Source: Yuukianura sp. NJ FZ-2021 (lineage: Eukaryota). Taken from it: a stretch of 64,000 nt of DNA. Position numbers and translations under genes: made by a program. The notes under the pieces were generated by a model. It did not search any database. It was not told where the DNA came from and was given only the letters and a program-made list of their open reading frames with translations. Location of the stretch: positions 9,300,001 to 9,364,000 of the forward strand of contig CM102286.1 in the NCBI GenBank assembly GCA_046563655.1, in the 5' to 3' direction. Shown here piece after piece: positions 1 to 64,000 of this stretch; position 1 is the first letter of the stretch, and the number at the start of each line of letters is the position of its first letter.

Positions 1-3000
1 TTTTCAAACCTCATTTAAATGCACAGAAATTTCGTTCCTGGCCATTCTTCCCTTAAGAACGACTTCAGTATTTTGGTGGCAATAGCTTCATTTGGAAATC
101 CTCAAAACAACTTTATTAAGTGTAGAATGCGTCCCGCTCGGCCAGAAAATGTAAGCGTTTTGCAAGTACTTTGCCTCAAATACACGTAAATTTATTGCCG
201 CCGGAAGGCGTTTGGTGCATTGACAAAACATGAAAATTTAGGCTTGCGACAAGGAGAAGTTATGTGACTGAGAATATTATCTGAATTTTTGAAACCACAT
301 TTAAATGCACAGAAAATACGTTCCTGGCCATTCCTTCCTTAAGAACGACTTCAGTATTTTGGTGGCAATAGCTTCATTTGGAAATCCTCAGAACAACCTT
401 ATTAAGTGTAGAATGCGTCCCGCTCGGACAGAAAAATTTAAGTGTTTTGCAAGTACTTTGCCTCAAATACGCGTAAACTTAGCGCGGCGGACGGCGTTTG
501 GTGCAAATTGATAAAACATGAAAATTAAGGCTTGCGACAGGGAGGAGTTATGTGACTGAGAATATTATTTGAATTTTTCAAACCTCACTTAAATGCACAG
601 AAATTTCGTTCCTGGCCATTCTTCCCTTAAGAACGACTTCAGTATTTTGGTGGCAATAGCTTCATTTGGAAATCCTCAAAACAACCTTATTAAGTGTAGA
701 ATGCGTCCCGCTCGGCCAGAAAATGTAAGCGTTTTGCAAGTACTTTGCCTCAAATACACGTAAATTTATTGCCGCCGGAAGGCGTTTGGTGCACATTGAC
801 AAAACATGAAAATTAAGGCTTGCGACAGGGAGGAGTTATGGGACTGAGAATATTATTTGAATCTTTCAAACCTCATTTAAATGCACAGAAATTTCGTTCC
901 TGGCCATTCTTCCCTTAAGAACGACTTCAGTATTTTGGTGGCAATAGCTTCATTTGTAAATCCTCAAAACAACCTTATTAAGTGTAGAATGCGTCCCGCT
1001 CGGACAGAAAAATGTAAGCGTTTTGCAAGTACTTGCCTCAAATACGCGTAAACTTAGCGCGGCGGACGGCGTTTGGTGCAAATTGATAAAACATGAAAAT
1101 TAAGGCTTGCGACAGGGAGGAGTTATGTGACTGAGAATATTATTTGAATTTTTCAAACCTCATTTAAATGCACAGAAATTTCGTTCCTGGCCATTCTTCC
1201 CTTAAGAACGACTCAGTATTTTGGTGGCAATAGCTTCATTTGGAAATCCTCAAAACAACCTTATTAAGTGTAGAATGCGTCCCGCTCCGCCAGAAAATGT
1301 AAGCGTTTTGCAAGTACTTTGCCTCAAATACACGTAAATTTATTGCCGCCGGAAGGCGTTTGGTGCACATTGACAAAACATGAAAATTAAGGCTTGCGAC
1401 AGGGAGGAGTTATGTGACTGAGAATATTATTTGAATTTTTCAAACCTCATTTAAATGCACAGAAATTTCGTTCCTGGCCATTCTTCCCTTAAGAACGACT
1501 TCAGTATTTTGGTGGCAATAGCTTCATTTGGAAATCCTCAGAACAACCTTATTAAGTGTAGAATGCGTCCCGCTCGGACAGAAAAATTTAAGTGTTTTGC
1601 AAGTACTTTGCCTCAAATACGCGTAAACTTAGCGCGGCGGACGGCGTTTGGTGCAAATTGATAAAACATAAAAATTAAGGCTTGCGACAGGGAGGAGTTA
1701 TGTGACTGAGAATATTATTTGAATTTTTCAAACCTCATTTAAATGCACAGAAATTTCGTTCCTGGCCATTCTTCCCTTAAGAACGACTTCAGTATTTTGG
1801 TGGCAATAGCTTCATTTGGAAATCCTCAAAACAACCTTATTAAGTGTAGAATGCGTCCCGCTCGGCCAGAAAATGTAAGCGTTTTGCAAGTACTTTGCCT
1901 CAAATACACGTAAATTTATTGCCGCCGGAAGGCGTTTGGTGCACATTGACAAAACATGAAAATTAAGGCTTGCGACAGGGAGGAGTTATGTGACTGAGAA
2001 TATTATTTGAATTTTTCAAACCTCATTTAAATGCACAGAAATTTCGTTCCTGGCCATTCTTCCCTTAAGAACGACTTCAGTATTTTGGTGGCAATAGCTT
2101 CATTTGGAAATCCTCAAAACAACCTTATTAAGTGTAGAATGCGTCCCGCTCGGCCAGAAAATGTAAGCGTTTTGCAAGTACTTTGCCTCAAATACACGTA
2201 AATTTATTGCCGCCGGAAGGCGTTTGGTGCACATTGACAAAACATGAAAATTAAGGCTTGCGACAGGGAGGAGTTATGGGACTGAGAATATTATTTGAAT
2301 CTTTCAAACCTCATTTAAATGCACAGAAATTTCGTTCCTGGCCATTCTTCCCTTAAGAACGACTTCAGTATTTTGGTGGCAATAGCTTCATTTGTAAATC
2401 CTCAAAACAACCTTATTAAGTGTAGAATGCGTCCCGCTCGGACAGAAAAATATAAGCGTTTTGCAAGTACTTGCCTCAAATACGCGTAAACTTAGCGCGG
2501 CGGACGGCGTTTGGTGCAAATTGATAAAACATGAAAATTAAGGCTTGCGACAGGGAGGAGTTATGTGACTGAGAATATTATTTGAATTTTTCAAACCTCA
2601 TTTAAATGCACAGAAATTTCGTTCCTGGCCATTCTTCCCTTAAGAACGACTCAGTATTTTGGTGGCAATAGCTTCATTTGGAAATCCTCAAAACAACCTT
2701 ATTAAGTGTAGAATGCGTCCCGCTCCGCCAGAAAATGTAAGCGTTTTGCAAGTACTTTGCCTCAAATACACGTAAATTTATTGCCGCCGGAAGGCGTTTG
2801 GTGCACATTGACAAAACATGAAAATTAAGGCTTGCGACAGGGAGGAGTTATGTGACTGAGAATATTATTTGAATTTTTCAAACCTCATTTAAATGCACAG
2901 AAATTTCGTTCCTGGCCATTCTTCCCTTAAGAACGACTTCAGTATTTTGGTGGCAATAGCTTCATTTGGAAATCCTCAGAACAACCTTATTAAGTGTAGA

Positions 3001-5586
3001 ATGCGTCCCGCTCGGACAGAAAAATTTAAGTGTTTTGCAAGTACTTTGCCTCAAATACGCGTAAACTTAGCGCGGCGGACGGCGTTTGGTGCAAATTGAT
3101 AAAACATAAAAATTAAGGCTTGCGACAGGGAGGAGTTATGTGACTGAGAATATTATTTGAATTTTTCAAACCTCATTTAAATGCACAGAAATTTCGTTCC
3201 TGGCCATTCTTCCCTTAAGAACGACTTCAGTATTTTGGTGGCAATAGCTTCATTTGGAAATCCTCAAAACAACCTTATTAAGTGTAGAATGCGTCCCGCT
3301 CGGCCAGAAAATGTAAGCGTTTTGCAAGTACTTTGCCTCAAATACACGTAAATTTATTGCCGCCGGAAGGCGTTTGGTGCACATTGACAAAACATGAAAA
3401 TTAAGGCTTGCGACAGGGAGGAGTTATGTGACTGAGAATATTATTTGAATTTTTCAAACCTCATTTAAATGCACAGAAATTTCGTTCCTGGCCATTCTTC
3501 CCTTAAGAACGACTTCAGTATTTTGGTGGCAATAGCTTCATTTGGAAATCCTCAAAACAACTTTATTAAGTGTAGAATGCGTCCCGCTCCGCCAGAAAAT
3601 GTAAGCGTTTTGCAAGTACTTTGCCTCAAATACACGTAAATTTATTGCCGCCGGAAGGCGTTTGGTGCACATTGACAAAACATGAAAATTAAGGCTTGCG
3701 ACAGGGAGGAGTTATGTGACTGAGAATATTATTTGAATTTTTCAAACCTCATTTAAATGCACAGAAATTTCGTTCCTGGCCATTCTTCCCTTAAGAACGA
3801 CTTCAGTATTTTGGTGGCAATAGCTTCATTTGGAAATCCTCAGAACAACCTTATTAAGTGTAGAATGCGTCCCGCTCGGACAGAAAAATTTAAGTGTTTT
3901 GCAAGTACTTTGCCTCAAATACGCGTAAACTTAGCGCGGCGGACGGCGTTTGGTGCAAATTGATAAAACATGAAAATTAAGGCTTGCAACAAGGAGGAGT
4001 TATGTGACTGAGAATATTATTTGAATTTTTCAAACCTCATTTAAATGCACAGAAATTTCGTTCCTGGCCATTCTTCCCTTAAGAACGACTTCAGTATTTT
4101 GGTGGCAATAGCTTCATTTGGAAATCCTCAAAACAACCTTATTAAGTGTAGAATGCGTCCCGCTCGGCCAGAAAATGTAAGCGTTTTGCAAGTACTTTGC
4201 CTCAAATACACGTAAATTTATTGCCGCCGGAAGGCGTTTGGTGCACATTGACAAAACATGAAAATTAAGGCTTGCGACAGGGAGGAGTTATGTGACTGAG
4301 AATATTATTTGAATTTTTCAAACCTCATTTAAATGCACAGAAATTTCGTTCCTGGCCATTCTTCCCTTAAGAACGACTTCAGTATTTTGGTGGCAATAGC
4401 TTCATTTGGAAATCCTCAAAACAACTTTATTAAGTGTAGAATGCGTCCCGCTCGGCCAGAAAATGTAAGCGTTTTGCAAGTACTTTGCCTCAAATACACG
4501 TAAATTTATTGCCGCCGGAAGGCGTTTGGTGCACATTGACAAAACATGAAAATTTAGGCTTGCGACAGGGAGAAGTTATGTGACTGAGAATATTATCTGA
4601 ATTTTTGAAACCACATTTAAATGCACAGAAAATACGTTCCTGGCCATTCCTTCCTTAAGAACGACTTCAGTATTTTGGTGGCAATAGCTTCATTTGGAAA
4701 TCCTCAGAAAACCTTATTAAGTGTAGAATGCGTCCCGCTCGGACAGAAAAATTTAAGTGTTTTGCAAGTACTTTGCCTCAAATACGCGTAAACTTAGCGC
4801 GGCGGACGGCGTTTGGTGCAAATTGATAAAACATGAAAATTAAGGCTTGCGACAGGGAGGAGTTATGTGACTGAGAATATTATTTGAATTTTTCAAACCT
4901 CATTTAAATGCACAGAAATTTCGTTCCTGGCCATTCTTCCCTTAAGAACGACTTCAGTATTTTGGTGGCAATAGCTTCATTTGGAAATCCTCAAAACAAC
5001 CTTATTAAGTGTAGAATGCGTCCCGCTCGGCCAGAAAATGTAAGCGTTTTGCAAGTACTTTGCCTCAAATACACGTAAATTTATTGCCGCCGGAAGGCGT
5101 TTGGTGCACACTGACAAAACATGAAAATTTAGGCTTGCGACAGGGAGAAGTTATGTGACTGAGAATATTATCTGAATTTTTCAAACCACATTTAAATGCA
5201 CAGAAAATACGTTCCTGGCCATTTCTTCCTTAAGAACGACTTCAGTATTTTGGTGGCAATAGCTTCATTTGGAAATCCTCAGAACAACCTTATTAAGTGT
5301 AGAATGCGTCCCGCTCGGACAGAAAAATTTAAGTGTTTTGCAAGTACTTTGCCTCAAATACGCGTAAACTTAGCGCGGCGGACGGCGTTTGGTGCAAATT
5401 GATAAAACATGAAAATTAAGGCTTGCGACAGGGAGGAGTTATGTGACTGAGAATAATATTTGAATTTTTCAAACCTCATTTAAATGCACAGAAATTTCGT
5501 TCCTGGCCATTCTTCCCTTAAGAACGACTTCAGTATTTTGGTGGCAATAGCTTCATTTGGAAATCCTCAAAACAACCTTATGAAGT
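1..5586. repeat. Satellite A, ~288-bp tandem monomer, ~19.5 copies, runs off the left edge of the window
   Basis: The anchor ATGCACAGAAA recurs at 19, 305, 593, 881, 1168, 1455, 1743 ... 5196, 5484 (spacing 286-288). Two main variants are interspersed: GGCCAGAAAATGTAAGC/TTATTGCCGCCGGAAGG and GGACAGAAAAATTTAAG/TTAGCGCGGCGGACGG. Confidence 0.97.
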
Positions 5587-6733
5587 TCAAAAAGTTCAAA
5601 CGGAAACAGTTGCTCTCACAACGGTGAGATAATTTTTGTTCAATGTGAGGGGGTTGTGGATTCGGATGAACCTTGAAGGTTAGTCCATAAAATTTTTAAA
5701 AGGTTAGTGAGAAATTTAAGTTTTAATTATTTTTTCTTGTAATTACCAACGACCTTTGGATCAAGACCGGCTTCGAATTTAAAAATCAAACACAAGTATT
5801 TGCTCTGAAATAAATATTTTCTTCAGCCGTGGCTACAGGGGGTGGTGAATTGCGCTGAAGCTTGGTAATTTATAAGAATTTTTATCGTAATTAGCAACGG
5901 GTTCTTCAATATCGGACATAGTTCAAAAAGTTCAAACAGAAACAGTTGCTCTCAAAACGATGAGATAATTTTTGTTCACTGTGAGGGGGTCGTGGATTCG
6001 GATGAACCTTGAAGGTTAGTCCATAAAATATCTAAAAGGTTAGTGAGAAATTTAAGTTTTAATTTTTTTCTTGTAATTACCAACGACCTTTGCATCAAGA
6101 CCGGCTTCGAATTTAAAAATCAAACACAAGTATTTCCCCTGAAATAAATATTTTCTTCAGCTGTTGCTACAGGGGGTGGTGCATTGCGATGAAGCTTGTT
6201 AATTTAGAAGAATTTTTATCGTAATTAGCAACGGGTACTTCAATATCGGACGTAGATGAAAAAGTTTTAACAGAAATAGTTGCTCTCAAAACGATGAGAT
6301 AATTTTTGTTCACTGTGAGGGGGTTGTGGATTCGGATGAACCTTGAAGGTTAGTCCATAAAATATCTAAAAGGTTAGTGAGAAATTTAAGTTTTGATTTT
6401 TTTCTTGTAATTACCAACGACCTTTGCATCAAGACCGGCTTCGAATTTAAAAATCAAACACAAGTATTTCCCCTAAAATAAATATTTTCTTCAGCTGTTG
6501 CTACAGGGGGTGGTGCATTGCGATGAAGCTTGTTAATTTAGAAGAATTTTTATCGTAATTAGCAACGGGTACTTCAATATCGGACGTAGATGAAAAAGTT
6601 TTAACAGAAATAGTTGCTCTCAAAACGATGAGATACTTTTTGTTCACTGTGAGGGGGTTGTGGATTCGGATGAACCTTGAAGGTTAGTCCATAAAATTTT
6701 TAAAAGGTTAGTGAGAAATTTAAGTTTTAATTA
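5584..6733. repeat. Satellite B, ~336-bp monomer, first block (~3.4 copies)
   Basis: CTTGTAATTACCAACGACC recurs every 334-336 bp. The block starts abruptly after satellite A. Confidence 0.96.
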
Positions 6734-7954
6734 TTATAATAGCGAAGCTATTATTATAGAAGACGTCTGTGTCCGTCCGTCCGTCCGTCCGTCCGTCCGT
6801 CCGTCTGCCTGTCCGGATTAATTATCTCAGAACCTACTGGTCCGATTTGATTCCGGTTTTCACCAGTGACCATGTCATGACCCGGGCTTGGTCACTATTG
6901 AATATGACCCTCGGGTGTCAACTCCTTCCGGGTCAAAGGTCAAGGTCAACCGGTTTCATCCCTGGTAACCCGGAAAATGACTTCTACAAAAGTTGTTCAT
7001 CTCATTGAGACTAACAACTTTTGTGTGCAATGTGTGACCCTAGGTCACCTCCTTCCGGGTCAAAATTGATTTCAAAGGTCATTTGTAATGCAAGTGTGGG
7101 TACAAAAAACTCTGCTTGTGAGACTGGAAAGGCAATTGGCATGGGACTTGATTCTCTGCTTAGCAAAAAATCTATTACGCAGTTGACATATACACTCATC
7201 TGTCATCAGTCACCTGTCACTCTTCACATGTCACACTTCACCTGTCACTCTTCACATGTCACACCCGTCATTAACTTCACATGTCACCTGTCACGTGGCG
7301 GGTGTCACCTGTCCCGTACCGGCGGGTGTCACCTGTCACGGTTCACCTTTCACGTGCCGGGTGTCACCTGTCACGCTTCACCTTTCACATTTCACCTGTC
7401 ACCTGTCCCGTACCGGCGGGTGTCACCTGTCACGCTTCACCTTTCACGTGCCGGGTGTCACCTGTCACGCTTCACCTTTCACATTTCACCTGTCACCTGT
7501 CCCGTACCGGCGGGTGTCACCTGTCACGCTTCACCTTTCACGTGCCGGGTGTCACCTGTCACGCTTCACCTTTCACACTTCACCTGTCACCTGTCACGCT
7601 TCACCTTTCACACTTCACCTGTCACCTGTCACGTGCCGGGTGTCACCTGTCACGCCTCACCTGTCACATGTCACGCGCCGGGTGTCACCTGTCACGCCTC
7701 AGCTGTCACGTTTCACCTGTGAACACCCGCTAGGGGGGGCGAGCGGAAAAGTGGGGGGACACCCCCACTCCCCCCCGGGGAGGGGGAAGTGGCGGAACAC
7801 ACCCCCGCGCTCCCTGGGGTGCGGAGCAAAAAATTGGGGGGAACACCCCCACTCCTCCTGTCGGGCGGGAAAGTGGGAGGAAAACCCCCACCCCCTGGGG
7901 GGCAACCCCTTATTTCTGAGCTATTATCAGTATGCGCGGTTTACAACCGGTTTA
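6734..7954 (+). mobile_element. Non-autonomous Helentron/HINE (DINE-1-like) element, copy E1
   Basis: 5' hairpin ATAATAGC-GAA-GCTATTAT, (TCCG)n microsatellite, internal TGTCACC minisatellite and G/C-run region. It ends with a degenerate 3' subTIR (GAGCTATTAT) and a terminal stem-loop CGGTT-TAC-AACCG. It sits in a T-rich site and has no transposase ORF. Ends are uncertain by a few T/A bases. Confidence 0.8.
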
Positions 7955-9180
7955 TTATAATAGCGAAGCTATTATTATAGAAGACCTCTGTCTGTCTGTC
8001 TGTCTGTCCGTCTGTCTGTCTGTCCAGATTAATTATCTCAGAAACAACTGGCCCGATTTGGTTCCGGTTTTCACCTATCAATACCCCATGACCCGCACTA
8101 GGTCACTATTGAATATGACCCCCGGGTGTCAACTCCTTCCGGGTCAAAGGTCAAGGTCAACCGGTTTCATCCCCGGTAACATGGAAAATGACCTCTACAA
8201 AAGTTGTTCACCTCATCGAGAGCAACAACTTTTGTGTGAAATGTATCACCCTAGGTGAACTCCTTCCGGGTCAAAATCGATTTAAAAGGTCATTTGTAAT
8301 GCAAGTGTGGATAAAAAAAAACTCTGCTTGTGAGACTGGAAAGGCAATTGGCATGGGACTTGATTCTCTGCTTAGCAAAAAATCCATTACGCAGTTGACT
8401 AACACACTCAACTGTCACCTGTCACACTTCATCTGTCACTTCACCTGTCACGTGCCGGGTGTCACATGTCATGCGCCGGATGCCACCTGTCACGTGCCGG
8501 GTGTCACCTGTCACGGCTGTCACGCGCCGGGTGTCACCTCTCACCTGTCACTTTCCGGGTGTCACCTCTCACCTGTCACTTTCCGGGTGTCACCTCTCAC
8601 CTGTCACTTTCCGGGTGTCACCTCTCACCTGTCACTTTCCAGGTGTCACCTGTCACTTGCCGGGTGTCAGCTGTCACCTGTCACTTTCCGGGTGTCACCT
8701 GTCTCCTGTCACGTCCCGGGTATCATCTGTCACATGCCGGGTGTCACCTGTCACGTGCCGCGTGTCACCTTTCACCTTCAAGTGTCACTTGCCGGGTGTC
8801 ACCTGTCACGTCTCACCTGCCAACACCCCCTGGGGGGAGGCGGGAAAGTGGAGGCAACACACCCCCACTACCCCGGAGGGGGGGGGCGGGAAAGTGGGGG
8901 GAACACACCCCCACTACCCCGGGGGGGGGCGGGAAAGTGGGGGGAACACACCCCCACTACCCCGGGGGGGGGGGCGGGAAAGTGGTGGGAACACACCCCC
9001 CACGCCTCCTGGGGTGCGGAGCAAAAAAGCGGGGAAACACACCCCCACTCCCCCGGCGGGGCGGGAAAGTTGGGGGAACACACCTTCGCTCACCTTTGGA
9101 GGGGGGGGGAGCTTCAGTGTGATTTACAAAACTTTCCTATTCTTCGCTATTATCATTAAGGGCGGTTTACAACCGGTTTA
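7955..9180 (+). mobile_element. Non-autonomous Helentron/HINE-like element, copy E2
   Basis: Same termini as E1. The 12-bp subTIR pair is perfect (ATAATAGCGAAG ... CTTCGCTATTAT). Has a (TCTG)n microsatellite and the 3' stem-loop. Confidence 0.8.
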
Positions 9181-10712
9181 TTATAATAGCGAAGCTATTA
9201 TTATAGAAGACGTCTGTCTGTCTGTCTGTCTGTCCGTCTGTCTGTCTGTCCAGATTAATTATCTCAGAAACAACTGGCCCGATTTGGTTCCGGTTTTCAC
9301 CTATCAATACCCCATGACCCGGACTAGGTCACTATTGAATATGACCCCCGGGTGTCAACTCCTTCCGGGTCAAAGGTCAAGGTCAACCGGTTTTATCCCC
9401 GGTAACATGCAAGATGGCCTCTACAAAAGTTGTTCATCTCATTGAGACCAACAACTTTTGTGTGGAATGTGTGACCCTAGGTCACCTGTTTCCGGGTCAA
9501 AATTGATTTTAAAGGTCATTTGTAATGCAAGTGTGGGTACAAAAAACTCTGCTTGTGAGACTGGAAAGGCAATTGGCATGGGAGTTGATTCTCTGCTTAG
9601 CAAAAAATCCATTACGCAGTTGACTAACACACTCAACTGTCACCTGTCACACTTCATCTGTCACTTCACCTGTCACGCGCCGGGTGTCACCTGTCATGTG
9701 CCGGGTGTCACCTGTCACGGCTGTCACGCGCCGGGTGTTACCTATCACGGCTGTCACTTGCAGGGTGTCAGTTGTCACCTGTCACTCACGTGCCGGGTGT
9801 CACGTGTCACTTGCCGGGTGAGTCAACCGGGTGTCACCTGTCACGTGCCGGGTGTCAGCTGTCACCTGTCACTTTCCGGGTGTCACCTCTCACCTGTCAC
9901 TTTCCGGGTGTCACCTGTCACTTTCCGGGTGTCACCTCTCACCTGTCACTTTCCGGGTGTCACCTGTCACTTGCCGGGTGTCAGCTGTCACCTGTCACTT
10001 TTCGGGTGTCACCTCTCACCTGTCACTTTCCGGGTGTCACCTGTCACTTTCCGGGTGTCACCTCTCACCTGTCACTTTCCGGGTGTCACCTGTCACTTGC
10101 CGGGTGTCAGCTGTCAACTGTCACTTTCCGGGTGTCACCTGTTAATTGCCGGGTGTCACCTGTCACATACCGGGTGTCACCTGTCACCTGTCACGTGCCG
10201 CGTGTCACCTGTCACCCTCAAGTGTCACTTGCCGGGTGTCACCTGTCACCTGTCACGTGCCGGTATCGTCTGTCACATGCCGGGTGTCACCTATCATACC
10301 GGGTGTCACCTGTCACCTGTCACGTGCCGCGTGTCACCTGTCACCCTCAAGTGTCACTTGCCGGGTGTCACCTGTCACTTGTCACGCCTCAGCTGTCACG
10401 TCTCACCTGCCAACACCCCCTGGAAGGCGGGAAAGTGGGGGGAGCACAACCCCACTACCCCGGGGGGGGGCGGGAGAGTGGGGGAACACACCCCCACTAC
10501 CCCGGGGGGGCGGGAAAGTGGGGGGAACACACACCCACGCCTCCTGGGGTGCGGAGCAAAAAAGCGGGAAAACACACCCCCACTCCCCCGGCGGGGCGGA
10601 AAAGTTGGGGGAACACACCCCCGCTCACCTTTGGAGGGGGGAGCTTCAGTGTGATTTACAAAACTTTCCTATTCTTCGCTATTATCATTATGGGCGGTTT
10701 ACAACCGGTTTA
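9181..10712 (+). mobile_element. Non-autonomous Helentron/HINE-like element, copy E3 (expanded minisatellite)
   Basis: Same termini and subTIRs with a longer TGTCACC/CCGGG array. Satellite B resumes in register (TTTTTTCTTGTAATTACC) right after it. Confidence 0.8.
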
Positions 10713-13700
10713 TTTTTTCTTGTAATTACCAACGACCTTTGGATCAAGACTGGCTTCGAATTTAAAAATCAAACACAAGTATTTCCCCTGAAATAAATAT
10801 TTTCTTCAGCTGTTGCTACAGGGGTGGTGCATTGCGATGAAGCTTGTTAAATCAGAAGAATTTTTATCGTAATTAGCAACGGGTTCTTCAATATCGGACA
10901 TAGTTCAAAAAGTTCAAACAGAAACAGTTGCTCTCAAAACGATGAGATAATTTTTGTTCACTGTGAGGGGGTTGTGGATTCGGATGAACCTTGAAGGTTA
11001 GTCCATAAAATTTTTAAAAGGTTAGTGAGAAATTTAAGTTTTAATTATTTTTTCTTGTAATTACCAACGACCTTTGGATCAAGACCGGCTTCGAATTTAA
11101 AAATCAAACACAAGTATTTGCTCTGAAATAAATATTTTCTTCAGCCGTGGCTACAGGGGTGGTGAATTGCGCTGAAGCTTGGTAATTTAGAAGAATTTTT
11201 ATCGTAATTAGCAACGGGTTCTTCAATATCGGACATAGTTCAAAAAGTTCAAACAGAAACAGTTGCTCTCAAAACGATGAGATAATTTTTGTTCACTGTG
11301 AGGGGGTTGTGGATTCGGATGAACCTTGAAGGTTAGTCCATAAAATTTTTAAAAGGTTAGTGAGAAATTTAAGTTTTAATTATTTTTTCTTGTAATTACC
11401 AACGACTTTTGGATCAAGACCGGCTTCGAATTTAAAAATCAAACACAAGTATTTGCTCTGAAATAAATATTTTCTTCAGCCGTGGCTACAGGGGTGGTGA
11501 ATTGCGCTGAAGCTTGGTAATTTAGAAGAATTTTTATCGTAATTAGCAACGGGTTCTTCAATATCGGACATAGTTCAAAAAGTTCAAACAGAAACAGTTG
11601 CTCTCAAAACGATGAGATAATTTTTGTTCACTGTTAGGGGTTGTGGATTCGGATGAACCTTGAAGGTTAGTCCATAAAATTTTTAAAAGGTTAGTGAGAA
11701 ATTTAAGTTTTAATTATTTTTTCTTGTAATTACCAACGACCTTTGGATCAAGACCGGCTTCGAATTTAAAAATCAAACACAAGTATTTGCTCTGAAATAA
11801 ATATTTTCTTCAGCCGTGGCTACAGGGGGTGGTGAATTGCGCTGAAGCTTGGTAATTTAGAAGAATTTTTATCGTAATTAGCAACGGGTTCTTCAATATC
11901 GGACATAGTTCAAAAAGTTCAAACAGAAACAGTTGCTCTCAAAACGATGAGATAATTTTTGTTCACTGTGAGGGGGTCGTGGATTCGGATGAACCTTGAA
12001 GGTTAGTTCATAAAATATCTAAAAGGTTAGTGAGAAATTTAAGTTTTAATTTTTTTCTTGTAATTACCAACGACCTTTGCATCAAGACCGGCTTCGAATT
12101 TAAAAATCAAACACAAGTATTTCCCCTGAAATAAATATTTTCTTCAGCTGTTGCTACAGGGGTGGTGCATTGCGATGAAGCTTGTTAATTCAGAAGAATT
12201 TTTATCGTAATTAGCAACGGGTACTTCAATATCGGACGTAGATGAAAAAGTTTTAACAGAAATAGTTGCTCTCAAAACGATGAGATAATTTTTGTTCACT
12301 GTGAGGGGGTTGTGGATTCGGATGAACCTTGAAGGTTAGTCCATAAAATATCTAAAAGGTTAGTGAGAAATTTAAGTTTTAATTTTTTTCTTGTAATTAC
12401 CAACGACCTTTGCATCAAGACCGGCTTCGAATTTAAAAATCAAACACAAGTATTTCCCCTGAAATAAATATTTTCTTCAGCTGTTGCTACAGGGGTGGTG
12501 AATTGCGATGAAGCCTGGTAATTCAGAAGAATTTTTATCGTAAATAGCAACGCGTTCTTCAATATCGGACATAGTTCAAAAAGTTCAAACAGAAACAGTT
12601 GCTCTCACAACGATGAGATAATTTTTGTTCACTGTGAGAGGGTTGTGGATTCGGATGAACCTTGAAGGTTAGTCCATAAAATTTTTAAAAGCTTAGTGAG
12701 AAATTTAAGTTCTAATTATTTTTTCTTGTAATTACCAACGACCTTTGCATCAAGACCGGCTTCGAATTTAAAAATCAAACACAAGTATTTGCTCTGAAAT
12801 AAATATTTTCTTCAGCCGTGGCTACAGGGGGTGGTGAATTGCGCTGAAGCTTGGTAATTTAGAAAAATTTTTTGTCGTAATTAGCAACGGGTTCTTCAAT
12901 ATCGGACATAGTTCAAAAAGTTCAAACAGAAACAGTTGCTCTCAAAACGATGAGATAATTTTTGTTCACTGTGAGGGGGTTGTGGATTCGGATGAACCTT
13001 GAAGGTTAGTCCATAAAATTTTTAAAAGGTTAGTGAGAAATTTAAGTTTTAATTATTTTTTCTTGTAATTACCAACGACTTTTGGATCAAGACCGGCTTC
13101 GAATTTAAAAATCAAACACAAGTATTTGCTCTGAAATAAATATTTTCTTCAGCCGTGGCTACAGGGGGTGGTGAATTGCGCTGAAGCTTGGTAATTTAGA
13201 AGAATTTTTATCGTAATTAGCAACGGGTTCTTCAATATCGGACATAGTTCAAAAAGTTCAAACAGAAACAGTTGCTCTCAAAACGATGAGATAATTTTTG
13301 TTCACTGTTAGGGGGTTGTGGATTCGGATGAACCTTGAAGGTTAGTCCATAAAATTTTTAAAAGGTTAGTGAGAAATTTAAGTTTTAATTATTTTTCTTG
13401 TAATTACCAACGACCTTTGGATCAAGACCGGCTTCGAATTTAAAAATCAAACACAAGTATTTGCTCTGAAATAAATATTTTCTTCAGCCGTGGCTACAGG
13501 GGGTGGTGAATTGCGCTGAAGCTTGGTAATTTAGAAGAATTTTTATCGTAATTAGCAACGGGTTCTTCAATATCGGACATAGTTCAAAAAGTTCAAACAG
13601 AAACAGTTGCTCTCAAAACGATGAGATAATTTTTGTTCACTGTGAGGGGGTTGTGGATTCGGATGAACCTTGAAGGTTAGTCCATAAAATTTTTAAAAGG

Positions 13701-16700
13701 TTAGTGAGAAATTTAAGTTTTAATTATTTTTTCTTGTAATTACCAACGACTTTTGGATCAAGACCGGCTTCGAATTTAAAAATCAAACACAAGTATTTGC
13801 TCTGAAATAAATATTTTCTTCAGCCGTGGCTACAGGGGTGGTGAATTGCGCTGAAGCTTGGTAATTTAGAAGAATTTTTATCGTAATTAGCAACGGGTTC
13901 TTCAATATCGGACATAGTTCAAAAAGTTCAAACAGAAACAGTTGCTCTCAAAACGATGAGATAATTTTTGTTCACTGTTAGGGGGTTGTGGATTCGGATG
14001 AACCTTGAAGGTTAGTCCATAAAATTTTTAAAAGGTTAGTGAGAAATTTAAGTTTTAATTATTTTTTCTTGTAATTACCAACGACCTTTGGATCAAGACC
14101 GGCTTCGAATTTAAAAATCAAACACAAGTATTTGCTCTGAAATAAATATTTTCTTCAGCCGTGGCTACAGTGGGTGGTGAATTGCGCTGAAGCTTGGTAA
14201 TTTAGAAGAATTTTTATCGTAATTAGCAACGGGTTCTTCAATATCGGACATAGTTCAAAAAGTTCAAACAGAAACAGTTGCTCTCAAAACGATGAGATAA
14301 TTTTTGTTCACTGTGAGGGGGTCGTGGATTCGGATGAACCTTGAAGGTTAGTTCATAAAATATCTAAAAGGTTAGTGAGAAATTTAAGTTTTAATTTTTT
14401 CTTGTAATTACCAACGACCTTTGCATCAAGACCGGCTTCGAATTTAAAAATCAAACACAAGTATTTCCCCTGAAATAAATATTTTCTTCAGCTGTTGCTA
14501 CAGGGGGTGGTGCATTGCGATGAAGCTTGTTAATTCAGAAGAATTTTTATCGTAATTAGCAACGGGTACTTCAATATCGGACGTAGATGAAAAAGTTTTA
14601 ACAGAAATAGTTGCTCTCAAAACGATGAGATAATTTTTGTTCACTGTGAGGGGGTTGTGGATTCGGATGAACCTTGAAGGTTAGTCCATAAAATATCTAA
14701 AAGGTTAGTGAGAAATTTAAGTTTTAATTTTTTTCTTGTAATTACCAACGACCTTTGCATCAAGACCGGCTTCGAATTTAAAAATCAAACACAAGTATTT
14801 CCCCTGAAATAAATATTTTCTTCAGCTGTTGCTACAGGGGGTGGTGAATTGCGATGAAGCCTGGTAATTCAGAAGAATTTTTATCGTAAATAGCAACGCG
14901 TTCTTCAATATCGGACATAGTTCAAAAAGTTCAAACAGAAACAGTTGCTCTCACAACGATGAGATAATTTTTGTTCACTGTGAGAGGGTTGTGGATTCGG
15001 ATGAACCTTGAAGGTTAGTCCATAAAATTTTTAAAAGCTTAGTGAGAAATTTAAGTTCTAATTATTTTTTCTTGTAATTACCAACGACCTTTGCATCAAG
15101 ACCGGCTTCGAATTTAAAAATCAAACACAAGTATTTGCTCTGAAATAAATATTTTCTTCAGCTGTCGCTACAGGGGGTGGTGCAATGCGATGAAGCTTGA
15201 TAGTTTAGTAGAATTTTTTTCGTAATTAGCAACGGGTTCTTCAATATCGGACATAGTTCAAAAAGTTCAAACAGAAACAGTTGCTCTCAAAACGATGAGA
15301 TAATTTTTGTTCACTGTGAGGGGGTCGTGGATTCGGATGAACCTTGAAGGTTAGTCCATAAAATATCTAAAAGGTTAGTGAGAAATTTAAGTTTTAATTT
15401 TTTTTCTTGTAATTACCAACGACCTTTGCATCAAGACCGGCTTCGAATTTAAAAATCAAACACAAGTATTTCCCCTGAAATAAATATTTTCTTCAGCTGT
15501 TGCTACAGGGGTGGTGCATTGCGATGAAGCTTGTTAATTCAGAAGAATTTTTATCGTAATTAGCAAAGGGTACTTCAATATCGGACGTAGATGAAAAAGT
15601 TTTAACAGAAATAGTTGCTCTCAAAACGATGAGATAATTTTTGTTCACTGTGAGGGGGTTGTGGATTCGGATGAACCTTGAAGGTTAGTCCATAAAATAT
15701 CTAAAAGGTTAGTGAGAAATTTAAGTTTTAATTTTTTTCTTGTAATTACCAACGACCTTTGCATCAAGACCGGCTTCGAATTTAAAAATCAAACACAAGT
15801 ATTTCCCCTGAAATAAATATTTTCTTCAGCTGTTGCTACAGGGGGTGGTGAATTGCGATGAAGCCTGGTAATTCAGAAGAATTTTTATCGTAAATAGCAA
15901 CGCGTTCTTCAATATCGGACATAGTTCAAAAAGTTCAAACAGAAACAGTTGCTCTCACAACGATGAGATAATTTTTGTTCACTGTGAGAGGGTTGTGGAT
16001 TCGGATGAACCTTGAAGGTTAGTCCATAAAATTTTTAAAAGCTTAGTGAGAAATTTAAGTTCTAATTATTTTTTCTTGTAATTACCAACGACCTTTGGAT
16101 CAAGACCGGCTTCGAATTTAAAAATCAAACACAAGTATTTGCTCTGAAATAAATATTTTCTTCAGCCGTGGCTACAGGGGGTGGTGAATTGCGCTGAAGC
16201 TTGGTAATTTATAAGAATTTTTATCGTAATTAGCAACGGGTTCTTCAATATCGGACATAGTTCAAAAAGTTCAAACAGAAACAGTTGCTCTCAAAACGAT
16301 GAGATAATTTTTGTTCACTGTGAGGGGGTCGTGGATTCGGATGAACCTTGAAGGTTAGTCCATAAAATATCTAAAAGGTTAGTGAGAAATTTAAGTTTTA
16401 ATTTTTTTTCTTGTAATTACCAACGACCTTTGCATCAAGACCGGCTTCGAATTTAAAAATCAAACACAAGTATTTCCCCTGAAATAAATATTTTCTTCAG
16501 CTGTTGCTACAGGGGGTGGTGCATTGCGATGAAGCTTGTTAATTTAGAAGAATTTTTATCGTAATTAGCAACGGGTACTTCAATATCGGACGTAGATGAA
16601 AAAGTTTTAACAGAAATAGTTGCTCTCAAAACGATGAGATAATTTTTGTTCACTGTGAGGGGGTTGTGGATTCGGATGAACCTTGAAGGTTAGTCCATAA

Positions 16701-17073
16701 AATATCTAAAAGGTTAGTGAGAAATTTAAGTTTTAATTTTTTTTCTTGTAATTACCAACGACCTTTGCATCAAGACCGGCTTCGAATTTAAAAATCAAAC
16801 ACAAGTATTTCCCCTAAAATAAATATTTTCTTCAGCTGTTGCTACAGGGGTGGTGCATTGCGATGAAGCTTGTTAATTTAGAAGAATTTTTATCGTAATT
16901 AGCAACGGGTACTTCAATATCGGACGTAGATGAAAAAGTTTTAACAGAAATAGTTGCTCTCAAAACGATGAGATACTTTTTGTTCACTGTGAGGGGGTTG
17001 TGGATTCGGATGAACCTTGAAGGTTAGTCCATAAAATTTTTAAAAGGTTAGTGAGAAATTTAAGTTTTAATTA
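10713..17073. repeat. Satellite B block (~19 monomers)
   Basis: Continuous 334-337-bp tandem repeat; variants carry TTCGGATGAACC and GTTCACTGTG. Confidence 0.97.
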
Positions 17074-18292
17074 TTATAATAGCGAAGCTATTATTATAGA
17101 AGACGTCTGTGTCCGTCCGTCCGTCCGTCCGTCCGTCCGTCCGTCTGCCTGTCCGGATTAATTATCTCAGAACCTACTGGTCCGATTTGATTCCGGTTTT
17201 CACCAGTGACCATGTCATGACCCGGGCTTGGTCACTATTGAATATGACCCTCGGGTGTCAACTCCTTCCGGGTCAAAGGTCAAGGTCAACCGGTTTCATC
17301 CCTGGTAACCCGGAAAATGACTTCTACAAAAGTTGTTCATCTCATTGAGACTAACAACTTTTGTGTGCAATGTGTGACCCTAGGTCACCTCCTTCCGGGT
17401 CAAAATTGATTTCAAAGGTCATTTGTAATGCAAGTGTGGGTACAAAAAACTCTGCTTGTGAGACTGGAAAGGCAATTGGCATGGGACTTGATTCTCTGCT
17501 TAGCAAAAAATCTATTACGCAGTTGACATATACACTCATCTGTCATCAGTCACCTGTCACTCTTCACATGTCACACTTCACCTGTCACTCTTCACATGTC
17601 ACACCCGTCATTAACTTCACATGTCACCTGTCACGTGGCGGGTGTCACCTGTCCCGTACCGGCGGGTGTCACCTGTCACGGTTCACCTTTCACGTGCCGG
17701 GTGTCACCTGTCACGCTTCACCTTTCACATTTCACCTGTCACCTGTCCCGTACCGGCGGGTGTCACCTGTCACGCTTCACCTTTCACGTGCCGGGTGTCA
17801 CCTGTCACGCTTCACCTTTCACATTTCACCTGTCACCTGTCCCGTACCGGCGGGTGTCACCTGTCACGCTTCACCTTTCACGTGCCGGGTGTCACCTGTC
17901 ACGCTTCACCTTTCACACTTCACCTGTCACCTGTCACGCTTCACCTTTCACACTTCACCTGTCACCTGTCACGTGCCGGGTGTCACCTGTCACGCCTCAC
18001 CTGTCACCTGGCACGTGCCGGGTGTCACCTGTCACGCCTCAGCTGTCACGTTTCACCTGTGAACATCCGCTAGGGGGGGCGAGCGGAAAAGTGGGGGGGA
18101 CACCCCCACTCCCCCCGGGGGGGGAGGAAGTGGCGGAACACACCCCCGCGCTCCCTGGGGTGCGGAGCAAAAAAGTGGGGGGAACACCCCCACTCCTGGC
18201 GGGCGGGAAAGTGGGGGGAAAACCCCCACCCCCTGGGGGGCAACCCCTTATTTCTGAGCTATTATCAGTATGCGCGGTTTACAACCGGTTTA
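17074..18292 (+). mobile_element. HINE-like element E1' (duplicate of E1)
   Basis: Near-identical to 6734-7954 at offset 10340, at the same position in the satellite monomer. Confidence 0.8.
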
Positions 18293-19525
18293 TTATAATA
18301 GCGAAGCTATTATTATAGAAGACGTCTGTCTGTCTGTCTGTCTGTCCGTCTGTCTGTCTGTCCAGATTAATTATCTCAGAAACAACTGGCCCGATTTGGT
18401 TCCGGTTTTCACCTATCAATACCCCATGACCCGCACTAGGTCACTATTGAATATGACCCCCGGGTGTCAACTCCTTCCGGGTCAAAGGTCAAGGTCAACC
18501 GGTTTCATCCCCGGTAACATGGAAAATGACCTCTACAAAAGTTGTTCACCTCATCGAGAGCAACAACTTTTGTGTGAAATGTATCACCCTAGGTGAACTC
18601 CTTCCGGGTCAAAATCGATTTAAAAGGTCATTTGTAATGCAAGTGTGGATAAAAAAAAACTCTGCTTGTGAGACTGGAAAGGCAATTGGCATGGGACTTG
18701 ATTCTCTGCTTAGCAAAAAATCCATTACGCAGTTGACTAACACACTCAACTGTCACCTGTCACACTTCATCTGTCACTTCACCTGTCACGTGCCGGGTGT
18801 CACATGTCATGCGCCGGATGCCACCTGTCACGTGCCGGGTGTCACCTGTCACGGCTGTCACGCGCCGGGTGTCACCTCTCACCTGTCACTTTCCGGGTGT
18901 CACCTCTCACCTGTCACTTTCCGGGTGTCACCTCTCACCTGTCACTTTCCGGGTGTCACCTCTCACCTGTCACTTTCCAGGTGTCACCTGTCACTTGCCG
19001 GGTGTCAGCTGTCACCTGTCACTTTCCGGGTGTCACCTGTCTCCTGTCACGTCCCGGGTATCATCTGTCACATGCCGGGTGTCACCTGTCACGTGCCGCG
19101 TGTCACCTGTCACCCTCAAGTGTCACTTGTCGGGTGTCACCTGTCACCTGTCACGCCTCAGCTGTCACGTCTCACCTGCCAACACCCCCTGGAAGGCGGG
19201 AAAGTGGAGGGAACACACCCCCACTACCCCGGGGGGGGGGCGGGAAAGTGGGGGGAACACACCCCCACTACCCCGGGGGGGCGGGAAAGTGGGGGGAACA
19301 CACCCCCACTACCCCGGGGGGGGGCGGGAAAGTGGGGGGAACACACCCCCACGCCTCCTGGGGTGCGGAGCAAAAAAGCGGGAAAACACACCCCCACTCC
19401 CCCGGCGGGGCGGGAAAGTTGGGGGAACACACCTTCGCTCACCTTTGGAGGGGGGGCTTCAGTGTGATTTACAAAACTTTCCTATTCTTCGCTATTATCA
19501 TTAAGGGCGGTTTACAACCGGTTTA
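18293..19525 (+). mobile_element. HINE-like element E2' (duplicate of E2)
   Basis: The 5' part is near-identical to E2; part of the 3' region is more like E3. Confidence 0.8.
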
Positions 19526-21067
19526 TTATAATAGCGAAGCTATTATTATAGAAGACGTCTGTCTGTCTGTCTGTCTGTCCGTCTGTCTGTCTGTCCAGAT
19601 TAATTATCTCAGAAACAACTGGCCCGATTTGGTTCCGGTTTTCACCTATCAATACCCCATGACCCGGACTAGGTCACTATTGAATATGACCCCCGGGTGT
19701 CAACTCCTTCCGGGTCAAAGGTCAAGGTCAACCGGTTTTATCCCCGGTAACATGCAAGATGGCCTCTACAAAAGTTGTTCATCTCATTGAGACCAACAAC
19801 TTTTGTGTGGAATGTGTGACCCTAGGTCACCTGTTTCCGGGTCAAAATTGATTTTAAAGGTCATTTGTAATGCAAGTGTGGGTACAAAAAACTCTGCTTG
19901 TGAGACTGGAAAGGCAATTGGCATGGGAGTTGATTCTCTGCTTAGCAAAAAATCCATTACGCAGTTGACTAACACACTCAACTGTCACCTGTCACACTTC
20001 ATCTGTCACTTCACCTGTCACGTGCCGGGTGTCACCTGTCACGGCTGTCACGCGCCGGGTGTCACCTGTCACGGCTGTCACTTGCAGGGTGTCAGTTGTC
20101 ACCTGTCACTCACGTGCCGGGTGTCACGTGTCACTTGCCGGGTGAGAGTTGTCAACTGTCACTCACGTGTCGGGTGTCACCTGTCACGTGCTGGGTGTCA
20201 GCTGTCACCTGTCACTTTCCGGGTGTCACCTCTCACCTGTCACTTTCCGGGTGTCACCTGTCACTTTCCGGGTGTTACCTCTCACCTGTCACTTTCCGGG
20301 TGTCACCTGTCACTTGCCGGGTGTCAGCTGTCACCTGTCACTTTCCGGGTGTCACCTCTCACCTGTCACTTTCCGGGTGTCACCTCTCACCTGTCATTTT
20401 CCGGGTGTCACCTGTCACTTGCCGGGTGTCAGCTGTCAACTGTCACTTTCCGGGTGTCACCTGTCACCTGTCACGTGCAGGCATCGTCTGTCACATGCCG
20501 GGTGTCACCTGTCATACCGGGTGTCACCTGTCACCTGTCACGTGCCGCGTGTCACCTGTCACCCTCAAGTGTCACTTGCCGGGTGTCACCTGTCACCTGT
20601 CACGTGCCGGTATCGTCTGTCACATGCCGGGTGTCACCTATCATACCGGGTGTCACCTGTCACCTGTCACGTGCCGCGTGTCACCTGTCACCCTCAAGTG
20701 TCACTTGCCGGGTGTCACCTGTCACTTGTCACGCCTCAGCTGTCACGTCTCACCTGCCAACACCCCCTGGAAGGCGGGAAAGTGGGGGGAGCACAACCCC
20801 ACTACCCCGGGGGGGGGGGGGGGCGGGAGAGTGGGGGGAACACACCCCCACTACCCCGGGGGGGGCGGGAAAGTGGGGGGAACACACACCCACGCCTCCT
20901 GGGGTGCGGAGCAAAAAAGCGGGAAAACACACCCCCACTCCCCCGGCGGGGCGGAAAAGTTGGGGGAACACACCCCCGCTCACCTTTGGAGGGGGGAGCT
21001 TCAGTGTGATTTACAAAACTTTCCTATTCTTCGCTATTATCATTATGGGCGGTTTACAACCGGTTTA
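19526..21067 (+). mobile_element. HINE-like element E3' (duplicate of E3)
   Basis: Same termini as E3; the arrangement of minisatellite units differs. Confidence 0.8.
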
Positions 21068-24000
21068 TTTTTTCTTGTAATTACCAACGACCTTTGGATC
21101 AAGACTGGCTTCGAATTTAAAAATCAAACACAAGTATTTCCCCTGAAATAAATATTTTCTTCAGCTGTTGCTACAGGGGGTGGTGCATTGCGATGAAGCT
21201 TGTTAAATCAGAAGAATTTTTATCGTAATTAGCAACGGGTTCTTCAATATCGGACATAGTTCAAAAAGTTCAAACAGAAACAGTTGCTCTCAAAACGATG
21301 AGATAATTTTTGTTCACTGTGAGGGGTTGTGGATTCGGATGAACCTTGAAGGTTAGTCCATAAAATTTTTAAAAGGTTAGTGAGAAATTTAAGTTTTAAT
21401 TATTTTTTCTTGTAATTACCAACGACCTTTGGATCAAGACCGGCTTCGAATTTAAAAATCAAACACAAGTATTTGCTCTGAAATTAGTATTTTCTTCAGC
21501 CGTGGCTACAGGGGTGGTGAATTGCGCTGAAGCTTGGTAATTTAGAAGAATTTTTATCGTAATTAGCAACGGGTTCTTCAATATCGGACATAGTTCAAAA
21601 AGTTCAAACAGAAACAGTTGCTCTCAAAACGATGAGATAATTTTTGTTCACTGTGAGGGGTTGTGGATTCGGATGAACCTTGAAGGTTAGTCCATAAAAT
21701 TTTTAAAAGGTTAGTGAGAAATTTAAGTTTTAATTATTTTTTCTTGTAATTACCAACGACTTTTGGATCAAGACCGGCTTCGAATTTAAAAATCAAACAC
21801 AAGTATTTGCTCTGAAATAAATATTTTCTTCAGCCGTGGCTACAGGGGGTGGTGAATTGCGCTGAAGCTTGGTAATTTAGAAGAATTTTTATCGTAATTA
21901 GCAACGGGTTCTTCAATATCGGACATAGTTCAAAAAGTTCAAACAGAAACAGTTGCTCTCAAAACGATGAGATAATTTTTGTTCACTGTTAGGGGTTGTG
22001 GATTCGGATGAACCTTGAAGGTTAGTCCATAAAATTTTTAAAAGGTTAGTGAGAAATTTAAGTTTTAATTATTTTTTCTTGTAATTACCAACGACCTTTG
22101 GATCAAGACCGGCTTCGAATTTAAAAATCAAACACAAGTATTTGCTCTGAAATAAATATTTTCTTCAGCCGTGGCTACAGGGGGTGGTGAATTGCGCTGA
22201 AGCTTGGTAATTTAGAAGAATTTTTATCGTAATTAGCAACGGGTTCTTCAATATCGGACATAGTTCAAAAAGTTCAAACAGAAACAGTTGCTCTCAAAAC
22301 GATGAGATAATTTTTGTTCACTGTGAGGGGGTCGTGGATTCGGATGAACCTTGAAGGTTAGTCCATAAAATATCTAAAAGGTTAGTGAGAAATTTAAGTT
22401 TTAATTTTTTTCTTGTAATTACCAACGACCTTTGCATCAAGACCGGCTTCGAATTTAAAAATCAAACACAAGTATTTCCCCTGAAATAAATATTTTCTTC
22501 AGCTGTTGCTACAGGGGTGGTGCATTGCGATGAAGCTTGTTAATTCAGAAGAATTTTTATCGTAATTAGCAACGGGTACTTCAATATCGGACGTAGATGA
22601 AAAAGTTTTAACAGAAATAGTTGCTCTCAAAACGATGAGATAATTTTTGTTCACTGTGAGGGGGTTGTGGATTCGGATGAACCTTGAAGGTTAGTCCATA
22701 AAATATCTAAAAGGTTAGTGAGAAATTTAAGTTTTAATTTTTTTTCTTGTAATTACCAACGACCTTTGCATCAAGACCGGCTTCGAATTTAAAAATCAAA
22801 CACAAGTATTTCCCCTGAAATAAATATTTTCTTCAGCTGTTGCTACAGGGGTGGTGAATTGCGATGAAGCCTGGTAATTCAGAAGAATTTTTATCGTAAA
22901 TAGCAACGCGTTCTTCAATATCGGACATAGTTCAAAAAGTTCAAACAGAAACAGTTGCTCTCACAACGATGAGATAATTTTTGTTCACTGTGAGAGGGTT
23001 GTGGATTCGGATGAACCTTGAAGGTTAGTCCATAAAATTTTTAAAAGCTTAGTGAGAAATTTAAGTTCTAATTATTTTTTCTTGTAATTACCAACGACAT
23101 TTGCATCAAGACCGGCTTAGAATTTAAAAATCAAACACAAGTATTTGCTCTGAAATTAGTATTTTTTCAGCTGACGCTACAAGGGGTGTTGCATTGCGAT
23201 GAAGCTTGGTAATTTAGAAGAATTTTTATCGTAATTAGCAACGGGTTCTTCAATATCGGACATAGTTCAAAAAGTTCAAACAGAAACAGTTGCTCTCAAA
23301 ACGATGAGATAATTTTTGTTCACTGTGAGGGGGTCGTGGATTCGGATGAACCTTGAAGGTTAGTCCATAAAATATCTAAAAGGTTAGTGAGAAATTTAAG
23401 TTTTAATTTTTTTCTTGTAATTACCAACGACCTTTGCATCAAGACCGGCTTCGAATTTAAAAATCAAACACAAGTATTTCCCCTGAAATAAATATTTTCT
23501 TCAGCTGTTGCTACAGGGGGTGGTGCATTGCGATGAAGCTTGTTAATTCAGAAGAATTTTTATCGTAATTAGCAAAGGGTACTTCAATATCGGACGTAGA
23601 TGAAAAAGTTTTAACAGAAATAGTTGCTCTCAAAACGATGAGATAATTTTTGTTCACTGTGAGGGGGTTGTGGATTCGGATGAACCTTGAAGGTTAGTCC
23701 ATAAAATATCTAAAAGGTTAGTGAGAAATTTAAGTTTTAATTTTTTTCTTGTAATTACCAACGACCTTTGCATCAAGACCGGCTTCGAATTTAAAAATCA
23801 AACACAAGTATTTCCCCTGAAATAAATATTTTCTTCAGCTGTTGCTACAGGGGTGGTGAATTGCGATGAAGCCTGGTAATTCAGAAGAATTTTTATCGTA
23901 AATAGCAACGCGTTCTTCAATATCGGACATAGTTCAAAAAGTTCAAACAGAAACAGTTGCTCTCACAACGATGAGATAATTTTTGTTCACTGTGAGAGGG

Positions 24001-27000
24001 TTGTGGATTCGGATGAACCTTGAAGGTTAGTCCATAAAATTTTTAAAAGCTTAGTGAGAAATTTAAGTTCTAATTATTTTTTCTTGTAATTACCAACGAC
24101 CTTTGCATCAAGACCGGCTTGGAATTTAAAAATCACACACAAGTTTTTGCTCTGAAATAAATAGTTTCTTCAGCTGACGCTACAGGGGGTGGTGCATTTC
24201 GATGAAGCTTGGTAATTTAGAAGAATTTTTATCGTAATTAGCAACGGATTCTTCAATACCGGACATAGATCAAAAATTCTCAACAGAAATAGTTGCTCTC
24301 AAAACGATGTGATAATTTTTGCTAAATGTGAGGGGGTTGTGGATTGGGGTGAAGCTTGAAGGTTAGTCCATAAAATATTTAAAAGGTTAGTGAGAAATTT
24401 AAGTTTTAATTATTTTTTCTTGTAATTACCAACGACCTTTGCATCAAGACCGGCTTAGAATTTAAGTCAAACACAAGTTTTTGCTCTGAAATAAATAGTT
24501 TCTTCAGCTGACGCTACAGGGGGTGGCGAATTGCGATGAAGCTTGGCAATTTAGAAGAGTTTTTATCGTAATTAGCAACGGGTACTTCAATATCGGACGT
24601 AGATGAAAAAGTTCAAACAGAAATAGTTGCTCTCAAAACGATGTGACAATTTTTGTTAAATGTGAGGGGGTTGTGGATTGGGATGAAGCTTGAAGGTTAG
24701 TCCATAAAATTTTTAAAAGGTTAGTGAGAAATTTAAGTTTTAATTATTTTTTCTTGTAATTACCAACGACCCTTGCATCAAGACCGGCTTGGAATTTAAA
24801 AATCACACACAAGTTTTTGCTCTGAAATAAATAGTTTCTTCAGCTGACGCTACAGGGGTGGTGCATTGCGATGAAGCTTGGTAATTTAGAAGAATTTTTA
24901 TCGTAATTAGCAACGGATTCTTCAATACCGGACATAGATCAAAAATTCTCAACAGAAATAGTTGCTCTCAAAACGATGTGATAATTTTTGCTAAATGTGA
25001 GGGGGTTGTGGATTGGGATGAAGCTTGAAGGTTAGTCCATAAAATATTTAAAAGGTTAGTGAGAAATTTAAGTTTTAATTATTTTTTCTTGTAATTACCA
25101 ACGACCTTTGCATCAAAACCGGCTTAGAATTTAAAAATCAAACACAAGTATTTGCTCTGAAATTAATTATTTTTTCAGCTGACGCTACAGGGGGTGGTGC
25201 ATTGCGATGAAGCTTGGTAATTTAGAAGAATTCTTATCGTAATTAGCAACGGATTCTTCAATATCGGACATTGATCAAAAAGTTTCAACAGAAATAGTTG
25301 CTCTCAAAACGATGTGATAATTTTTGCTAAATGTGAGGGGGTTGTGGATTGGGATGAAGCTTGAAGGTTAGTCCATAAAATATTTAAAAGGTTAGTGAGA
25401 AATTTAAGTTTTAATTATTTTTTCTTGTAATTACCAACGACCTTTGCATCAAGACCGGCTTGGAATTTAAAAATCAAACACAAGTTTTTGCTCTGAAATA
25501 AATAGTTTCTTCAGCTGACGCTACAGGGGGTGGCGAATTGCGATGAAGCTTGGCAATTTAGAAGAGTTTTTATCGTAATTAGCAACGGGTACTTCAATAT
25601 CGGACGTAGATGAAAAAGTTCAAACAGAAATAGTTGCTCTCAAGACGATGAGTTAATTTTTGTTCACTGTGTGGGGTTGTGGATTGGGATGAAGCTTGAA
25701 GGTTAGTCCATAAAATATTTAAAAGGTTAGTGAGAAATTTAAGTTTTAATTATTTTTTCTTGTAATTACCAACGACCTTTGCATCAAGACCGGCTTGGAA
25801 TTTAAAAATCAAACACAAGTTTTTCCTCTGAAATAAATAGTTTCTTCGGCTGACGCTACAGGGGGTGGCGAATTGCGATGAAGCTTGGCAATTTAGAAGA
25901 GTTTTTATCGTAATTAGCAACGGGTACTTCAATATCGGACGTAGATGAAAAAGTTCAAACAGAAATAGTTGCTCTCAAAACGATGTGACAATTTTTGTTA
26001 AATGTGAGGGGTTGTGGATTGGGATGAAGCTTGAAGGACAGTCCATAAAATATTTAAAAGGTTAGTGAGAAATTTAACTTTTAATTATTTTTTCTTGTAA
26101 TTACCAACGACCTTTGCATCAAGACCGGCTTGGAATTTAAAAATCAAACACAAGTTTTTGCTCTGAAATAAATAGTGTCTTCAGCTGACGCTACAGGGGG
26201 TAGCGAATTGCGATGAAGCTTGGCAATTTAGAAGAATTTTTATCGTAATTAGCAACGGGTACTTCAATATCGGACGTAGATGAAAAAGTTCAAACAGAAA
26301 TAGTTGCTCTCAAAACGATGTGATAATTTTTGTTAAATGTGTGGGGTTGTGGATTGGGATGAAGCTTGAAGGACAGTCCATAAAATATTTAAAAGGTTAG
26401 TGAGAAATTTAACTTTTAATTATTTTTTCTTGTAATTACCAACGACCTTTGCATCAAGACCGGCTTGGAATTTAAAAATCAAACACAAGTTTTTGCTCTG
26501 AAATAAATAGTTTCTTCAGCTGACGCTACAGGGGGTGGCGAATTGCGATGAAGCTTGGCAATTTAGAAGAATTTTTATCGTAATTAGCAACGGGTACTTC
26601 AATATCGGACGTAGATGAAAAAGTTTTAACAGAAATAGTTGCTCTCAAAACGATGAGATAATTTTTGTTCACTGTGAGGGGGTTGTGGATTCGGATGAAC
26701 CTTGAAGGTTAGTCCATAAAATATCTAAAAGGTTAGTGAGAAATTTAAGTTTTAATTTTTTTTCTTGTAATTACCAACGACCTTTGCATCAAGACCGGCT
26801 TCGAATTTAAAAATCAAACACAAGTATTTCCCCTGAAATAAATATTTTCTTCAGCTGTTGCTACAGGGGTGGTGAATTGCGATGAAGCCTGGTAATTCAG
26901 AAGAATTTTTATCGTAAATAGCAACGCGTTCTTAAATATCGGACATAGTTCAAAAAGTTCAAACAGAAACAGTTGCTCTCACAACGATGAGATAATTTTT

Positions 27001-30000
27001 GTTCACTGTGAGAGGGTTGTGGATTCGGATGAACCTTGAAGGTTAGTCCATAAAATTTTTAAAAGGTTAGTGAGAAATTTAAGTTTTAATTATTTTTTCT
27101 TGTAATTACCAACGACCTTTGCATCAAGACCGGCTTGGAATTTAAAAAATCACACACAAGTTTTTGCTCTGAAATAAATAGTTTCTTCAGCTGACGCTAC
27201 AGGGGGTGGTGCATTTCGATTAAGCTTGGTAATTTAGAAGAATTTTTATCGTAATTAGCAACGGATTCTTCAATACCTGATATAGATCAAAAATTCTCAA
27301 CAGAAATAGTTGCTCTCAAAACGATGTGATAATTTTTGCTAAATGTGAGGGGGTTGTGGATTGGGATGAAGCTTGAAGGTTAGTCCATAAAATATTTAAA
27401 AGGTTAGTGAGAAATTTCAGTTTTAATTATTTTTTCTTGTAATTACCAACGACCTTTGCATCAAGACCGGCTTGGAATTTAAAAATCAAACACAAGTTTT
27501 TGCTCTGAAATAAATAGTGTCTTCAGCTGACGCTACAGGGGGTAGCGAATTGCGATGAAGCTTGGCAATTTAGAAGAATTTTTATCGTAATTAGCAACGG
27601 GTACTTCAATATCGGACGTAGATGAAAAAGTTCAAACAGAAATAGTTGCTCTCAAAACGATGTGATAATTTTTGTTAAATGTGAGGGGGTTGTGGATTGG
27701 GATGAAGCTTGAAGGACAGTCCATAAAATATTTAAAAGGTTAGTGAGAAATTTAACTTTTAATTATTTTTTCTTGTAATTACCAACGACCTTTGCATCAA
27801 GACCGGCTTGGAATTTAAAAATCAAACACAAGTTTTTGCTCTGAAATAAATAGTTTCTTCAGCTGACGCTACAGGGGGCGGCGAATTGCGATGAAGCTTG
27901 GCAATTTAGAAGAATTTTTATCGTAATTAGCAACGGGTACTTCAATATCGGACGTAGATGAAAAAGTTTTAACAGAAATAGTTGCTCTCAAAACGATGAG
28001 ATAATTTTTGTTCACTGTGAGGGGGTTGTGGATTCGGATGAACCTTGAAGGTTAGTCCATAAAATATCTAAAAGGTTAGTGAGAAATTTAAGTTTTAATT
28101 TTTTTTCTTGTAATTACCAACGACCTTTGCATCAAGACCGGCTTCGAATTTAAAAATCAAACACAAGTATTTCCCCTGAAATAAATATTTTCTTCAGCTG
28201 TTGCTACAGGGGGTGGTGAATTGCGATGAAGCCTGGTAATTCAGAAGAATTTTTATCGTAAATAGCAACGCGTTCTTAAATATCGGACATAGTTCAAAAA
28301 GTTCAAACAGAAACAGTTGCTCTCACAACGATGAGATAATTTTTGTTCACTGTGAGAGGGTTGTGGATTCGGATGAACCTTGAAGGTTAGTCCATAAAAT
28401 TTTTAAAAGGTTAGTGAGAAATTTAAGTTTTAATTATTTTTTCTTGTAATTACCAACGACCTTTGCATCAAGACCGGCTTGGAATTTAAAAATCACACAC
28501 AAGTTTTTGCTCTGAAATAAATAGTTTCTTCAGCTGACGCTACAGGGGGTGGTGCATTTCGATTAAGCTTGGTAATTTAGAAGAATTTTTATCGTAATTA
28601 GCAACGGATTCTTCAATACCTGATATAGATCAAAAATTCTCAACAGAAATAGTTGCTCTCAAAACGATGTGATAATTTTTGCTAAATGTGAGGGGGTTGT
28701 GGATTGGGATGAAGCTTGAAGGTTAGTCCATAAAATATTTAAAAGGTTAGTGAGAAATTTAAGTTTTAATTATTTTTTCTTGTAATTACCAACGACCTTT
28801 GCATCAAGACCGGCTTCGAATTTAAAAATCAAACACAAGTATTTCCCCTGAAATAAATATTTTCTTCAGCTGTTGCTACAGGGGGTGGTGAATTGCGATG
28901 AAGCCTGGTAATTCAGAAGAATTTTTATCGTAAATAGCAACGCGTTCTTAAATATCGGACATAGTTCAAAAAGTTCAAACAGAAACAGTTGCTCTCACAA
29001 CGATGAGATAATTTTTGTTCACTGTGAGAGGGTTGTGGATTCGGATGAACCTTGAAGGTTAGTCCATAAAATTTTTAAAAGGTTAGTGAGAAATTTAAGT
29101 TTTAATTATTTTTTCTTGTAATTACCAACGACCTTTGCATCAAGACCGGCTTGGAATTTAAAAATCACACACAAGTTTTTGCTCTGAAATAAATAGTTTC
29201 TTCAGCTGACGCTACAGGGGGTGGTGCATTTCGATTAAGCTTGGTAATTTAGAAGAATTTTTATCGTAATTAGCAACGGATTCTTCAATACCTGATATAG
29301 ATCAAAAATTCTCAACAGAAATAGTTGCTCTCAAAACGATGTGATAATTTTTGCTAAATGTGAGGGGGTTGTGGATTGGGATGAAGCTTGAAGGTTAGTC
29401 CATAAAATATTTAAAAGGTTAGTGAGAAATTTCAGTTTTAATTATTTTTTCTTGTAATTACCAACGACCTTTGCATCAAGACCGGCTTGGAATTTAAAAA
29501 TCAAACACAAGTTTTTGCTCTGAAATAAATAGTGTCTTCAGCTGACGCTACAGGGGGTAGCGAATTGCGATGAAGCTTGGCAATTTAGAAGAATTTTTAT
29601 CGTAATTAGCAACGGGTACTTCAATATCGGACGTAGATGAAAAAGTTCAAACAGAAATAGTTGCTCTCAAAACGATGTGATAATTTTTGTTAAATGTGAG
29701 GGGGTTGTGGATTGGGATGAAGCTTGAAGGACAGTCCATAAAATATTTAAAAGGTTAGTGAGAAATTTAACTTTTAATTATTTTTTCTTGTAATTACCAA
29801 CGACCTTTGCATCAAGACCGGCTTGGAATTTAAAAATCAAACACAAGTTTTTGCTCTGAAATAAATAGTTTCTTCAGCTGACGCTACAGGGGTGGCGAAT
29901 TGCGATGAAGCTTGGCAATTTAGAAGAATTTTTATCGTAATTAGCAACGGGTACTTCAATATCGGACGTAGATGAAAAAGTTTTAACAGAAATAGTTGCT

Positions 30001-33000
30001 CTCAAAACGATGAGATAATTTTTGTTCACTGTGAGGGGGTTGTGGATTCGGATGAACCTTGAAGGTTAGTCCATAAAATATCTAAAAGGTTAGTGAGAAA
30101 TTTAAGTTTTAATTTTTTTTCTTGTAATTACCAACGACCTTTGCATCAAGACCGGCTTCGAATTTAAAAATCAAACACAAGTATTTCCCCTGAAATAAAT
30201 ATTTTCTTCAGCTGTTGCTACAGGGGGTGGTGAATTGCGATGAAGCCTGGTAATTCAGAAGAATTTTTATCGTAAATAGCAACGCGTTCTTAAATATCGG
30301 ACATAGTTCAAAAAGTTCAAACAGAAACAGTTGCTCTCACAACGATGAGATAATTTTTGTTCACTGTGAGAGGGTTGTGGATTCGGATGAACCTTGAAGG
30401 TTAGTCCATAAAATTTTTAAAAGGTTAGTGAGAAATTTAAGTTTTAATTATTTTTTCTTGTAATTACCAACGACCTTTGCATCAAGACCGGCTTGGAATT
30501 TAAAAATCACACACAAGTTTTTGCTCTGAAATAAATAGTTTCTTCAGCTGACGCTACAGGGGGTGGTGCATTTCGATTAAGCTTGGTAATTTAGAAGAAT
30601 TTTTATCGTAATTAGCAACGGATTCTTCAATACCTGATATAGATCAAAAATTCTCAACAGAAATAGTTGCTCTCAAAACGATGTGATAATTTTTGCTAAA
30701 TGTGAGGGGGTTGTGGATTGGGATGAAGCTTGAAGGTTAGTCCATAAAATATTTAAAAGGTTAGTGAGAAATTTAAGTTTTGATTATTTTTCTTGTAATT
30801 ACCAACGACCTTTGCATCAAGACCGGCTTGGAATTTAAAAATCAAACACAAGTTTTTGCTCTGAAATAAATAGTTTCTTCAGCTGACGCTACAGGGGGTG
30901 GCGAATTGCGATGAAGCTTGGCAATTTAGAAGAGTTTTTATCGTAATTAGCAACGGGTTCTTCAATATCGGACATAGTTCAAAAAGTTCAAACAGAAACA
31001 GTTGCTCTCAAAACGATGAGATAATTTTTGTTCACTGTGAGGGGGTTGTGGATTCGGATGAACCTTGAAGGTTAGTCCATAAAATTTTTAAAAGGTTAGT
31101 GAGAAATTTAAGTTTTAATTATTGTTTCTTGTAATTACCAACGACCTTTGGATCAAGACCGGCTTCGAATTTAAAAATCAAACACAAGTATTTGCTCTGA
31201 AATAAATATTTTCTTCAGCCGTGGCTACAGGGGTGGTGAATTGCGCTGAAGCTTGGTAATTTAGAAGAATTTTTATCGTAATTAGCAACGGGTTCTTCAA
31301 TATCGGACATAGTTCAAAAAGTTCAAACAGAAACAGTTGCTCCCAAAACGATGTGATAATTTTTGTTCACTGTGAGAGGGTTGTGGATTCGGATGAACCT
31401 TGAAGGTTAGTCCATAAAATTTTTAAAAGGTTAGTGAGAAATTTAAGTTTTAATTATTTTTTCTTGTAATTACCAACGACCTTTGCATCAAGACCGGCTT
31501 GGAATTTAAAAATCACACACAAGTTTTTGCTCTGAAATAAATAGTTTCTTCAGCTGACGCTACAGGGGTGGTGCATTGCGATGAAGCTTGGTAATTTAGA
31601 AGAATTTTTTTCGTAATTAGCAACGGATTCTTCAATACCGGACAGAGAATTTAATTTTCAACACAAATAGTTGCTCTCAAAACGTTCTGAGAAATTTAGT
31701 TCGCTGTGAGGGGGTTGTGGATCGGGGTGAAGCTTGAAGGTTAGTCCATAAAATATTTAAAAGGTTAGTAAGAAATTTAAGTTTTAATTATTTTTTCTTG
31801 TAATTACCAACGACCTTTGCATCAAGACCGGCTTGGAATTTAAAAATCAAACACAAGTTTTTGCTCTGAAATAAATAGTTTCTTCAGCTGACGCTACAGG
31901 GGGTGGCGAATTGCGATGAAGTTTGGCAATTTAGAAGAGTTTTTATCGTAATTAGCAACGGGTTCTTCAATATCGGACATAGTTCAAAAAGTTCAAACAG
32001 AAACAGTTGCTCTCAAAACGATGAGATAATTTTTGTTCACTGTGAGGGGGTTGTGGATTCGGATGAACCTTGAAGGTTAGTCCATAAAATTTTTAAAAGG
32101 TTAGTGAGAAATTTAAGTTTTAATTATTGTTTCTTGTAATTACCAACGACCTTTGGATCAAGACCGGCTTCGAATTTAAAAATCAAACACAAGTATTTGC
32201 TCTGAAATAAATATTTTCTTCAGCCGTGGCTACAGGGGGTGATGAATTGCGCTGAAGCTTGGTAATTTAGAAGAATTTTTATCGTAATTAGCAACGGGTT
32301 CTTCAATATCGGACATAGTTCAAAAAGTTCAAACAGAAACAGTTGCTCTCAAAACGATGTGATAATTTTTGTTCACTGTGAGGGGGTCGTGGATTCGGAT
32401 GAACCTTGAAGGTTGGTCCATAAAATATTTAAAAGGTTAGTGAGAAAAAGTTTTAATTATTGTTTCTTGTAATTACCAACGACCTTTGGATCAAGACCGG
32501 CTTCGAATTTAAAAATCAAACACAAGTATTTGCTCTGAAATAAATATTTTCTTCAGCCGTGGCTACAGGGGTGGTGAATTGCGCTGAAGCTTGGTAATTT
32601 AGAAGAATTTTTATCGTAATTAGCAACGGGTTCTTCAATATCGGACATAGTTCAAAAAGTTCAAACAGAAACAGTTGCTCTCAAAACGATGTGATAATTT
32701 TTGCTAAATGTGAGGGGGTTGTGGATTGGGATGAAGCTTGAAGGTTAGTCCATAAAATATTTAAAAGGTTAGTGAGAAATTTAAGTTTTAATTATTTTTT
32801 CTTGTAATTACCAACGACCTTTGCATCAAGACCGGCTTGGAATTTAAAAATCAAACACAAGTTTTTGCTCTGAAATAAATAGTTTCTTCAGCTGACGCTA
32901 CAGGGGTGGCGAATTGCGATGAAGTTTGGCAATTTAGAAGAGTTTTTATCGTAATTAGCAACGGGTTCTTCAATATCGGACATAGTTCAAAAAGTTCAAA

Positions 33001-36000
33001 CAGAAACAGTTGCTCTCAAAACGATGAGATAATTTTTGTTCACTGTGAGGGGGTTGTGGATTCGGATGAACCTTGAAGGTTAGTCCATAAAATTTTTAAA
33101 AGGTTAGTGAGAAATTTAAGTTTTAATTATTGTTTCTTGTAATTACCAACGACCTTTGGATCAAGACCGGCTTCGAATTTAAAAATCAAACACAAGTATT
33201 TGCTCTGAAATAAATATTTTCTTCAGCCGTGGCTACAGGGGGTGATGAATTGCGCTGAAGCTTGGTAATTTAGAAGAATTTTTATCGTAATTAGCAACGG
33301 GTTCTTCAATATCGGACATAGTTCAAAAAGTTCAAACAGAAACAGTTGCTCTCAAAACGATGTGATAATTTTTGTTCACTGTGAGGGGGTCGTGGATTCG
33401 GATGAACCTTGAAGGTTGGTCCATAAAATATTTAAAAGGTTAGTGAGAAATTTCAGTTTTAATTATTTTTTCTTGTAATTACCAACGACCTTTGCATCAA
33501 GACCGGCTTGGAATTTAAAAATCAAACACAAGTTTTTGCTCTGAAATAAATAGTTTCTTCAGCTGACGCTACAGGGGGTGGTGCATTTCGATGAAGCTTG
33601 GTAATTTAGAAAAATTTTTATCGTAATTAGCAACGGATTCTTCAATACCAGACACAGATCAAAAATTTTCAACAGAAATATTTGCTCTCAAAACGATGTG
33701 ATAATTTTTGTTACATGTGAGGGGGTTGTGGATTGGGATGAAGCTTGAAGGATAGTCCATAAAATATTTAAAAGGTTAGTGAGAAATTTCAGTTTTAATT
33801 ATTTTTTCTTGTAATTACCAACGACCTTTGCATCAAGACCGGCTTGGAATTTAAAAATCAAACACAAGTTTTTGCTCTGAAATAAATAGTTTCTTCAGCT
33901 GACGCTACAGGGGGTGGTGCATTTCGATGAAGCTTGGTAATTTAGAAAAATTTTTATCGTAATTAGCAACGGATTCTTCAATACCAGACATAGATCAAAA
34001 ATTTTCAACAGAAATAGTTGCTCTCAAAACGATGTGATAATTTTTGTTAAATGTGAGGGGGTTGTGGATTGGGATGAAGCTTGAAGGACAGTCCATAAAA
34101 TATTTAAAAGGTTAGTGAGAAATTTAACTTTTAATTATTTTTTCTTGTAATTACCAACGACCTTTGCATCAAGACCGGCTTTGAATTTAAAAATCAAACA
34201 CAAGTTTTTGCTCTGAAATAAATAGTTTCTTCAGCTGACGCTACAGGGGTGGCGAATTGCGATGAAGCTTGGCAATTTAGAAGAATTTTTATCGTAATTA
34301 GCAACGGGTACTTCAATATCGGACGTAGATGAAAAAGTTCAAACAGAAATAGTTGCTCTCAAAACGATGTGATAATTTTTGTTAAATGTGAGGGGGTTGT
34401 GGATTGGGATGAAGCTTGAAGGATAGTCCATAAAATATTTAAAAGGTTAGTGAGAAATTTCAGTTTTAATTATTTTTTCTTGTAATTACCAACGACCTTT
34501 GCATCAAGACCGGCTTGGAATTTAAAAATCAAACACAAGTTTTTGCTCTGAAATAAATAGTTTCTTCAGCTGACGCTACAGGGGTGGTGCATTTCGATGA
34601 AGCTTGGTAATTTAGAAAATTTTTTATCGTAATTAGCAACGGATTCTTCAATACCAGACATAGATCAAAAATTTTCAACAGAAATAGTTGCTCTCAAAAC
34701 GATGTGATAATTTTTGTTAAATGTGAGGGGGTTGTGGATTGGGATGAAGCTTGAAGGACAGTCCATAAAATATTTAAAAGGTTAGTGAGAAATTTAACTT
34801 TTAATTATTTTTTCTTGTAATTACCAACGACCTTTGCATCAAGACCGGCTTTGAATTTAAAAATCAAACACAAGTTTTTGCTCTGAAATAAATAGTTTCT
34901 TCAGCTGACGCTACAGGGGGTGGCGAATTGCGATGAAGCTTGGCAATTTAGAAGAATTTTTATCGTAATTAGCAACGGGTACTTCAATATCGGACGTAGA
35001 TGAAAAAGTTCAAACAGAAATAGTTGCTCTCAAAACGATGTGATAATTTTTGCTAAATGTGAGGGGGTTGTGGATTGGGATGAAGCTTGAAGGTTAGTCC
35101 ATAAAATATTTAAAAGGTTAGTGAGAAATTTAAGTTTTAATTATTTTTTCTTGTAATTACCAACGACCTTTGCATCAAGACCGGCTTGGAATTTAAGTCA
35201 AACACAAGTTTTTGCTCTGAAATAAATAGTTTCTTCAGCTGACGCTACAGGGGGTGGCGAATTGCGATGAAGTTTGGCAATTTAGAAGAGTTTTTATCGT
35301 AATTAGCAACGGGTTCTTCAATATCGGACATAGTTCAAAAAGTTCAAACAGAAACAGTTGCTCTCAAAACGATGAGATAATTTTTGTTCACTGTGAGGGG
35401 GTTGTGGATTCGGATGAACCTTGAAGGTTAGTCCATAAAATTTTTAAAAGGTTAGTGAGAAATTTAAGTTTTAATTATTTTTTCTTGTAATTACCAACGA
35501 CTTTTGGATCAAGACCGGCTTCGAATTTAAAAATCAAACACAAGTATTTGCTCTGAAATAAATATTTTCTTCAGCCGTGGCTACAGGGGTGGTGAATTGC
35601 GCTGAAGCTTGGTAATTTAGAAGAATTTTTATCGTAATTAGCAACGGGTTCTTCAATATCGGACATAGTTCAAAAAGTTCAAACAGAAACAGTTGCTCTC
35701 AAAACGATGTGATAATTTTTGTTCACTGTGAGGGGGTCGTGGATTCGGATGAACCTTGAAGGTTGGTCCATAAAATATTTAAAAGGTTAGTGAGAAATTT
35801 AAGTTTTAATTATTGTTTCTTGTAATTACCAACGACCTTTGGATCAAGACCGGCTTCGAATTTAAAAATCAAACACAAGTATTTGCTCTGAAATAAATAT
35901 TTTCTTCAGCCGTGGCTACAGGGGGTGGTGAATTGCGCTGAAGCTTGGTAATTTAGAAGAATTTTTATCGTAATTAGCAACGGGTTCTTCAATATCGGAC

Positions 36001-39000
36001 ATAGTTCAAAAAGTTCAAACAGAAACAGTTGCTCTCAAAACGATGTGATAATTTTTGTTCACTGTGAGAGGGTTGTGGATTCGGATGAACCTTGAAGGTT
36101 AGTCCATAAAATTTTTAAAAGGTTAGTGAGAAATTTAAGTTTTAATTATTTTTTCTTGTAATTACCAACGACCTTTGCATCAAGACCGGCTTGGAATTTA
36201 AAAATCACACACAAGTTTTTGCTCTGAAATAAATAGTTTCTTCAGCTGACGCTACAGGGGGTGGTGCATTTCGATGAAGCTTGGTAATTTAGAAGAATTT
36301 TTATCGTAATTAGCAACGGATTCTTCAATACCGGACATAGATCAAAAATTCTCAACAGAAATAGTTGCTCTCAAAACGATGTGATAATTTTTGTTCAGTG
36401 TGAGGGGGTTGTGGATCGGGGTGAAGCTTGAAGGTTAGTCCATAAAATATTTAAAAGGTTAGTAAGAAATTTAAGTTTTGATTATTTTTTCTTGCAATTA
36501 CCAACGACATTTGCATCAAGACCGGCTTAGAATTTAAAAATCAAACACAAGTATTTGCTCTGAAATTAGTATTTTTTCAGCCGTGGCTACAGGGGGTGAT
36601 GAATTGCGCTGAAGCTTGGTAATTTAGAAGAATTTTTATCGTAATTAGCAACGGGTTCTTCAATATCGGACATAGTTCAAAAAGTTCAAACAGAAACAGT
36701 TGCTCTCAAAACGATGTGATAATTTTTGTTCACTGTGAGGGGGTCGTGGATTCGGATGAACCTTGAAGGTTGGTCCATAAAATATTTAAAAGGTTAGTGA
36801 GAAATTTCAGTTTTAATTATTTTTTCTTGTAATTACCAACGACCTTTGCATCAAGACCGGCTTGGAATTTAAAAATCAAACACAAGTTTTTGCTCTGAAA
36901 TAAATAGTTTCTTCAGCTGACGCTACAGGGGTGGTGCATTTCGATGAAGCTTGGTAATTTAGAAAAATTTTTATCGTAATTAGCAACGGATTCTTCAATA
37001 CCAGACATAGATCAAAAATTTTCAACAGAAATAGTTGCTCTCAAAACGATGTGATAATTTTTGTTAAATGTGAGGTGGTTGTGGATTGGGATGAAGCTTG
37101 AAGGATAGTCCATAAAATATTTAAAAGGTTAGTGAGAAATTTCAGTTTTAATTATTTTTTCTTGTAATTACCAACGACCTTTGCATCAAGACCGGCTTGG
37201 AATTTAAAAATCAAACACAAGTTTTTGCTCTGAAATAAATAGTTTCTTCAGCTGATGCTACAGGGGGTGGTGCATTTCGATGAAGCTTGGTAATTTAGAA
37301 AAATTTTTATCGTAATTAGCAACGGATTCTTCAATACCAGACATAGATCAAAAATTTTCAACAGAAATAGTTGCTCTCAAAACGATGTGATAATTTTTGT
37401 TAAATGTGAGGGGGTTGTGGATTGGGATGAAGCTTGAAGGACAGTCCATAAAATATTTAAAAGGTTAGTGAGAAATTTAACTTTTAATTATTTTTTCTTG
37501 TAATTACCAACGACCTTTGCATCAAGACCGGCTTTGAATTTAAAAATCAAACACAAGTTTTTGCTCTGAAATAAATAGTTTCTTCAGCTGACGCTACAGG
37601 GGTGGCGAATTGCGATGAAGCTTGGTAATTTAGAAAAATTTTTATCGTAATTAGCAACGGATTCTTCAATACCAGACATAGATCAAAAATTTTCAACAGA
37701 AATAGTTGCTCTCAAAACGATGTGATAATTTTTGTTAAATGTGAGGGGGTTGTGGATTGGGATGAAGCTTGAAGGATAGTCCATAAAATATTTAAAAGGT
37801 TAGTGAGAAATTTCAGTTTTAATTATTTTTTCTTGTAATTACCAACGACCTTTGCATCAAGACCGGCTTGGAATTTAAAAATCACACACAAGTTTTTGCT
37901 CTGAAATAAAAGTTTCTTCAGCTGACGCTACAGGGGTGGTGCATTTCGATGAAGCTTGGTAATTTAGAAAAATTTTTATCGTAATTAGCAACGGGTACTT
38001 CAATATCGGCCGTAGATGGAAAAGTTCAAACAGAAATAGTTGCTCTCAAAACGATGTGATAATTTTTGTTAAATGTGAGGGGGTTGTGGATTGGGATGAA
38101 GCTTGAAGGACAGTCCATAAAATATTTAAAAGGTTAGTGAGAAATTTAACTTTTAATTATTTTTTTCTTGTAATTACCAACGACCTTTGCATCAAGACCG
38201 GCTTTGAATTTAAAAATCAAACACAATTTTTGCTCTGAAATAAATAGTTTCTTCAGCTGACGCTACAGGGGGTGGCGAATTGCGATGAAGCTTGGCAATT
38301 TAGAAGAATTTTTATCGTAATTAGCAACGGGTACTTCAATATCGGACGTAGATGAAAAAGTTCAAACAGAAATAGTTGCTCTCAAAACGATGTGATAATT
38401 TTTGTTAAATGTGAGGGGGTTGTGGATTGGGATGAAGCTTGAAGGATAGTCCATAAAATATTTAAAAGGTTAGTGAGAAATTTCAGTTTTAATTATTTTT
38501 TCTTGTAATTACCAACGACCTTTGCATCAAGACCGGCTTGGAATTTAAAAATCAAACACAAGTTTTTGCTCTGAAATAAATAGTTTCTTCAGCTGACGCT
38601 ACAGGGGGTGGTGCATTTCGATGAAGCTTGGTAATTTAGAAAAATTTTTATCGTAATTAGCAACGGATTCTTCAATACCAGACATAGATCAAAAATTTTC
38701 AACAGAAATAGTTGCTCTCAAAACGATGTGATAATTTTTGTTAAATGTGAGGGGGTTGTGGATTGGGATGAAGCTTGAAGGATAGTCCATAAAATATTTA
38801 AAAGGTTAGTGAGAAATTTCAGTTTTAATTATTTTTTCTTGTAATTACCAACGACCTTTGCATCAAGACCGGCTTGGAATTTAAAAATCAAACACAAGTT
38901 TTTGCTCTGAAATAAATAGTTTCTTCAGCTGACGCTACAGGGGGTGGTGCATTTCGATGAAGCTTGGTAATTTAGAAAAATTTTTATCGTAATTAGCAAC

Positions 39001-42000
39001 GGATTCTTCAATACCAGACATAGATCAAAAATTTTCAACAGAAATAGTTGCTCTCAAAACGATGTGATAATTTTTGTTAAATGTGAGGGGGTTGTGGATT
39101 GGGATGAAGCTTGAAGGACAGTCCATAAAATATTTAAAAGGTTAGTGAGAAATTTAACTTTTAATTATTTTTTTCTTGTAATTACCAACGACCTTTGCAT
39201 CAAGACCGGCTTTGAATTTAAAAATCAAACACAAGTTTTTGCTCTGAAATAAATAGTTTCTTCAGCTGACGCTACAGGGGGTGGCGAATTGCGATGAAGC
39301 TTGGTAATTTAGAAAAATTTTTATCGTAATTAGCAACGGATTCTTCAATACCAGACATAGATCAAAAATTTTCAACAGAAATAGTTGCTCTCAAAACGAT
39401 GTGATAATTTTTGTTAAATGTGAGGGGGTTGTGGATTGGGATGAAGCTTGAAGGATAGTCCATAAAATATTTAAAAGGTTAGTGAGAAATTTCAGTTTTA
39501 ATTATTTTTTCTTGTAATTACCAACGACCTTTGCATCAAGACCGGCTTGGAATTTAAAAATCACACACAAGTTTTTGCTCTGAAATAAAAAGTTTCTTCA
39601 GCTGACGCTACAGGGGGTGGTGCATTTCGATGAAGCTTGGTAATTTAGAAAAATTTTTATCGTAATTAGCAACGGGTACTTCAATATCGGCCGTAGATGG
39701 AAAAGTTCAAACAGAAATAGTTGCTCTCAAAACGATGTGATAATTTTTGTTAAATGTGAGGGGGTTGTGGATTGGGATGAAGCTTGAAGGACAGTCCATA
39801 AAATATTTAAAAGGTTAGTGAGAAATTTAACTTTTAATTATTTTTTCTTGTAATTACCAACGACCTTTGCATCAAGACCGGCTTGGAATTTAAAAATCAC
39901 ACACAAGTTTTTGCTCTGAAATAAAAAGTTTCTTCAGCTGACGCTACAGGGGGTGGTGCATTTCGATGAAGCTTGGTAATTTAGAAAAATTTTTATCGTA
40001 ATTAGCAACGGGTACTTCAATATCGGACGTAGATGAAAAAGTTCAAACAGAAATAGTTGCTCTCAAAACGATGTGATAATTTTTGTTAAATGTGAGGGGG
40101 TTGTGGATTGGGATGAAGCTTGAAGGATAGTCCATAAAATATTTAAAAGGTTAGTGAGAAATTTCAGTTTTAATTATTTTTTCTTGTAATTACCAACGAC
40201 CTTTGCATCAAGACCGGCTTGGAATTTAAAAATCAAACACAAGTTTTTGCTCTGAAATAAATAGTTTCTTCAGCTGACGCTACAGGGGGTGGTGCATTTC
40301 GATGAAGCTTGGTAATTTAGAAAAATTTTTATCGTAATTAGCAACGGATTCTTCAATACCAGACATAGATCAAAAATTTTCAACAGAAATAGTTGCTCTC
40401 AAAACGATGTGATAATTTTTGTTAAATGTGAGGGGGTTGTGGATTGGGATGAAACTTGAAGGATAGTCCATAAAATATTTAAAAGGTTAGTGAGAAATTT
40501 CAGTTTTAATTATTTTTTCTTGTAATTACCAACGACCTTTGCATCAAGACCGGCTTGGAATTTAAAAATCACACACAAGTTTTTGCTCTGAAATAAAAAG
40601 TTTCTTCAGCTGACGCTACAGGGGGTGGTGCATTTCGATGAAGCTTGGTAATTTAGAAAAATTTTTATCGTAATTAGCAACGGGTACTTCAATATCGGCC
40701 GTAGATGAAAAAGTTCATACAGAAATAGTTGCTCTCAAAACGATGTGATAATTTTTGTTAAATGTGAGGGGGTTGTGGATTGGGATGAAGCTTGAAGGAC
40801 AGTCCATAAAATATTTAAAAGGTTAGTGAGAAATTTAACTTTTAATTATTTTTTCTTGTAATTACCAACGACCTTTGCATCAAGACCGGCTTTGAATTTA
40901 AAAAATCACACACAAGTTTTTGCTCTGAAATAAAAAGTTTCTTCAGCTGACGCTACAGGGGGTGGTGCATTTCGATGAAGCTTGGTAATTTAGAAAAATT
41001 TTTATCGTAATTAGCAACGGGTACTTCAATATCGGACGTAGATGAAAAAGTTCAAACAGAAATAGTTGCTCTCAAAACGATGTGATAATTTTTGTTAAAT
41101 GTGAGGGGGTTGTGGATTGGGATGAAGCTTGAAGGATAGTCCATAAAATATTTAAAAGGTTAGTGAGAAATTTCAGTTTTAATTATTTTTTCTTGTAATT
41201 ACCAACGACCTTTGCATCAAGACCGGCTTGGAATTTAAAAATCAAACACAAGTTTTTGCTCTGAAATAAATAGTTTCTTCAGCTGACGCTACAGGGGGTG
41301 GTGCATTTCGATGAAGCTTGGTAATTTAGAAAAATTTTTATCGTAATTAGCAACGGATTCTTCAATACCAGACATAGATCAAAAATTTTCAACAGAAATA
41401 GTTGCTCTCAAAACGATGTGATAATTTTTGTTAAATGTGAGGGGGTTGTGGATTGGGATGAAACTTGAAGGATAGTCCATAAAATATTTAAAAGGTTAGT
41501 GAGAAATTTCAGTTTTAATTATTTTTTCTTGTAATTACCAACGACCTTTGCATCAAGACCGGCTTGGAATTTAAAAATCACACACAAGTTTTTGCTCTGA
41601 AATAAAAAGTTTCTTCAGCTGACGCTACAGGGGGTGGTGCATTTCGATGAAGCTTGGTAATTTAGAAAAATTTTTATCGTAATTAGCAACGGGTACTTCA
41701 ATATCGGCCGTAGATGAAAAAGTTCATACAGAAATAGTTGCTCTCAAAACGATGTGATAATTTTTGTTAAATGTGAGGGGGTTGTGGATTGGGATGAAGC
41801 TTGAAGGACAGTCCATAAAATATTTAAAAGGTTAGTGAGAAATTTAACTTTTAATTATTTTTTTCTTGTAATTACCAACGACCTTTGCATCAAGACCGGC
41901 TTTGAATTTAAAAATCACACACAAGTTTTTGCTCTGAAATAAAAAGTTTCTTCAGCTGACGCTACAGGGGGTGGTGCATTTCGATGAAGCTTGGTAATTT

Positions 42001-45000
42001 AGAAAAATTTTTATCGTAATTAGCAACGGGTACTTCAATATCGGACGTAGATGAAAAAGTTCAAACAGAAATAGTTGCTCTCAAAACGATGTGATAATTT
42101 TTGTTAAATGTGAGGGGGTTGTGGATTGGGATGAAGCTTGAAGGATAGTCCATAAAATATTTAAAAGGTTAGTGAGAAATTTCAGTTTTAATTATTTTTT
42201 CTTGTAATTACCAACGACCTTTGCATCAAGACCGGCTTGGAATTTAAAAATCAAACACAAGTTTTTGCTCTGAAATAAATAGTTTCTTCAGCTGACGCTA
42301 CAGGGGGTGGTGCATTTCGATGAAGCTTGGTAATTTAGAAAATTTTTTATCGTAATTAGCAACGGATTCTTCAATACCAGACATAGATCAAAAATTTTCA
42401 ACAGAAATAGTTGCTCTCAAAACGATGTGATAATTTTTGTTAAATGTGAGGGGGTTGTGGATTGGGATGAAGCTTGAAGGATAGTCCATAAAATATTTAA
42501 AAGGTTAGTGAGAAATTTCAGTTTTAATTATTTTTTCTTGTAATTACCAACGACCTTTGCATCAAGACCGGCTTGGAATTTAAAAAATCACACACAAGTT
42601 TTTGCTCTGAAATAAAAAGTTTCTTCAGCTGACGCTACAGGGGGTGGTGCATTTCGATGAAGCTTGGTAATTTAGAAAAATTTTTATCGTAATTAGCAAC
42701 GGGTACTTCAATATCGGCCGTAGATGAAAAAGTTCATACAGAAATAGTTGCTCTCAAAACGATGTGATAATTTTTGTTAAATGTGAGGGGGTTGTGGATT
42801 GGGATGAAGCTTGAAGGACAGTCCATAAAATATTTAAAAGGTTAGTGAGAAATTTAACTTTTAATTATTTTTTTCTTGTAATTACCAACGACCTTTGCAT
42901 CAAGACCGGCTTTGAATTTAAAAATCACACACAAGTTTTTGCTCTGAAATAAAAAGTTTCTTCAGCTGACGCTACAGGGGGTGGTGCATTTCGATGAAGC
43001 TTGGTAATTTAGAAAAATTTTTATCGTAATTAGCTACGGGTACTTCAATATCGGACGTAGATGAAAAAGTTCAAACAGAAATAGTTGCTCTCAAAACGAT
43101 GTGATAATTTTTGTTAAATGTGAGGGGGTTGTGGATTGGGATGAAGCTTGAAGGACAGTCCATAAAATATTTAAAAGGTTAGTGAGAAATTTAACTTTTA
43201 ATTATTTGTTTCTTGTAATTACCAACGACCTTTGCATCAAGACCGGCTTTGAATTTAAAAATCAAACACAAGTTTTTGCTCTGAAATAAATAGTTTCTTC
43301 AGCTGACGCTACAGGGGGTGGCGAATTGCGATGAAGCTTGGCAATTTAGAAGAATTTTTATCGTAATTAGCAACGGGTACTTCAATATCGGACGTAGATG
43401 AAAAAGTTCAAACAGAAATAGTTGCTCTCAAGACGATGAGTTAATTTTTGTTCACTGTGTGGGGTTGTGGATTGGGATGAAGCTTGAAGGTAAGTCATAA
43501 AATATTTAAATGGTTAGTAAGAAATTTAAGTTTTGATTATTTTTTCTAGCAATTACCAACGACATTTGCATCAAGACCGGCTTGGAATTTAAAAATCAAA
43601 CACAAGTTTTTGCTCTGAAATAAATAGTTTCTTCAGCTGACGCTACAGGGGGTGGTGCATTTCGATGAAGCTTGGTAATTTAGAAAATTTTTTATCGTAA
43701 TTAGCAACGGATTCTTCAATACCAGACATAGATCAAAAATTTTCAACAGAAATAGTTGCTCTCAAAACGATGTGATAATTTTTGTTAAATGTGAGGGGGT
43801 TGTGGATTGGGATGAAGCTTGAAGGATAGTCCATAAAATATTTAAAAGGTTAGTGAGAAATTTCAGTTTTAATTATTTTTTCTTGTAATTACCAACGACC
43901 TTTGCATCAAGACCGGCTTGGAATTTAAAAATCACACACAAGTTTTTGCTCTGAAATAAAAAGTTTCTTCAGCTGACGCTACAGGGGGTGGTGCATTTCG
44001 ATGAAGCTTGGTAATTTAGAAAAATTTTTATCGTAATTAGCAACGGGTACTTCAATATCGGCCGTAGATGAAAAAGTTCATACAGAAATAGTTGCTCTCA
44101 AAACGATGTGATAATTTTTGTTAAATGTGAGGGGGTTGTGGATTGGGATGAAGCTTGAAGGACAGTCCATAAAATATTTAAAAGGTTAGTGAGAAATTTA
44201 ACTTTTAATTATTTTTTCTTGTAATTACCAACGACCTTTGCATCAAGACCGGCTTTGAATTTAAAAATCACACACAAGTTTTTGCTCTGAAATAAAAAGT
44301 TTCTTCAGCTGACGCTACAGGGGGTGGTGCATTTCGATGAAGCTTGGTAATTTAGAAAAATTTTTATCGTAATTAGCAACGGGTACTTCAATATCGGACG
44401 TAGATGAAAAAGTTCAAACAGAAATAGTTGCTCTCAAAACGATGTGATAATTTTTGTTAAATGTGAGGGGGTTGTGGATTGGGATGAAGCTTGAAGGATA
44501 GTCCATAAAATATTTAAAAGGTTAGTGAGAAATTTCAGTTTTAATTATTTTTTCTTGTAATTACCAACGACCTTTGCATCAAGACCGGCTTGGAATTTAA
44601 AAATCAAACACAAGTTTTTGCTCTGAAATAAATAGTTTCTTCAGCTGACGCTACAGGGGGTGGTGCATTTCGATGAAGCTTGGTAATTTAGAAAATTTTT
44701 TATCGTAATTAGCAACGGATTCTTCAATACCAGACATAGATCAAAAATTTTCAACAGAAATAGTTGCTCTCAAAACGATGTGATAATTTTTGTTCACTGT
44801 GTGGGGTTGTGGATTGGGATGAAGCTTGAAGGATAGTCCATAAAATATTTAAAAGGTTAGTGAGAAATTTCAGTTTTAATTATTTTTTCTTGTAATTACC
44901 AACGACCTTTGCATCAAGACCGGCTTGGAATTTAAAAATCACACACAAGTTTTTGCTCTGAAATAAAAAGTTTCTTCAGCTGACGCTACAGGGGTGGTGC

Positions 45001-48000
45001 ATTTCGATGAAGCTTGGTAATTTAGAAAAATTTTTATCGTAATTAGCAACGGGTACTTCAATATCGGCCGTAGATGAAAAAGTTCATACAGAAATAGTTG
45101 CTCTCAAAACGATGTGATAATTTTTGTTAAATGTGAGGGGGTTGTGGATTGGGATGAAGCTTGAAGGACAGTCCATAAAATATTTAAAAGGTTAGTGAGA
45201 AATTTAACTTTTAATTATTTTTTCTTGTAATTACCAACGACCTTTGCATCAAGACCGGCTTTGAATTTAAAAATCACACACAAGTTTTTGCTCTGAAATA
45301 AAAAGTTTCTTCAGCTGACGCTACAGGGGGTGGTGCATTTCGATGAAGCTTGGTAATTTAGAAAAATTTTTATCGTAATTAGCAACGGGTACTTCAATAT
45401 CGGACGTAGATGAAAAAGTTCAAACAGAAATAGTTGCTCTCAAAACGATGTGATAATTTTTGTTAAATGTGAGGGGGTTGTGGATTGGGATGAAGCTTGA
45501 AGGACAGTCCATAAAATATTTAAAAGGTTAGTGAGAAATTTAACTTTTAATTATTTGTTTCTTGTAATTACCAACGACCTTTGCATCAAGACCGGCTTTG
45601 AATTTAAAAATCAAACACAAGTTTTTGCTCTGAAATAAATAGTTTCTTCAGCTGACGCTACAGGGGGTGGCGAATTGCGATGAAGCTTGGCAATTTAGAA
45701 GAATTTTTATCGTAATTAGCAACGGGTACTTCAATATCGGACGTAGATGAAAAAGTTCAAACAGAAATAGTTGCTCTCAAAACGATGTGATAATTTTTGT
45801 TAAATGTGAGGGGGTTGTGGATTGGGATAAAGCTTGAAGGATAGTCCATAAAATATTTAAAAGGTTAGTGAGAAATTTCAGTTTTAATTATTTTTTCTTG
45901 TAATTACCAACGACCTTTGCATCAAGACCGGCTTGGAATTTAAAAATCAAACACAAGTTTTTGCTCTGAAATAAATAGTTTCTTCAGCTGACGCTACAGG
46001 GGGTGGTGCATTTCGATGAAGCTTGGTAATTTAGAAAAATTTTTATCGTAATTAGCAACGGATTCTTCAATACCAGACATAGATCAAAAATTTTCAACAG
46101 AAATAGTTGCTCTCCAAACGATGTGATAATTTTTGTTAAATGTGAGGGGGTTGTGGATTGGGATGAAGCTTGAAGGATAGTCCATAAAATATTTAAAAGG
46201 TTAGTGAGAAATTTCAGTTTTAATTATTTTTTCTTGTAATTACCAACGACCTTTGCATCAAGACCGGCTTGGAATTTAAAAATCACACACAAGTTTTTGC
46301 TCTGAAATAAATAGTTTCTTCCGCTGACGCTACAGGGGGTGGCGAATTGCGATGAAGCTTGGCAATTTAGAAGAATTTTTATCGTAATTAGCAACGGGTA
46401 CTTCAATATCGGACGTAGATGAAAAAGTTCAAACAGAAATAGTTGCTCTCAAAACGATGTGATAATTTTTGTTAAATGTGAGGGGGTTGTGGATTGGGAT
46501 AAAGCTTGAAGGATAGTCCATAAAATATTTAAAAGGTTAGTGAGAAATTTCAGTTTTAATTATTTTTTCTTGTAATTACCAACGACCTTTGCATCAAGAC
46601 CGGCTTGGAATTTAAAAATCAAACACAAGTTTTTGCTCTGAAATAAATAGTTTCTTCAGCTGACGCTACAGGGGTGGTGCATTTCGATGAAGCTTGGTAA
46701 TTTAGAAAAATTTTTATCGTAATTAGCAACGGATTCTTCAATACCAGACATAGATCAAAAATTTTCAACAGAAATAGTTGCTCTCCAAACGATGTGATAA
46801 TTTTTGTTCACTGTGTGGGGTTGTGGATTGGGATGAAGCTTGAAGGATAGTCCATAAAATATTTAAAAGGTTAGTGAGAAATTTCAGTTTTAATTATTTT
46901 TTCTTGTAATTACCAACGACCTTTGCATCAAGACCGGCTTGGAATTTAAAAATCACACACAAGTTTTTGCTCTGAAATAAATAGTTTCTTCCGCTGACGC
47001 TACAGGGGGTGGCGAATTGCGATGAAGCTTGGCAATTTAGAAGAATTTTTATCGTAATTAGCAACGGGTACTTCAATATCGGACGTAGATGAAAAAGTTC
47101 AAACAGAAATAGTTGCTCTCAAAACGATGTGATAATTTTTGTTAAATGTGAGGGGGTTGTGGATTGGGATGAAGCTTGAAGGATAGTCCATAAAATATTT
47201 AAAAGGTTAGTGAGAAATTTCAGTTTTAATTATTTTTTCTTGTAATTACCAACGACCTTTGCATCAAGACCGGCTTGGAATTTAAAAATCACACACAAGT
47301 TTTTGCTCTGAAATAAATAGTTTCTTCAGCTGACGCTACATGGGGTGGTGCATTTCGATGAAGCTTGGTAATTTAGAAAAATTTTTATCGTAATTAGCAA
47401 CGGATTCTTCAATACCAGACATAGATCAAAAATTTTCAACAGAAATAGTTGCTCTCCAAACGATGTGATAATTTTTGTTAAATGTGAGGGTTGTGGATTG
47501 GGATGAAGCTTGAAGGATAGTCCATAAAATATTTAAAAGGTTAGTGAGAAATTTCAGTTTTAATTATTTTTTCTTGTAATTACCAACGACCTTTGCATCA
47601 AGACCGGCTTGGAATTTAAAAATCACACACAAGTTTTTGCTCTGAAATAAATAGTTTCTTCCGCTGACGCTACAGGGGGTGGCGAATTGCGATGAAGCTT
47701 GGCAATTTAGAAGAATTTTTATCGTAATTAGCAACGGGTACTTCAATATCGGACGTAGATGAAAAAGTTCAAACAGAAATAGTTGCTCTCAAAACGATGT
47801 GATAATTTTTGTTAAATGTGAGGGGGTTGTGGATTGGGATAAAGCTTGAAGGATAGTCCATAAAATATTTAAAAGGTTAGTGAGAAATTTCAGTTTTAAT
47901 TATTTTTTCTTGTAATTACCAACGACCTTTGCATCAAGACCGGCTTGGAATTTAAAAATCAAACACAAGTTTTTGATCTGAAATAAATAGTTTCTTCAGC

Positions 48001-51000
48001 TGACGCTACAGGGGGTGGTGCATTTCGATGAAGCTTGGTAATTTAGAAAAATTTTTATCGTAATTAGCAACGGATTCTTCAATACCAGACATAGATCAAA
48101 AATTTTCAACAGAAATAGTTGCTCTCCAAACGATGTGATAATTTTTGTTAAATGTGAGGGGGTTGTGGATTGGGATGAAGCTTGAAGGATAGTCCATAAA
48201 ATATTTAAAAGGTTAGTGAGAAATTTCAGTTTTAATTATTTTTTCTTGTAATTACCAACGACCTTTGCATCAAGACCGGCTTGGAATTTAAAAATCACAC
48301 ACAAGTTTTTGCTCTGAAATAAATAGTTTCTTCCGCTGACGCTACAGGGGGTGGCGAATTGCGATGAAGCTTGGCAATTTAGAAGAATTTTTATCGTAAT
48401 TAGCAACGGGTACTTCAATATCGGACGTAGATGAAAAAGTTCAAACAGAAATAGTTGCTCTCAAAACGATGTGATAATTTTTGTTAAATGTGAGGGGGTT
48501 GTGGATTGGGATGAAGCTTGAAGGATAGTCCATAAAATATTTAAAAGGTTAGTGAGAAATTTCAGTTTTAATTATTTTTTCTTGTAATTACCAACGACCT
48601 TTGCATCAAGACCGGCTTGGAATTTAAAAATCACACACAAGTTTTTGCTCTGAAATAAATAGTTTCTTCCGCTGACGCTACAGGGGTGGCGAATTGCGAT
48701 GAAGCTTGGCAATTTAGAAGAATTTTTATCGTAATTAGCAACGGGTACTTCAATATCGGACGTAGATGAAAAAGTTCAAACAGAAATAGTTGCTCTCAAA
48801 ACGATGTGATAATTTTTGTTAAATGTGAGGGGGTTGTAGATTGGGATAAAGCTTGAAGGATAGTCCATAAAATATTTAAAAGGTTAGTGAGAAATTTCAG
48901 TTTTAATTATTTTTTCTTGTAATTACCAACGACCTTTGCATCAAGACCGGCTTGGAATTTAAAAATCAAACACAAGTTTTTGCTCTGAAATAAATAGTTT
49001 CTTCAGCTGACGCTACAGGGGGTGGTGCATTTCGATGAAGCTTGGTAATTTAGAAAAATTTTTATCGTAATTAGCAACGGATTCTTCAATACCAGACATA
49101 GATCAAAAATTTTCAACAGAAATAGTTGCTCTCCAAACGATGTGATAATTTTTGTTAAATGTGAGGGGGTTGTGGATTGGGATGAAGCTTGAAGGATAGT
49201 CCATAAAATATTTAAAATGTTAGTGAGAAATTTCAGTTTTAATTATTTTTTCTTGTAATTACCAACGACCTTTGCATCAAGACCGGCTTGGAATTTAAAA
49301 ATCACACACAAGTTTTTGCTCTGAAATAAATAGTTTCTTCCGCTGACGCTACAGGGGGTGGTGCATTTCGATGAAGCTTGGTAATTTAGAAAAATTTTTA
49401 TCGTAATTAGCAACGGATTCTTCAATACCAGACATAGATCAAAAATTTTCAACAGAAATAGTTGCTCTCAAAACGATGTGATAATTTTTGTTAAATGCGA
49501 GGGGGTTGTGGATTGGGATGAAGCTTGAAGGATAGTCCATAAAATATTTAAAAGGTTAGTGAGAAATTTCAGTTTTAATTATTTTTTCTTGTAATTACCA
49601 ACGACCTTTGAATCAAGACCGGCTTGGAATTTAAAAATCACACACAAGTTTTTGCTCTGAAATAAATAGTTTCTTCCGCTGACGCTACAGGGGGTGGCGA
49701 ATTGCGATGAAGCTTGGCAATTTAGAAGAGTTTTTATCGTAATTAGCAACGGGTACTTCAATATCGGACGTAGATGAAAAAGTTCAAACAGAAATAGTTG
49801 CTCTCAAAACGATGTGATAATTTTTGTTAAATGTGAGGGGGTTGTGGATTGGGATGAAGCTTGAAGGATAGTCCATAAAATATTTAAAAGGTTAGTGAGA
49901 AATTTCAGTTTTAATTATTTTTTCTTGTAATTACCAACGACCTTTGCATCAAGACCGGCTTGGAATTTAAAAATCACACACAAGTTTTTGCTCTGAAATA
50001 AATAGTTTCTTCCGCTGACGCTACAGGGGGTGGCGAATTGCGATGAAGCTTGGCAATTTAGAAGAATTTTTATCGTAATTAGCAACGGATTCTTCAATAC
50101 CAGACATAGATCAAAAATTTTCAACAGAAATAGTTGCTCTCCAAACGATGTGATAATTTTTGTTAAATGTGAGGGGGTTGTGGATTGGGATGAAGCTTGA
50201 AGGATAGTCCATAAAATATTTAAAATGTTAGTGAGAAATTTCAGTTTTAATTATTTTTTCTTGTAATTACCAACGACCTTTGCATCAAGACCGGCTTGGA
50301 ATTTAAAAATCACACACAAGTTTTTCCTCTGAAATAAATAGTTTCTTCCGCTGACGCTACAGGGGGTGGTGCATTTCGATGAAGCTTGGTAATTTAGAAG
50401 AATTTTTATCGTAATTAGCAACGGGTTCTTCAATATCGGACATAGTTCAAAAAGTTCAAACAGAAACAGTTGCTCTCAAAACGATGAGATAATTTTTGTT
50501 AAATGTGAGGGGGTTGTGGATTGGGATAAAGCTTGAAGGATAGTCCATAAAATATTTAAAAGGTTAGTGAGAAATTTCAGTTTTAATTATTTTTTCTTGT
50601 AATTACCAACGACCTTTGCATCAAGACCGGCTTGGAATTTAAAAATCAAACACAAGTTTTTGCTCTGAAATAAATAGTTTCTTCAGCTGACGCTACAGGG
50701 GTGGTGCATTTCGATGAAGCTTGGTAATTTAGAAAAATTTTTATCGTAATTAGCAACGGATTCTTCAATACCAGACATAGATCAAAAATTTTCAACAGAA
50801 ATAGTTGCTCTCCAAACGATGTGATAATTTTTGTTAAATGTGAGGGGGTTGTGGATTGGGATGAAGCTTGAAGGATAGTCCATAAAATATTTAAAAGGTT
50901 AGTGAGAAATTTCAGTTTTAATTATTTTTTCTTGTAATTACCAACGACCTTTGCATCAAGACCGGCTTGGAATTTAAAAATCACACACAAGTTTTTGCTC

Positions 51001-53111
51001 TGAAATAAATAGTTTCTTCCGCTGACGCTACAAGGGGTGGCGAATTGCGATGAAGCTTGGCAATTTAGAAGAATTTTTATCGTAATTAGCAACGGGTACT
51101 TCAATATCGGACGTAGATGAAAAAGTTCAAACAGAAATAGTTGCTCTCAAAACGATGTGATAATTTTTGTTAAATGTGAGGGGGTTGTGGATTGGGATAA
51201 AGCTTGAAGGATAGTCCATAAAATATTTAAAAGGTTAGTGAGAAATTTCAGTTTTAATTATTTTTTCTTGTAATTACCAACGACCTTTGCATCAAGACCG
51301 GCTTGGAATTTAAAAATCAAACACAAGTTTTTGCTCTGAAATAAATAGTTTCTTCAGCTGACGCTACAGGGGTGGTGCATTTCGATGAAGCTTGGTAATT
51401 TAGAAAAATTTTTATCGTAATTAGCAACGGATTCTTCAATACCAGACATAGATCAAAAATTTTCAACAGAAATAGTTGCTCTCCAAACGATGTGATAATT
51501 TTTGTTAAATGTGAGGGGTTGTGGATTGGGATGAAGCTTGAAGGATAGTCCATAAAATATTTAAAAGGTTAGTGAGAAATTTCAGTTTTAATTATTTTTT
51601 CTTGTAATTACCAACGACCTTTGCATCAAGACCGGCTTGGAATTTAAAAATCACACACAAGTTTTTGCTCTGAAATAAATAGTTTCTTCCGCTGACGCTA
51701 CAGGGGTGGCGAATTGCGATGAAGCTTGGCAATTTAGAAGAATTTTTATCGTAATTAGCAACGGGTACTTCAATATCGGACGTAGATGAAAAAGTTCAAA
51801 CAGAAATAGTTGCTCTCAAAACGATGTGATAATTTTTGTTAAATGTGAGGGGGTTGTGGATTGGGATGAAGCTTGAAGGATAGTCCATAAAATATTTAAA
51901 AGGTTAGTGAGAAATTTCAGTTTTAATTATTTTTTCTTGTAATTACCAACGACCTTTGCATCAAGACCGGCTTGGAATTTAAAAATCACACACAAGTTTT
52001 TGCTCTGAAATAAATAGTTTCTTCCGCTGACGCTACAGGGGGTGGCGAATTGCGATGAAGCTTGGCAATTTAGAAGAATTTTTATCGTAATTAGCAACGG
52101 GTACTTCAATATCGGACGTAGATGAAAAAGTTCAAACAGAAATAGTTGCTCTCAAAACGATGTGATAATTTTTGTTAAATGTGAGGGGGTTGTAGATTGG
52201 GATAAAGCTTGAAGGATAGTCCATAAAATATTTAAAAGGTTAGTGAGAAATTTCAGTTTTAATTATTTTTTCTTGTAATTACCAACGACCTTTGCATCAA
52301 GACCGGCTTGGAATTTAAAAATCAAACACAAGTTTTTGCTCTGAAATAAATAGTTTCTTCAGCTGACGCTACAGGGGGTGGTGCATTTCGATGAAGCTTG
52401 GTAATTTAGAAAAATTTTTATCGTAATTAGCAACGGATTCTTCAATACCAGACATAGATCAAAAATTTTCAACAGAAATAGTTGCTCTCCAAACGATGTG
52501 ATAATTTTTGTTAAATGTGAGGGGGTTGTGGATTGGGATGAAGCTTGAAGGATAGTCCATAAAATATTTAAAATGTTAGTGAGAAATTTCAGTTTTAATT
52601 ATTTTTTCTTGTAATTACCAACGACCTTTGCATCAAGACCGGCTTGGAATTTAAAAATCACACACAAGTTTTTGCTCTGAAATAAATAGTTTCTTCCGCT
52701 GACGCTACAGGGGGTGGTGCATTTCGATGAAGCTTGGTAATTTAGAAAAATTTTTATCGTAATTAGCAACGGATTCTTCAATACCAGACATAGATCAAAA
52801 ATTTTCAACAGAAATAGTTGCTCTCAAAACGATGTGATAATTTTTGTTAAATGTGAGGGGTTGTGGATTGGGATGAAGCTTGAAGGATAGTCCATAAAAT
52901 ATTTAAAAGGTTAGTGAGAAATTTCAGTTTTAATTATTTTTTCTTGTAATTACCAACGACCTTTGAATCAAGACCGGCTTGGAATTTAAAAATCACACAC
53001 AAGTTTTTGCTCTGAAATAAATAGTTTCTTCCGCTGACGCTACAGGGGGTGGCGAATTGCGATGAAGCTTGGCAATTTAGAAGAGTTTTTATCGTAATTA
53101 GCAACGGGTAC
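21068..53111. repeat. Satellite B main array (~95 monomers, ~32 kb)
   Basis: Uninterrupted 334-337-bp tandem repeat with region-specific variants and local higher-order periodicity. Confidence 0.98.
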
Positions 53112-53238
53112 TGTTAGGGTAGTGGCAACCATTATGACATTATGACGCAATGTCAATATAGGTCAGCGTACTGGTATAAATAAAAGCTTCCGAGGGTAAT
53201 ACCCTCGGCATTCTTGAGCCCCAAAACCATCCGTAACA
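53112..53238 (+). repeat. 5' LTR (127 bp)
   Basis: Starts TGTTA, ends TAACA, and is a direct repeat of 62050-62168. Contains TATAAATAAAA (53175-53185) and the hairpin CCGAGGGT-AAT-ACCCTCGG (53190-53208). Confidence 0.96.
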
Positions 53239-53239
53239 A

Positions 53240-53251
53240 TGGTAGCAGAGG
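53240..53251 (+). promoter_or_regulatory. Primer binding site complementary to initiator tRNA-Met
   Basis: TGGTAGCAGAGG lies 1 nt after the LTR and is the reverse complement of the metazoan tRNA-iMet 3' end (...CCUCUGCUACCA, recalled from memory). Confidence 0.88.
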
Positions 53252-53320
53252 GATGAACTCACGACACTTAAATAAAAAATACAGTTGAAAGGAATTTTAT
53301 CTAATCGTATTTACGTTTAC

Positions 53321-54640
53321 ATGAGTAAAAATACAGAACGCACCCGCGAATCCAAACGACTAAGAAATTTAGATCCAAGTCCTCTCGTTGAAACCCCTCC
53401 ACGCGTTCCTAAGAAGAAAAAAGTTGTCGTTAATATTCATGCACCTTTGGAGGGTACGCCTAAAACAAGAGTATCCACGGCCTCGAATTCACTAGAATTT
53501 AGGGATTATAGAATACAAGACGAATCTGACGAATCTGATCCCGACGAAGTCGAAATTAATGACCCATCTGAAAGTTCTTACGACACAACAGAAGAAACAA
53601 TAATTAACAGATCACCAACGAGCACGGCAAGTATTATCCAGCCTAGCCTATTTATACAGCTAAGAAAAGACAACGCAAATAACGAACCCATCACAATGAA
53701 CGCCAATGCGCAAGTAGTCCTGCTCCACGAAAAAATGCCGAAATACTCTCAGACACTGTTAAGTAAACAGGAACTAGAAATATTCCTAAACTTATACGAA
53801 ATTTGGTTCAAACAGAAAGCATTGACAGAACCTCAGGCCAAAATGCAACTCCAAATGGCCATTCCTTTAAAAGTAGCTCAACAGTGGTTCGCAATTAATA
53901 AAGACATGATAACTGATAACACTGTTAATTGGGAAACTTATAAAACTGCCTTCCAACGAGATTGTCCAACGGAAAATAGTGACGAAGACCTATCATTTGC
54001 AGAAATAATTTCGAAAACACAAGGAAAAAACGAAAAAGCGTCGTTGTTTATACAAAAAATCAGATATCTTTTTGGTCAGAATTGGGGAAATTACCCCGAA
54101 AGAGAAATAGTCAAGGGAATGGTTCACCAACTTAATTTAAACACACGCAGATACATCGAATGCCGAGGAGTTCCAGATACTTACGGCGATCTTATGAGGC
54201 AAATTCAACAATACGAGTCGAAAGGCGGTGCAAAGGATATTGACGAAATTACAGTTAAAACAGAAATTCCAGTGAACTACCTTGAACAAACTAGACTCGC
54301 GGAAATTGAAAACTCCCTCAAAAATATAAGCATTTTGTTAACGCCAGCTAATAGAAACCCAAGGATCCCTCACGAGCAAAGGAATTACCAGAATCAAAGG
54401 CAGGGCACCCAGTATATCCAGAGAGATGGGAAGTTTAAATTTCGGAATAATGGCCAACTGAGCCAACATGTCAACTCCCGGGAACGAGAAACCCGATCCT
54501 GCAACTACTGTGGCCGGGTCGGTCACCTGCAAGCAAGGTGTTTTTTAGCACAAAGGCACCAACAAAATCAATTCATGCGACAAGATACACGGGATCGGAA
54601 CAATTACCAATATAACAGGAGCCGGGGAAACTTCCAATAG
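53321..54640 (+). CDS. gag: Gag polyprotein (439 aa from first ATG)
   Basis: First ORF after the PBS; the track start at 53285 is TTG and the first ATG is 53321. Has a CCHC knuckle CNYCGRVGHLQARC (54500-54541), a Q/N/R-rich C-terminus and a basic PKKKKV motif near the N-terminus. Confidence 0.92.
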   Translation: MSKNTERTRESKRLRNLDPSPLVETPPRVPKKKKVVVNIHAPLEGTPKTRVSTASNSLEFRDYRIQDESDESDPDEVEINDPSESSYDTTEETIINRSPTSTASIIQPSLFIQLRKDNANNEPITMNANAQVVLLHEKMPKYSQTLLSKQELEIFLNLYEIWFKQKALTEPQAKMQLQMAIPLKVAQQWFAINKDMITDNTVNWETYKTAFQRDCPTENSDEDLSFAEIISKTQGKNEKASLFIQKIRYLFGQNWGNYPEREIVKGMVHQLNLNTRRYIECRGVPDTYGDLMRQIQQYESKGGAKDIDEITVKTEIPVNYLEQTRLAEIENSLKNISILLTPANRNPRIPHEQRNYQNQRQGTQYIQRDGKFKFRNNGQLSQHVNSRERETRSCNYCGRVGHLQARCFLAQRHQQNQFMRQDTRDRNNYQYNRSRGNFQ

Positions 54641-54662
54641 CGGATCAAGGACACCGATCCGC
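54625..54662 (+). promoter_or_regulatory. -1 programmed ribosomal frameshift signal (gag to pol)
   Basis: Slippery heptamer G GGA AAC (54625-54631) is in the gag frame, followed by an 8-nt spacer and the stem GCGGATC-9 nt-GATCCGC (54640-54662). Pol is in the -1 frame and is open from here. Confidence 0.85.
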
Positions 54663-57600
54663 GGAAAAAATTATCGTCCAAATCAATCTATCAAACACCA
54701 GCACAAAAATTGTTGAAGGAAAAATTAAAAACAAAATTGTTAACATCACAATCGATACGGGAGCAGGTAGAGGCCTGATAAGAGAGGATGCTGTAATGGA
54801 TTGCGAACGTCAACCTAACAACAAATTTAAATTACAAACACTGAATAATGAGGAAATCAGGGACACCGGCTTAGCAATCGTGCCTTTAGAGTTAGGAAAA
54901 TTAAAAATTAATCGCGAATTTATCATAGTAAAGAATTGTCCAACGGAGCTGCTTTTGGGCGATGATATATTGGAAGACTTCGGATTTGACATTTCATACA
55001 ACCAAAAATGCCTCCAATCTCCCGAGGCTGGGAGAATTCCATTTATAAACATACAAAGAAAAGAACAAATACTCTCGTTAACAGTTGTTAATAGCATAAA
55101 AATAAACAAAATTGATATCAATCCAAAACTCACGGACGAAAATAAAGGCAAACTTTACGACATTATAAGAAAAAACTCAAAATCATTCTCTTGGGACGGC
55201 GAATTGGGACGGACTAGGAAAATTCAGTTTAGTATAGAGACTGGAAACGCTGAACCAATTCGACATAGACCCTACCCAACATCAGAGAGCCAAAGAAAGC
55301 TTATACAAGAACACGTCAAAGAAATGCTCGACAAAGACATAATTGAACCGAGCGACTCCCCATGGGCAAGCCCATGCGTACTGGTCGACAAAAAACCAGA
55401 TAAAGACGGAAAAATTAAAAAACGATTTTGTGTTGACTTCAGATCATTGAATAACGTAACCAAAAAATCCTCGTATCCCTTACCCAGAATCGAAGATATA
55501 CTCACGCGGTTACGAGGAGCACGATACTTCTCATCATTGGATTTAATTTCAGGCTTCTGGCAAGTGGAAATAAAACCAGAGGATCGCGAAAAAACGGCTT
55601 TTATCACGGCGGATGGGTTATATCAGTTCAAAGTTATGCCGTTTGGACTATGTAATAGTCCACCACAATTCTCGAAACTAATGGACATCGTGCTGGCAGA
55701 ACTGAAGAACCAAACTTGTATTTGCTACATAGATGATATTATAATTTACTCGCACACAATAGAAGAACATTTACTCAAGCTTGATAAAATCCTACATCGA
55801 GTGGGTCGAGAAAACTTGTTAATACAACCAACCAAATGCCGGCTTTTGTATGAAGAAATTAGCATTCTGGGCTACACTGTCTCGGAGGGAGGAATTAAAT
55901 TAGATAACTCAATGATTCAAGGATTGAAACAACTTCCAGTACCAAGAACAAAGAAACAGCTACAAACAGTATTAGGGTTTTTTTCATATTTTCGTAAATT
56001 CATTCATAATTATGCTAAAATTATGTCTCCACTCACGAAGCTATTAACCAAAGAGGCAAAGTTCGAATGGAACGAGGAGCAACAAAATACTTTCACGAAA
56101 ATGAAAAATTTATTACTCAATGCCCCAATCCTCACTTTATTTAATCCGGAACGGGAAACAATATTAAAAACGGATGCAAGCACAATAGGATTAGGAGCTT
56201 GTTTAGTTCAAATTGTGAATGGAATCGAAAAACCAATTGCCTTCGCCAGCAAATCCATCACAAAAGCACAGAAGAACTGGACGACGACAGAACTAGAACT
56301 TTTGAGTATAATCTACGGTATTAAAAAATTCGGGACATTCCTCAAAGGCAAGGAATTCAAAATTCACACGGATCATCATGCCTTATGCTGGATTCTAAAA
56401 GCCAGGAGAGAGGAGATGCCCCCAAAACTAGTTAGAATGGTTGAGTTCCTAACATCTTATCAAATTGAAGGAATTTATCATATCGCCGGTAAAAGACACT
56501 TACCCGACTGTCTCTCGAGATTTCCAATTGAACTTCCAAAGTTAAAAAAACCCATGGATGAAGATATAGAAGAACTAGAGGATGTACCAATCTTGCTTGC
56601 AGCTCCAGTATTATTAACTGAAGCCCAGAAGCAGGATCCAGAAATAACGCAAATAAAGAAATACTTAGAATCAGGGGAAGTCTTTACGAAAAAATCCAAC
56701 TATAAAATACAGCAAGATATTCTATATTATTGGAACGCGAAATTGAGCCGCTACACAATTGTAGTTCCACGCCGCCTCATTTCCACGATTTTAGCCGAAT
56801 GTCATGACGGACCCCTATCAGCACATTTGGGCTACACAAAGACAAATTTTAGAATCCAATCACGTTATTACTGGAAAGGAATGACCTCCGACATTAAAAA
56901 ATATATTAAAACATGTGAAGATTGCCAAAAACGGAAAATACCAAGAATAAAACCGGCTGGACTCATGCAGAAGATGCATTTTGACAAAAATTTGTTCACT
57001 AAAATCCAAATTGATGTAATGGGACCCCTAAATCGAAGTACCAAAGGAAACAGATACGTGGTGACCGCCATTTGTTATGTTAGTAAATGGATGGAATCCC
57101 GAGCAATGAGAGAAGCCACAGCAGAAAACATTGCGAGCTTTATCTTAGAACAGATAATCTGTAGGCATGGGTGCCCAAAAGAAATTCAAAGCGACAGGGG
57201 CGGTATTTTCACTAGCGAAATAATGAAGCACATTTCAGCAAAACTTGGAATCAATCACAGGTTTAGCACAGCATACCACCCGGAATCACAGGGATTGGTC
57301 GAAAGGAGTCACTCCACGTTAGTAACATGCCTCGCTATATACACGCAAAAAAATCCTAAAGAATGGGACAATTTTCTACCACATATCACGTTCGCAATAA
57401 ACACGGCAATTCAAGAAACAACAAAATTCACTCCGTTCTTTTTAGTTTACGGAAGAGAGGCAATTATGCCAGTAGAAGCAGAATTGGTGGCCGAATCAGA
57501 ATTTACTTCAGTAGAAGAAATGATTAAAAATATACAAAAAGCTAGAATACTAGCAGGTGAGCGAATTGAGGAGGCACAAGAAAAATACGCGGAATACTAC

Positions 57601-58107
57601 AACAAAAACAGACGAGAAGCTTCGTTCAAACCTGGGGACAAGGTGCTGATTCGAAAATTTATGAAAAGGAAAGGAATTTCAGTCAAGTTACTCCATTACT
57701 ATTTTGGCCCATACGAAGTCATACAAAAATTATCGGACGTTAACTACATAGTTGAAGCAAGGAAAGGAAAGAAGACATTCCGGGAAACGGTTCACATAGA
57801 TAAAATGAAATCATATTTTGAACGGACCAGGGAAGACGTAAGGGTAGAAGGTCAACAATTGAAATCGGAAAACAAGGTTCACCCGGAAGAAAGAGAAGGA
57901 AAAAACCACCCATTACACGAGAACAGCAACGGCGACCTAAAGTCGAAAGAAGAAGAAGGGGACCAGAAGAAGGGAGAAATAAAAATATCATCACAGGGGG
58001 AGCTAGGGTCACCCAAAAATAACTCAACCAACATCAGTAGCGAGGTAAGGCAATTTGGGAGGTACAACCTGAGAGCCAGGGGTAAAAAAGTAAAGTATAG
58101 ATATTAG
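54628..58107 (+). CDS. pol: Pol: aspartic protease, reverse transcriptase, RNase H, integrase with GPY/F motif
   Basis: The frame is open upstream of the track ATG (54796) and includes protease IDTGA (DTG 54754-54762). RT: RFCVDFR, YPLPRI, MPFGL, YIDD (55726-55737). RNase H: TDAS, ELE, TDH. IN: HHCC (H..H..CEDC), D-D-E (IDVMGP, SDRG, VERSH), FGPYEV. No internal stops. Confidence 0.97.
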   Translation, partial: KLPIADQGHRSAEKIIVQINLSNTSTKIVEGKIKNKIVNITIDTGAGRGLIREDAVMDCERQPNNKFKLQTLNNEEIRDTGLAIVPLELGKLKINREFIIVKNCPTELLLGDDILEDFGFDISYNQKCLQSPEAGRIPFINIQRKEQILSLTVVNSIKINKIDINPKLTDENKGKLYDIIRKNSKSFSWDGELGRTRKIQFSIETGNAEPIRHRPYPTSESQRKLIQEHVKEMLDKDIIEPSDSPWASPCVLVDKKPDKDGKIKKRFCVDFRSLNNVTKKSSYPLPRIEDILTRLRGARYFSSLDLISGFWQVEIKPEDREKTAFITADGLYQFKVMPFGLCNSPPQFSKLMDIVLAELKNQTCICYIDDIIIYSHTIEEHLLKLDKILHRVGRENLLIQPTKCRLLYEEISILGYTVSEGGIKLDNSMIQGLKQLPVPRTKKQLQTVLGFFSYFRKFIHNYAKIMSPLTKLLTKEAKFEWNEEQQNTFTKMKNLLLNAPILTLFNPERETILKTDASTIGLGACLVQIVNGIEKPIAFASKSITKAQKNWTTTELELLSIIYGIKKFGTFLKGKEFKIHTDHHALCWILKARREEMPPKLVRMVEFLTSYQIEGIYHIAGKRHLPDCLSRFPIELPKLKKPMDEDIEELEDVPILLAAPVLLTEAQKQDPEITQIKKYLESGEVFTKKSNYKIQQDILYYWNAKLSRYTIVVPRRLISTILAECHDGPLSAHLGYTKTNFRIQSRYYWKGMTSDIKKYIKTCEDCQKRKIPRIKPAGLMQKMHFDKNLFTKIQIDVMGPLNRSTKGNRYVVTAICYVSKWMESRAMREATAENIASFILEQIICRHGCPKEIQSDRGGIFTSEIMKHISAKLGINHRFSTAYHPESQGLVERSHSTLVTCLAIYTQKNPKEWDNFLPHITFAINTAIQETTKFTPFFLVYGREAIMPVEAELVAESEFTSVEEMIKNIQKARILAGERIEEAQEKYAEYYNKNRREASFKPGDKVLIRKFMKRKGISVKLLHYYFGPYEVIQKLSDVNYIVEARKGKKTFRETVHIDKMKSYFERTREDVRVEGQQLKSENKVHPEEREGKNHPLHENSNGDLKSKEEEGDQKKGEIKISSQGELGSPKNNSTNISSEVRQFGRYNLRARGKKVKYRY

Positions 58108-58154
58108 GCACCAAAATTAATTAGGACGGCGGCCGCCAAAAGTTAGGTATAAAA

Positions 58155-60314
58155 ATGACAACAGGTACGAATAGGTATTCATTCAACAAAAAAGCCTTAG
58201 CCATGGCTCCAAACAAGCAGAGCAGAAAACAACAGAAGGAAAAACAGAAGAGAAATTCATTGTATTCGCATCACGAAAACACAGAAAACATAAAACCAAA
58301 CCTACTACTAAATGTAGTCATTATCCTTATTCTGGCAAAACTTCTCTTCGGACTAGCAATTGCGACAGAAATTCCGACAAGGGTTGTCAGAGGCATCTAC
58401 GAAGAAGAAATTCCAGCAGTAACCTATGAAGGCACAATACCATTAATTTACGAAGCCCAATTACCTCAACTCACATATGCCACCATAATAGATTCACGAT
58501 ATCAGAACAATCCTACAGTGCAGACATTGAAAGATGTGATTGCACAAGTTCAAAGAATATTTAATATGGAATCACTCACAGGAATTCGAAAATGGAAAAA
58601 AATTGATAATGCCCTGCGCCAAAAACGGAGCCTAGAATTTGTGGGCAACTTTGCAAGTTGGTGTTGCAACGTGGCTACAGTTAAAAACATTGACGAAATC
58701 CATACGACGGAAGACAAAATTGCCAAGTTTGTTGTAAATGTGGAAGAAAAACTACTTCACGAAAATCAGGATCTCCTCAAAGTAACCAAGATTGTTAACA
58801 CTTACTCTGACTCACTAAATATATCCATAGAAAGACTAGAGGCCCATTGGGGCAATGAATTTTCAAAATTACTCGACGTGAACGACGAATTAGAACAGGC
58901 AACGAACGGAAATAGTCAGGCAATTGTCAACCTAGCTAAGGCCTGGCACGAGTCAATAATCGCAACTATCTGGACAAAAGTATATTCTGATTGTCAACAA
59001 AATCATCTGCCTAAATTAGTGGTAGACCCGCGCACATTATCCAGGGATCTGGAGAAACTAAAAAATGTTTTAAAAACGGATAACCGGACACTCGTCATTA
59101 ACGAAGACATAATAGGAAGATACTATCACCTCCCCATCAGCACGTGTTCATTCTCTAATGAACGACTAATAATTAATTTAAAAGTCCCTATACGATCAAC
59201 TGAGTCAAACCTAAAAATTTTCGAAGTTACGCCCATACCGTTTCAACATGTACGGGATGTATGTACGCTGAAGCTCGAATCTGAAATAATTATCAAAAAC
59301 AATAAGAAATACATATACATGACGGGAAAAGATACGAAAAATTGCAACGTAAAAGTAGATGGACTATGCTTCATTCCTCGTTTCCATAAAAATTCAATTC
59401 ACACATCATCATGTCTTCAGCACCTTTTCGGTAACGAAACAACAATGGAAAATCTACAACAATACTGCCCCCTAACTTGTAAACAAATGGGACAAAAAGA
59501 CGTAATTATCACCCAACTGTCAACGAACCGATTTACTATAATCAACAATAAGGAAGAGCTAATATTAAAATGTGGCAACCAATCTCATGCAGTAATAACA
59601 CCTCAAGGTCATTCCGGCTCAGTAGAAGTAACAGTACCTTGTGGGTGTGCCCTAATTGGACCAGAAACTTTAATTTCAACAGCATATCCATGTGAGCATG
59701 GCATAAAAATGTCAGTTCATAATATAATTCCAGCAGCATGGTCAAAACTAAAAACAGCACCCTTAAACGAAAAACTTCTTTTCCACAACAAAACGGAAAT
59801 CTTCAATGAACATTGGCACCTGGAAATTCCACATATTAACATCTCGTTACCTACACTAAAGAAAAATGATGATAAAGTAAATTACTGGACGGAGGATCAC
59901 AAAATTGAATACTTCAATGGACTAAGTCGAATAACCACCCATTTGTCTTTTACATCTACGCTTTGGCTAGTCATCATCACGTTATGGCTTCTATACCTCA
60001 CGTGGAGATTGGGAATCCTAAGTCCATTGACCATGGCAATGACCTTCCCACTTGGAGCAAGAGGAGATGTGGTTGACGTAGTATTAGAGAGCATAGAAAA
60101 TTCACTTCTATTGGAAATTGTAATTATTTTGATTATAATTTTTATTACGCTTCGATCACTGAGAAATTTAATTGCTGTCGCAACAAAAATTGCAATAAGG
60201 GATTCACGTCATAATAAGGAAGTAAAATTCGATGGAGAAGCAGTGACAATCAACATAGTTGGAAGCCAAAACACGGATGAAGAAACTGAGGAAGAGGCAG
60301 AAATGAATTCCTAA
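58155..60314 (+). CDS. env: Envelope glycoprotein, class I fusion type (errantivirus env / baculovirus F-like architecture), 719 aa
   Basis: Hydrophobic signal LLLNVVIILILAKLLFGLAIA. Furin site RQKR (58617-58628) is followed by a fusion-peptide-like SLEFVGNFASWCCNVA, a heptad-like region, a Cys-rich ectodomain with N-glycosylation sequons and C-terminal TM segments. It lies directly after pol. Confidence 0.85.
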   Translation: MTTGTNRYSFNKKALAMAPNKQSRKQQKEKQKRNSLYSHHENTENIKPNLLLNVVIILILAKLLFGLAIATEIPTRVVRGIYEEEIPAVTYEGTIPLIYEAQLPQLTYATIIDSRYQNNPTVQTLKDVIAQVQRIFNMESLTGIRKWKKIDNALRQKRSLEFVGNFASWCCNVATVKNIDEIHTTEDKIAKFVVNVEEKLLHENQDLLKVTKIVNTYSDSLNISIERLEAHWGNEFSKLLDVNDELEQATNGNSQAIVNLAKAWHESIIATIWTKVYSDCQQNHLPKLVVDPRTLSRDLEKLKNVLKTDNRTLVINEDIIGRYYHLPISTCSFSNERLIINLKVPIRSTESNLKIFEVTPIPFQHVRDVCTLKLESEIIIKNNKKYIYMTGKDTKNCNVKVDGLCFIPRFHKNSIHTSSCLQHLFGNETTMENLQQYCPLTCKQMGQKDVIITQLSTNRFTIINNKEELILKCGNQSHAVITPQGHSGSVEVTVPCGCALIGPETLISTAYPCEHGIKMSVHNIIPAAWSKLKTAPLNEKLLFHNKTEIFNEHWHLEIPHINISLPTLKKNDDKVNYWTEDHKIEYFNGLSRITTHLSFTSTLWLVIITLWLLYLTWRLGILSPLTMAMTFPLGARGDVVDVVLESIENSLLLEIVIILIIIFITLRSLRNLIAVATKIAIRDSRHNKEVKFDGEAVTINIVGSQNTDEETEEEAEMNS

Positions 60315-60553
60315 AAAATATTGTCACTCTACTTTCACAACATCAAAATAAAAATTGCAACAAAATAAAATTAACAAAATTTAATCAACTCTTCCAGCTG
60401 CAAATCCCTTAAATAGACAGCCAAAAACAGCTAAGAATTCATTTACCTCTTCGCTTTCAATGGCTGAGAAAACTCACGATGTCCCAAAATTCTAACCACA
60501 CAAAAAAAATATTTCTTCAACTTAACCACGAATTAGAACAAAGCTAACGAAAA

Positions 60554-60913
60554 TTGTACGGCTTCCTGTTTTCTTTAATTATCAACGCACAAAATTTTGA
60601 TAACGAAGAAAACATCAGTCAATCTGATAATTTACAAGAACCGCTTAACTTATCCATTGCAGGCACCCCACCGCCCTCAACTTCTACGGGACATATCTCT
60701 ACGAACCCTGAGCTTGACTCATGCGTTAGGAAATGTTGTGTATGCAGCACCACTAGCAGCCGATATTGGCGAAATGTCACAAGCGGTAACCCACTTTGTA
60801 ATGCATGTTACCAATACCAGAAAAGACATGGGGTGCCAAGGCCACCTAGACTCTATAATAGCCCCATAATTCTAAGAAGAAGACGCCAGTATCCGTATTA
60901 TTTCGAAAATTAA
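60554..60913 (+). CDS. Accessory ORF A: GATA-type zinc finger protein with PLNLS motif (start uncertain; possibly spliced or disrupted)
   Basis: CCVC-STTSSRYWRNVTSGNPL-CNAC-YQYQKRHGVPRP fits C-x2-C-x17-C-x2-C with the conserved WR, LCNAC and G-x-x-RP (60734-60808). PLNLS is at 60641-60655 and there is a basic RRRR tail. The open frame has no ATG; an in-frame ATG at 60479 is separated from it by a single TAA at 60545-60547. Confidence 0.75.
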   Translation: MYGFLFSLIINAQNFDNEENISQSDNLQEPLNLSIAGTPPPSTSTGHISTNPELDSCVRKCCVCSTTSSRYWRNVTSGNPLCNACYQYQKRHGVPRPPRLYNSPIILRRRRQYPYYFEN

Positions 60914-61019
60914 ACTCTAAGTTAATAACTTACCATCATTCGGTGTCAGAAATCAGCACTCTGCACAATTTTTTTACTTTCACTTTCGAAATTATTTTTT
61001 TCCAAAGTACACTCACGAA

Positions 61020-61658
61020 ATGTCTTACTCGCGTCCACAGACGGAACAACAGGCGGGAGCAGACCAGTTCACCAGGGAATACTGGGATATTTACAAAACA
61101 ATTGAAACAGGACAACGAAACCTGTTTCGCAAAATTCTTTTCCATATTCATCCACAAGCAAGAAGAACTCCCGGACAATTCCACAATTACAACCCTCATT
61201 ACAATCGCACAGCAAATACAGTTCATTCACGACCCACCGAAATAATTCGACCACCTCACGAATGCACAACAAACATTTCCGAACAGTACTATCCACAACC
61301 GTCAAGTCAAAACCCAACCGCAAGGGATTATAAGAAAATTGAAAGTCCCAGACATAACCAGCAAGGCTGGCCAGCGGAAGCTGCTTCATCTTCATCACGA
61401 GAGATAATCATCCCACCCACCAAAGACGGAGAGAGTAAATCACCCTTTAAAAGACAAGCGGAAGAACGAGTGAGTACGGAAGACTCAAAAAAGGGGGCAA
61501 TGTTGGAGGAGATATTCGGAAAGGCATTAAAAAAGAAGAAGAAGAAGAAAAAGAAAACAAAGCACCCACGATTGTCACCAGCCGAAGTTAAACTCTCCGA
61601 GTCAGATAGTGAATCATCATCCTCTTCGTCTTCTTCTTCTTCGGAGAAATCAGCATAA
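61020..61658 (+). CDS. Accessory ORF B: 212-aa protein of unknown function with poly-Lys NLS-like tract and Ser/acidic tail
   Basis: ATG-initiated 639-bp ORF in AT-rich sequence, in the element's sense. The N-terminal segment (FTREYWDIYKTIETGQRNLFRKILFHI) looks ordered; the C-terminus has KKKKKKKKTK and SESDSESSSSSSSSSSEKSA. Preceded by a pyrimidine tract plus AG at 61006-61007. Confidence 0.6.
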   Translation: MSYSRPQTEQQAGADQFTREYWDIYKTIETGQRNLFRKILFHIHPQARRTPGQFHNYNPHYNRTANTVHSRPTEIIRPPHECTTNISEQYYPQPSSQNPTARDYKKIESPRHNQQGWPAEAASSSSREIIIPPTKDGESKSPFKRQAEERVSTEDSKKGAMLEEIFGKALKKKKKKKKKTKHPRLSPAEVKLSESDSESSSSSSSSSSEKSA

Positions 61659-62015
61659 AAGGAATTTTTTTTTCGGATTCACGCAAGTTTTACATTAAGC
61701 TTAAGTTTTCAGTTTCCTTTCATTTCATTTTTTTTAAAAATATTACCATTTAACAGTCGTAAACATAGGATAGTGAAATTTAAACTTTTGTCTATAGTCT
61801 ATCATTCAACTTTTACTTCTCATTTCTCAATCTTTTAGAATAGCATTTTCAACTAGCGTTTAGCTCCTTCACTTCTACCTCTATGAAATAACAGAAAACA
61901 GTTAGTAAGCAAAACCCAGAAAAAGCAAAACAAAAGTAACAACAAAAACAAAATAGAAAATTTTTTTGTTCACTCTGTAAACTTTCTTAGTACATTGTAA
62001 ATTTTAGATAAACTT

Positions 62016-62049
62016 ATGATCGGGACGATCATTAGCTTTTAGGTAGGTG
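62016..62049 (+). promoter_or_regulatory. Pre-PPT hairpin and atypical short polypurine tract
   Basis: ATGATCG-GGA-CGATCAT stem-loop (62016-62032), then TTTT-AGGTAGGTG directly before the 3' LTR. Confidence 0.5.
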
Positions 62050-62168
62050 TGTTAGGGTAGTGGTAACCATTATGACGCAATGTCAATGTAGGTCAGAATA
62101 CTGGTATAAATAAAAGCTTCCGAGGGTAATACCCTCGGCATTCTTGAGCCCCAAAACCATCCGTAACA
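62050..62168 (+). repeat. 3' LTR (119 bp)
   Basis: TGTTA...TAACA direct repeat of the 5' LTR, followed by the GTAC TSD. Confidence 0.96.
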
Positions 62169-64000
62169 GTACTTCAATATCGGACGTAGATGAAAAAGTT
62201 CAAACAGAAATAGTTGCTCTCAAAACGATGTGATAATTTTTGTTAAATGTGAGGGGGTTGTGGATTGGGATGAAGCTTGAAGGATAGTCCATAAAATATT
62301 TAAAAGGTTAGTGAGAAATTTAACTTTTAATTATTTTTTCTTGTAATTACCAACGACCTTTGCATCAAGACCGGCTTTGAATTTAAAAATCAAACACAAG
62401 TTTTTGCTCTGAAATAAATAGTTTCTTCAGCTGACGCTACAGGGGGTGGCGAATTGCGATGAAGCTTGGCAATTTAGAAGAATTTTTATCGTAATTAGCA
62501 ACGGGTACTTCAATATCGGACGTAGATGAAAAAGTTCAAACAGAAATAGTTGCTCTCAAAACGATGTGATAATTTTTGTTAAATGTGAGGGGGTTGTGGA
62601 TTGGGATGAAGCTTGAAGGATAGTCCATAAAATATTTAAAAGGTTAGTGAGAAATTTCAGTTTTAATTATTTTTTCTTGTAATTACCAACGACCTTTGCA
62701 TCAAGACCGGCTTGGAATTTAAAAATCACACACAAGTTTTTGCTCTGAAATAAATAGTTTCTTCCGCTGACGCTACAGGGGGTGGCGAATTGCGATGAAG
62801 CTTGGCAATTTAGAAGAATTTTTATCGTAATTAGCAACGGGTACTTCAATATCGGACGTAGATGAAAAAGTTCAAACAGAAATAGTTGCTCTCAAAACGA
62901 TGTGATAATTTTTGTTAAATGTGAGGGGGTTGTGGATTGGGATAAAGCTTGAAGGATAGTCCATAAAATATTTAAAAGGTTAGTGAGAAATTTCAGTTTT
63001 AATTATTTTTTCTTGTAATTACCAACGACCTTTGCATCAAGACCGGCTTGGAATTTAAAAATCAAACACAAGTTTTTGCTCTGAAATAAATAGTTTCTTC
63101 AGCTGACGCTACAGGGGTGGTGCATTTCGATGAAGCTTGGTAATTTAGAAAAATTTTATCGTAATTAGCAACGGATTCTTCAATACCAGACATAGATCAA
63201 AAATTTTCAACAGAAATAGTTGCTCTCAAAACGATGTGATAATTTTTGTTAAATGTGAGGGGGTTGTGGATTGGGATGAAGCTTGAAGGACAGTCCATAA
63301 AATATTTAAAAGGTTAGTGAGAAATTTAACTTTTAATTATTTTTTTCTTGTAATTACCAACGACCTTTGCATCAAGACCGGCTTTGAATTTAAAAATCAA
63401 ACACAAGTTTTTGCTCTGAAATAAATAGTTTCTTCAGCTGACGCTACAGGGGGTGGCGAATTGCGATGAAGCTTGGCAATTTAGAAGAATTTTTATCGTA
63501 ATTAGCAACGGGTACTTCAATATCGGACGTAGATGAAAAAGTTCAAACAGAAATAGTTGCTCTCAAAACGATGTGATAATTTTTGTTAAATGTGAGGGGG
63601 TTGTGGATTGGGATGAAGCTTGAAGGATAGTCCATAAAATATTTAAAAGGTTAGTGAGAAATTTCAGTTTTAATTATTTTTTCTTGTAATTACCAACGAC
63701 CTTTGCATCAAGACCGGCTTTGAATTTAAAAATCAAACACAAGTTTTTGCTCTGAAATAAATAGTTTCTTCAGCTGACGCTACAGGGGGTGGCGAATTGC
63801 GATGAAGCTTGGCAATTTAGAAGAATTTTTATCGTAATTAGCAACGGGTACTTCAATATCGGACGTAGATGAAAAAGTTCAAACAGAAATAGTTGCTCTC
63901 AAAACGATGTGATAATTTTTGTTAAATGTGAGGGGGTTGTGGATTGGGATGAAGCTTGAAGGATAGTCCATAAAATATTTAAAAGGTTAGTGAGAAATTT
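62169..64000. repeat. Satellite B resumes in register (~5.5 monomers, runs off the right edge)
   Basis: GTACTTCAATATCGGACGTAG continues the monomer interrupted at 53111. Confidence 0.97.

Follow-up and report, generated by a model that had tools for sequence, protein, structure and literature searches.

A retrovirus-like element in the 64-kb window (the whole stretch of DNA analyzed here) carries a long segment between env and its 3′ LTR, and the locus raises the question of whether this segment holds genes that belong to the element and, if so, of what kind. Accessory regulators are the hallmark dividing complex from simple retroviruses; according to the relevant part of a 2012 review (PMC3383448), they had not been shown for errantiviruses. 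The initial annotation placed two frames in the segment, ORF A with a GATA-type finger and ORF B, and proposed a complex lineage with nuclear regulators of its own. The answer favored here, with a probability of roughly 0.45, is that an apparently intact env-bearing element carries the segment as a standing part of its family, that ORF B is a real coding frame, and that the GATA finger was probably captured from a host.

Anatomy of the element

The Ty3/gypsy-type LTR element is 9,057 bp long (53112–62168) and embedded in a 336-bp satellite; all features described here are on the plus strand. As in other elements of this type, its LTRs are direct repeats that end in TG..CA, and a short target-site duplication flanks them. 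The 5′ LTR (53112–53238, 127 nt, with a TATAAATA box) and the 3′ LTR (62050–62168, 119 nt) were delimited by self-BLAST and alignment. The duplicated GTAC precedes the former (53108–53111) and directly follows the latter (62169–62172), where it forms the first bases of the resumed satellite. Contigs of same-sample DNA that skip from 53107/53109 to 62172 are unbroken satellite monomers. The LTR pair differs at 4 of 119 aligned positions and by one 8-nt indel, a tandem duplication in the 5′ LTR relative to the 3′ LTR, so this copy of the element is not brand new. A primer-binding-site candidate beginning with TGG (53240–53257) lies one base past the 5′ LTR, and a short purine-containing stretch (..AGGTAGGTG; 62036–62049) adjoining the 3′ LTR is the candidate polypurine tract. 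Searches with blastn and tblastn found no second copy elsewhere in the window. Rfam gave no match at E ≤ 0.1 over 53000–62300, nor did a search of NCBIfam return any.

gag (53321–54640, 439 aa) is an open reading frame whose C-terminal region contains a CX2CX4HX4C knuckle, spotted by eye and matched by Pfam zf-CCHC only at E 0.2. The pol frame (54616–58107, with an ATG at 54796) lies −1 to gag and shares 25 nt with its end. It has the order protease, RT, RNase H, integrase, with a protease DTGAG motif upstream of RVT_1 (aa 202–362), RNase H (aa 425–555), and integrase (aa 657–1007). The corresponding Pfam matches are RVT_1 (E 1.9e-33), RT_RNaseH_2 (8.9e-32), Integrase_H2C2 (9.8e-23), and rve (1.7e-11).

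The third ORF (58155–60314, 719 aa) is env-like and, as in errantiviruses, has the features of a membrane glycoprotein: an N-terminal hydrophobic anchor (aa 45–75), RQKR at aa 155, 14 Cys, six N-glycosylation sequons, and hydrophobic segments at aa 597–623 and 639–677. It matches no Pfam family even at E ≤ 10, no PDB entry better than E 3.4, and none of 8000 scored candidates at E ≤ 0.001; in the sequence tests run, it matches neither F-type nor gB-type fusion glycoproteins. A single-sequence AF2 model (pLDDT 38) was too weak for a fold search.

The element is thus a Ty3/gypsy (Metaviridae-type) LTR retroelement that bears env and appears intact, and the layout given in the initial annotation holds. 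All three frames are open (53321–60314), 1,735 nt separate env from the 3′ LTR (60315–62049) where about 1.7 kb had been claimed, and the LTR pair with GTAC on both sides confirms that the whole lies within the element's boundaries.

The segment behind env

The post-env segment (60315–62049) is also present in other, diverged copies, recovered in DNA contigs from three runs of one sample that is probably the window's own source. One such contig bridges the env stop (60048–60381; 18 other letters, 14 gap letters), a second runs through both ORFs and the spacer between them (60383–61942; 87 other letters, 16 gap letters), and a third version covers 60853–61295. On its left side the shared stretch starts within genuine coding sequence of the env tail (score +0.26 vs −0.71 and −0.37 in the other frames), and a 6-nt deletion in the contig that covers it preserves the frame. 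The segment has remained joined to env through 6–15% divergence between copies. Because env tail and segment are found together in other diverged copies, a one-off capture, one of the outcomes that the initial annotation had named as fatal to its proposal, is ruled out, and the segment would belong to the element family as a whole. In run X3 most of gag-pol-env has no cover, missing cover not being equal to absence. Word depth over 60153–61396 exceeds that over gag-pol-env in run X1 and not in run X2, with contig depth not a measure of copy number.

ORF B (61020–61658), claimed at 212 aa, is found at that length with its own ATG, within an open frame of 245 codons that is longer than expected by chance. 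When the region was shuffled, frames of 245 codons arose in none of 2000 mononucleotide and in 1 of 2000 Markov replicates; among 5000 local shuffles, one reached 212 codons, the maximum was 215, and none reached 245. In a codon model trained on gag, pol, and env, ORF B scores +0.08, while the two alternative frames score −0.15 and −0.18 and true in-frame windows of 636 nt give 0.077–0.20; it also has the A-rich plus-strand composition of the element. In the favored reading this frame genuinely codes, in a manner adapted to the element, for a small lysine-rich protein that is mostly disordered and has an acid/serine tail. The predicted structure comprises a helical hairpin (aa 10–43), a disordered middle, and a helix (aa 142–178) with a nine-lysine run, followed by the serine/acid tail, in a model whose pLDDT of 58 is too weak for a fold search. 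None of 147 candidate relatives reached E ≤ 0.001, none was found among 1.84 billion protein representatives, and none of 372 pattern matches in metagenomes was confirmed. The product may act in the nucleus as an accessory protein, translated from a subgenomic RNA.

Of the annotated GATA-finger ORF A, the finger is real but the frame (60548–60913) runs 121 codons from stop to stop without any ATG. Its length is within chance (shuffle 95th percentile 112–141 codons), so its reality depends on the domain match; the codon model barely separates the frames (0.04 vs −0.07 and −0.67). The domain is a GATA-type zinc finger (CX2CX17CX2C) with a basic tail (60734–60886), recognized by Pfam PF00320 at 30.8 bits against a gathering cutoff of 26.8 (E 2.2e-7) and by phmmer against PDB, where ORF A residues 62–113 align to the GATA-4 C-finger (39.0 bits, i-E 6e-9). 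Among the 17 PDB sequences at E ≤ 1, 16 are GATA-type, and the best matches are the C-terminal fingers of GATA-4, GATA-3, and GATA-1, with the alignment running through the basic tail. All four Cys, the Trp, CNAC, and the HGVPRP-basic tail are kept; as the PDB alignment reads, strongly conserved GATA positions appear substituted. The six frames of the window contain no second finger or N-finger remnant and only one chance pattern besides. No candidate sharing words with ORF A was found among proteins of 66–212 aa, and its flanks have no homolog in the collections searched. The most likely source of this single C-type finger and its basic tail is a GATA-factor gene of the host.

A product of ORF A would need an upstream exon to be spliced in. 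The acceptors that had been proposed ahead of each ORF exist as sequences (TCTTCCAG, ending at 60397, and a T-rich tract with AAG, ending at 61007), but the first cannot feed ORF A in frame. RNA spliced there would meet TAA at 60410 and 60545 in the ORF A frame, and the first ATGs beyond it (60462 and 60479) open frames of 11 and 22 codons, the latter (60479–60547) lying in the ORF A reading frame and closed by TAA at 60545–60547. The AAG at 61007 is a poor acceptor. In crude consensus scans, the strongest candidate for a CAG acceptor with its branch point and pyrimidine tract lies within the ORF A frame itself (60642–60662). From the best-scoring acceptor of the crude scan (CTTAAC..TTGCAG followed by G, 60661–60662) the exon would begin at 60663, in codon position 2, making 60662/60663 the best candidate junction. 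Two donor candidates just inside gag (53324/53325 and 53453/53454) are phase-1 and in phase with this acceptor, and could give an in-frame fusion of the gag start to ORF A; their scores in a home-made matrix are poor (1.84 and −3.27), and the phase match has a one-in-three chance of arising. Alternatively, ORF A may be a decaying relic. Splicing from the env ATG to ORF A, read-through from env into ORF A, and an ORF A–ORF B fusion via candidate sites were each rejected, as the frames and site sequences do not fit.

Readings of the segment

The favored reading, a family-wide segment with a real ORF B and a probably host-captured finger, is directly supported by the anatomy of the element, the GATA homology, an ORF B whose length exceeds chance and whose codon usage is biased, and the occurrence of the segment in other diverged copies; for the genes of the segment we infer expression, splicing, a nuclear role, and host origin.

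It is rather unlikely that the segment is inert, that is, transduced or accreted non-functional DNA forming a long 3′ UTR, with the finger left over from a host exon that no longer functions and ORF B a relic of captured host or other coding sequence that by luck is still open. In favor are the missing start and weak coding signal of ORF A and the lack of an ORF B homolog in the protein representatives searched, and the 390 nt past ORF B are T-rich and non-coding. Frames broken in other copies had been named in the initial annotation as evidence against its proposal, and among the indels listed ORF B does carry non-triplet deletions in two other copies (−5 at 61252, −2 at 61263); the segment itself is present in at least two further diverged versions. 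However, chance is very unlikely to keep 245 codons open with codon usage like that of the element, and the segment has stayed with env through the divergence given above. Even if inert, the segment would cleanly illustrate how a host exon can be captured behind env while the rest of the element stays intact.

A complex retroelement, with ORF A and ORF B both kept as regulatory genes and both expressed through splicing into subgenomic RNAs, is unlikely. In that case ORF A would regulate transcription by binding GATA sites or serve as a decoy, and ORF B would act in the nucleus on RNA/export or on chromatin. The retained Cys, Trp, CNAC, and tail of the finger, the in-phase donor and acceptor, and the predicted helical hairpin and basic helix of ORF B are consistent with such genes, as are the anatomy already described and the precedent of Cer1 CERV, considered below. 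This reading is opposed by the absent start codon of ORF A, by the frameshifting ORF B deletions among the indels listed, and by a lack of conservation beyond one sample in the protein representatives and metagenomes searched. GATA sites are likewise not enriched, with 30 WGATAR sites in the element against 29.5 ± 5.4 expected and none in the LTR. What survives of the proposed lineage with its own nuclear regulators is the gag-pol-env plus 3′ segment layout, but not a start for ORF A or a usable acceptor at 60397.

In its most far-reaching form, the complex reading would have spliced subgenomic RNAs yield a GATA-site-binding protein, with a captured host C-finger and translated from the gag start codon, together with a small basic/acidic nuclear ORF B protein, which is unlikely as a whole. 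The GATA protein could act as an activator or as a decoy for host GATA factors where the element is expressed, and ORF B could handle the element's RNA. If true, no accessory regulator that binds DNA would have been described before in a retrovirus-like element outside the vertebrates. A cassette both expressed and conserved would mean that non-vertebrate retrovirus-like elements independently acquire host transcription-factor parts, and would provide a tractable case of a transduced host exon turning into a viral regulator.

Very improbable is a separate repeat or non-autonomous element (~60048–61942) that recombined with or inserted into this one, its own copies supplying the extra genomic versions: the shared stretch does stop inside an A-rich run at 61942, one contig has 21 nt before the stretch that begin like the LTR (TGTTAGGGTAGTGG) with unrelated sequence flanking, and among the contigs listed the versions of the stretch are far more diverged than those of gag-pol-env, but on the left the stretch begins within env codons that score strongly in frame, env is open throughout, the LTR, polypurine tract, and target-site duplication are all regular, and a contig end marks a break in the assembly and is no proof of where an element stops.

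Comparison with known elements

With metazoan env-carrying Ty3/gypsy elements (errantiviruses in the wide sense; PMC13524379), the element shares the LTR-gag-pol-env-LTR layout and the PR-RT-RH-IN order of pol. Its third ORF likewise has a signal/anchor, a furin-like RxKR with a hydrophobic stretch behind it, and a membrane segment near the C-terminus; features of this sort are described for F-type ENV by Chary and Hayashi (eLife 2026; PMC13524379). It differs from them in an env that matches neither F-type nor gB-type in the sequence tests run and in the extra 1.7 kb with two coding frames after env; the terms “accessory,” “zinc finger,” and “GATA” have no occurrence in the main text of PMC13524379. 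A GATA finger and an orphan ORF B after env make an unusual architecture. The known kind is the env-carrying Ty3/gypsy element with extra, partly host-derived ORFs, and a “complex retrovirus” reading is possible.

Cer1 of Caenorhabditis elegans is likewise of Ty3/gypsy type, and the passages on its CERV product (PMC10309623) describe a spliced, nuclear, lineage-restricted accessory protein of 517 aa with domains H, M, and G, encoded by a five-exon mRNA with exons 1–3 in the gag frame and exon 4 in a frame of its own. As its exons, so described, share the gag frame or have their own, CERV is not a post-env cassette. Its gag-sharing first exons suggest how ORF A might acquire a start, and the idea of a complex element is therefore not without precedent. 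In contrast to ORF A, CERV as presented there has no GATA finger; the likeness is one of organization and implies no sequence similarity.

In transducing retroviruses, inserts of host origin lie between env and the 3′ LTR and are reached by subgenomic splicing. The element resembles these and the complex vertebrate retroviruses in its extra coding sequence at this position; v-src in Rous sarcoma virus, tas/bet, and tax/rex are listed in Table 1 of GyDB (PMC2238898). Unlike them, it belongs to Ty3/gypsy and not to Retroviridae, and its host progenitor, spliced RNAs, and accessory function are putative. The LTR elements of bdelloid rotifers, in the account given by the pertinent text of PMC5408684, are retrovirus-like and have acquired additional ORFs of diverse kinds downstream of pol; the ORF3s named there (GDSL lipase, DEDDy exonuclease) replace env, whereas here a DNA-binding finger lies behind env. 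The finger itself is like the C-finger of animal GATA factors in its CX2CX17CX2C spacing, Trp, CNAC, HGVPRP, and basic tail, with 52 residues aligning to GATA-4. It is unlike these factors in being single, without N-finger remnant, flanking GATA sequence, or start codon, and in several changed conserved positions.

No relatives of pol were found in viral contigs, and metagenomes yielded 462, of which 80 were retained for comparison. Similarity to env, ORF A, or ORF B is absent from all 80; about 8 of the 80 reach at least 1.5 kb beyond pol. The ORFs checked downstream of pol in two metagenome contigs (L004 and L005) are the gag genes of neighboring elements. The closest pol relative found is metagenome contig L001, which ends inside pol and matches at 66% over pol aa 3–484; alone among the 80 retained, it also shows similarity in gag, at 51% identity.

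Layout and setting of the insertion

The final 43 kb of the window is filled by a 336-bp satellite (21065-53109 and 62169-64000), of which a single 9,057-bp insertion is the sole break. Self-comparison and alignment place direct repeats (LTRs) at its ends (53112-53238 and 62050-62168), with TG..CA termini, a TATAAATA box, and one 8-nt indel and four mismatches between copies. Public DNA runs yield contigs in which 53107/53109 abuts 62172 directly, so that the satellite monomers continue uninterrupted. An 8-nt unit, ATTATGAC, is tandemly duplicated in the 5' LTR (53141-53156) and single in the 3' LTR.

The gag ORF (53321-54640, 439 aa) contains a CX2CX4HX4C knuckle identified by eye, and pol follows in the -1 frame, open from 54616 with a 25-nt overlap, in the order DTGAG, RVT_1, two RNase H models, and integrase models. 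The third ORF (58155-60314, 719 aa) has a hydrophobic N-terminal anchor, a lone RQKR followed by a hydrophobic stretch, C-terminal hydrophobic segments, 14 cysteines, and six sequons; it is designated a putative env solely from these features. It matched no Pfam family (E ≤ 10), PDB entry, or database relative, and its AlphaFold single-sequence model (pLDDT 38) is unusable. The layout is that of an env-bearing Ty3/gypsy element. With all three ORFs open, an LTR pair, and GTAC on either side, the initial annotation was right to place gag-pol-env and the post-env segment (60315-62049) within LTR/TSD bounds. The window holds no further copy of the element.

Satellite DNA makes up nearly all of the window (1-5586, 5587-6732, 10710-17075, 21065-53109, 62169-64000), with 19 copies in a 288-bp array and as many as 95 in arrays of 334-336 bp (94-96% matches); the largest array is interrupted by the retroelement alone. 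Two near-identical G/C-rich minisatellite blocks (7196-10386 and 17536-20999), ~10.3 kb apart, comprise a G-run unit and units of 7, 28, 49, 77, 94, and 129 nt with TCACCTG / GGGTGTCACC motifs as their basis. This arrangement suggests a higher-order repeat with a 335-bp satellite array among its parts.

Diverged versions of the segment and ORF B

Other copies were viewed in contigs of three DNA runs; because a single sample, probably that from which the window came, underlies all three, the support they lend is not independent. The gag, pol, and env contigs listed hardly differ from the window (0-11 other letters per 364-1781 nt). Diverged versions cover 60048-60381, spanning the env stop (18 other letters, 14 gap letters); 60383-61942, spanning ORF A, spacer, and ORF B (87 and 16); and 60853-61235/61295 (46-55 and 11-13). 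On its left side the shared stretch ends in env sequence with a strong in-frame score (+0.26 versus -0.71 and -0.37), and the one deletion listed in this env-tail part is of 6 nt. Since the env tail is bridged to the segment in diverged versions, the two have co-travelled over roughly 6-15% divergence, which argues against capture confined to the window copy. The three runs thus speak against the one-off captured fragment that could have undone the original proposal. We favor, at a probability of about 0.45, the reading that the segment forms a regular constituent of the element family, with ORF B a real protein now or very recently and the GATA finger a host-derived cargo.

Between 60381 and 60383, one diverged version is interrupted by inserted DNA of ~0.5 kb or more whose ends are 16-nt inverted repeats; it resembles a MITE or small DNA transposon that entered an old copy. 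In this version, 60048 is preceded by 21 nt, the first 16 of which equal the start of the element's LTR, with unrelated sequence upstream. The matches of another contig of this sample (7,029 nt) are confined to short conserved RT/IN pieces (55319-55410, 56788-56826, 57364-57470), and the contig therefore represents a second, far more diverged element of similar general kind.

ORF B (61020-61658) encodes 212 residues from its own ATG within a 245-codon open frame. Regional shuffles gave 245 codons in 0/2000 mononucleotide and 1/2000 Markov replicates; local shuffles of the identical 738 nt gave at least 212 codons in 1/5000 and 245 in none of 5000. Under a codon model trained on the element's gag, pol, and env, ORF B reaches +0.08 in frame versus -0.15 and -0.18 out of frame, at the low edge of the range for true in-frame windows (0.077-0.20). 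The predicted structure (pLDDT 58) comprises a helical hairpin (residues 10-43), a long disordered middle, and a serine/acid tail, with a run of nine lysines on a predicted helix (142-178). The product would most probably be a nuclear protein made from a subgenomic RNA. Searches of Pfam and NCBIfam assigned no family, and no significant relative appeared among 147 word-sharing candidates, 1.84 billion representatives, or metagenome DNA. That the whole segment is inert cargo is a weaker but serious contender: among the indels listed, non-triplet deletions within ORF B in two versions (5 nt at 61252, 2 nt at 61263) count, if uncompensated, against maintained coding, set against the rarity of so long a frame in shuffled sequence.

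The GATA finger and its possible expression

The ORF A frame (60548-60913) is a stop-to-stop frame of 121 codons lacking any methionine. Its single CX2CX17CX2C finger, at 60734, matches Pfam GATA at 30.8 bits (threshold 26.8; E 2.2e-7), and residues 62-113 match PDB sequences best at GATA-4 (39.0 bits, i-E 6e-9), in an alignment spanning the DNA-binding C-terminal finger with its basic tail; GATA-3 and GATA-1 come next. No second finger or remnant occurs in any frame searched. The finger initially annotated is thus genuine; the frame around it has no start of its own. Codon scores barely tell the frames apart (0.04 versus -0.07 and -0.67). Indels listed in the ORF A frame of diverged versions (-1, -1, +2; 60883-60895) sum to zero and lie downstream of finger and tail.

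The acceptor first proposed for ORF A, TCTTCCAG ending at 60397, cannot give the finger a start, because the ATG at 60479, in the ORF A reading frame, is closed after 22 codons by TAA 60545, and a further in-frame TAA lies at 60410. In a home-made consensus scan the top-scoring acceptor was CTTAAC..TTGCAG|G (60661-60662), whose exon would open at ORF A codon position 2. Near the 5' end just two donors are plausible (53324|53325 and 53453|53454), each in phase 1 with respect to the gag ATG. Both are in phase with this acceptor, with poor donor scores and a one-in-three chance of phase match; splicing from the gag start to this acceptor is hypothetical. The finger may either be expressed via an upstream exon joined at 60663 or be decaying.

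A fuller reading, that of a complex element encoding its own regulators, appears unlikely. WGATAR sites, at 30 versus 29.5 ± 5.4 expected, are not enriched in the element and are absent from the LTR, so self-activation through them is unsupported. The initial observation is partly confirmed and its interpretation partly supported, well short of a demonstrated complex retrovirus-like lineage; the invertebrate host of the initial proposal is an assumption. Least credible is a separate repeat recombined into the element, at which the A-rich end of the shared stretch at 61942 and the 21 nt with an LTR-like start that precede the stretch in one contig would hint, and against which the joint travel of env tail and segment stands.

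Known systems and relatives of pol

In transducing retroviruses of the v-src type, cargo sits between env and the 3' LTR, and by analogy the GATA finger may be a host-derived cargo of this kind. The element merits attention at the genome-wide and RNA levels. In the literature, src is entered as an accessory gene in a GyDB table (PMC2238898); env-carrying Ty3/gypsy elements, their env being of F-type or gB-type, are known throughout Metazoa (PMC13524379, whose main text contains no occurrence of "accessory," "zinc finger," or "GATA"); accessory genes had not been shown for errantiviruses as of a 2012 review (PMC3383448); Cer1 of C. elegans makes a spliced nuclear accessory protein sharing its N-terminus with gag (PMC10309623); and rotifer LTR elements take up diverse ORF3s (PMC5408684). 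A full-text literature search, judged by titles and abstract openings, returned nothing relevant on a GATA finger within an LTR retroelement.

Among metagenome contigs, the pol query picked up 462 relatives. None of the 80 loci retained resembles env, ORF A, or ORF B, and viral contigs held no relatives. In two of the longer loci, the ORFs examined downstream proved to be gag genes of adjacent elements. The closest retained locus, L001, is 66% identical over pol residues 3-484 and 51% in gag, and stops within pol. Within its first 130 nt, a TGG primer site comes after an LTR-like stretch that is likewise short and ends ..CCTAACA; this clade may be characterized by very short LTRs.

Follow-up and report, generated by a model that had tools for sequence, protein, structure and literature searches.

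A short reading frame towards the end of the 64-kb stretch of DNA analysed here (the window) had been predicted, from its letters alone, to encode a GATA zinc finger carried by a retroelement and acting as a minimal repressor, which raises the question of what a transcription-factor domain is doing in a mobile element and whether it is what it appears to be. The motifs on which the original prediction was built are all present. In the translation, C-x2-C-x17-C-N-A-C occupies residues 61-85, with W-R at 72-73, Y at 88, G-V-P-R-P at 93-97 and RRRR at 108-111, and upstream of the finger E-P-L-N-L-S lies at residues 29-34, its PLNLS 27 residues before the first Cys. The pattern C-x2-C-x17-C-x2-C uninterrupted by a stop occurs once in the six-frame translation of the whole 64 kb, and that one occurrence is this finger.

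Positions 60734-60889 of the window code for a genuine GATA-type finger and basic tail. The Pfam GATA family PF00320 was matched over profile positions 1-35 of 36 at 30.8 bits (E 2.1e-7), above the gathering cut-off of 26.8. Sequence comparison with the PDB returned 16 chains at E ≤ 0.01, all of them GATA-family DNA-binding proteins by molecule name (GATA-1 to GATA-4, AreA, a plant GATA factor and one entry called 'GATA-type transcription factor'); the best match was the C-terminal finger and tail of GATA-4 (39.1 bits), the N-terminal finger of GATA-4 scoring 23.8 bits. Consistent with these matches, AlphaFold2 predicted a GATA-like fold with pLDDT 93-96 over residues 61-100, comprising a hairpin of strands 72-74 and 80-82 and a helix at residues 83-92, and the 19 best Foldseek matches in the PDB were all GATA domains, with rmsd down to 0.6-2.0. 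Pfam, PDB sequence matches, AlphaFold2 and Foldseek thus agree on the Cys4 finger itself (residues 61-85; 60734..60808, plus strand). The end of the helix and the basic tail (residues 86-112, ...R-P-P-R-L-Y...R-R-R-R; 60809..60889, plus strand) follow from pLDDT (96 at residues 91-100 and 84 at residues 101-110) and from alignments to GATA C-fingers, which extend to residue 111. In an alignment of 36 sequences, R96 and the four Cys make up the five invariant columns, all kept by the element finger, which also matches 9 of the 12 finger and tail columns that are nearly invariant.

The finger is indeed encoded by a retroelement. Its frame, hereafter the GATA ORF, lies on the sense strand of a complete 9,057-bp Ty3/gypsy-type LTR retroelement (53112-62168), in the interval between an env-like ORF and the 3′ LTR, and the gene order of the element is gag, pol in the -1 frame, the env-like ORF, the GATA ORF and a 212-aa ORF. 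Assignment to the Ty3/gypsy type follows from an LTR pair with TG..CA ends, a target-site duplication, a primer-binding-site-like TGG, a CCHC knuckle in gag and the order protease-RT-RNase H-integrase. The 5′ LTR (127 nt, TG...CA ends; 53112..53238, plus strand) and the 3′ LTR (119 nt; 62050..62168, plus strand) were delimited by repeat search and LTR alignment, and the same 4 nt, GTAC, border both as the 5′ (53108..53111) and 3′ (62169..62172) copies of the duplication. The 5′ LTR contains a TATA-like and an AATAAA-like stretch together with an 8-nt tandem duplication absent from the 3′ LTR, and 1 nt past its end, as read from the sequence, is the primer-binding-site-like TGG... stretch (53240..53251, plus strand). 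The gag ORF (53321..54640, plus strand) has the CCHC knuckle near its end, and its translation is homologous to the gag frame of a metagenome locus, L001 (E 3.9e-93). Overlapping gag in the -1 frame, and open from 54616, is pol (54616..58107, plus strand), which contains the protease motif I-D-T-G-A-G in frame and encodes reverse transcriptase, RNase H and integrase, with Pfam matches to RVT_1, RT_RNaseH, Integrase_H2C2 and rve; it has 2078 homologues, the best of them 65% identical.

The env-like ORF (719 aa; 58155..60314, plus strand) was recognized by its hydrophobic segments, R-Q-K-R site, Cys residues and sequons. One hydrophobic segment lies N-terminally and two more lie C-terminally; the furin-like R-Q-K-R occupies residues 155-158, with a hydrophobic stretch after it, and the predicted protein contains 14 Cys and 6 N-x-S/T sequons. 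It belongs to no Pfam family and has no match in IMG/VR or in 80 pol-related metagenome loci, and a word-indexed protein search gave none of 7992 scored candidates at E ≤ 0.001. Its single-sequence AlphaFold2 model has a mean pLDDT of 38 and is unusable.

The element is inserted in a 336-bp satellite array, and the empty, uninterrupted insertion site is present in 78 satellite units with at most 2 mismatches. The two LTRs differ by 4 substitutions over 119 aligned nt (3.4%) and by one 8-nt indel, and this copy is therefore not young. We note that the 64-kb window as a whole is highly repetitive and difficult to assemble; no Rfam family was found within it.

The original prediction had treated 60479..60913 as a single ORF, and here it holds only in part. 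The frame of the finger is open over 60548-60913 (121 codons and a stop, plus strand, from the ORF list and with the Pfam GATA match above cut-off), but a TAA at 60545-60547, which had been missed, closes an ATG-led frame of 22 codons (60479..60547, plus strand) that is in frame with the finger. Because this stop separates the only in-frame ATG (60479) from the finger, the GATA protein cannot be produced from an in-frame ATG in this copy. The open frame itself has no ATG, and the sole start that ORF calling could give it is a TTG at 60554. The length of the ORF is in itself weak evidence, since a frame of at least 121 codons arose in 55 of 2000 shuffles of 60315-62049. For its product to be made, this copy would require a spliced mRNA supplying the start codon; otherwise the copy is presumably defective. 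A crude scan for splice signals found neither a strong donor within the leader nor, adjoining the GATA ORF, an acceptor rich in pyrimidines. One specific arrangement, joining a donor-like GT right after the gag ATG to the first AG past a pyrimidine run, upstream of residue 19 and in frame, was unsupported and was dropped. A genetic code in which TAA is a sense codon was also considered and ruled out, as the env-like ORF, the GATA ORF and ORF5 (the 212-aa ORF) all terminate at TAA.

The missing start bears directly on what is in our view a strong rival to reading the frame as a working accessory gene, namely that a fragment of host GATA mRNA was gained once by template switching, was useless to the element and is now decaying here, its start lost or cut off. 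We consider this history possible, though it falls short of being probable. It accounts for the in-frame stop and the lack of an ATG, and it would fit the low copy number of the element, its non-identical LTRs and the ease with which shuffles match the ORF length; the lack of relatives beyond the DNA-binding domain and the absence of a GATA frame from 80 pol-related loci, only one of them close and that one ending inside pol, are likewise as expected of a passenger. Against it, all zinc ligands and most of the conserved finger and tail residues are intact, and gag, pol and the env-like ORF are all open in the very copy that carries the GATA ORF. Diverged versions of the region, described next, also argue against acquisition by this copy.

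A search for matching sequencing runs listed three DNA runs of one sample in one study and none of RNA, and the DNA data were compared with the window. Read depth over the full-length element was 45-85, and thousands over the satellite, so that the full-length element looks low-copy; the depth of the accessory region was 3-6 times that of gag-pol-env in X1. Contigs of these runs include diverged versions of the accessory region, one covering 60383-61942 (87 differences, 16 gap letters) and another covering 60853-61295 (55 differences). Among the 12 of 24 indel rows listed, none fell in 60554-60882, and several fell in the spacers and the second ORF. Since these versions differ by ~6% and ~13-15%, against 3.4% between the LTRs, the cargo appears to have been carried through the history of the family and not acquired by this copy, which counts against the passenger history. 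Contigs from these runs bear also on the concern that a chance cysteine pattern, or an assembly chimera placing a host exon in the element, has created the locus: a highly repetitive window that is hard to assemble invites such an error, but the Pfam, PDB and fold evidence identifies a GATA domain, and independent contigs, albeit from the same sample, which may be the source of the window, connect the end of env with the GATA ORF region and the second ORF in diverged copies. We regard an artefact of either kind as scarcely credible.

Related elements were sought more widely. A metagenome scan with pol gave 462 relatives, of which 80 loci were kept, and these 80 included no GATA-like frame and no relative of env or ORF5; the only close one, L001, has 66% pol identity and ends inside pol. 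Two proteins (P0001 and P0277) with 65% identity to pol are encoded on 8.5-kb contigs. Scans of IMG/VR with the GATA ORF, the env-like ORF, pol and P0001 returned no relative.

The finger has many relatives of its own. A protein library search with the GATA ORF, placing no restriction on length, gave 2266 proteins at E ≤ 1e-3; in the best 150 of these the aligned part lay in the C-terminal half of the ORF, and in 147 of the 150 it ended at residues 97-117, encompassing finger and tail. Outside the ~60-aa DNA-binding domain, no resembling protein was found by a word-indexed search near the ORF's length or by an exhaustive search. The nearest relative is a metagenome protein, P0262 (52% identity over 60 aa, E 3e-19), and a 201-aa protein of the nematode Steinernema hermaphroditum, P0190, is 48% identical over 52 aa and has a similar tail. 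These two and P0130, which are the proteins with the nearest fingers, carry GATA domains only, and the basic tail of the element resembles the tails of all three. An Atlas look-up of the GATA ORF gave GATA clusters at ≤0.86, which serve as leads only.

Can the donor be named? The original prediction had looked to a phylogeny for the answer, and a quick tree of 277 rows and 54 columns did place P0262 as the nearest row, but it was largely unresolved and named no donor. In this tree the element finger falls inside a set of 31 non-canonical fingers (SH-aLRT 96) drawn from a fungus, mites, a tardigrade, a nematode, a springtail and metagenome proteins, and the donor is not nameable because this set is taxonomically mixed. 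The cellular members of this non-canonical subgroup have the same unusual residues as the element, and this suggests that the finger was taken from a host gene, a cellular GATA gene being its likely source. In animal GATA genes, according to a preprint (bioRxiv 10.1101/2022.05.20.492891), a conserved intron interrupts the basic region after 24 nt. As finger and basic tail are contiguous here, in contrast to the many animal GATA genes with an intron in the basic region, capture probably proceeded via processed RNA.

Three points are therefore established: the fold family, the place of the finger inside the element, and the restriction of its relatives to the DNA-binding domain. The reading that we favour, at a confidence we would call evenly balanced, is that the locus represents a captured cellular GATA DNA-binding module travelling as an accessory ORF of an env-bearing Ty3/gypsy-type LTR retroelement. 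The captured module would consist of one C-terminal-type finger and its basic tail, ~60 residues in all, behind ~60 probably disordered, acidic and Ser-Thr-Pro-rich residues, and would have entered the 3′ accessory region of the element by way of processed RNA. Where members of the family are functional, we would expect a small nuclear protein that binds DNA in a sequence-specific manner, probably at a site other than WGATAR, and modulates the transcription of host genes or of the element itself. On the evidence of its sequence, the product is possibly a DNA-binding regulator.

The expectation of a site other than WGATAR comes from the finger residues. In HMMER alignments with the C-fingers of GATA-4, GATA-3 and GATA-1, the element has Y for L before W-R, N for the second R of W-R-R, Y-Q for G-L after C-N-A-C, and R for L in K-L-H. 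We take these four sites (the L before W-R-R, the second R, the G-L after C-N-A-C and the L of K-L-H) to be base-contact positions in GATA-1/DNA structures; the element finger thus has non-canonical residues (Y, N, Y-Q, R) at the positions supposed to read WGATAR. With these substitutions, WGATAR binding should not be assumed for the element finger, and an altered DNA specificity is plausible. The unusual residues are found also in the cellular proteins P0262, P0127, P0190 and P0130. Neither LTR contains a canonical WGATAR, and the element as a whole is not enriched for it (30 sites versus 29.3 ± 4.7 in shuffles).

The position of the element in a satellite suggests another role, in which the finger protein binds a repeat such as the 336-bp unit and directs the element to integrate, or to be retained, there. 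Each 336-bp unit does contain one TGATAA, and 58 forward WGATAR sites occur in 20 kb of the array; yet the satellite, with 2.9 WGATAR per kb, is no richer in the site than the element, which has 3.3 per kb, a single insertion was seen, and the finger that would do the binding is non-canonical at its base-contact positions. Moreover, Ty3/gypsy targeting is known to work through integrase extensions. We therefore hold tethering to be highly improbable.

The original prediction went further and made the protein a repressor that recruits CtBP through its PLNLS pentapeptide (residues 30-34; 60641..60655, plus strand; pLDDT 51-58 in the translation). PLNLS, a motif chosen after the fact, fits the pattern P-[LVIPME]-[DENS]-[LM]-[VASTRG], which we take to be the CtBP-binding PxDLS class. 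The stretch that contains it is acidic and probably disordered, residues 1-60 having pLDDT 51-58 and no secondary structure in the AlphaFold2 model. The same pentapeptide is a validated CtBP-binding motif in SOX6 and C. elegans EGL-13, where, as in the element, the DNA-binding protein carries it outside its globular parts, but where it is conserved across phyla and CtBP binding has been shown, according to the accessible part of the report (PMC8816384); in the element PLNLS is a single occurrence. PLNLS is also named together with CtBP in the portions available of the ZNF750, ZEB and Hairless literature. However, a motif of this class appears in 558 of 20000 (2.8%) composition-preserving shuffles of the GATA ORF, and the class matches twice in the 18110 six-frame positions of the element, the second match being a PLELG in pol, presumably by chance. 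The acidic surroundings would suit an activation region equally well. Resting as it does on one short motif, the proposal of a CtBP-recruiting minimal repressor gains no support from these comparisons, and we think it very unlikely.

If the captured-module reading is right, how does this finger compare with known systems? The closest counterparts are the small cellular GATA factors P0190 and P0262, whose one DNA-binding finger is close to the C-terminus and which share with the element C-x2-C-x17-C-x2-C, a Q-Y-x-basic-basic-H/N-G-x-P-R-P stretch after the third and fourth Cys, and a tail of R-P-x-x-L-F/Y followed by an arginine run near the protein end; they differ in being stand-alone cellular genes, at 48-52% identity over ~60 residues, whereas the element ORF is without its own start codon. 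Canonical factors (GATA-1 to GATA-6 and AreA; PDB 8vg0, 4hc7, 3vd6 and 4gat) have in common with it the fold, the zinc ligands, W-R, C-N-A-C, Y, H-G, R-P and the basic tail; the element departs from them at the L, R, G-L and L positions, and its GATA ORF has just one finger and is otherwise without conserved parts.

LTR retroelements are known to acquire extra ORFs, including env genes, enzymes and host fragments. The additional ORFs of bdelloid rotifer elements (PMC5408684) are similar in being extra sense-strand ORFs located between pol/env and the 3′ LTR of Ty3/gypsy-type elements and apparently acquired, and in the accessible parts of the respective papers the plant elements (PMC7264820) and the Cer1 CERV (PMC10309623) also have an apparently acquired sense-strand ORF before the 3′ LTR. 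Unlike the present case, the descriptions of the rotifer, plant and Cer1 extra ORFs, as far as those texts go, include no sequence-specific transcription-factor domain as cargo, and the full text of the rotifer paper contains neither 'GATA' nor 'zinc finger'. Literature judged by titles and abstract starts, with most subscription journals outside its range, yielded no account of an LTR element carrying a GATA-type DNA-binding domain as cargo.

Vertebrate viruses offer parallels as well. Acutely transforming retroviruses transduce cellular transcription-factor genes, and complex retroviruses encode DNA-binding trans-activators such as the foamy-virus Tas; to our knowledge, no GATA finger is among the regulators they carry. 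Like the predicted product here, theirs are nuclear DNA-binding regulators encoded downstream of env, but their expression, via splicing or an internal promoter, has been demonstrated, and the present element is known from sequence. By analogy, one can picture an invertebrate env-bearing LTR element that encodes its own regulator, a host-derived GATA finger altered at base-reading positions and expressed from a subgenomic mRNA, which targets, as the trans-regulators of complex retroviruses do, either the promoter of the element itself or host genes under GATA control, or which tethers the element to repeated DNA. We regard this fuller scenario as rather doubtful. Were the GATA ORF expressed, it would offer a simple natural case, outside the vertebrate retroviruses, of a mobile element with its own sequence-specific regulator, and a route by which transcription-factor domains may be copied and spread within a genome. 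Even as a dead passenger, it would still be a clean example of a host transcription-factor domain transduced by an LTR element.

The GATA ORF is not the only small frame in this part of the element. ORF5 has no Pfam family and no homologue in the 80 pol-related metagenome loci, and its Atlas rows (≤0.90) are low-complexity look-alikes of low recognition, useful as leads only. Unlike the GATA ORF, it has its own ATG (212 aa; 61020..61658, plus strand), and it is marked by a lysine run and a serine run, both C-terminal.

The original prediction placed a GATA-type zinc finger in a retroelement, and both the domain call and its context are solid. The finger occupies residues 61-85 of the ORF as numbered from 60554 (window 60734-60808, in the open frame 60548-60913), where its C-x2-C-x17-C-N-A-C spacing, the W-R, the Y, the G-V-P-R-P and the run of four arginines all read as predicted, and the stop-free pattern C-x2-C-x17-C-x2-C occurs only once in the six frames of the 64-kb window. 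Pfam GATA matches at 30.8 bits (E 2.1e-7; curated cut-off 26.8), and a sequence search of the PDB returned 16 chains, every one GATA-family DNA-binding by molecule name, the top match being the C-terminal finger and tail of GATA-4 (39.1 bits vs 23.8 for the GATA-4 N-terminal finger). Structure prediction agrees: the AlphaFold2 model of the finger ORF, made from an input alignment of 36 sequences, has two short strands and a helix, with a pLDDT of 93-96 at residues 61-100 and 84 at 101-110; residues 1-60 (pLDDT 51-64) are without secondary structure. Every one of the best 19 Foldseek matches to this model among PDB entries is a DNA-binding domain of GATA type, and in the 36-sequence alignment the element keeps all four zinc ligands, R96 and, of the 12 columns in finger and tail that hardly vary, 9.

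The finger ORF lies in an insertion of 9,057 bp (53112-62168) that interrupts an array of a 336-bp satellite unit and is the sole break in that array. The insertion is bounded by direct repeats of 127 nt and 119 nt, an LTR pair that starts with TG and ends with CA; the two differ at 4 of 119 aligned positions and by one 8-nt tandem duplication, present at 53131-53146 in the 5′ LTR (ATTATGAC twice) and absent from the 3′ LTR. GTAC is duplicated on either side, and the empty target site, with a single GTAC, is found in 78 satellite units of the window with no more than 2 mismatches, the chance expectation being 0. A TGG-led stretch resembling a primer-binding site begins one base after the 5′ LTR, and all ORFs between the LTRs are on the plus strand: gag (53321-54640, with a CCHC knuckle), pol (open from 54616 to 58107 in the -1 frame, with a protease D-T-G and the Pfam domains RVT_1, RNase H, integrase zinc-binding and integrase core), an env-like ORF (58155-60314, 719 aa), the finger ORF and ORF5, a second accessory ORF (61020-61658, 212 aa). 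The predicted retroelement context is thus borne out by the LTR pair, the GTAC duplication and the gag, pol and env-like ORFs around the finger ORF. Among 7999 scored candidates, pol has 2078 relatives at E<=0.001, the best of which are metagenome proteins (65%, 52% and 50% identity), while the named relatives, at about 40% identity, come from arachnids, ticks, water fleas, a springtail and a nematode and are polyproteins of Ty3/gypsy type. Judged by these relatives and by gene content, the insertion is a complete Ty3/gypsy-type, retrovirus-like element, and its host is most probably a small invertebrate.

In the env-like ORF, residues 155-158 read R-Q-K-R, a furin-like site, and a hydrophobic stretch comes next; a protein cut at this site would yield a small N-terminal piece and a large C-terminal one anchored in the membrane. 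This layout resembles that of baculovirus F and insect errantivirus Env, a likeness for which sequence search, Pfam and the fold model gave no support. ORF5 has its own ATG, 11 lysines within 13 residues near its end and a serine run, and has neither a Pfam family nor a homologue, pol-related metagenome loci included; in diverged copies it has lost 5 nt in one deletion and 2 nt in another. Contigs of a related, commoner element family match only conserved islands of pol (e.g. 57396-57438) and differ mostly at every third base, as expected of pol under purifying selection.

The reading frame departs from the original prediction, which gave 60479..60913 as one ORF: the ATG at 60479 shares the frame of the finger, yet after 22 codons this frame is closed by a TAA (60545-60547). 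No ATG occurs anywhere in the open frame 60548-60913, a crude scan found no strong splice signals, and ORF length alone is weak evidence, as 55 of 2000 shuffled versions of the 3′ region contained a frame equally long. This copy of the finger ORF is broken or splicing-dependent.

Three sequencing runs (X1-X3), all of DNA and none of RNA, contain parts of the region; they derive from a single sample of a single study, which may be the window's own source, and so are not independent. They contain diverged versions of the 3′ part in contigs over 60383-61942 (87 differences and 16 gap letters), 60048-60381, and 60853-61295 (55 differences and 13 gap letters), and depth in X1 at 60153-61400 is 3-6 times that of gag-pol-env. 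Because the copies differ by more than the 3.4% divergence between the LTRs, the cargo predates this insertion and has gone through more than one round of copying. Of the 24 indels in the diverged copies 12 are listed; among these, several fall in the spacers (60501, 60964-60995), others in ORF5 (61252 and 61263), three at 60883-60895 cancel out in length, and none lies at 60554-60882. These copies, the finger residues retained, the clean stretch among the listed indels and the three other large ORFs, all open in this copy, argue that a captured domain has been kept as an accessory gene of the element, a reading whose chances we judge to be about evenly balanced. The stop, the missing ATG and the lack of strong splice signals point the other way, to a dead passenger, as does the absence of a similar accessory ORF from 80 metagenome loci with related pol, of which L001 alone is a near relative (pol 66%; gag E 3.9e-93) and breaks off within pol; given this balance, we hold a dead passenger to be possible, if rather doubtful.

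HMMER, run exhaustively against 1.84 billion representative proteins, found 2266 matches at E<=0.001 and zero at 1e-30. In the best 150 of these the aligned part is the C-terminal half of the ORF, and 147 of the 150 end within residues 97-117, that is, in the finger and basic tail; no relative of the whole ORF is among the listed matches, and a word-indexed search at similar lengths was also empty. When the fingers of 157 retrieved proteins were ranked one by one, the nearest among them were those of P0262 (from a metagenome, 461 aa; 52% over 60 residues, BLASTP E 3e-19), P0127 (a three-finger protein), P0190 (from the nematode Steinernema hermaphroditum, 201 aa and GATA-type; 48% over 52 residues) and P0130, in which the tail is similar too. 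GATA is the sole Pfam family above its curated cut-off in these four, bar an ArfGap match on P0190 that overlaps its zinc finger. The residues that had seemed odd in the element are shared by these near relatives, which have Q-Y, not L-Y, after C-N-A-C, a basic residue in place of the canonical L, and a tail of R-P-x-x-L-F/Y followed by arginines close to the protein end.

A phylogeny had been proposed as a way to find the donor. In a quick maximum-likelihood tree (277 fingers, 54 columns, long branches, 160 of 273 inner branches open) the finger is placed with other non-canonical ones, in a set of 31 (SH-aLRT 96), but this set mixes fungus, mites, tardigrade, nematode, springtail and unnamed proteins, so that no donor can be named. 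Six cellular and metagenome proteins (P0122, P0126, P0127, P0130, P0230 and P0236) are made up of non-canonical GATA-like fingers in tandem, from 3 to 9 in each, the third Cys being followed by C-Y-x-Y/F; one of them, 982 aa long, belongs to the springtail Folsomia candida. This subgroup is little described, and the element's finger is nearest to it. The element may have taken its finger and tail from a host gene whose DNA-binding end was of this non-canonical type; capture of an already non-canonical finger would be the simplest reading, ahead of drift of a canonical finger after capture. A preprint (bioRxiv 10.1101/2022.05.20.492891) describes, for many animal GATA genes, a conserved intron that splits the basic region after 24 nt, whereas finger and tail are uninterrupted in the element, an arrangement at least compatible with capture from spliced RNA.

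In the finger ORF a low-confidence acidic, Ser/Thr/Pro-rich stretch precedes the GATA-fold domain and an intact basic tail, and the product would be a small nuclear DNA-binding protein. By sequence and fold it is a GATA-type finger and would be predicted to work like one; it departs from the canonical base-contact residues, with Y, N, Y-Q and R where the C-fingers of GATA-4, GATA-3 and GATA-1 align L, R, G-L and L. Since several of these positions touch bases in GATA-1/DNA structures, binding to WGATAR should not be assumed. Neither LTR holds a GATA core, the whole element has 30 WGATAR sites (29.3 +/- 4.7 in shuffles), and the satellite has one TGATAA per unit, at a density not above that of the element; these counts do not point to autoregulation through a canonical site and hint only faintly at tethering to satellite through the finger.

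The predicted E-P-L-N-L-S is present 27 residues ahead of the first Cys (PLNLS at 60641-60655). That it recruits CtBP, as had been proposed, has precedent in the literature: SOX6 and EGL-13 bind CtBP through PLNLS, as has been proven (PMC8816384), and papers on ZNF750, ZEB and Hairless mention the peptide together with CtBP. However, the same motif class arose in 558 of 20000 shuffles of the finger ORF and has a second, chance match inside pol, and we regard putative recruitment of CtBP as very improbable.

The finger ORF resembles transcription-factor genes transduced by transforming retroviruses and the DNA-binding trans-activator of foamy viruses. It also resembles the additional ORFs of LTR retrotransposons, such as those of plant elements (PMC7264820), of Cer1 (PMC10309623) and of bdelloid rotifer elements (PMC5408684); the text of the rotifer paper contains neither 'GATA' nor 'zinc finger'. 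Titles and abstract openings from full-text literature searches, whose scope excludes most subscription journals, include no report of a retroelement-encoded GATA finger. From these sources, the finger ORF belongs with the known cargo ORFs of LTR retroelements, a GATA finger being apparently a new variant, and its importance would rise sharply if other copies are intact and a transcript exists.

Tandem satellite makes up nearly all of the window (1-6732, 10710-17075, 21065-53109 and 62169-64000), in units of 288 bp (19 copies) and 334-336 bp (95 copies in one uninterrupted array, 94% matches). Satellite depth is about 40 times lower in X3 than in X1, so strongly do runs of one sample differ; in X3 full-length gag-pol-env is absent, and a piece diverged by about 6%, comprising env tail, finger ORF and ORF5, is well covered. 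This depth contrast suggests that the satellite and this insertion lie in a genome compartment missing from one library. In X3 variant contigs (60048 and 60381-60383) the first 16 nt of the LTR are fused straight to the env tail, so the diverged copy may be an internally deleted derivative; it also has an insertion whose two ends are mutual reverse complements. Two GC-rich blocks (about 7000-10800 and 17300-21150, up to 53% GC, about 10.3 kb apart) match no Rfam family and are composed of short repeats around TCACCTG / CCGGGTGTCACCTGTCAC and of G-rich units of 41-46 nt, which give rise to long spurious ORFs in several frames.
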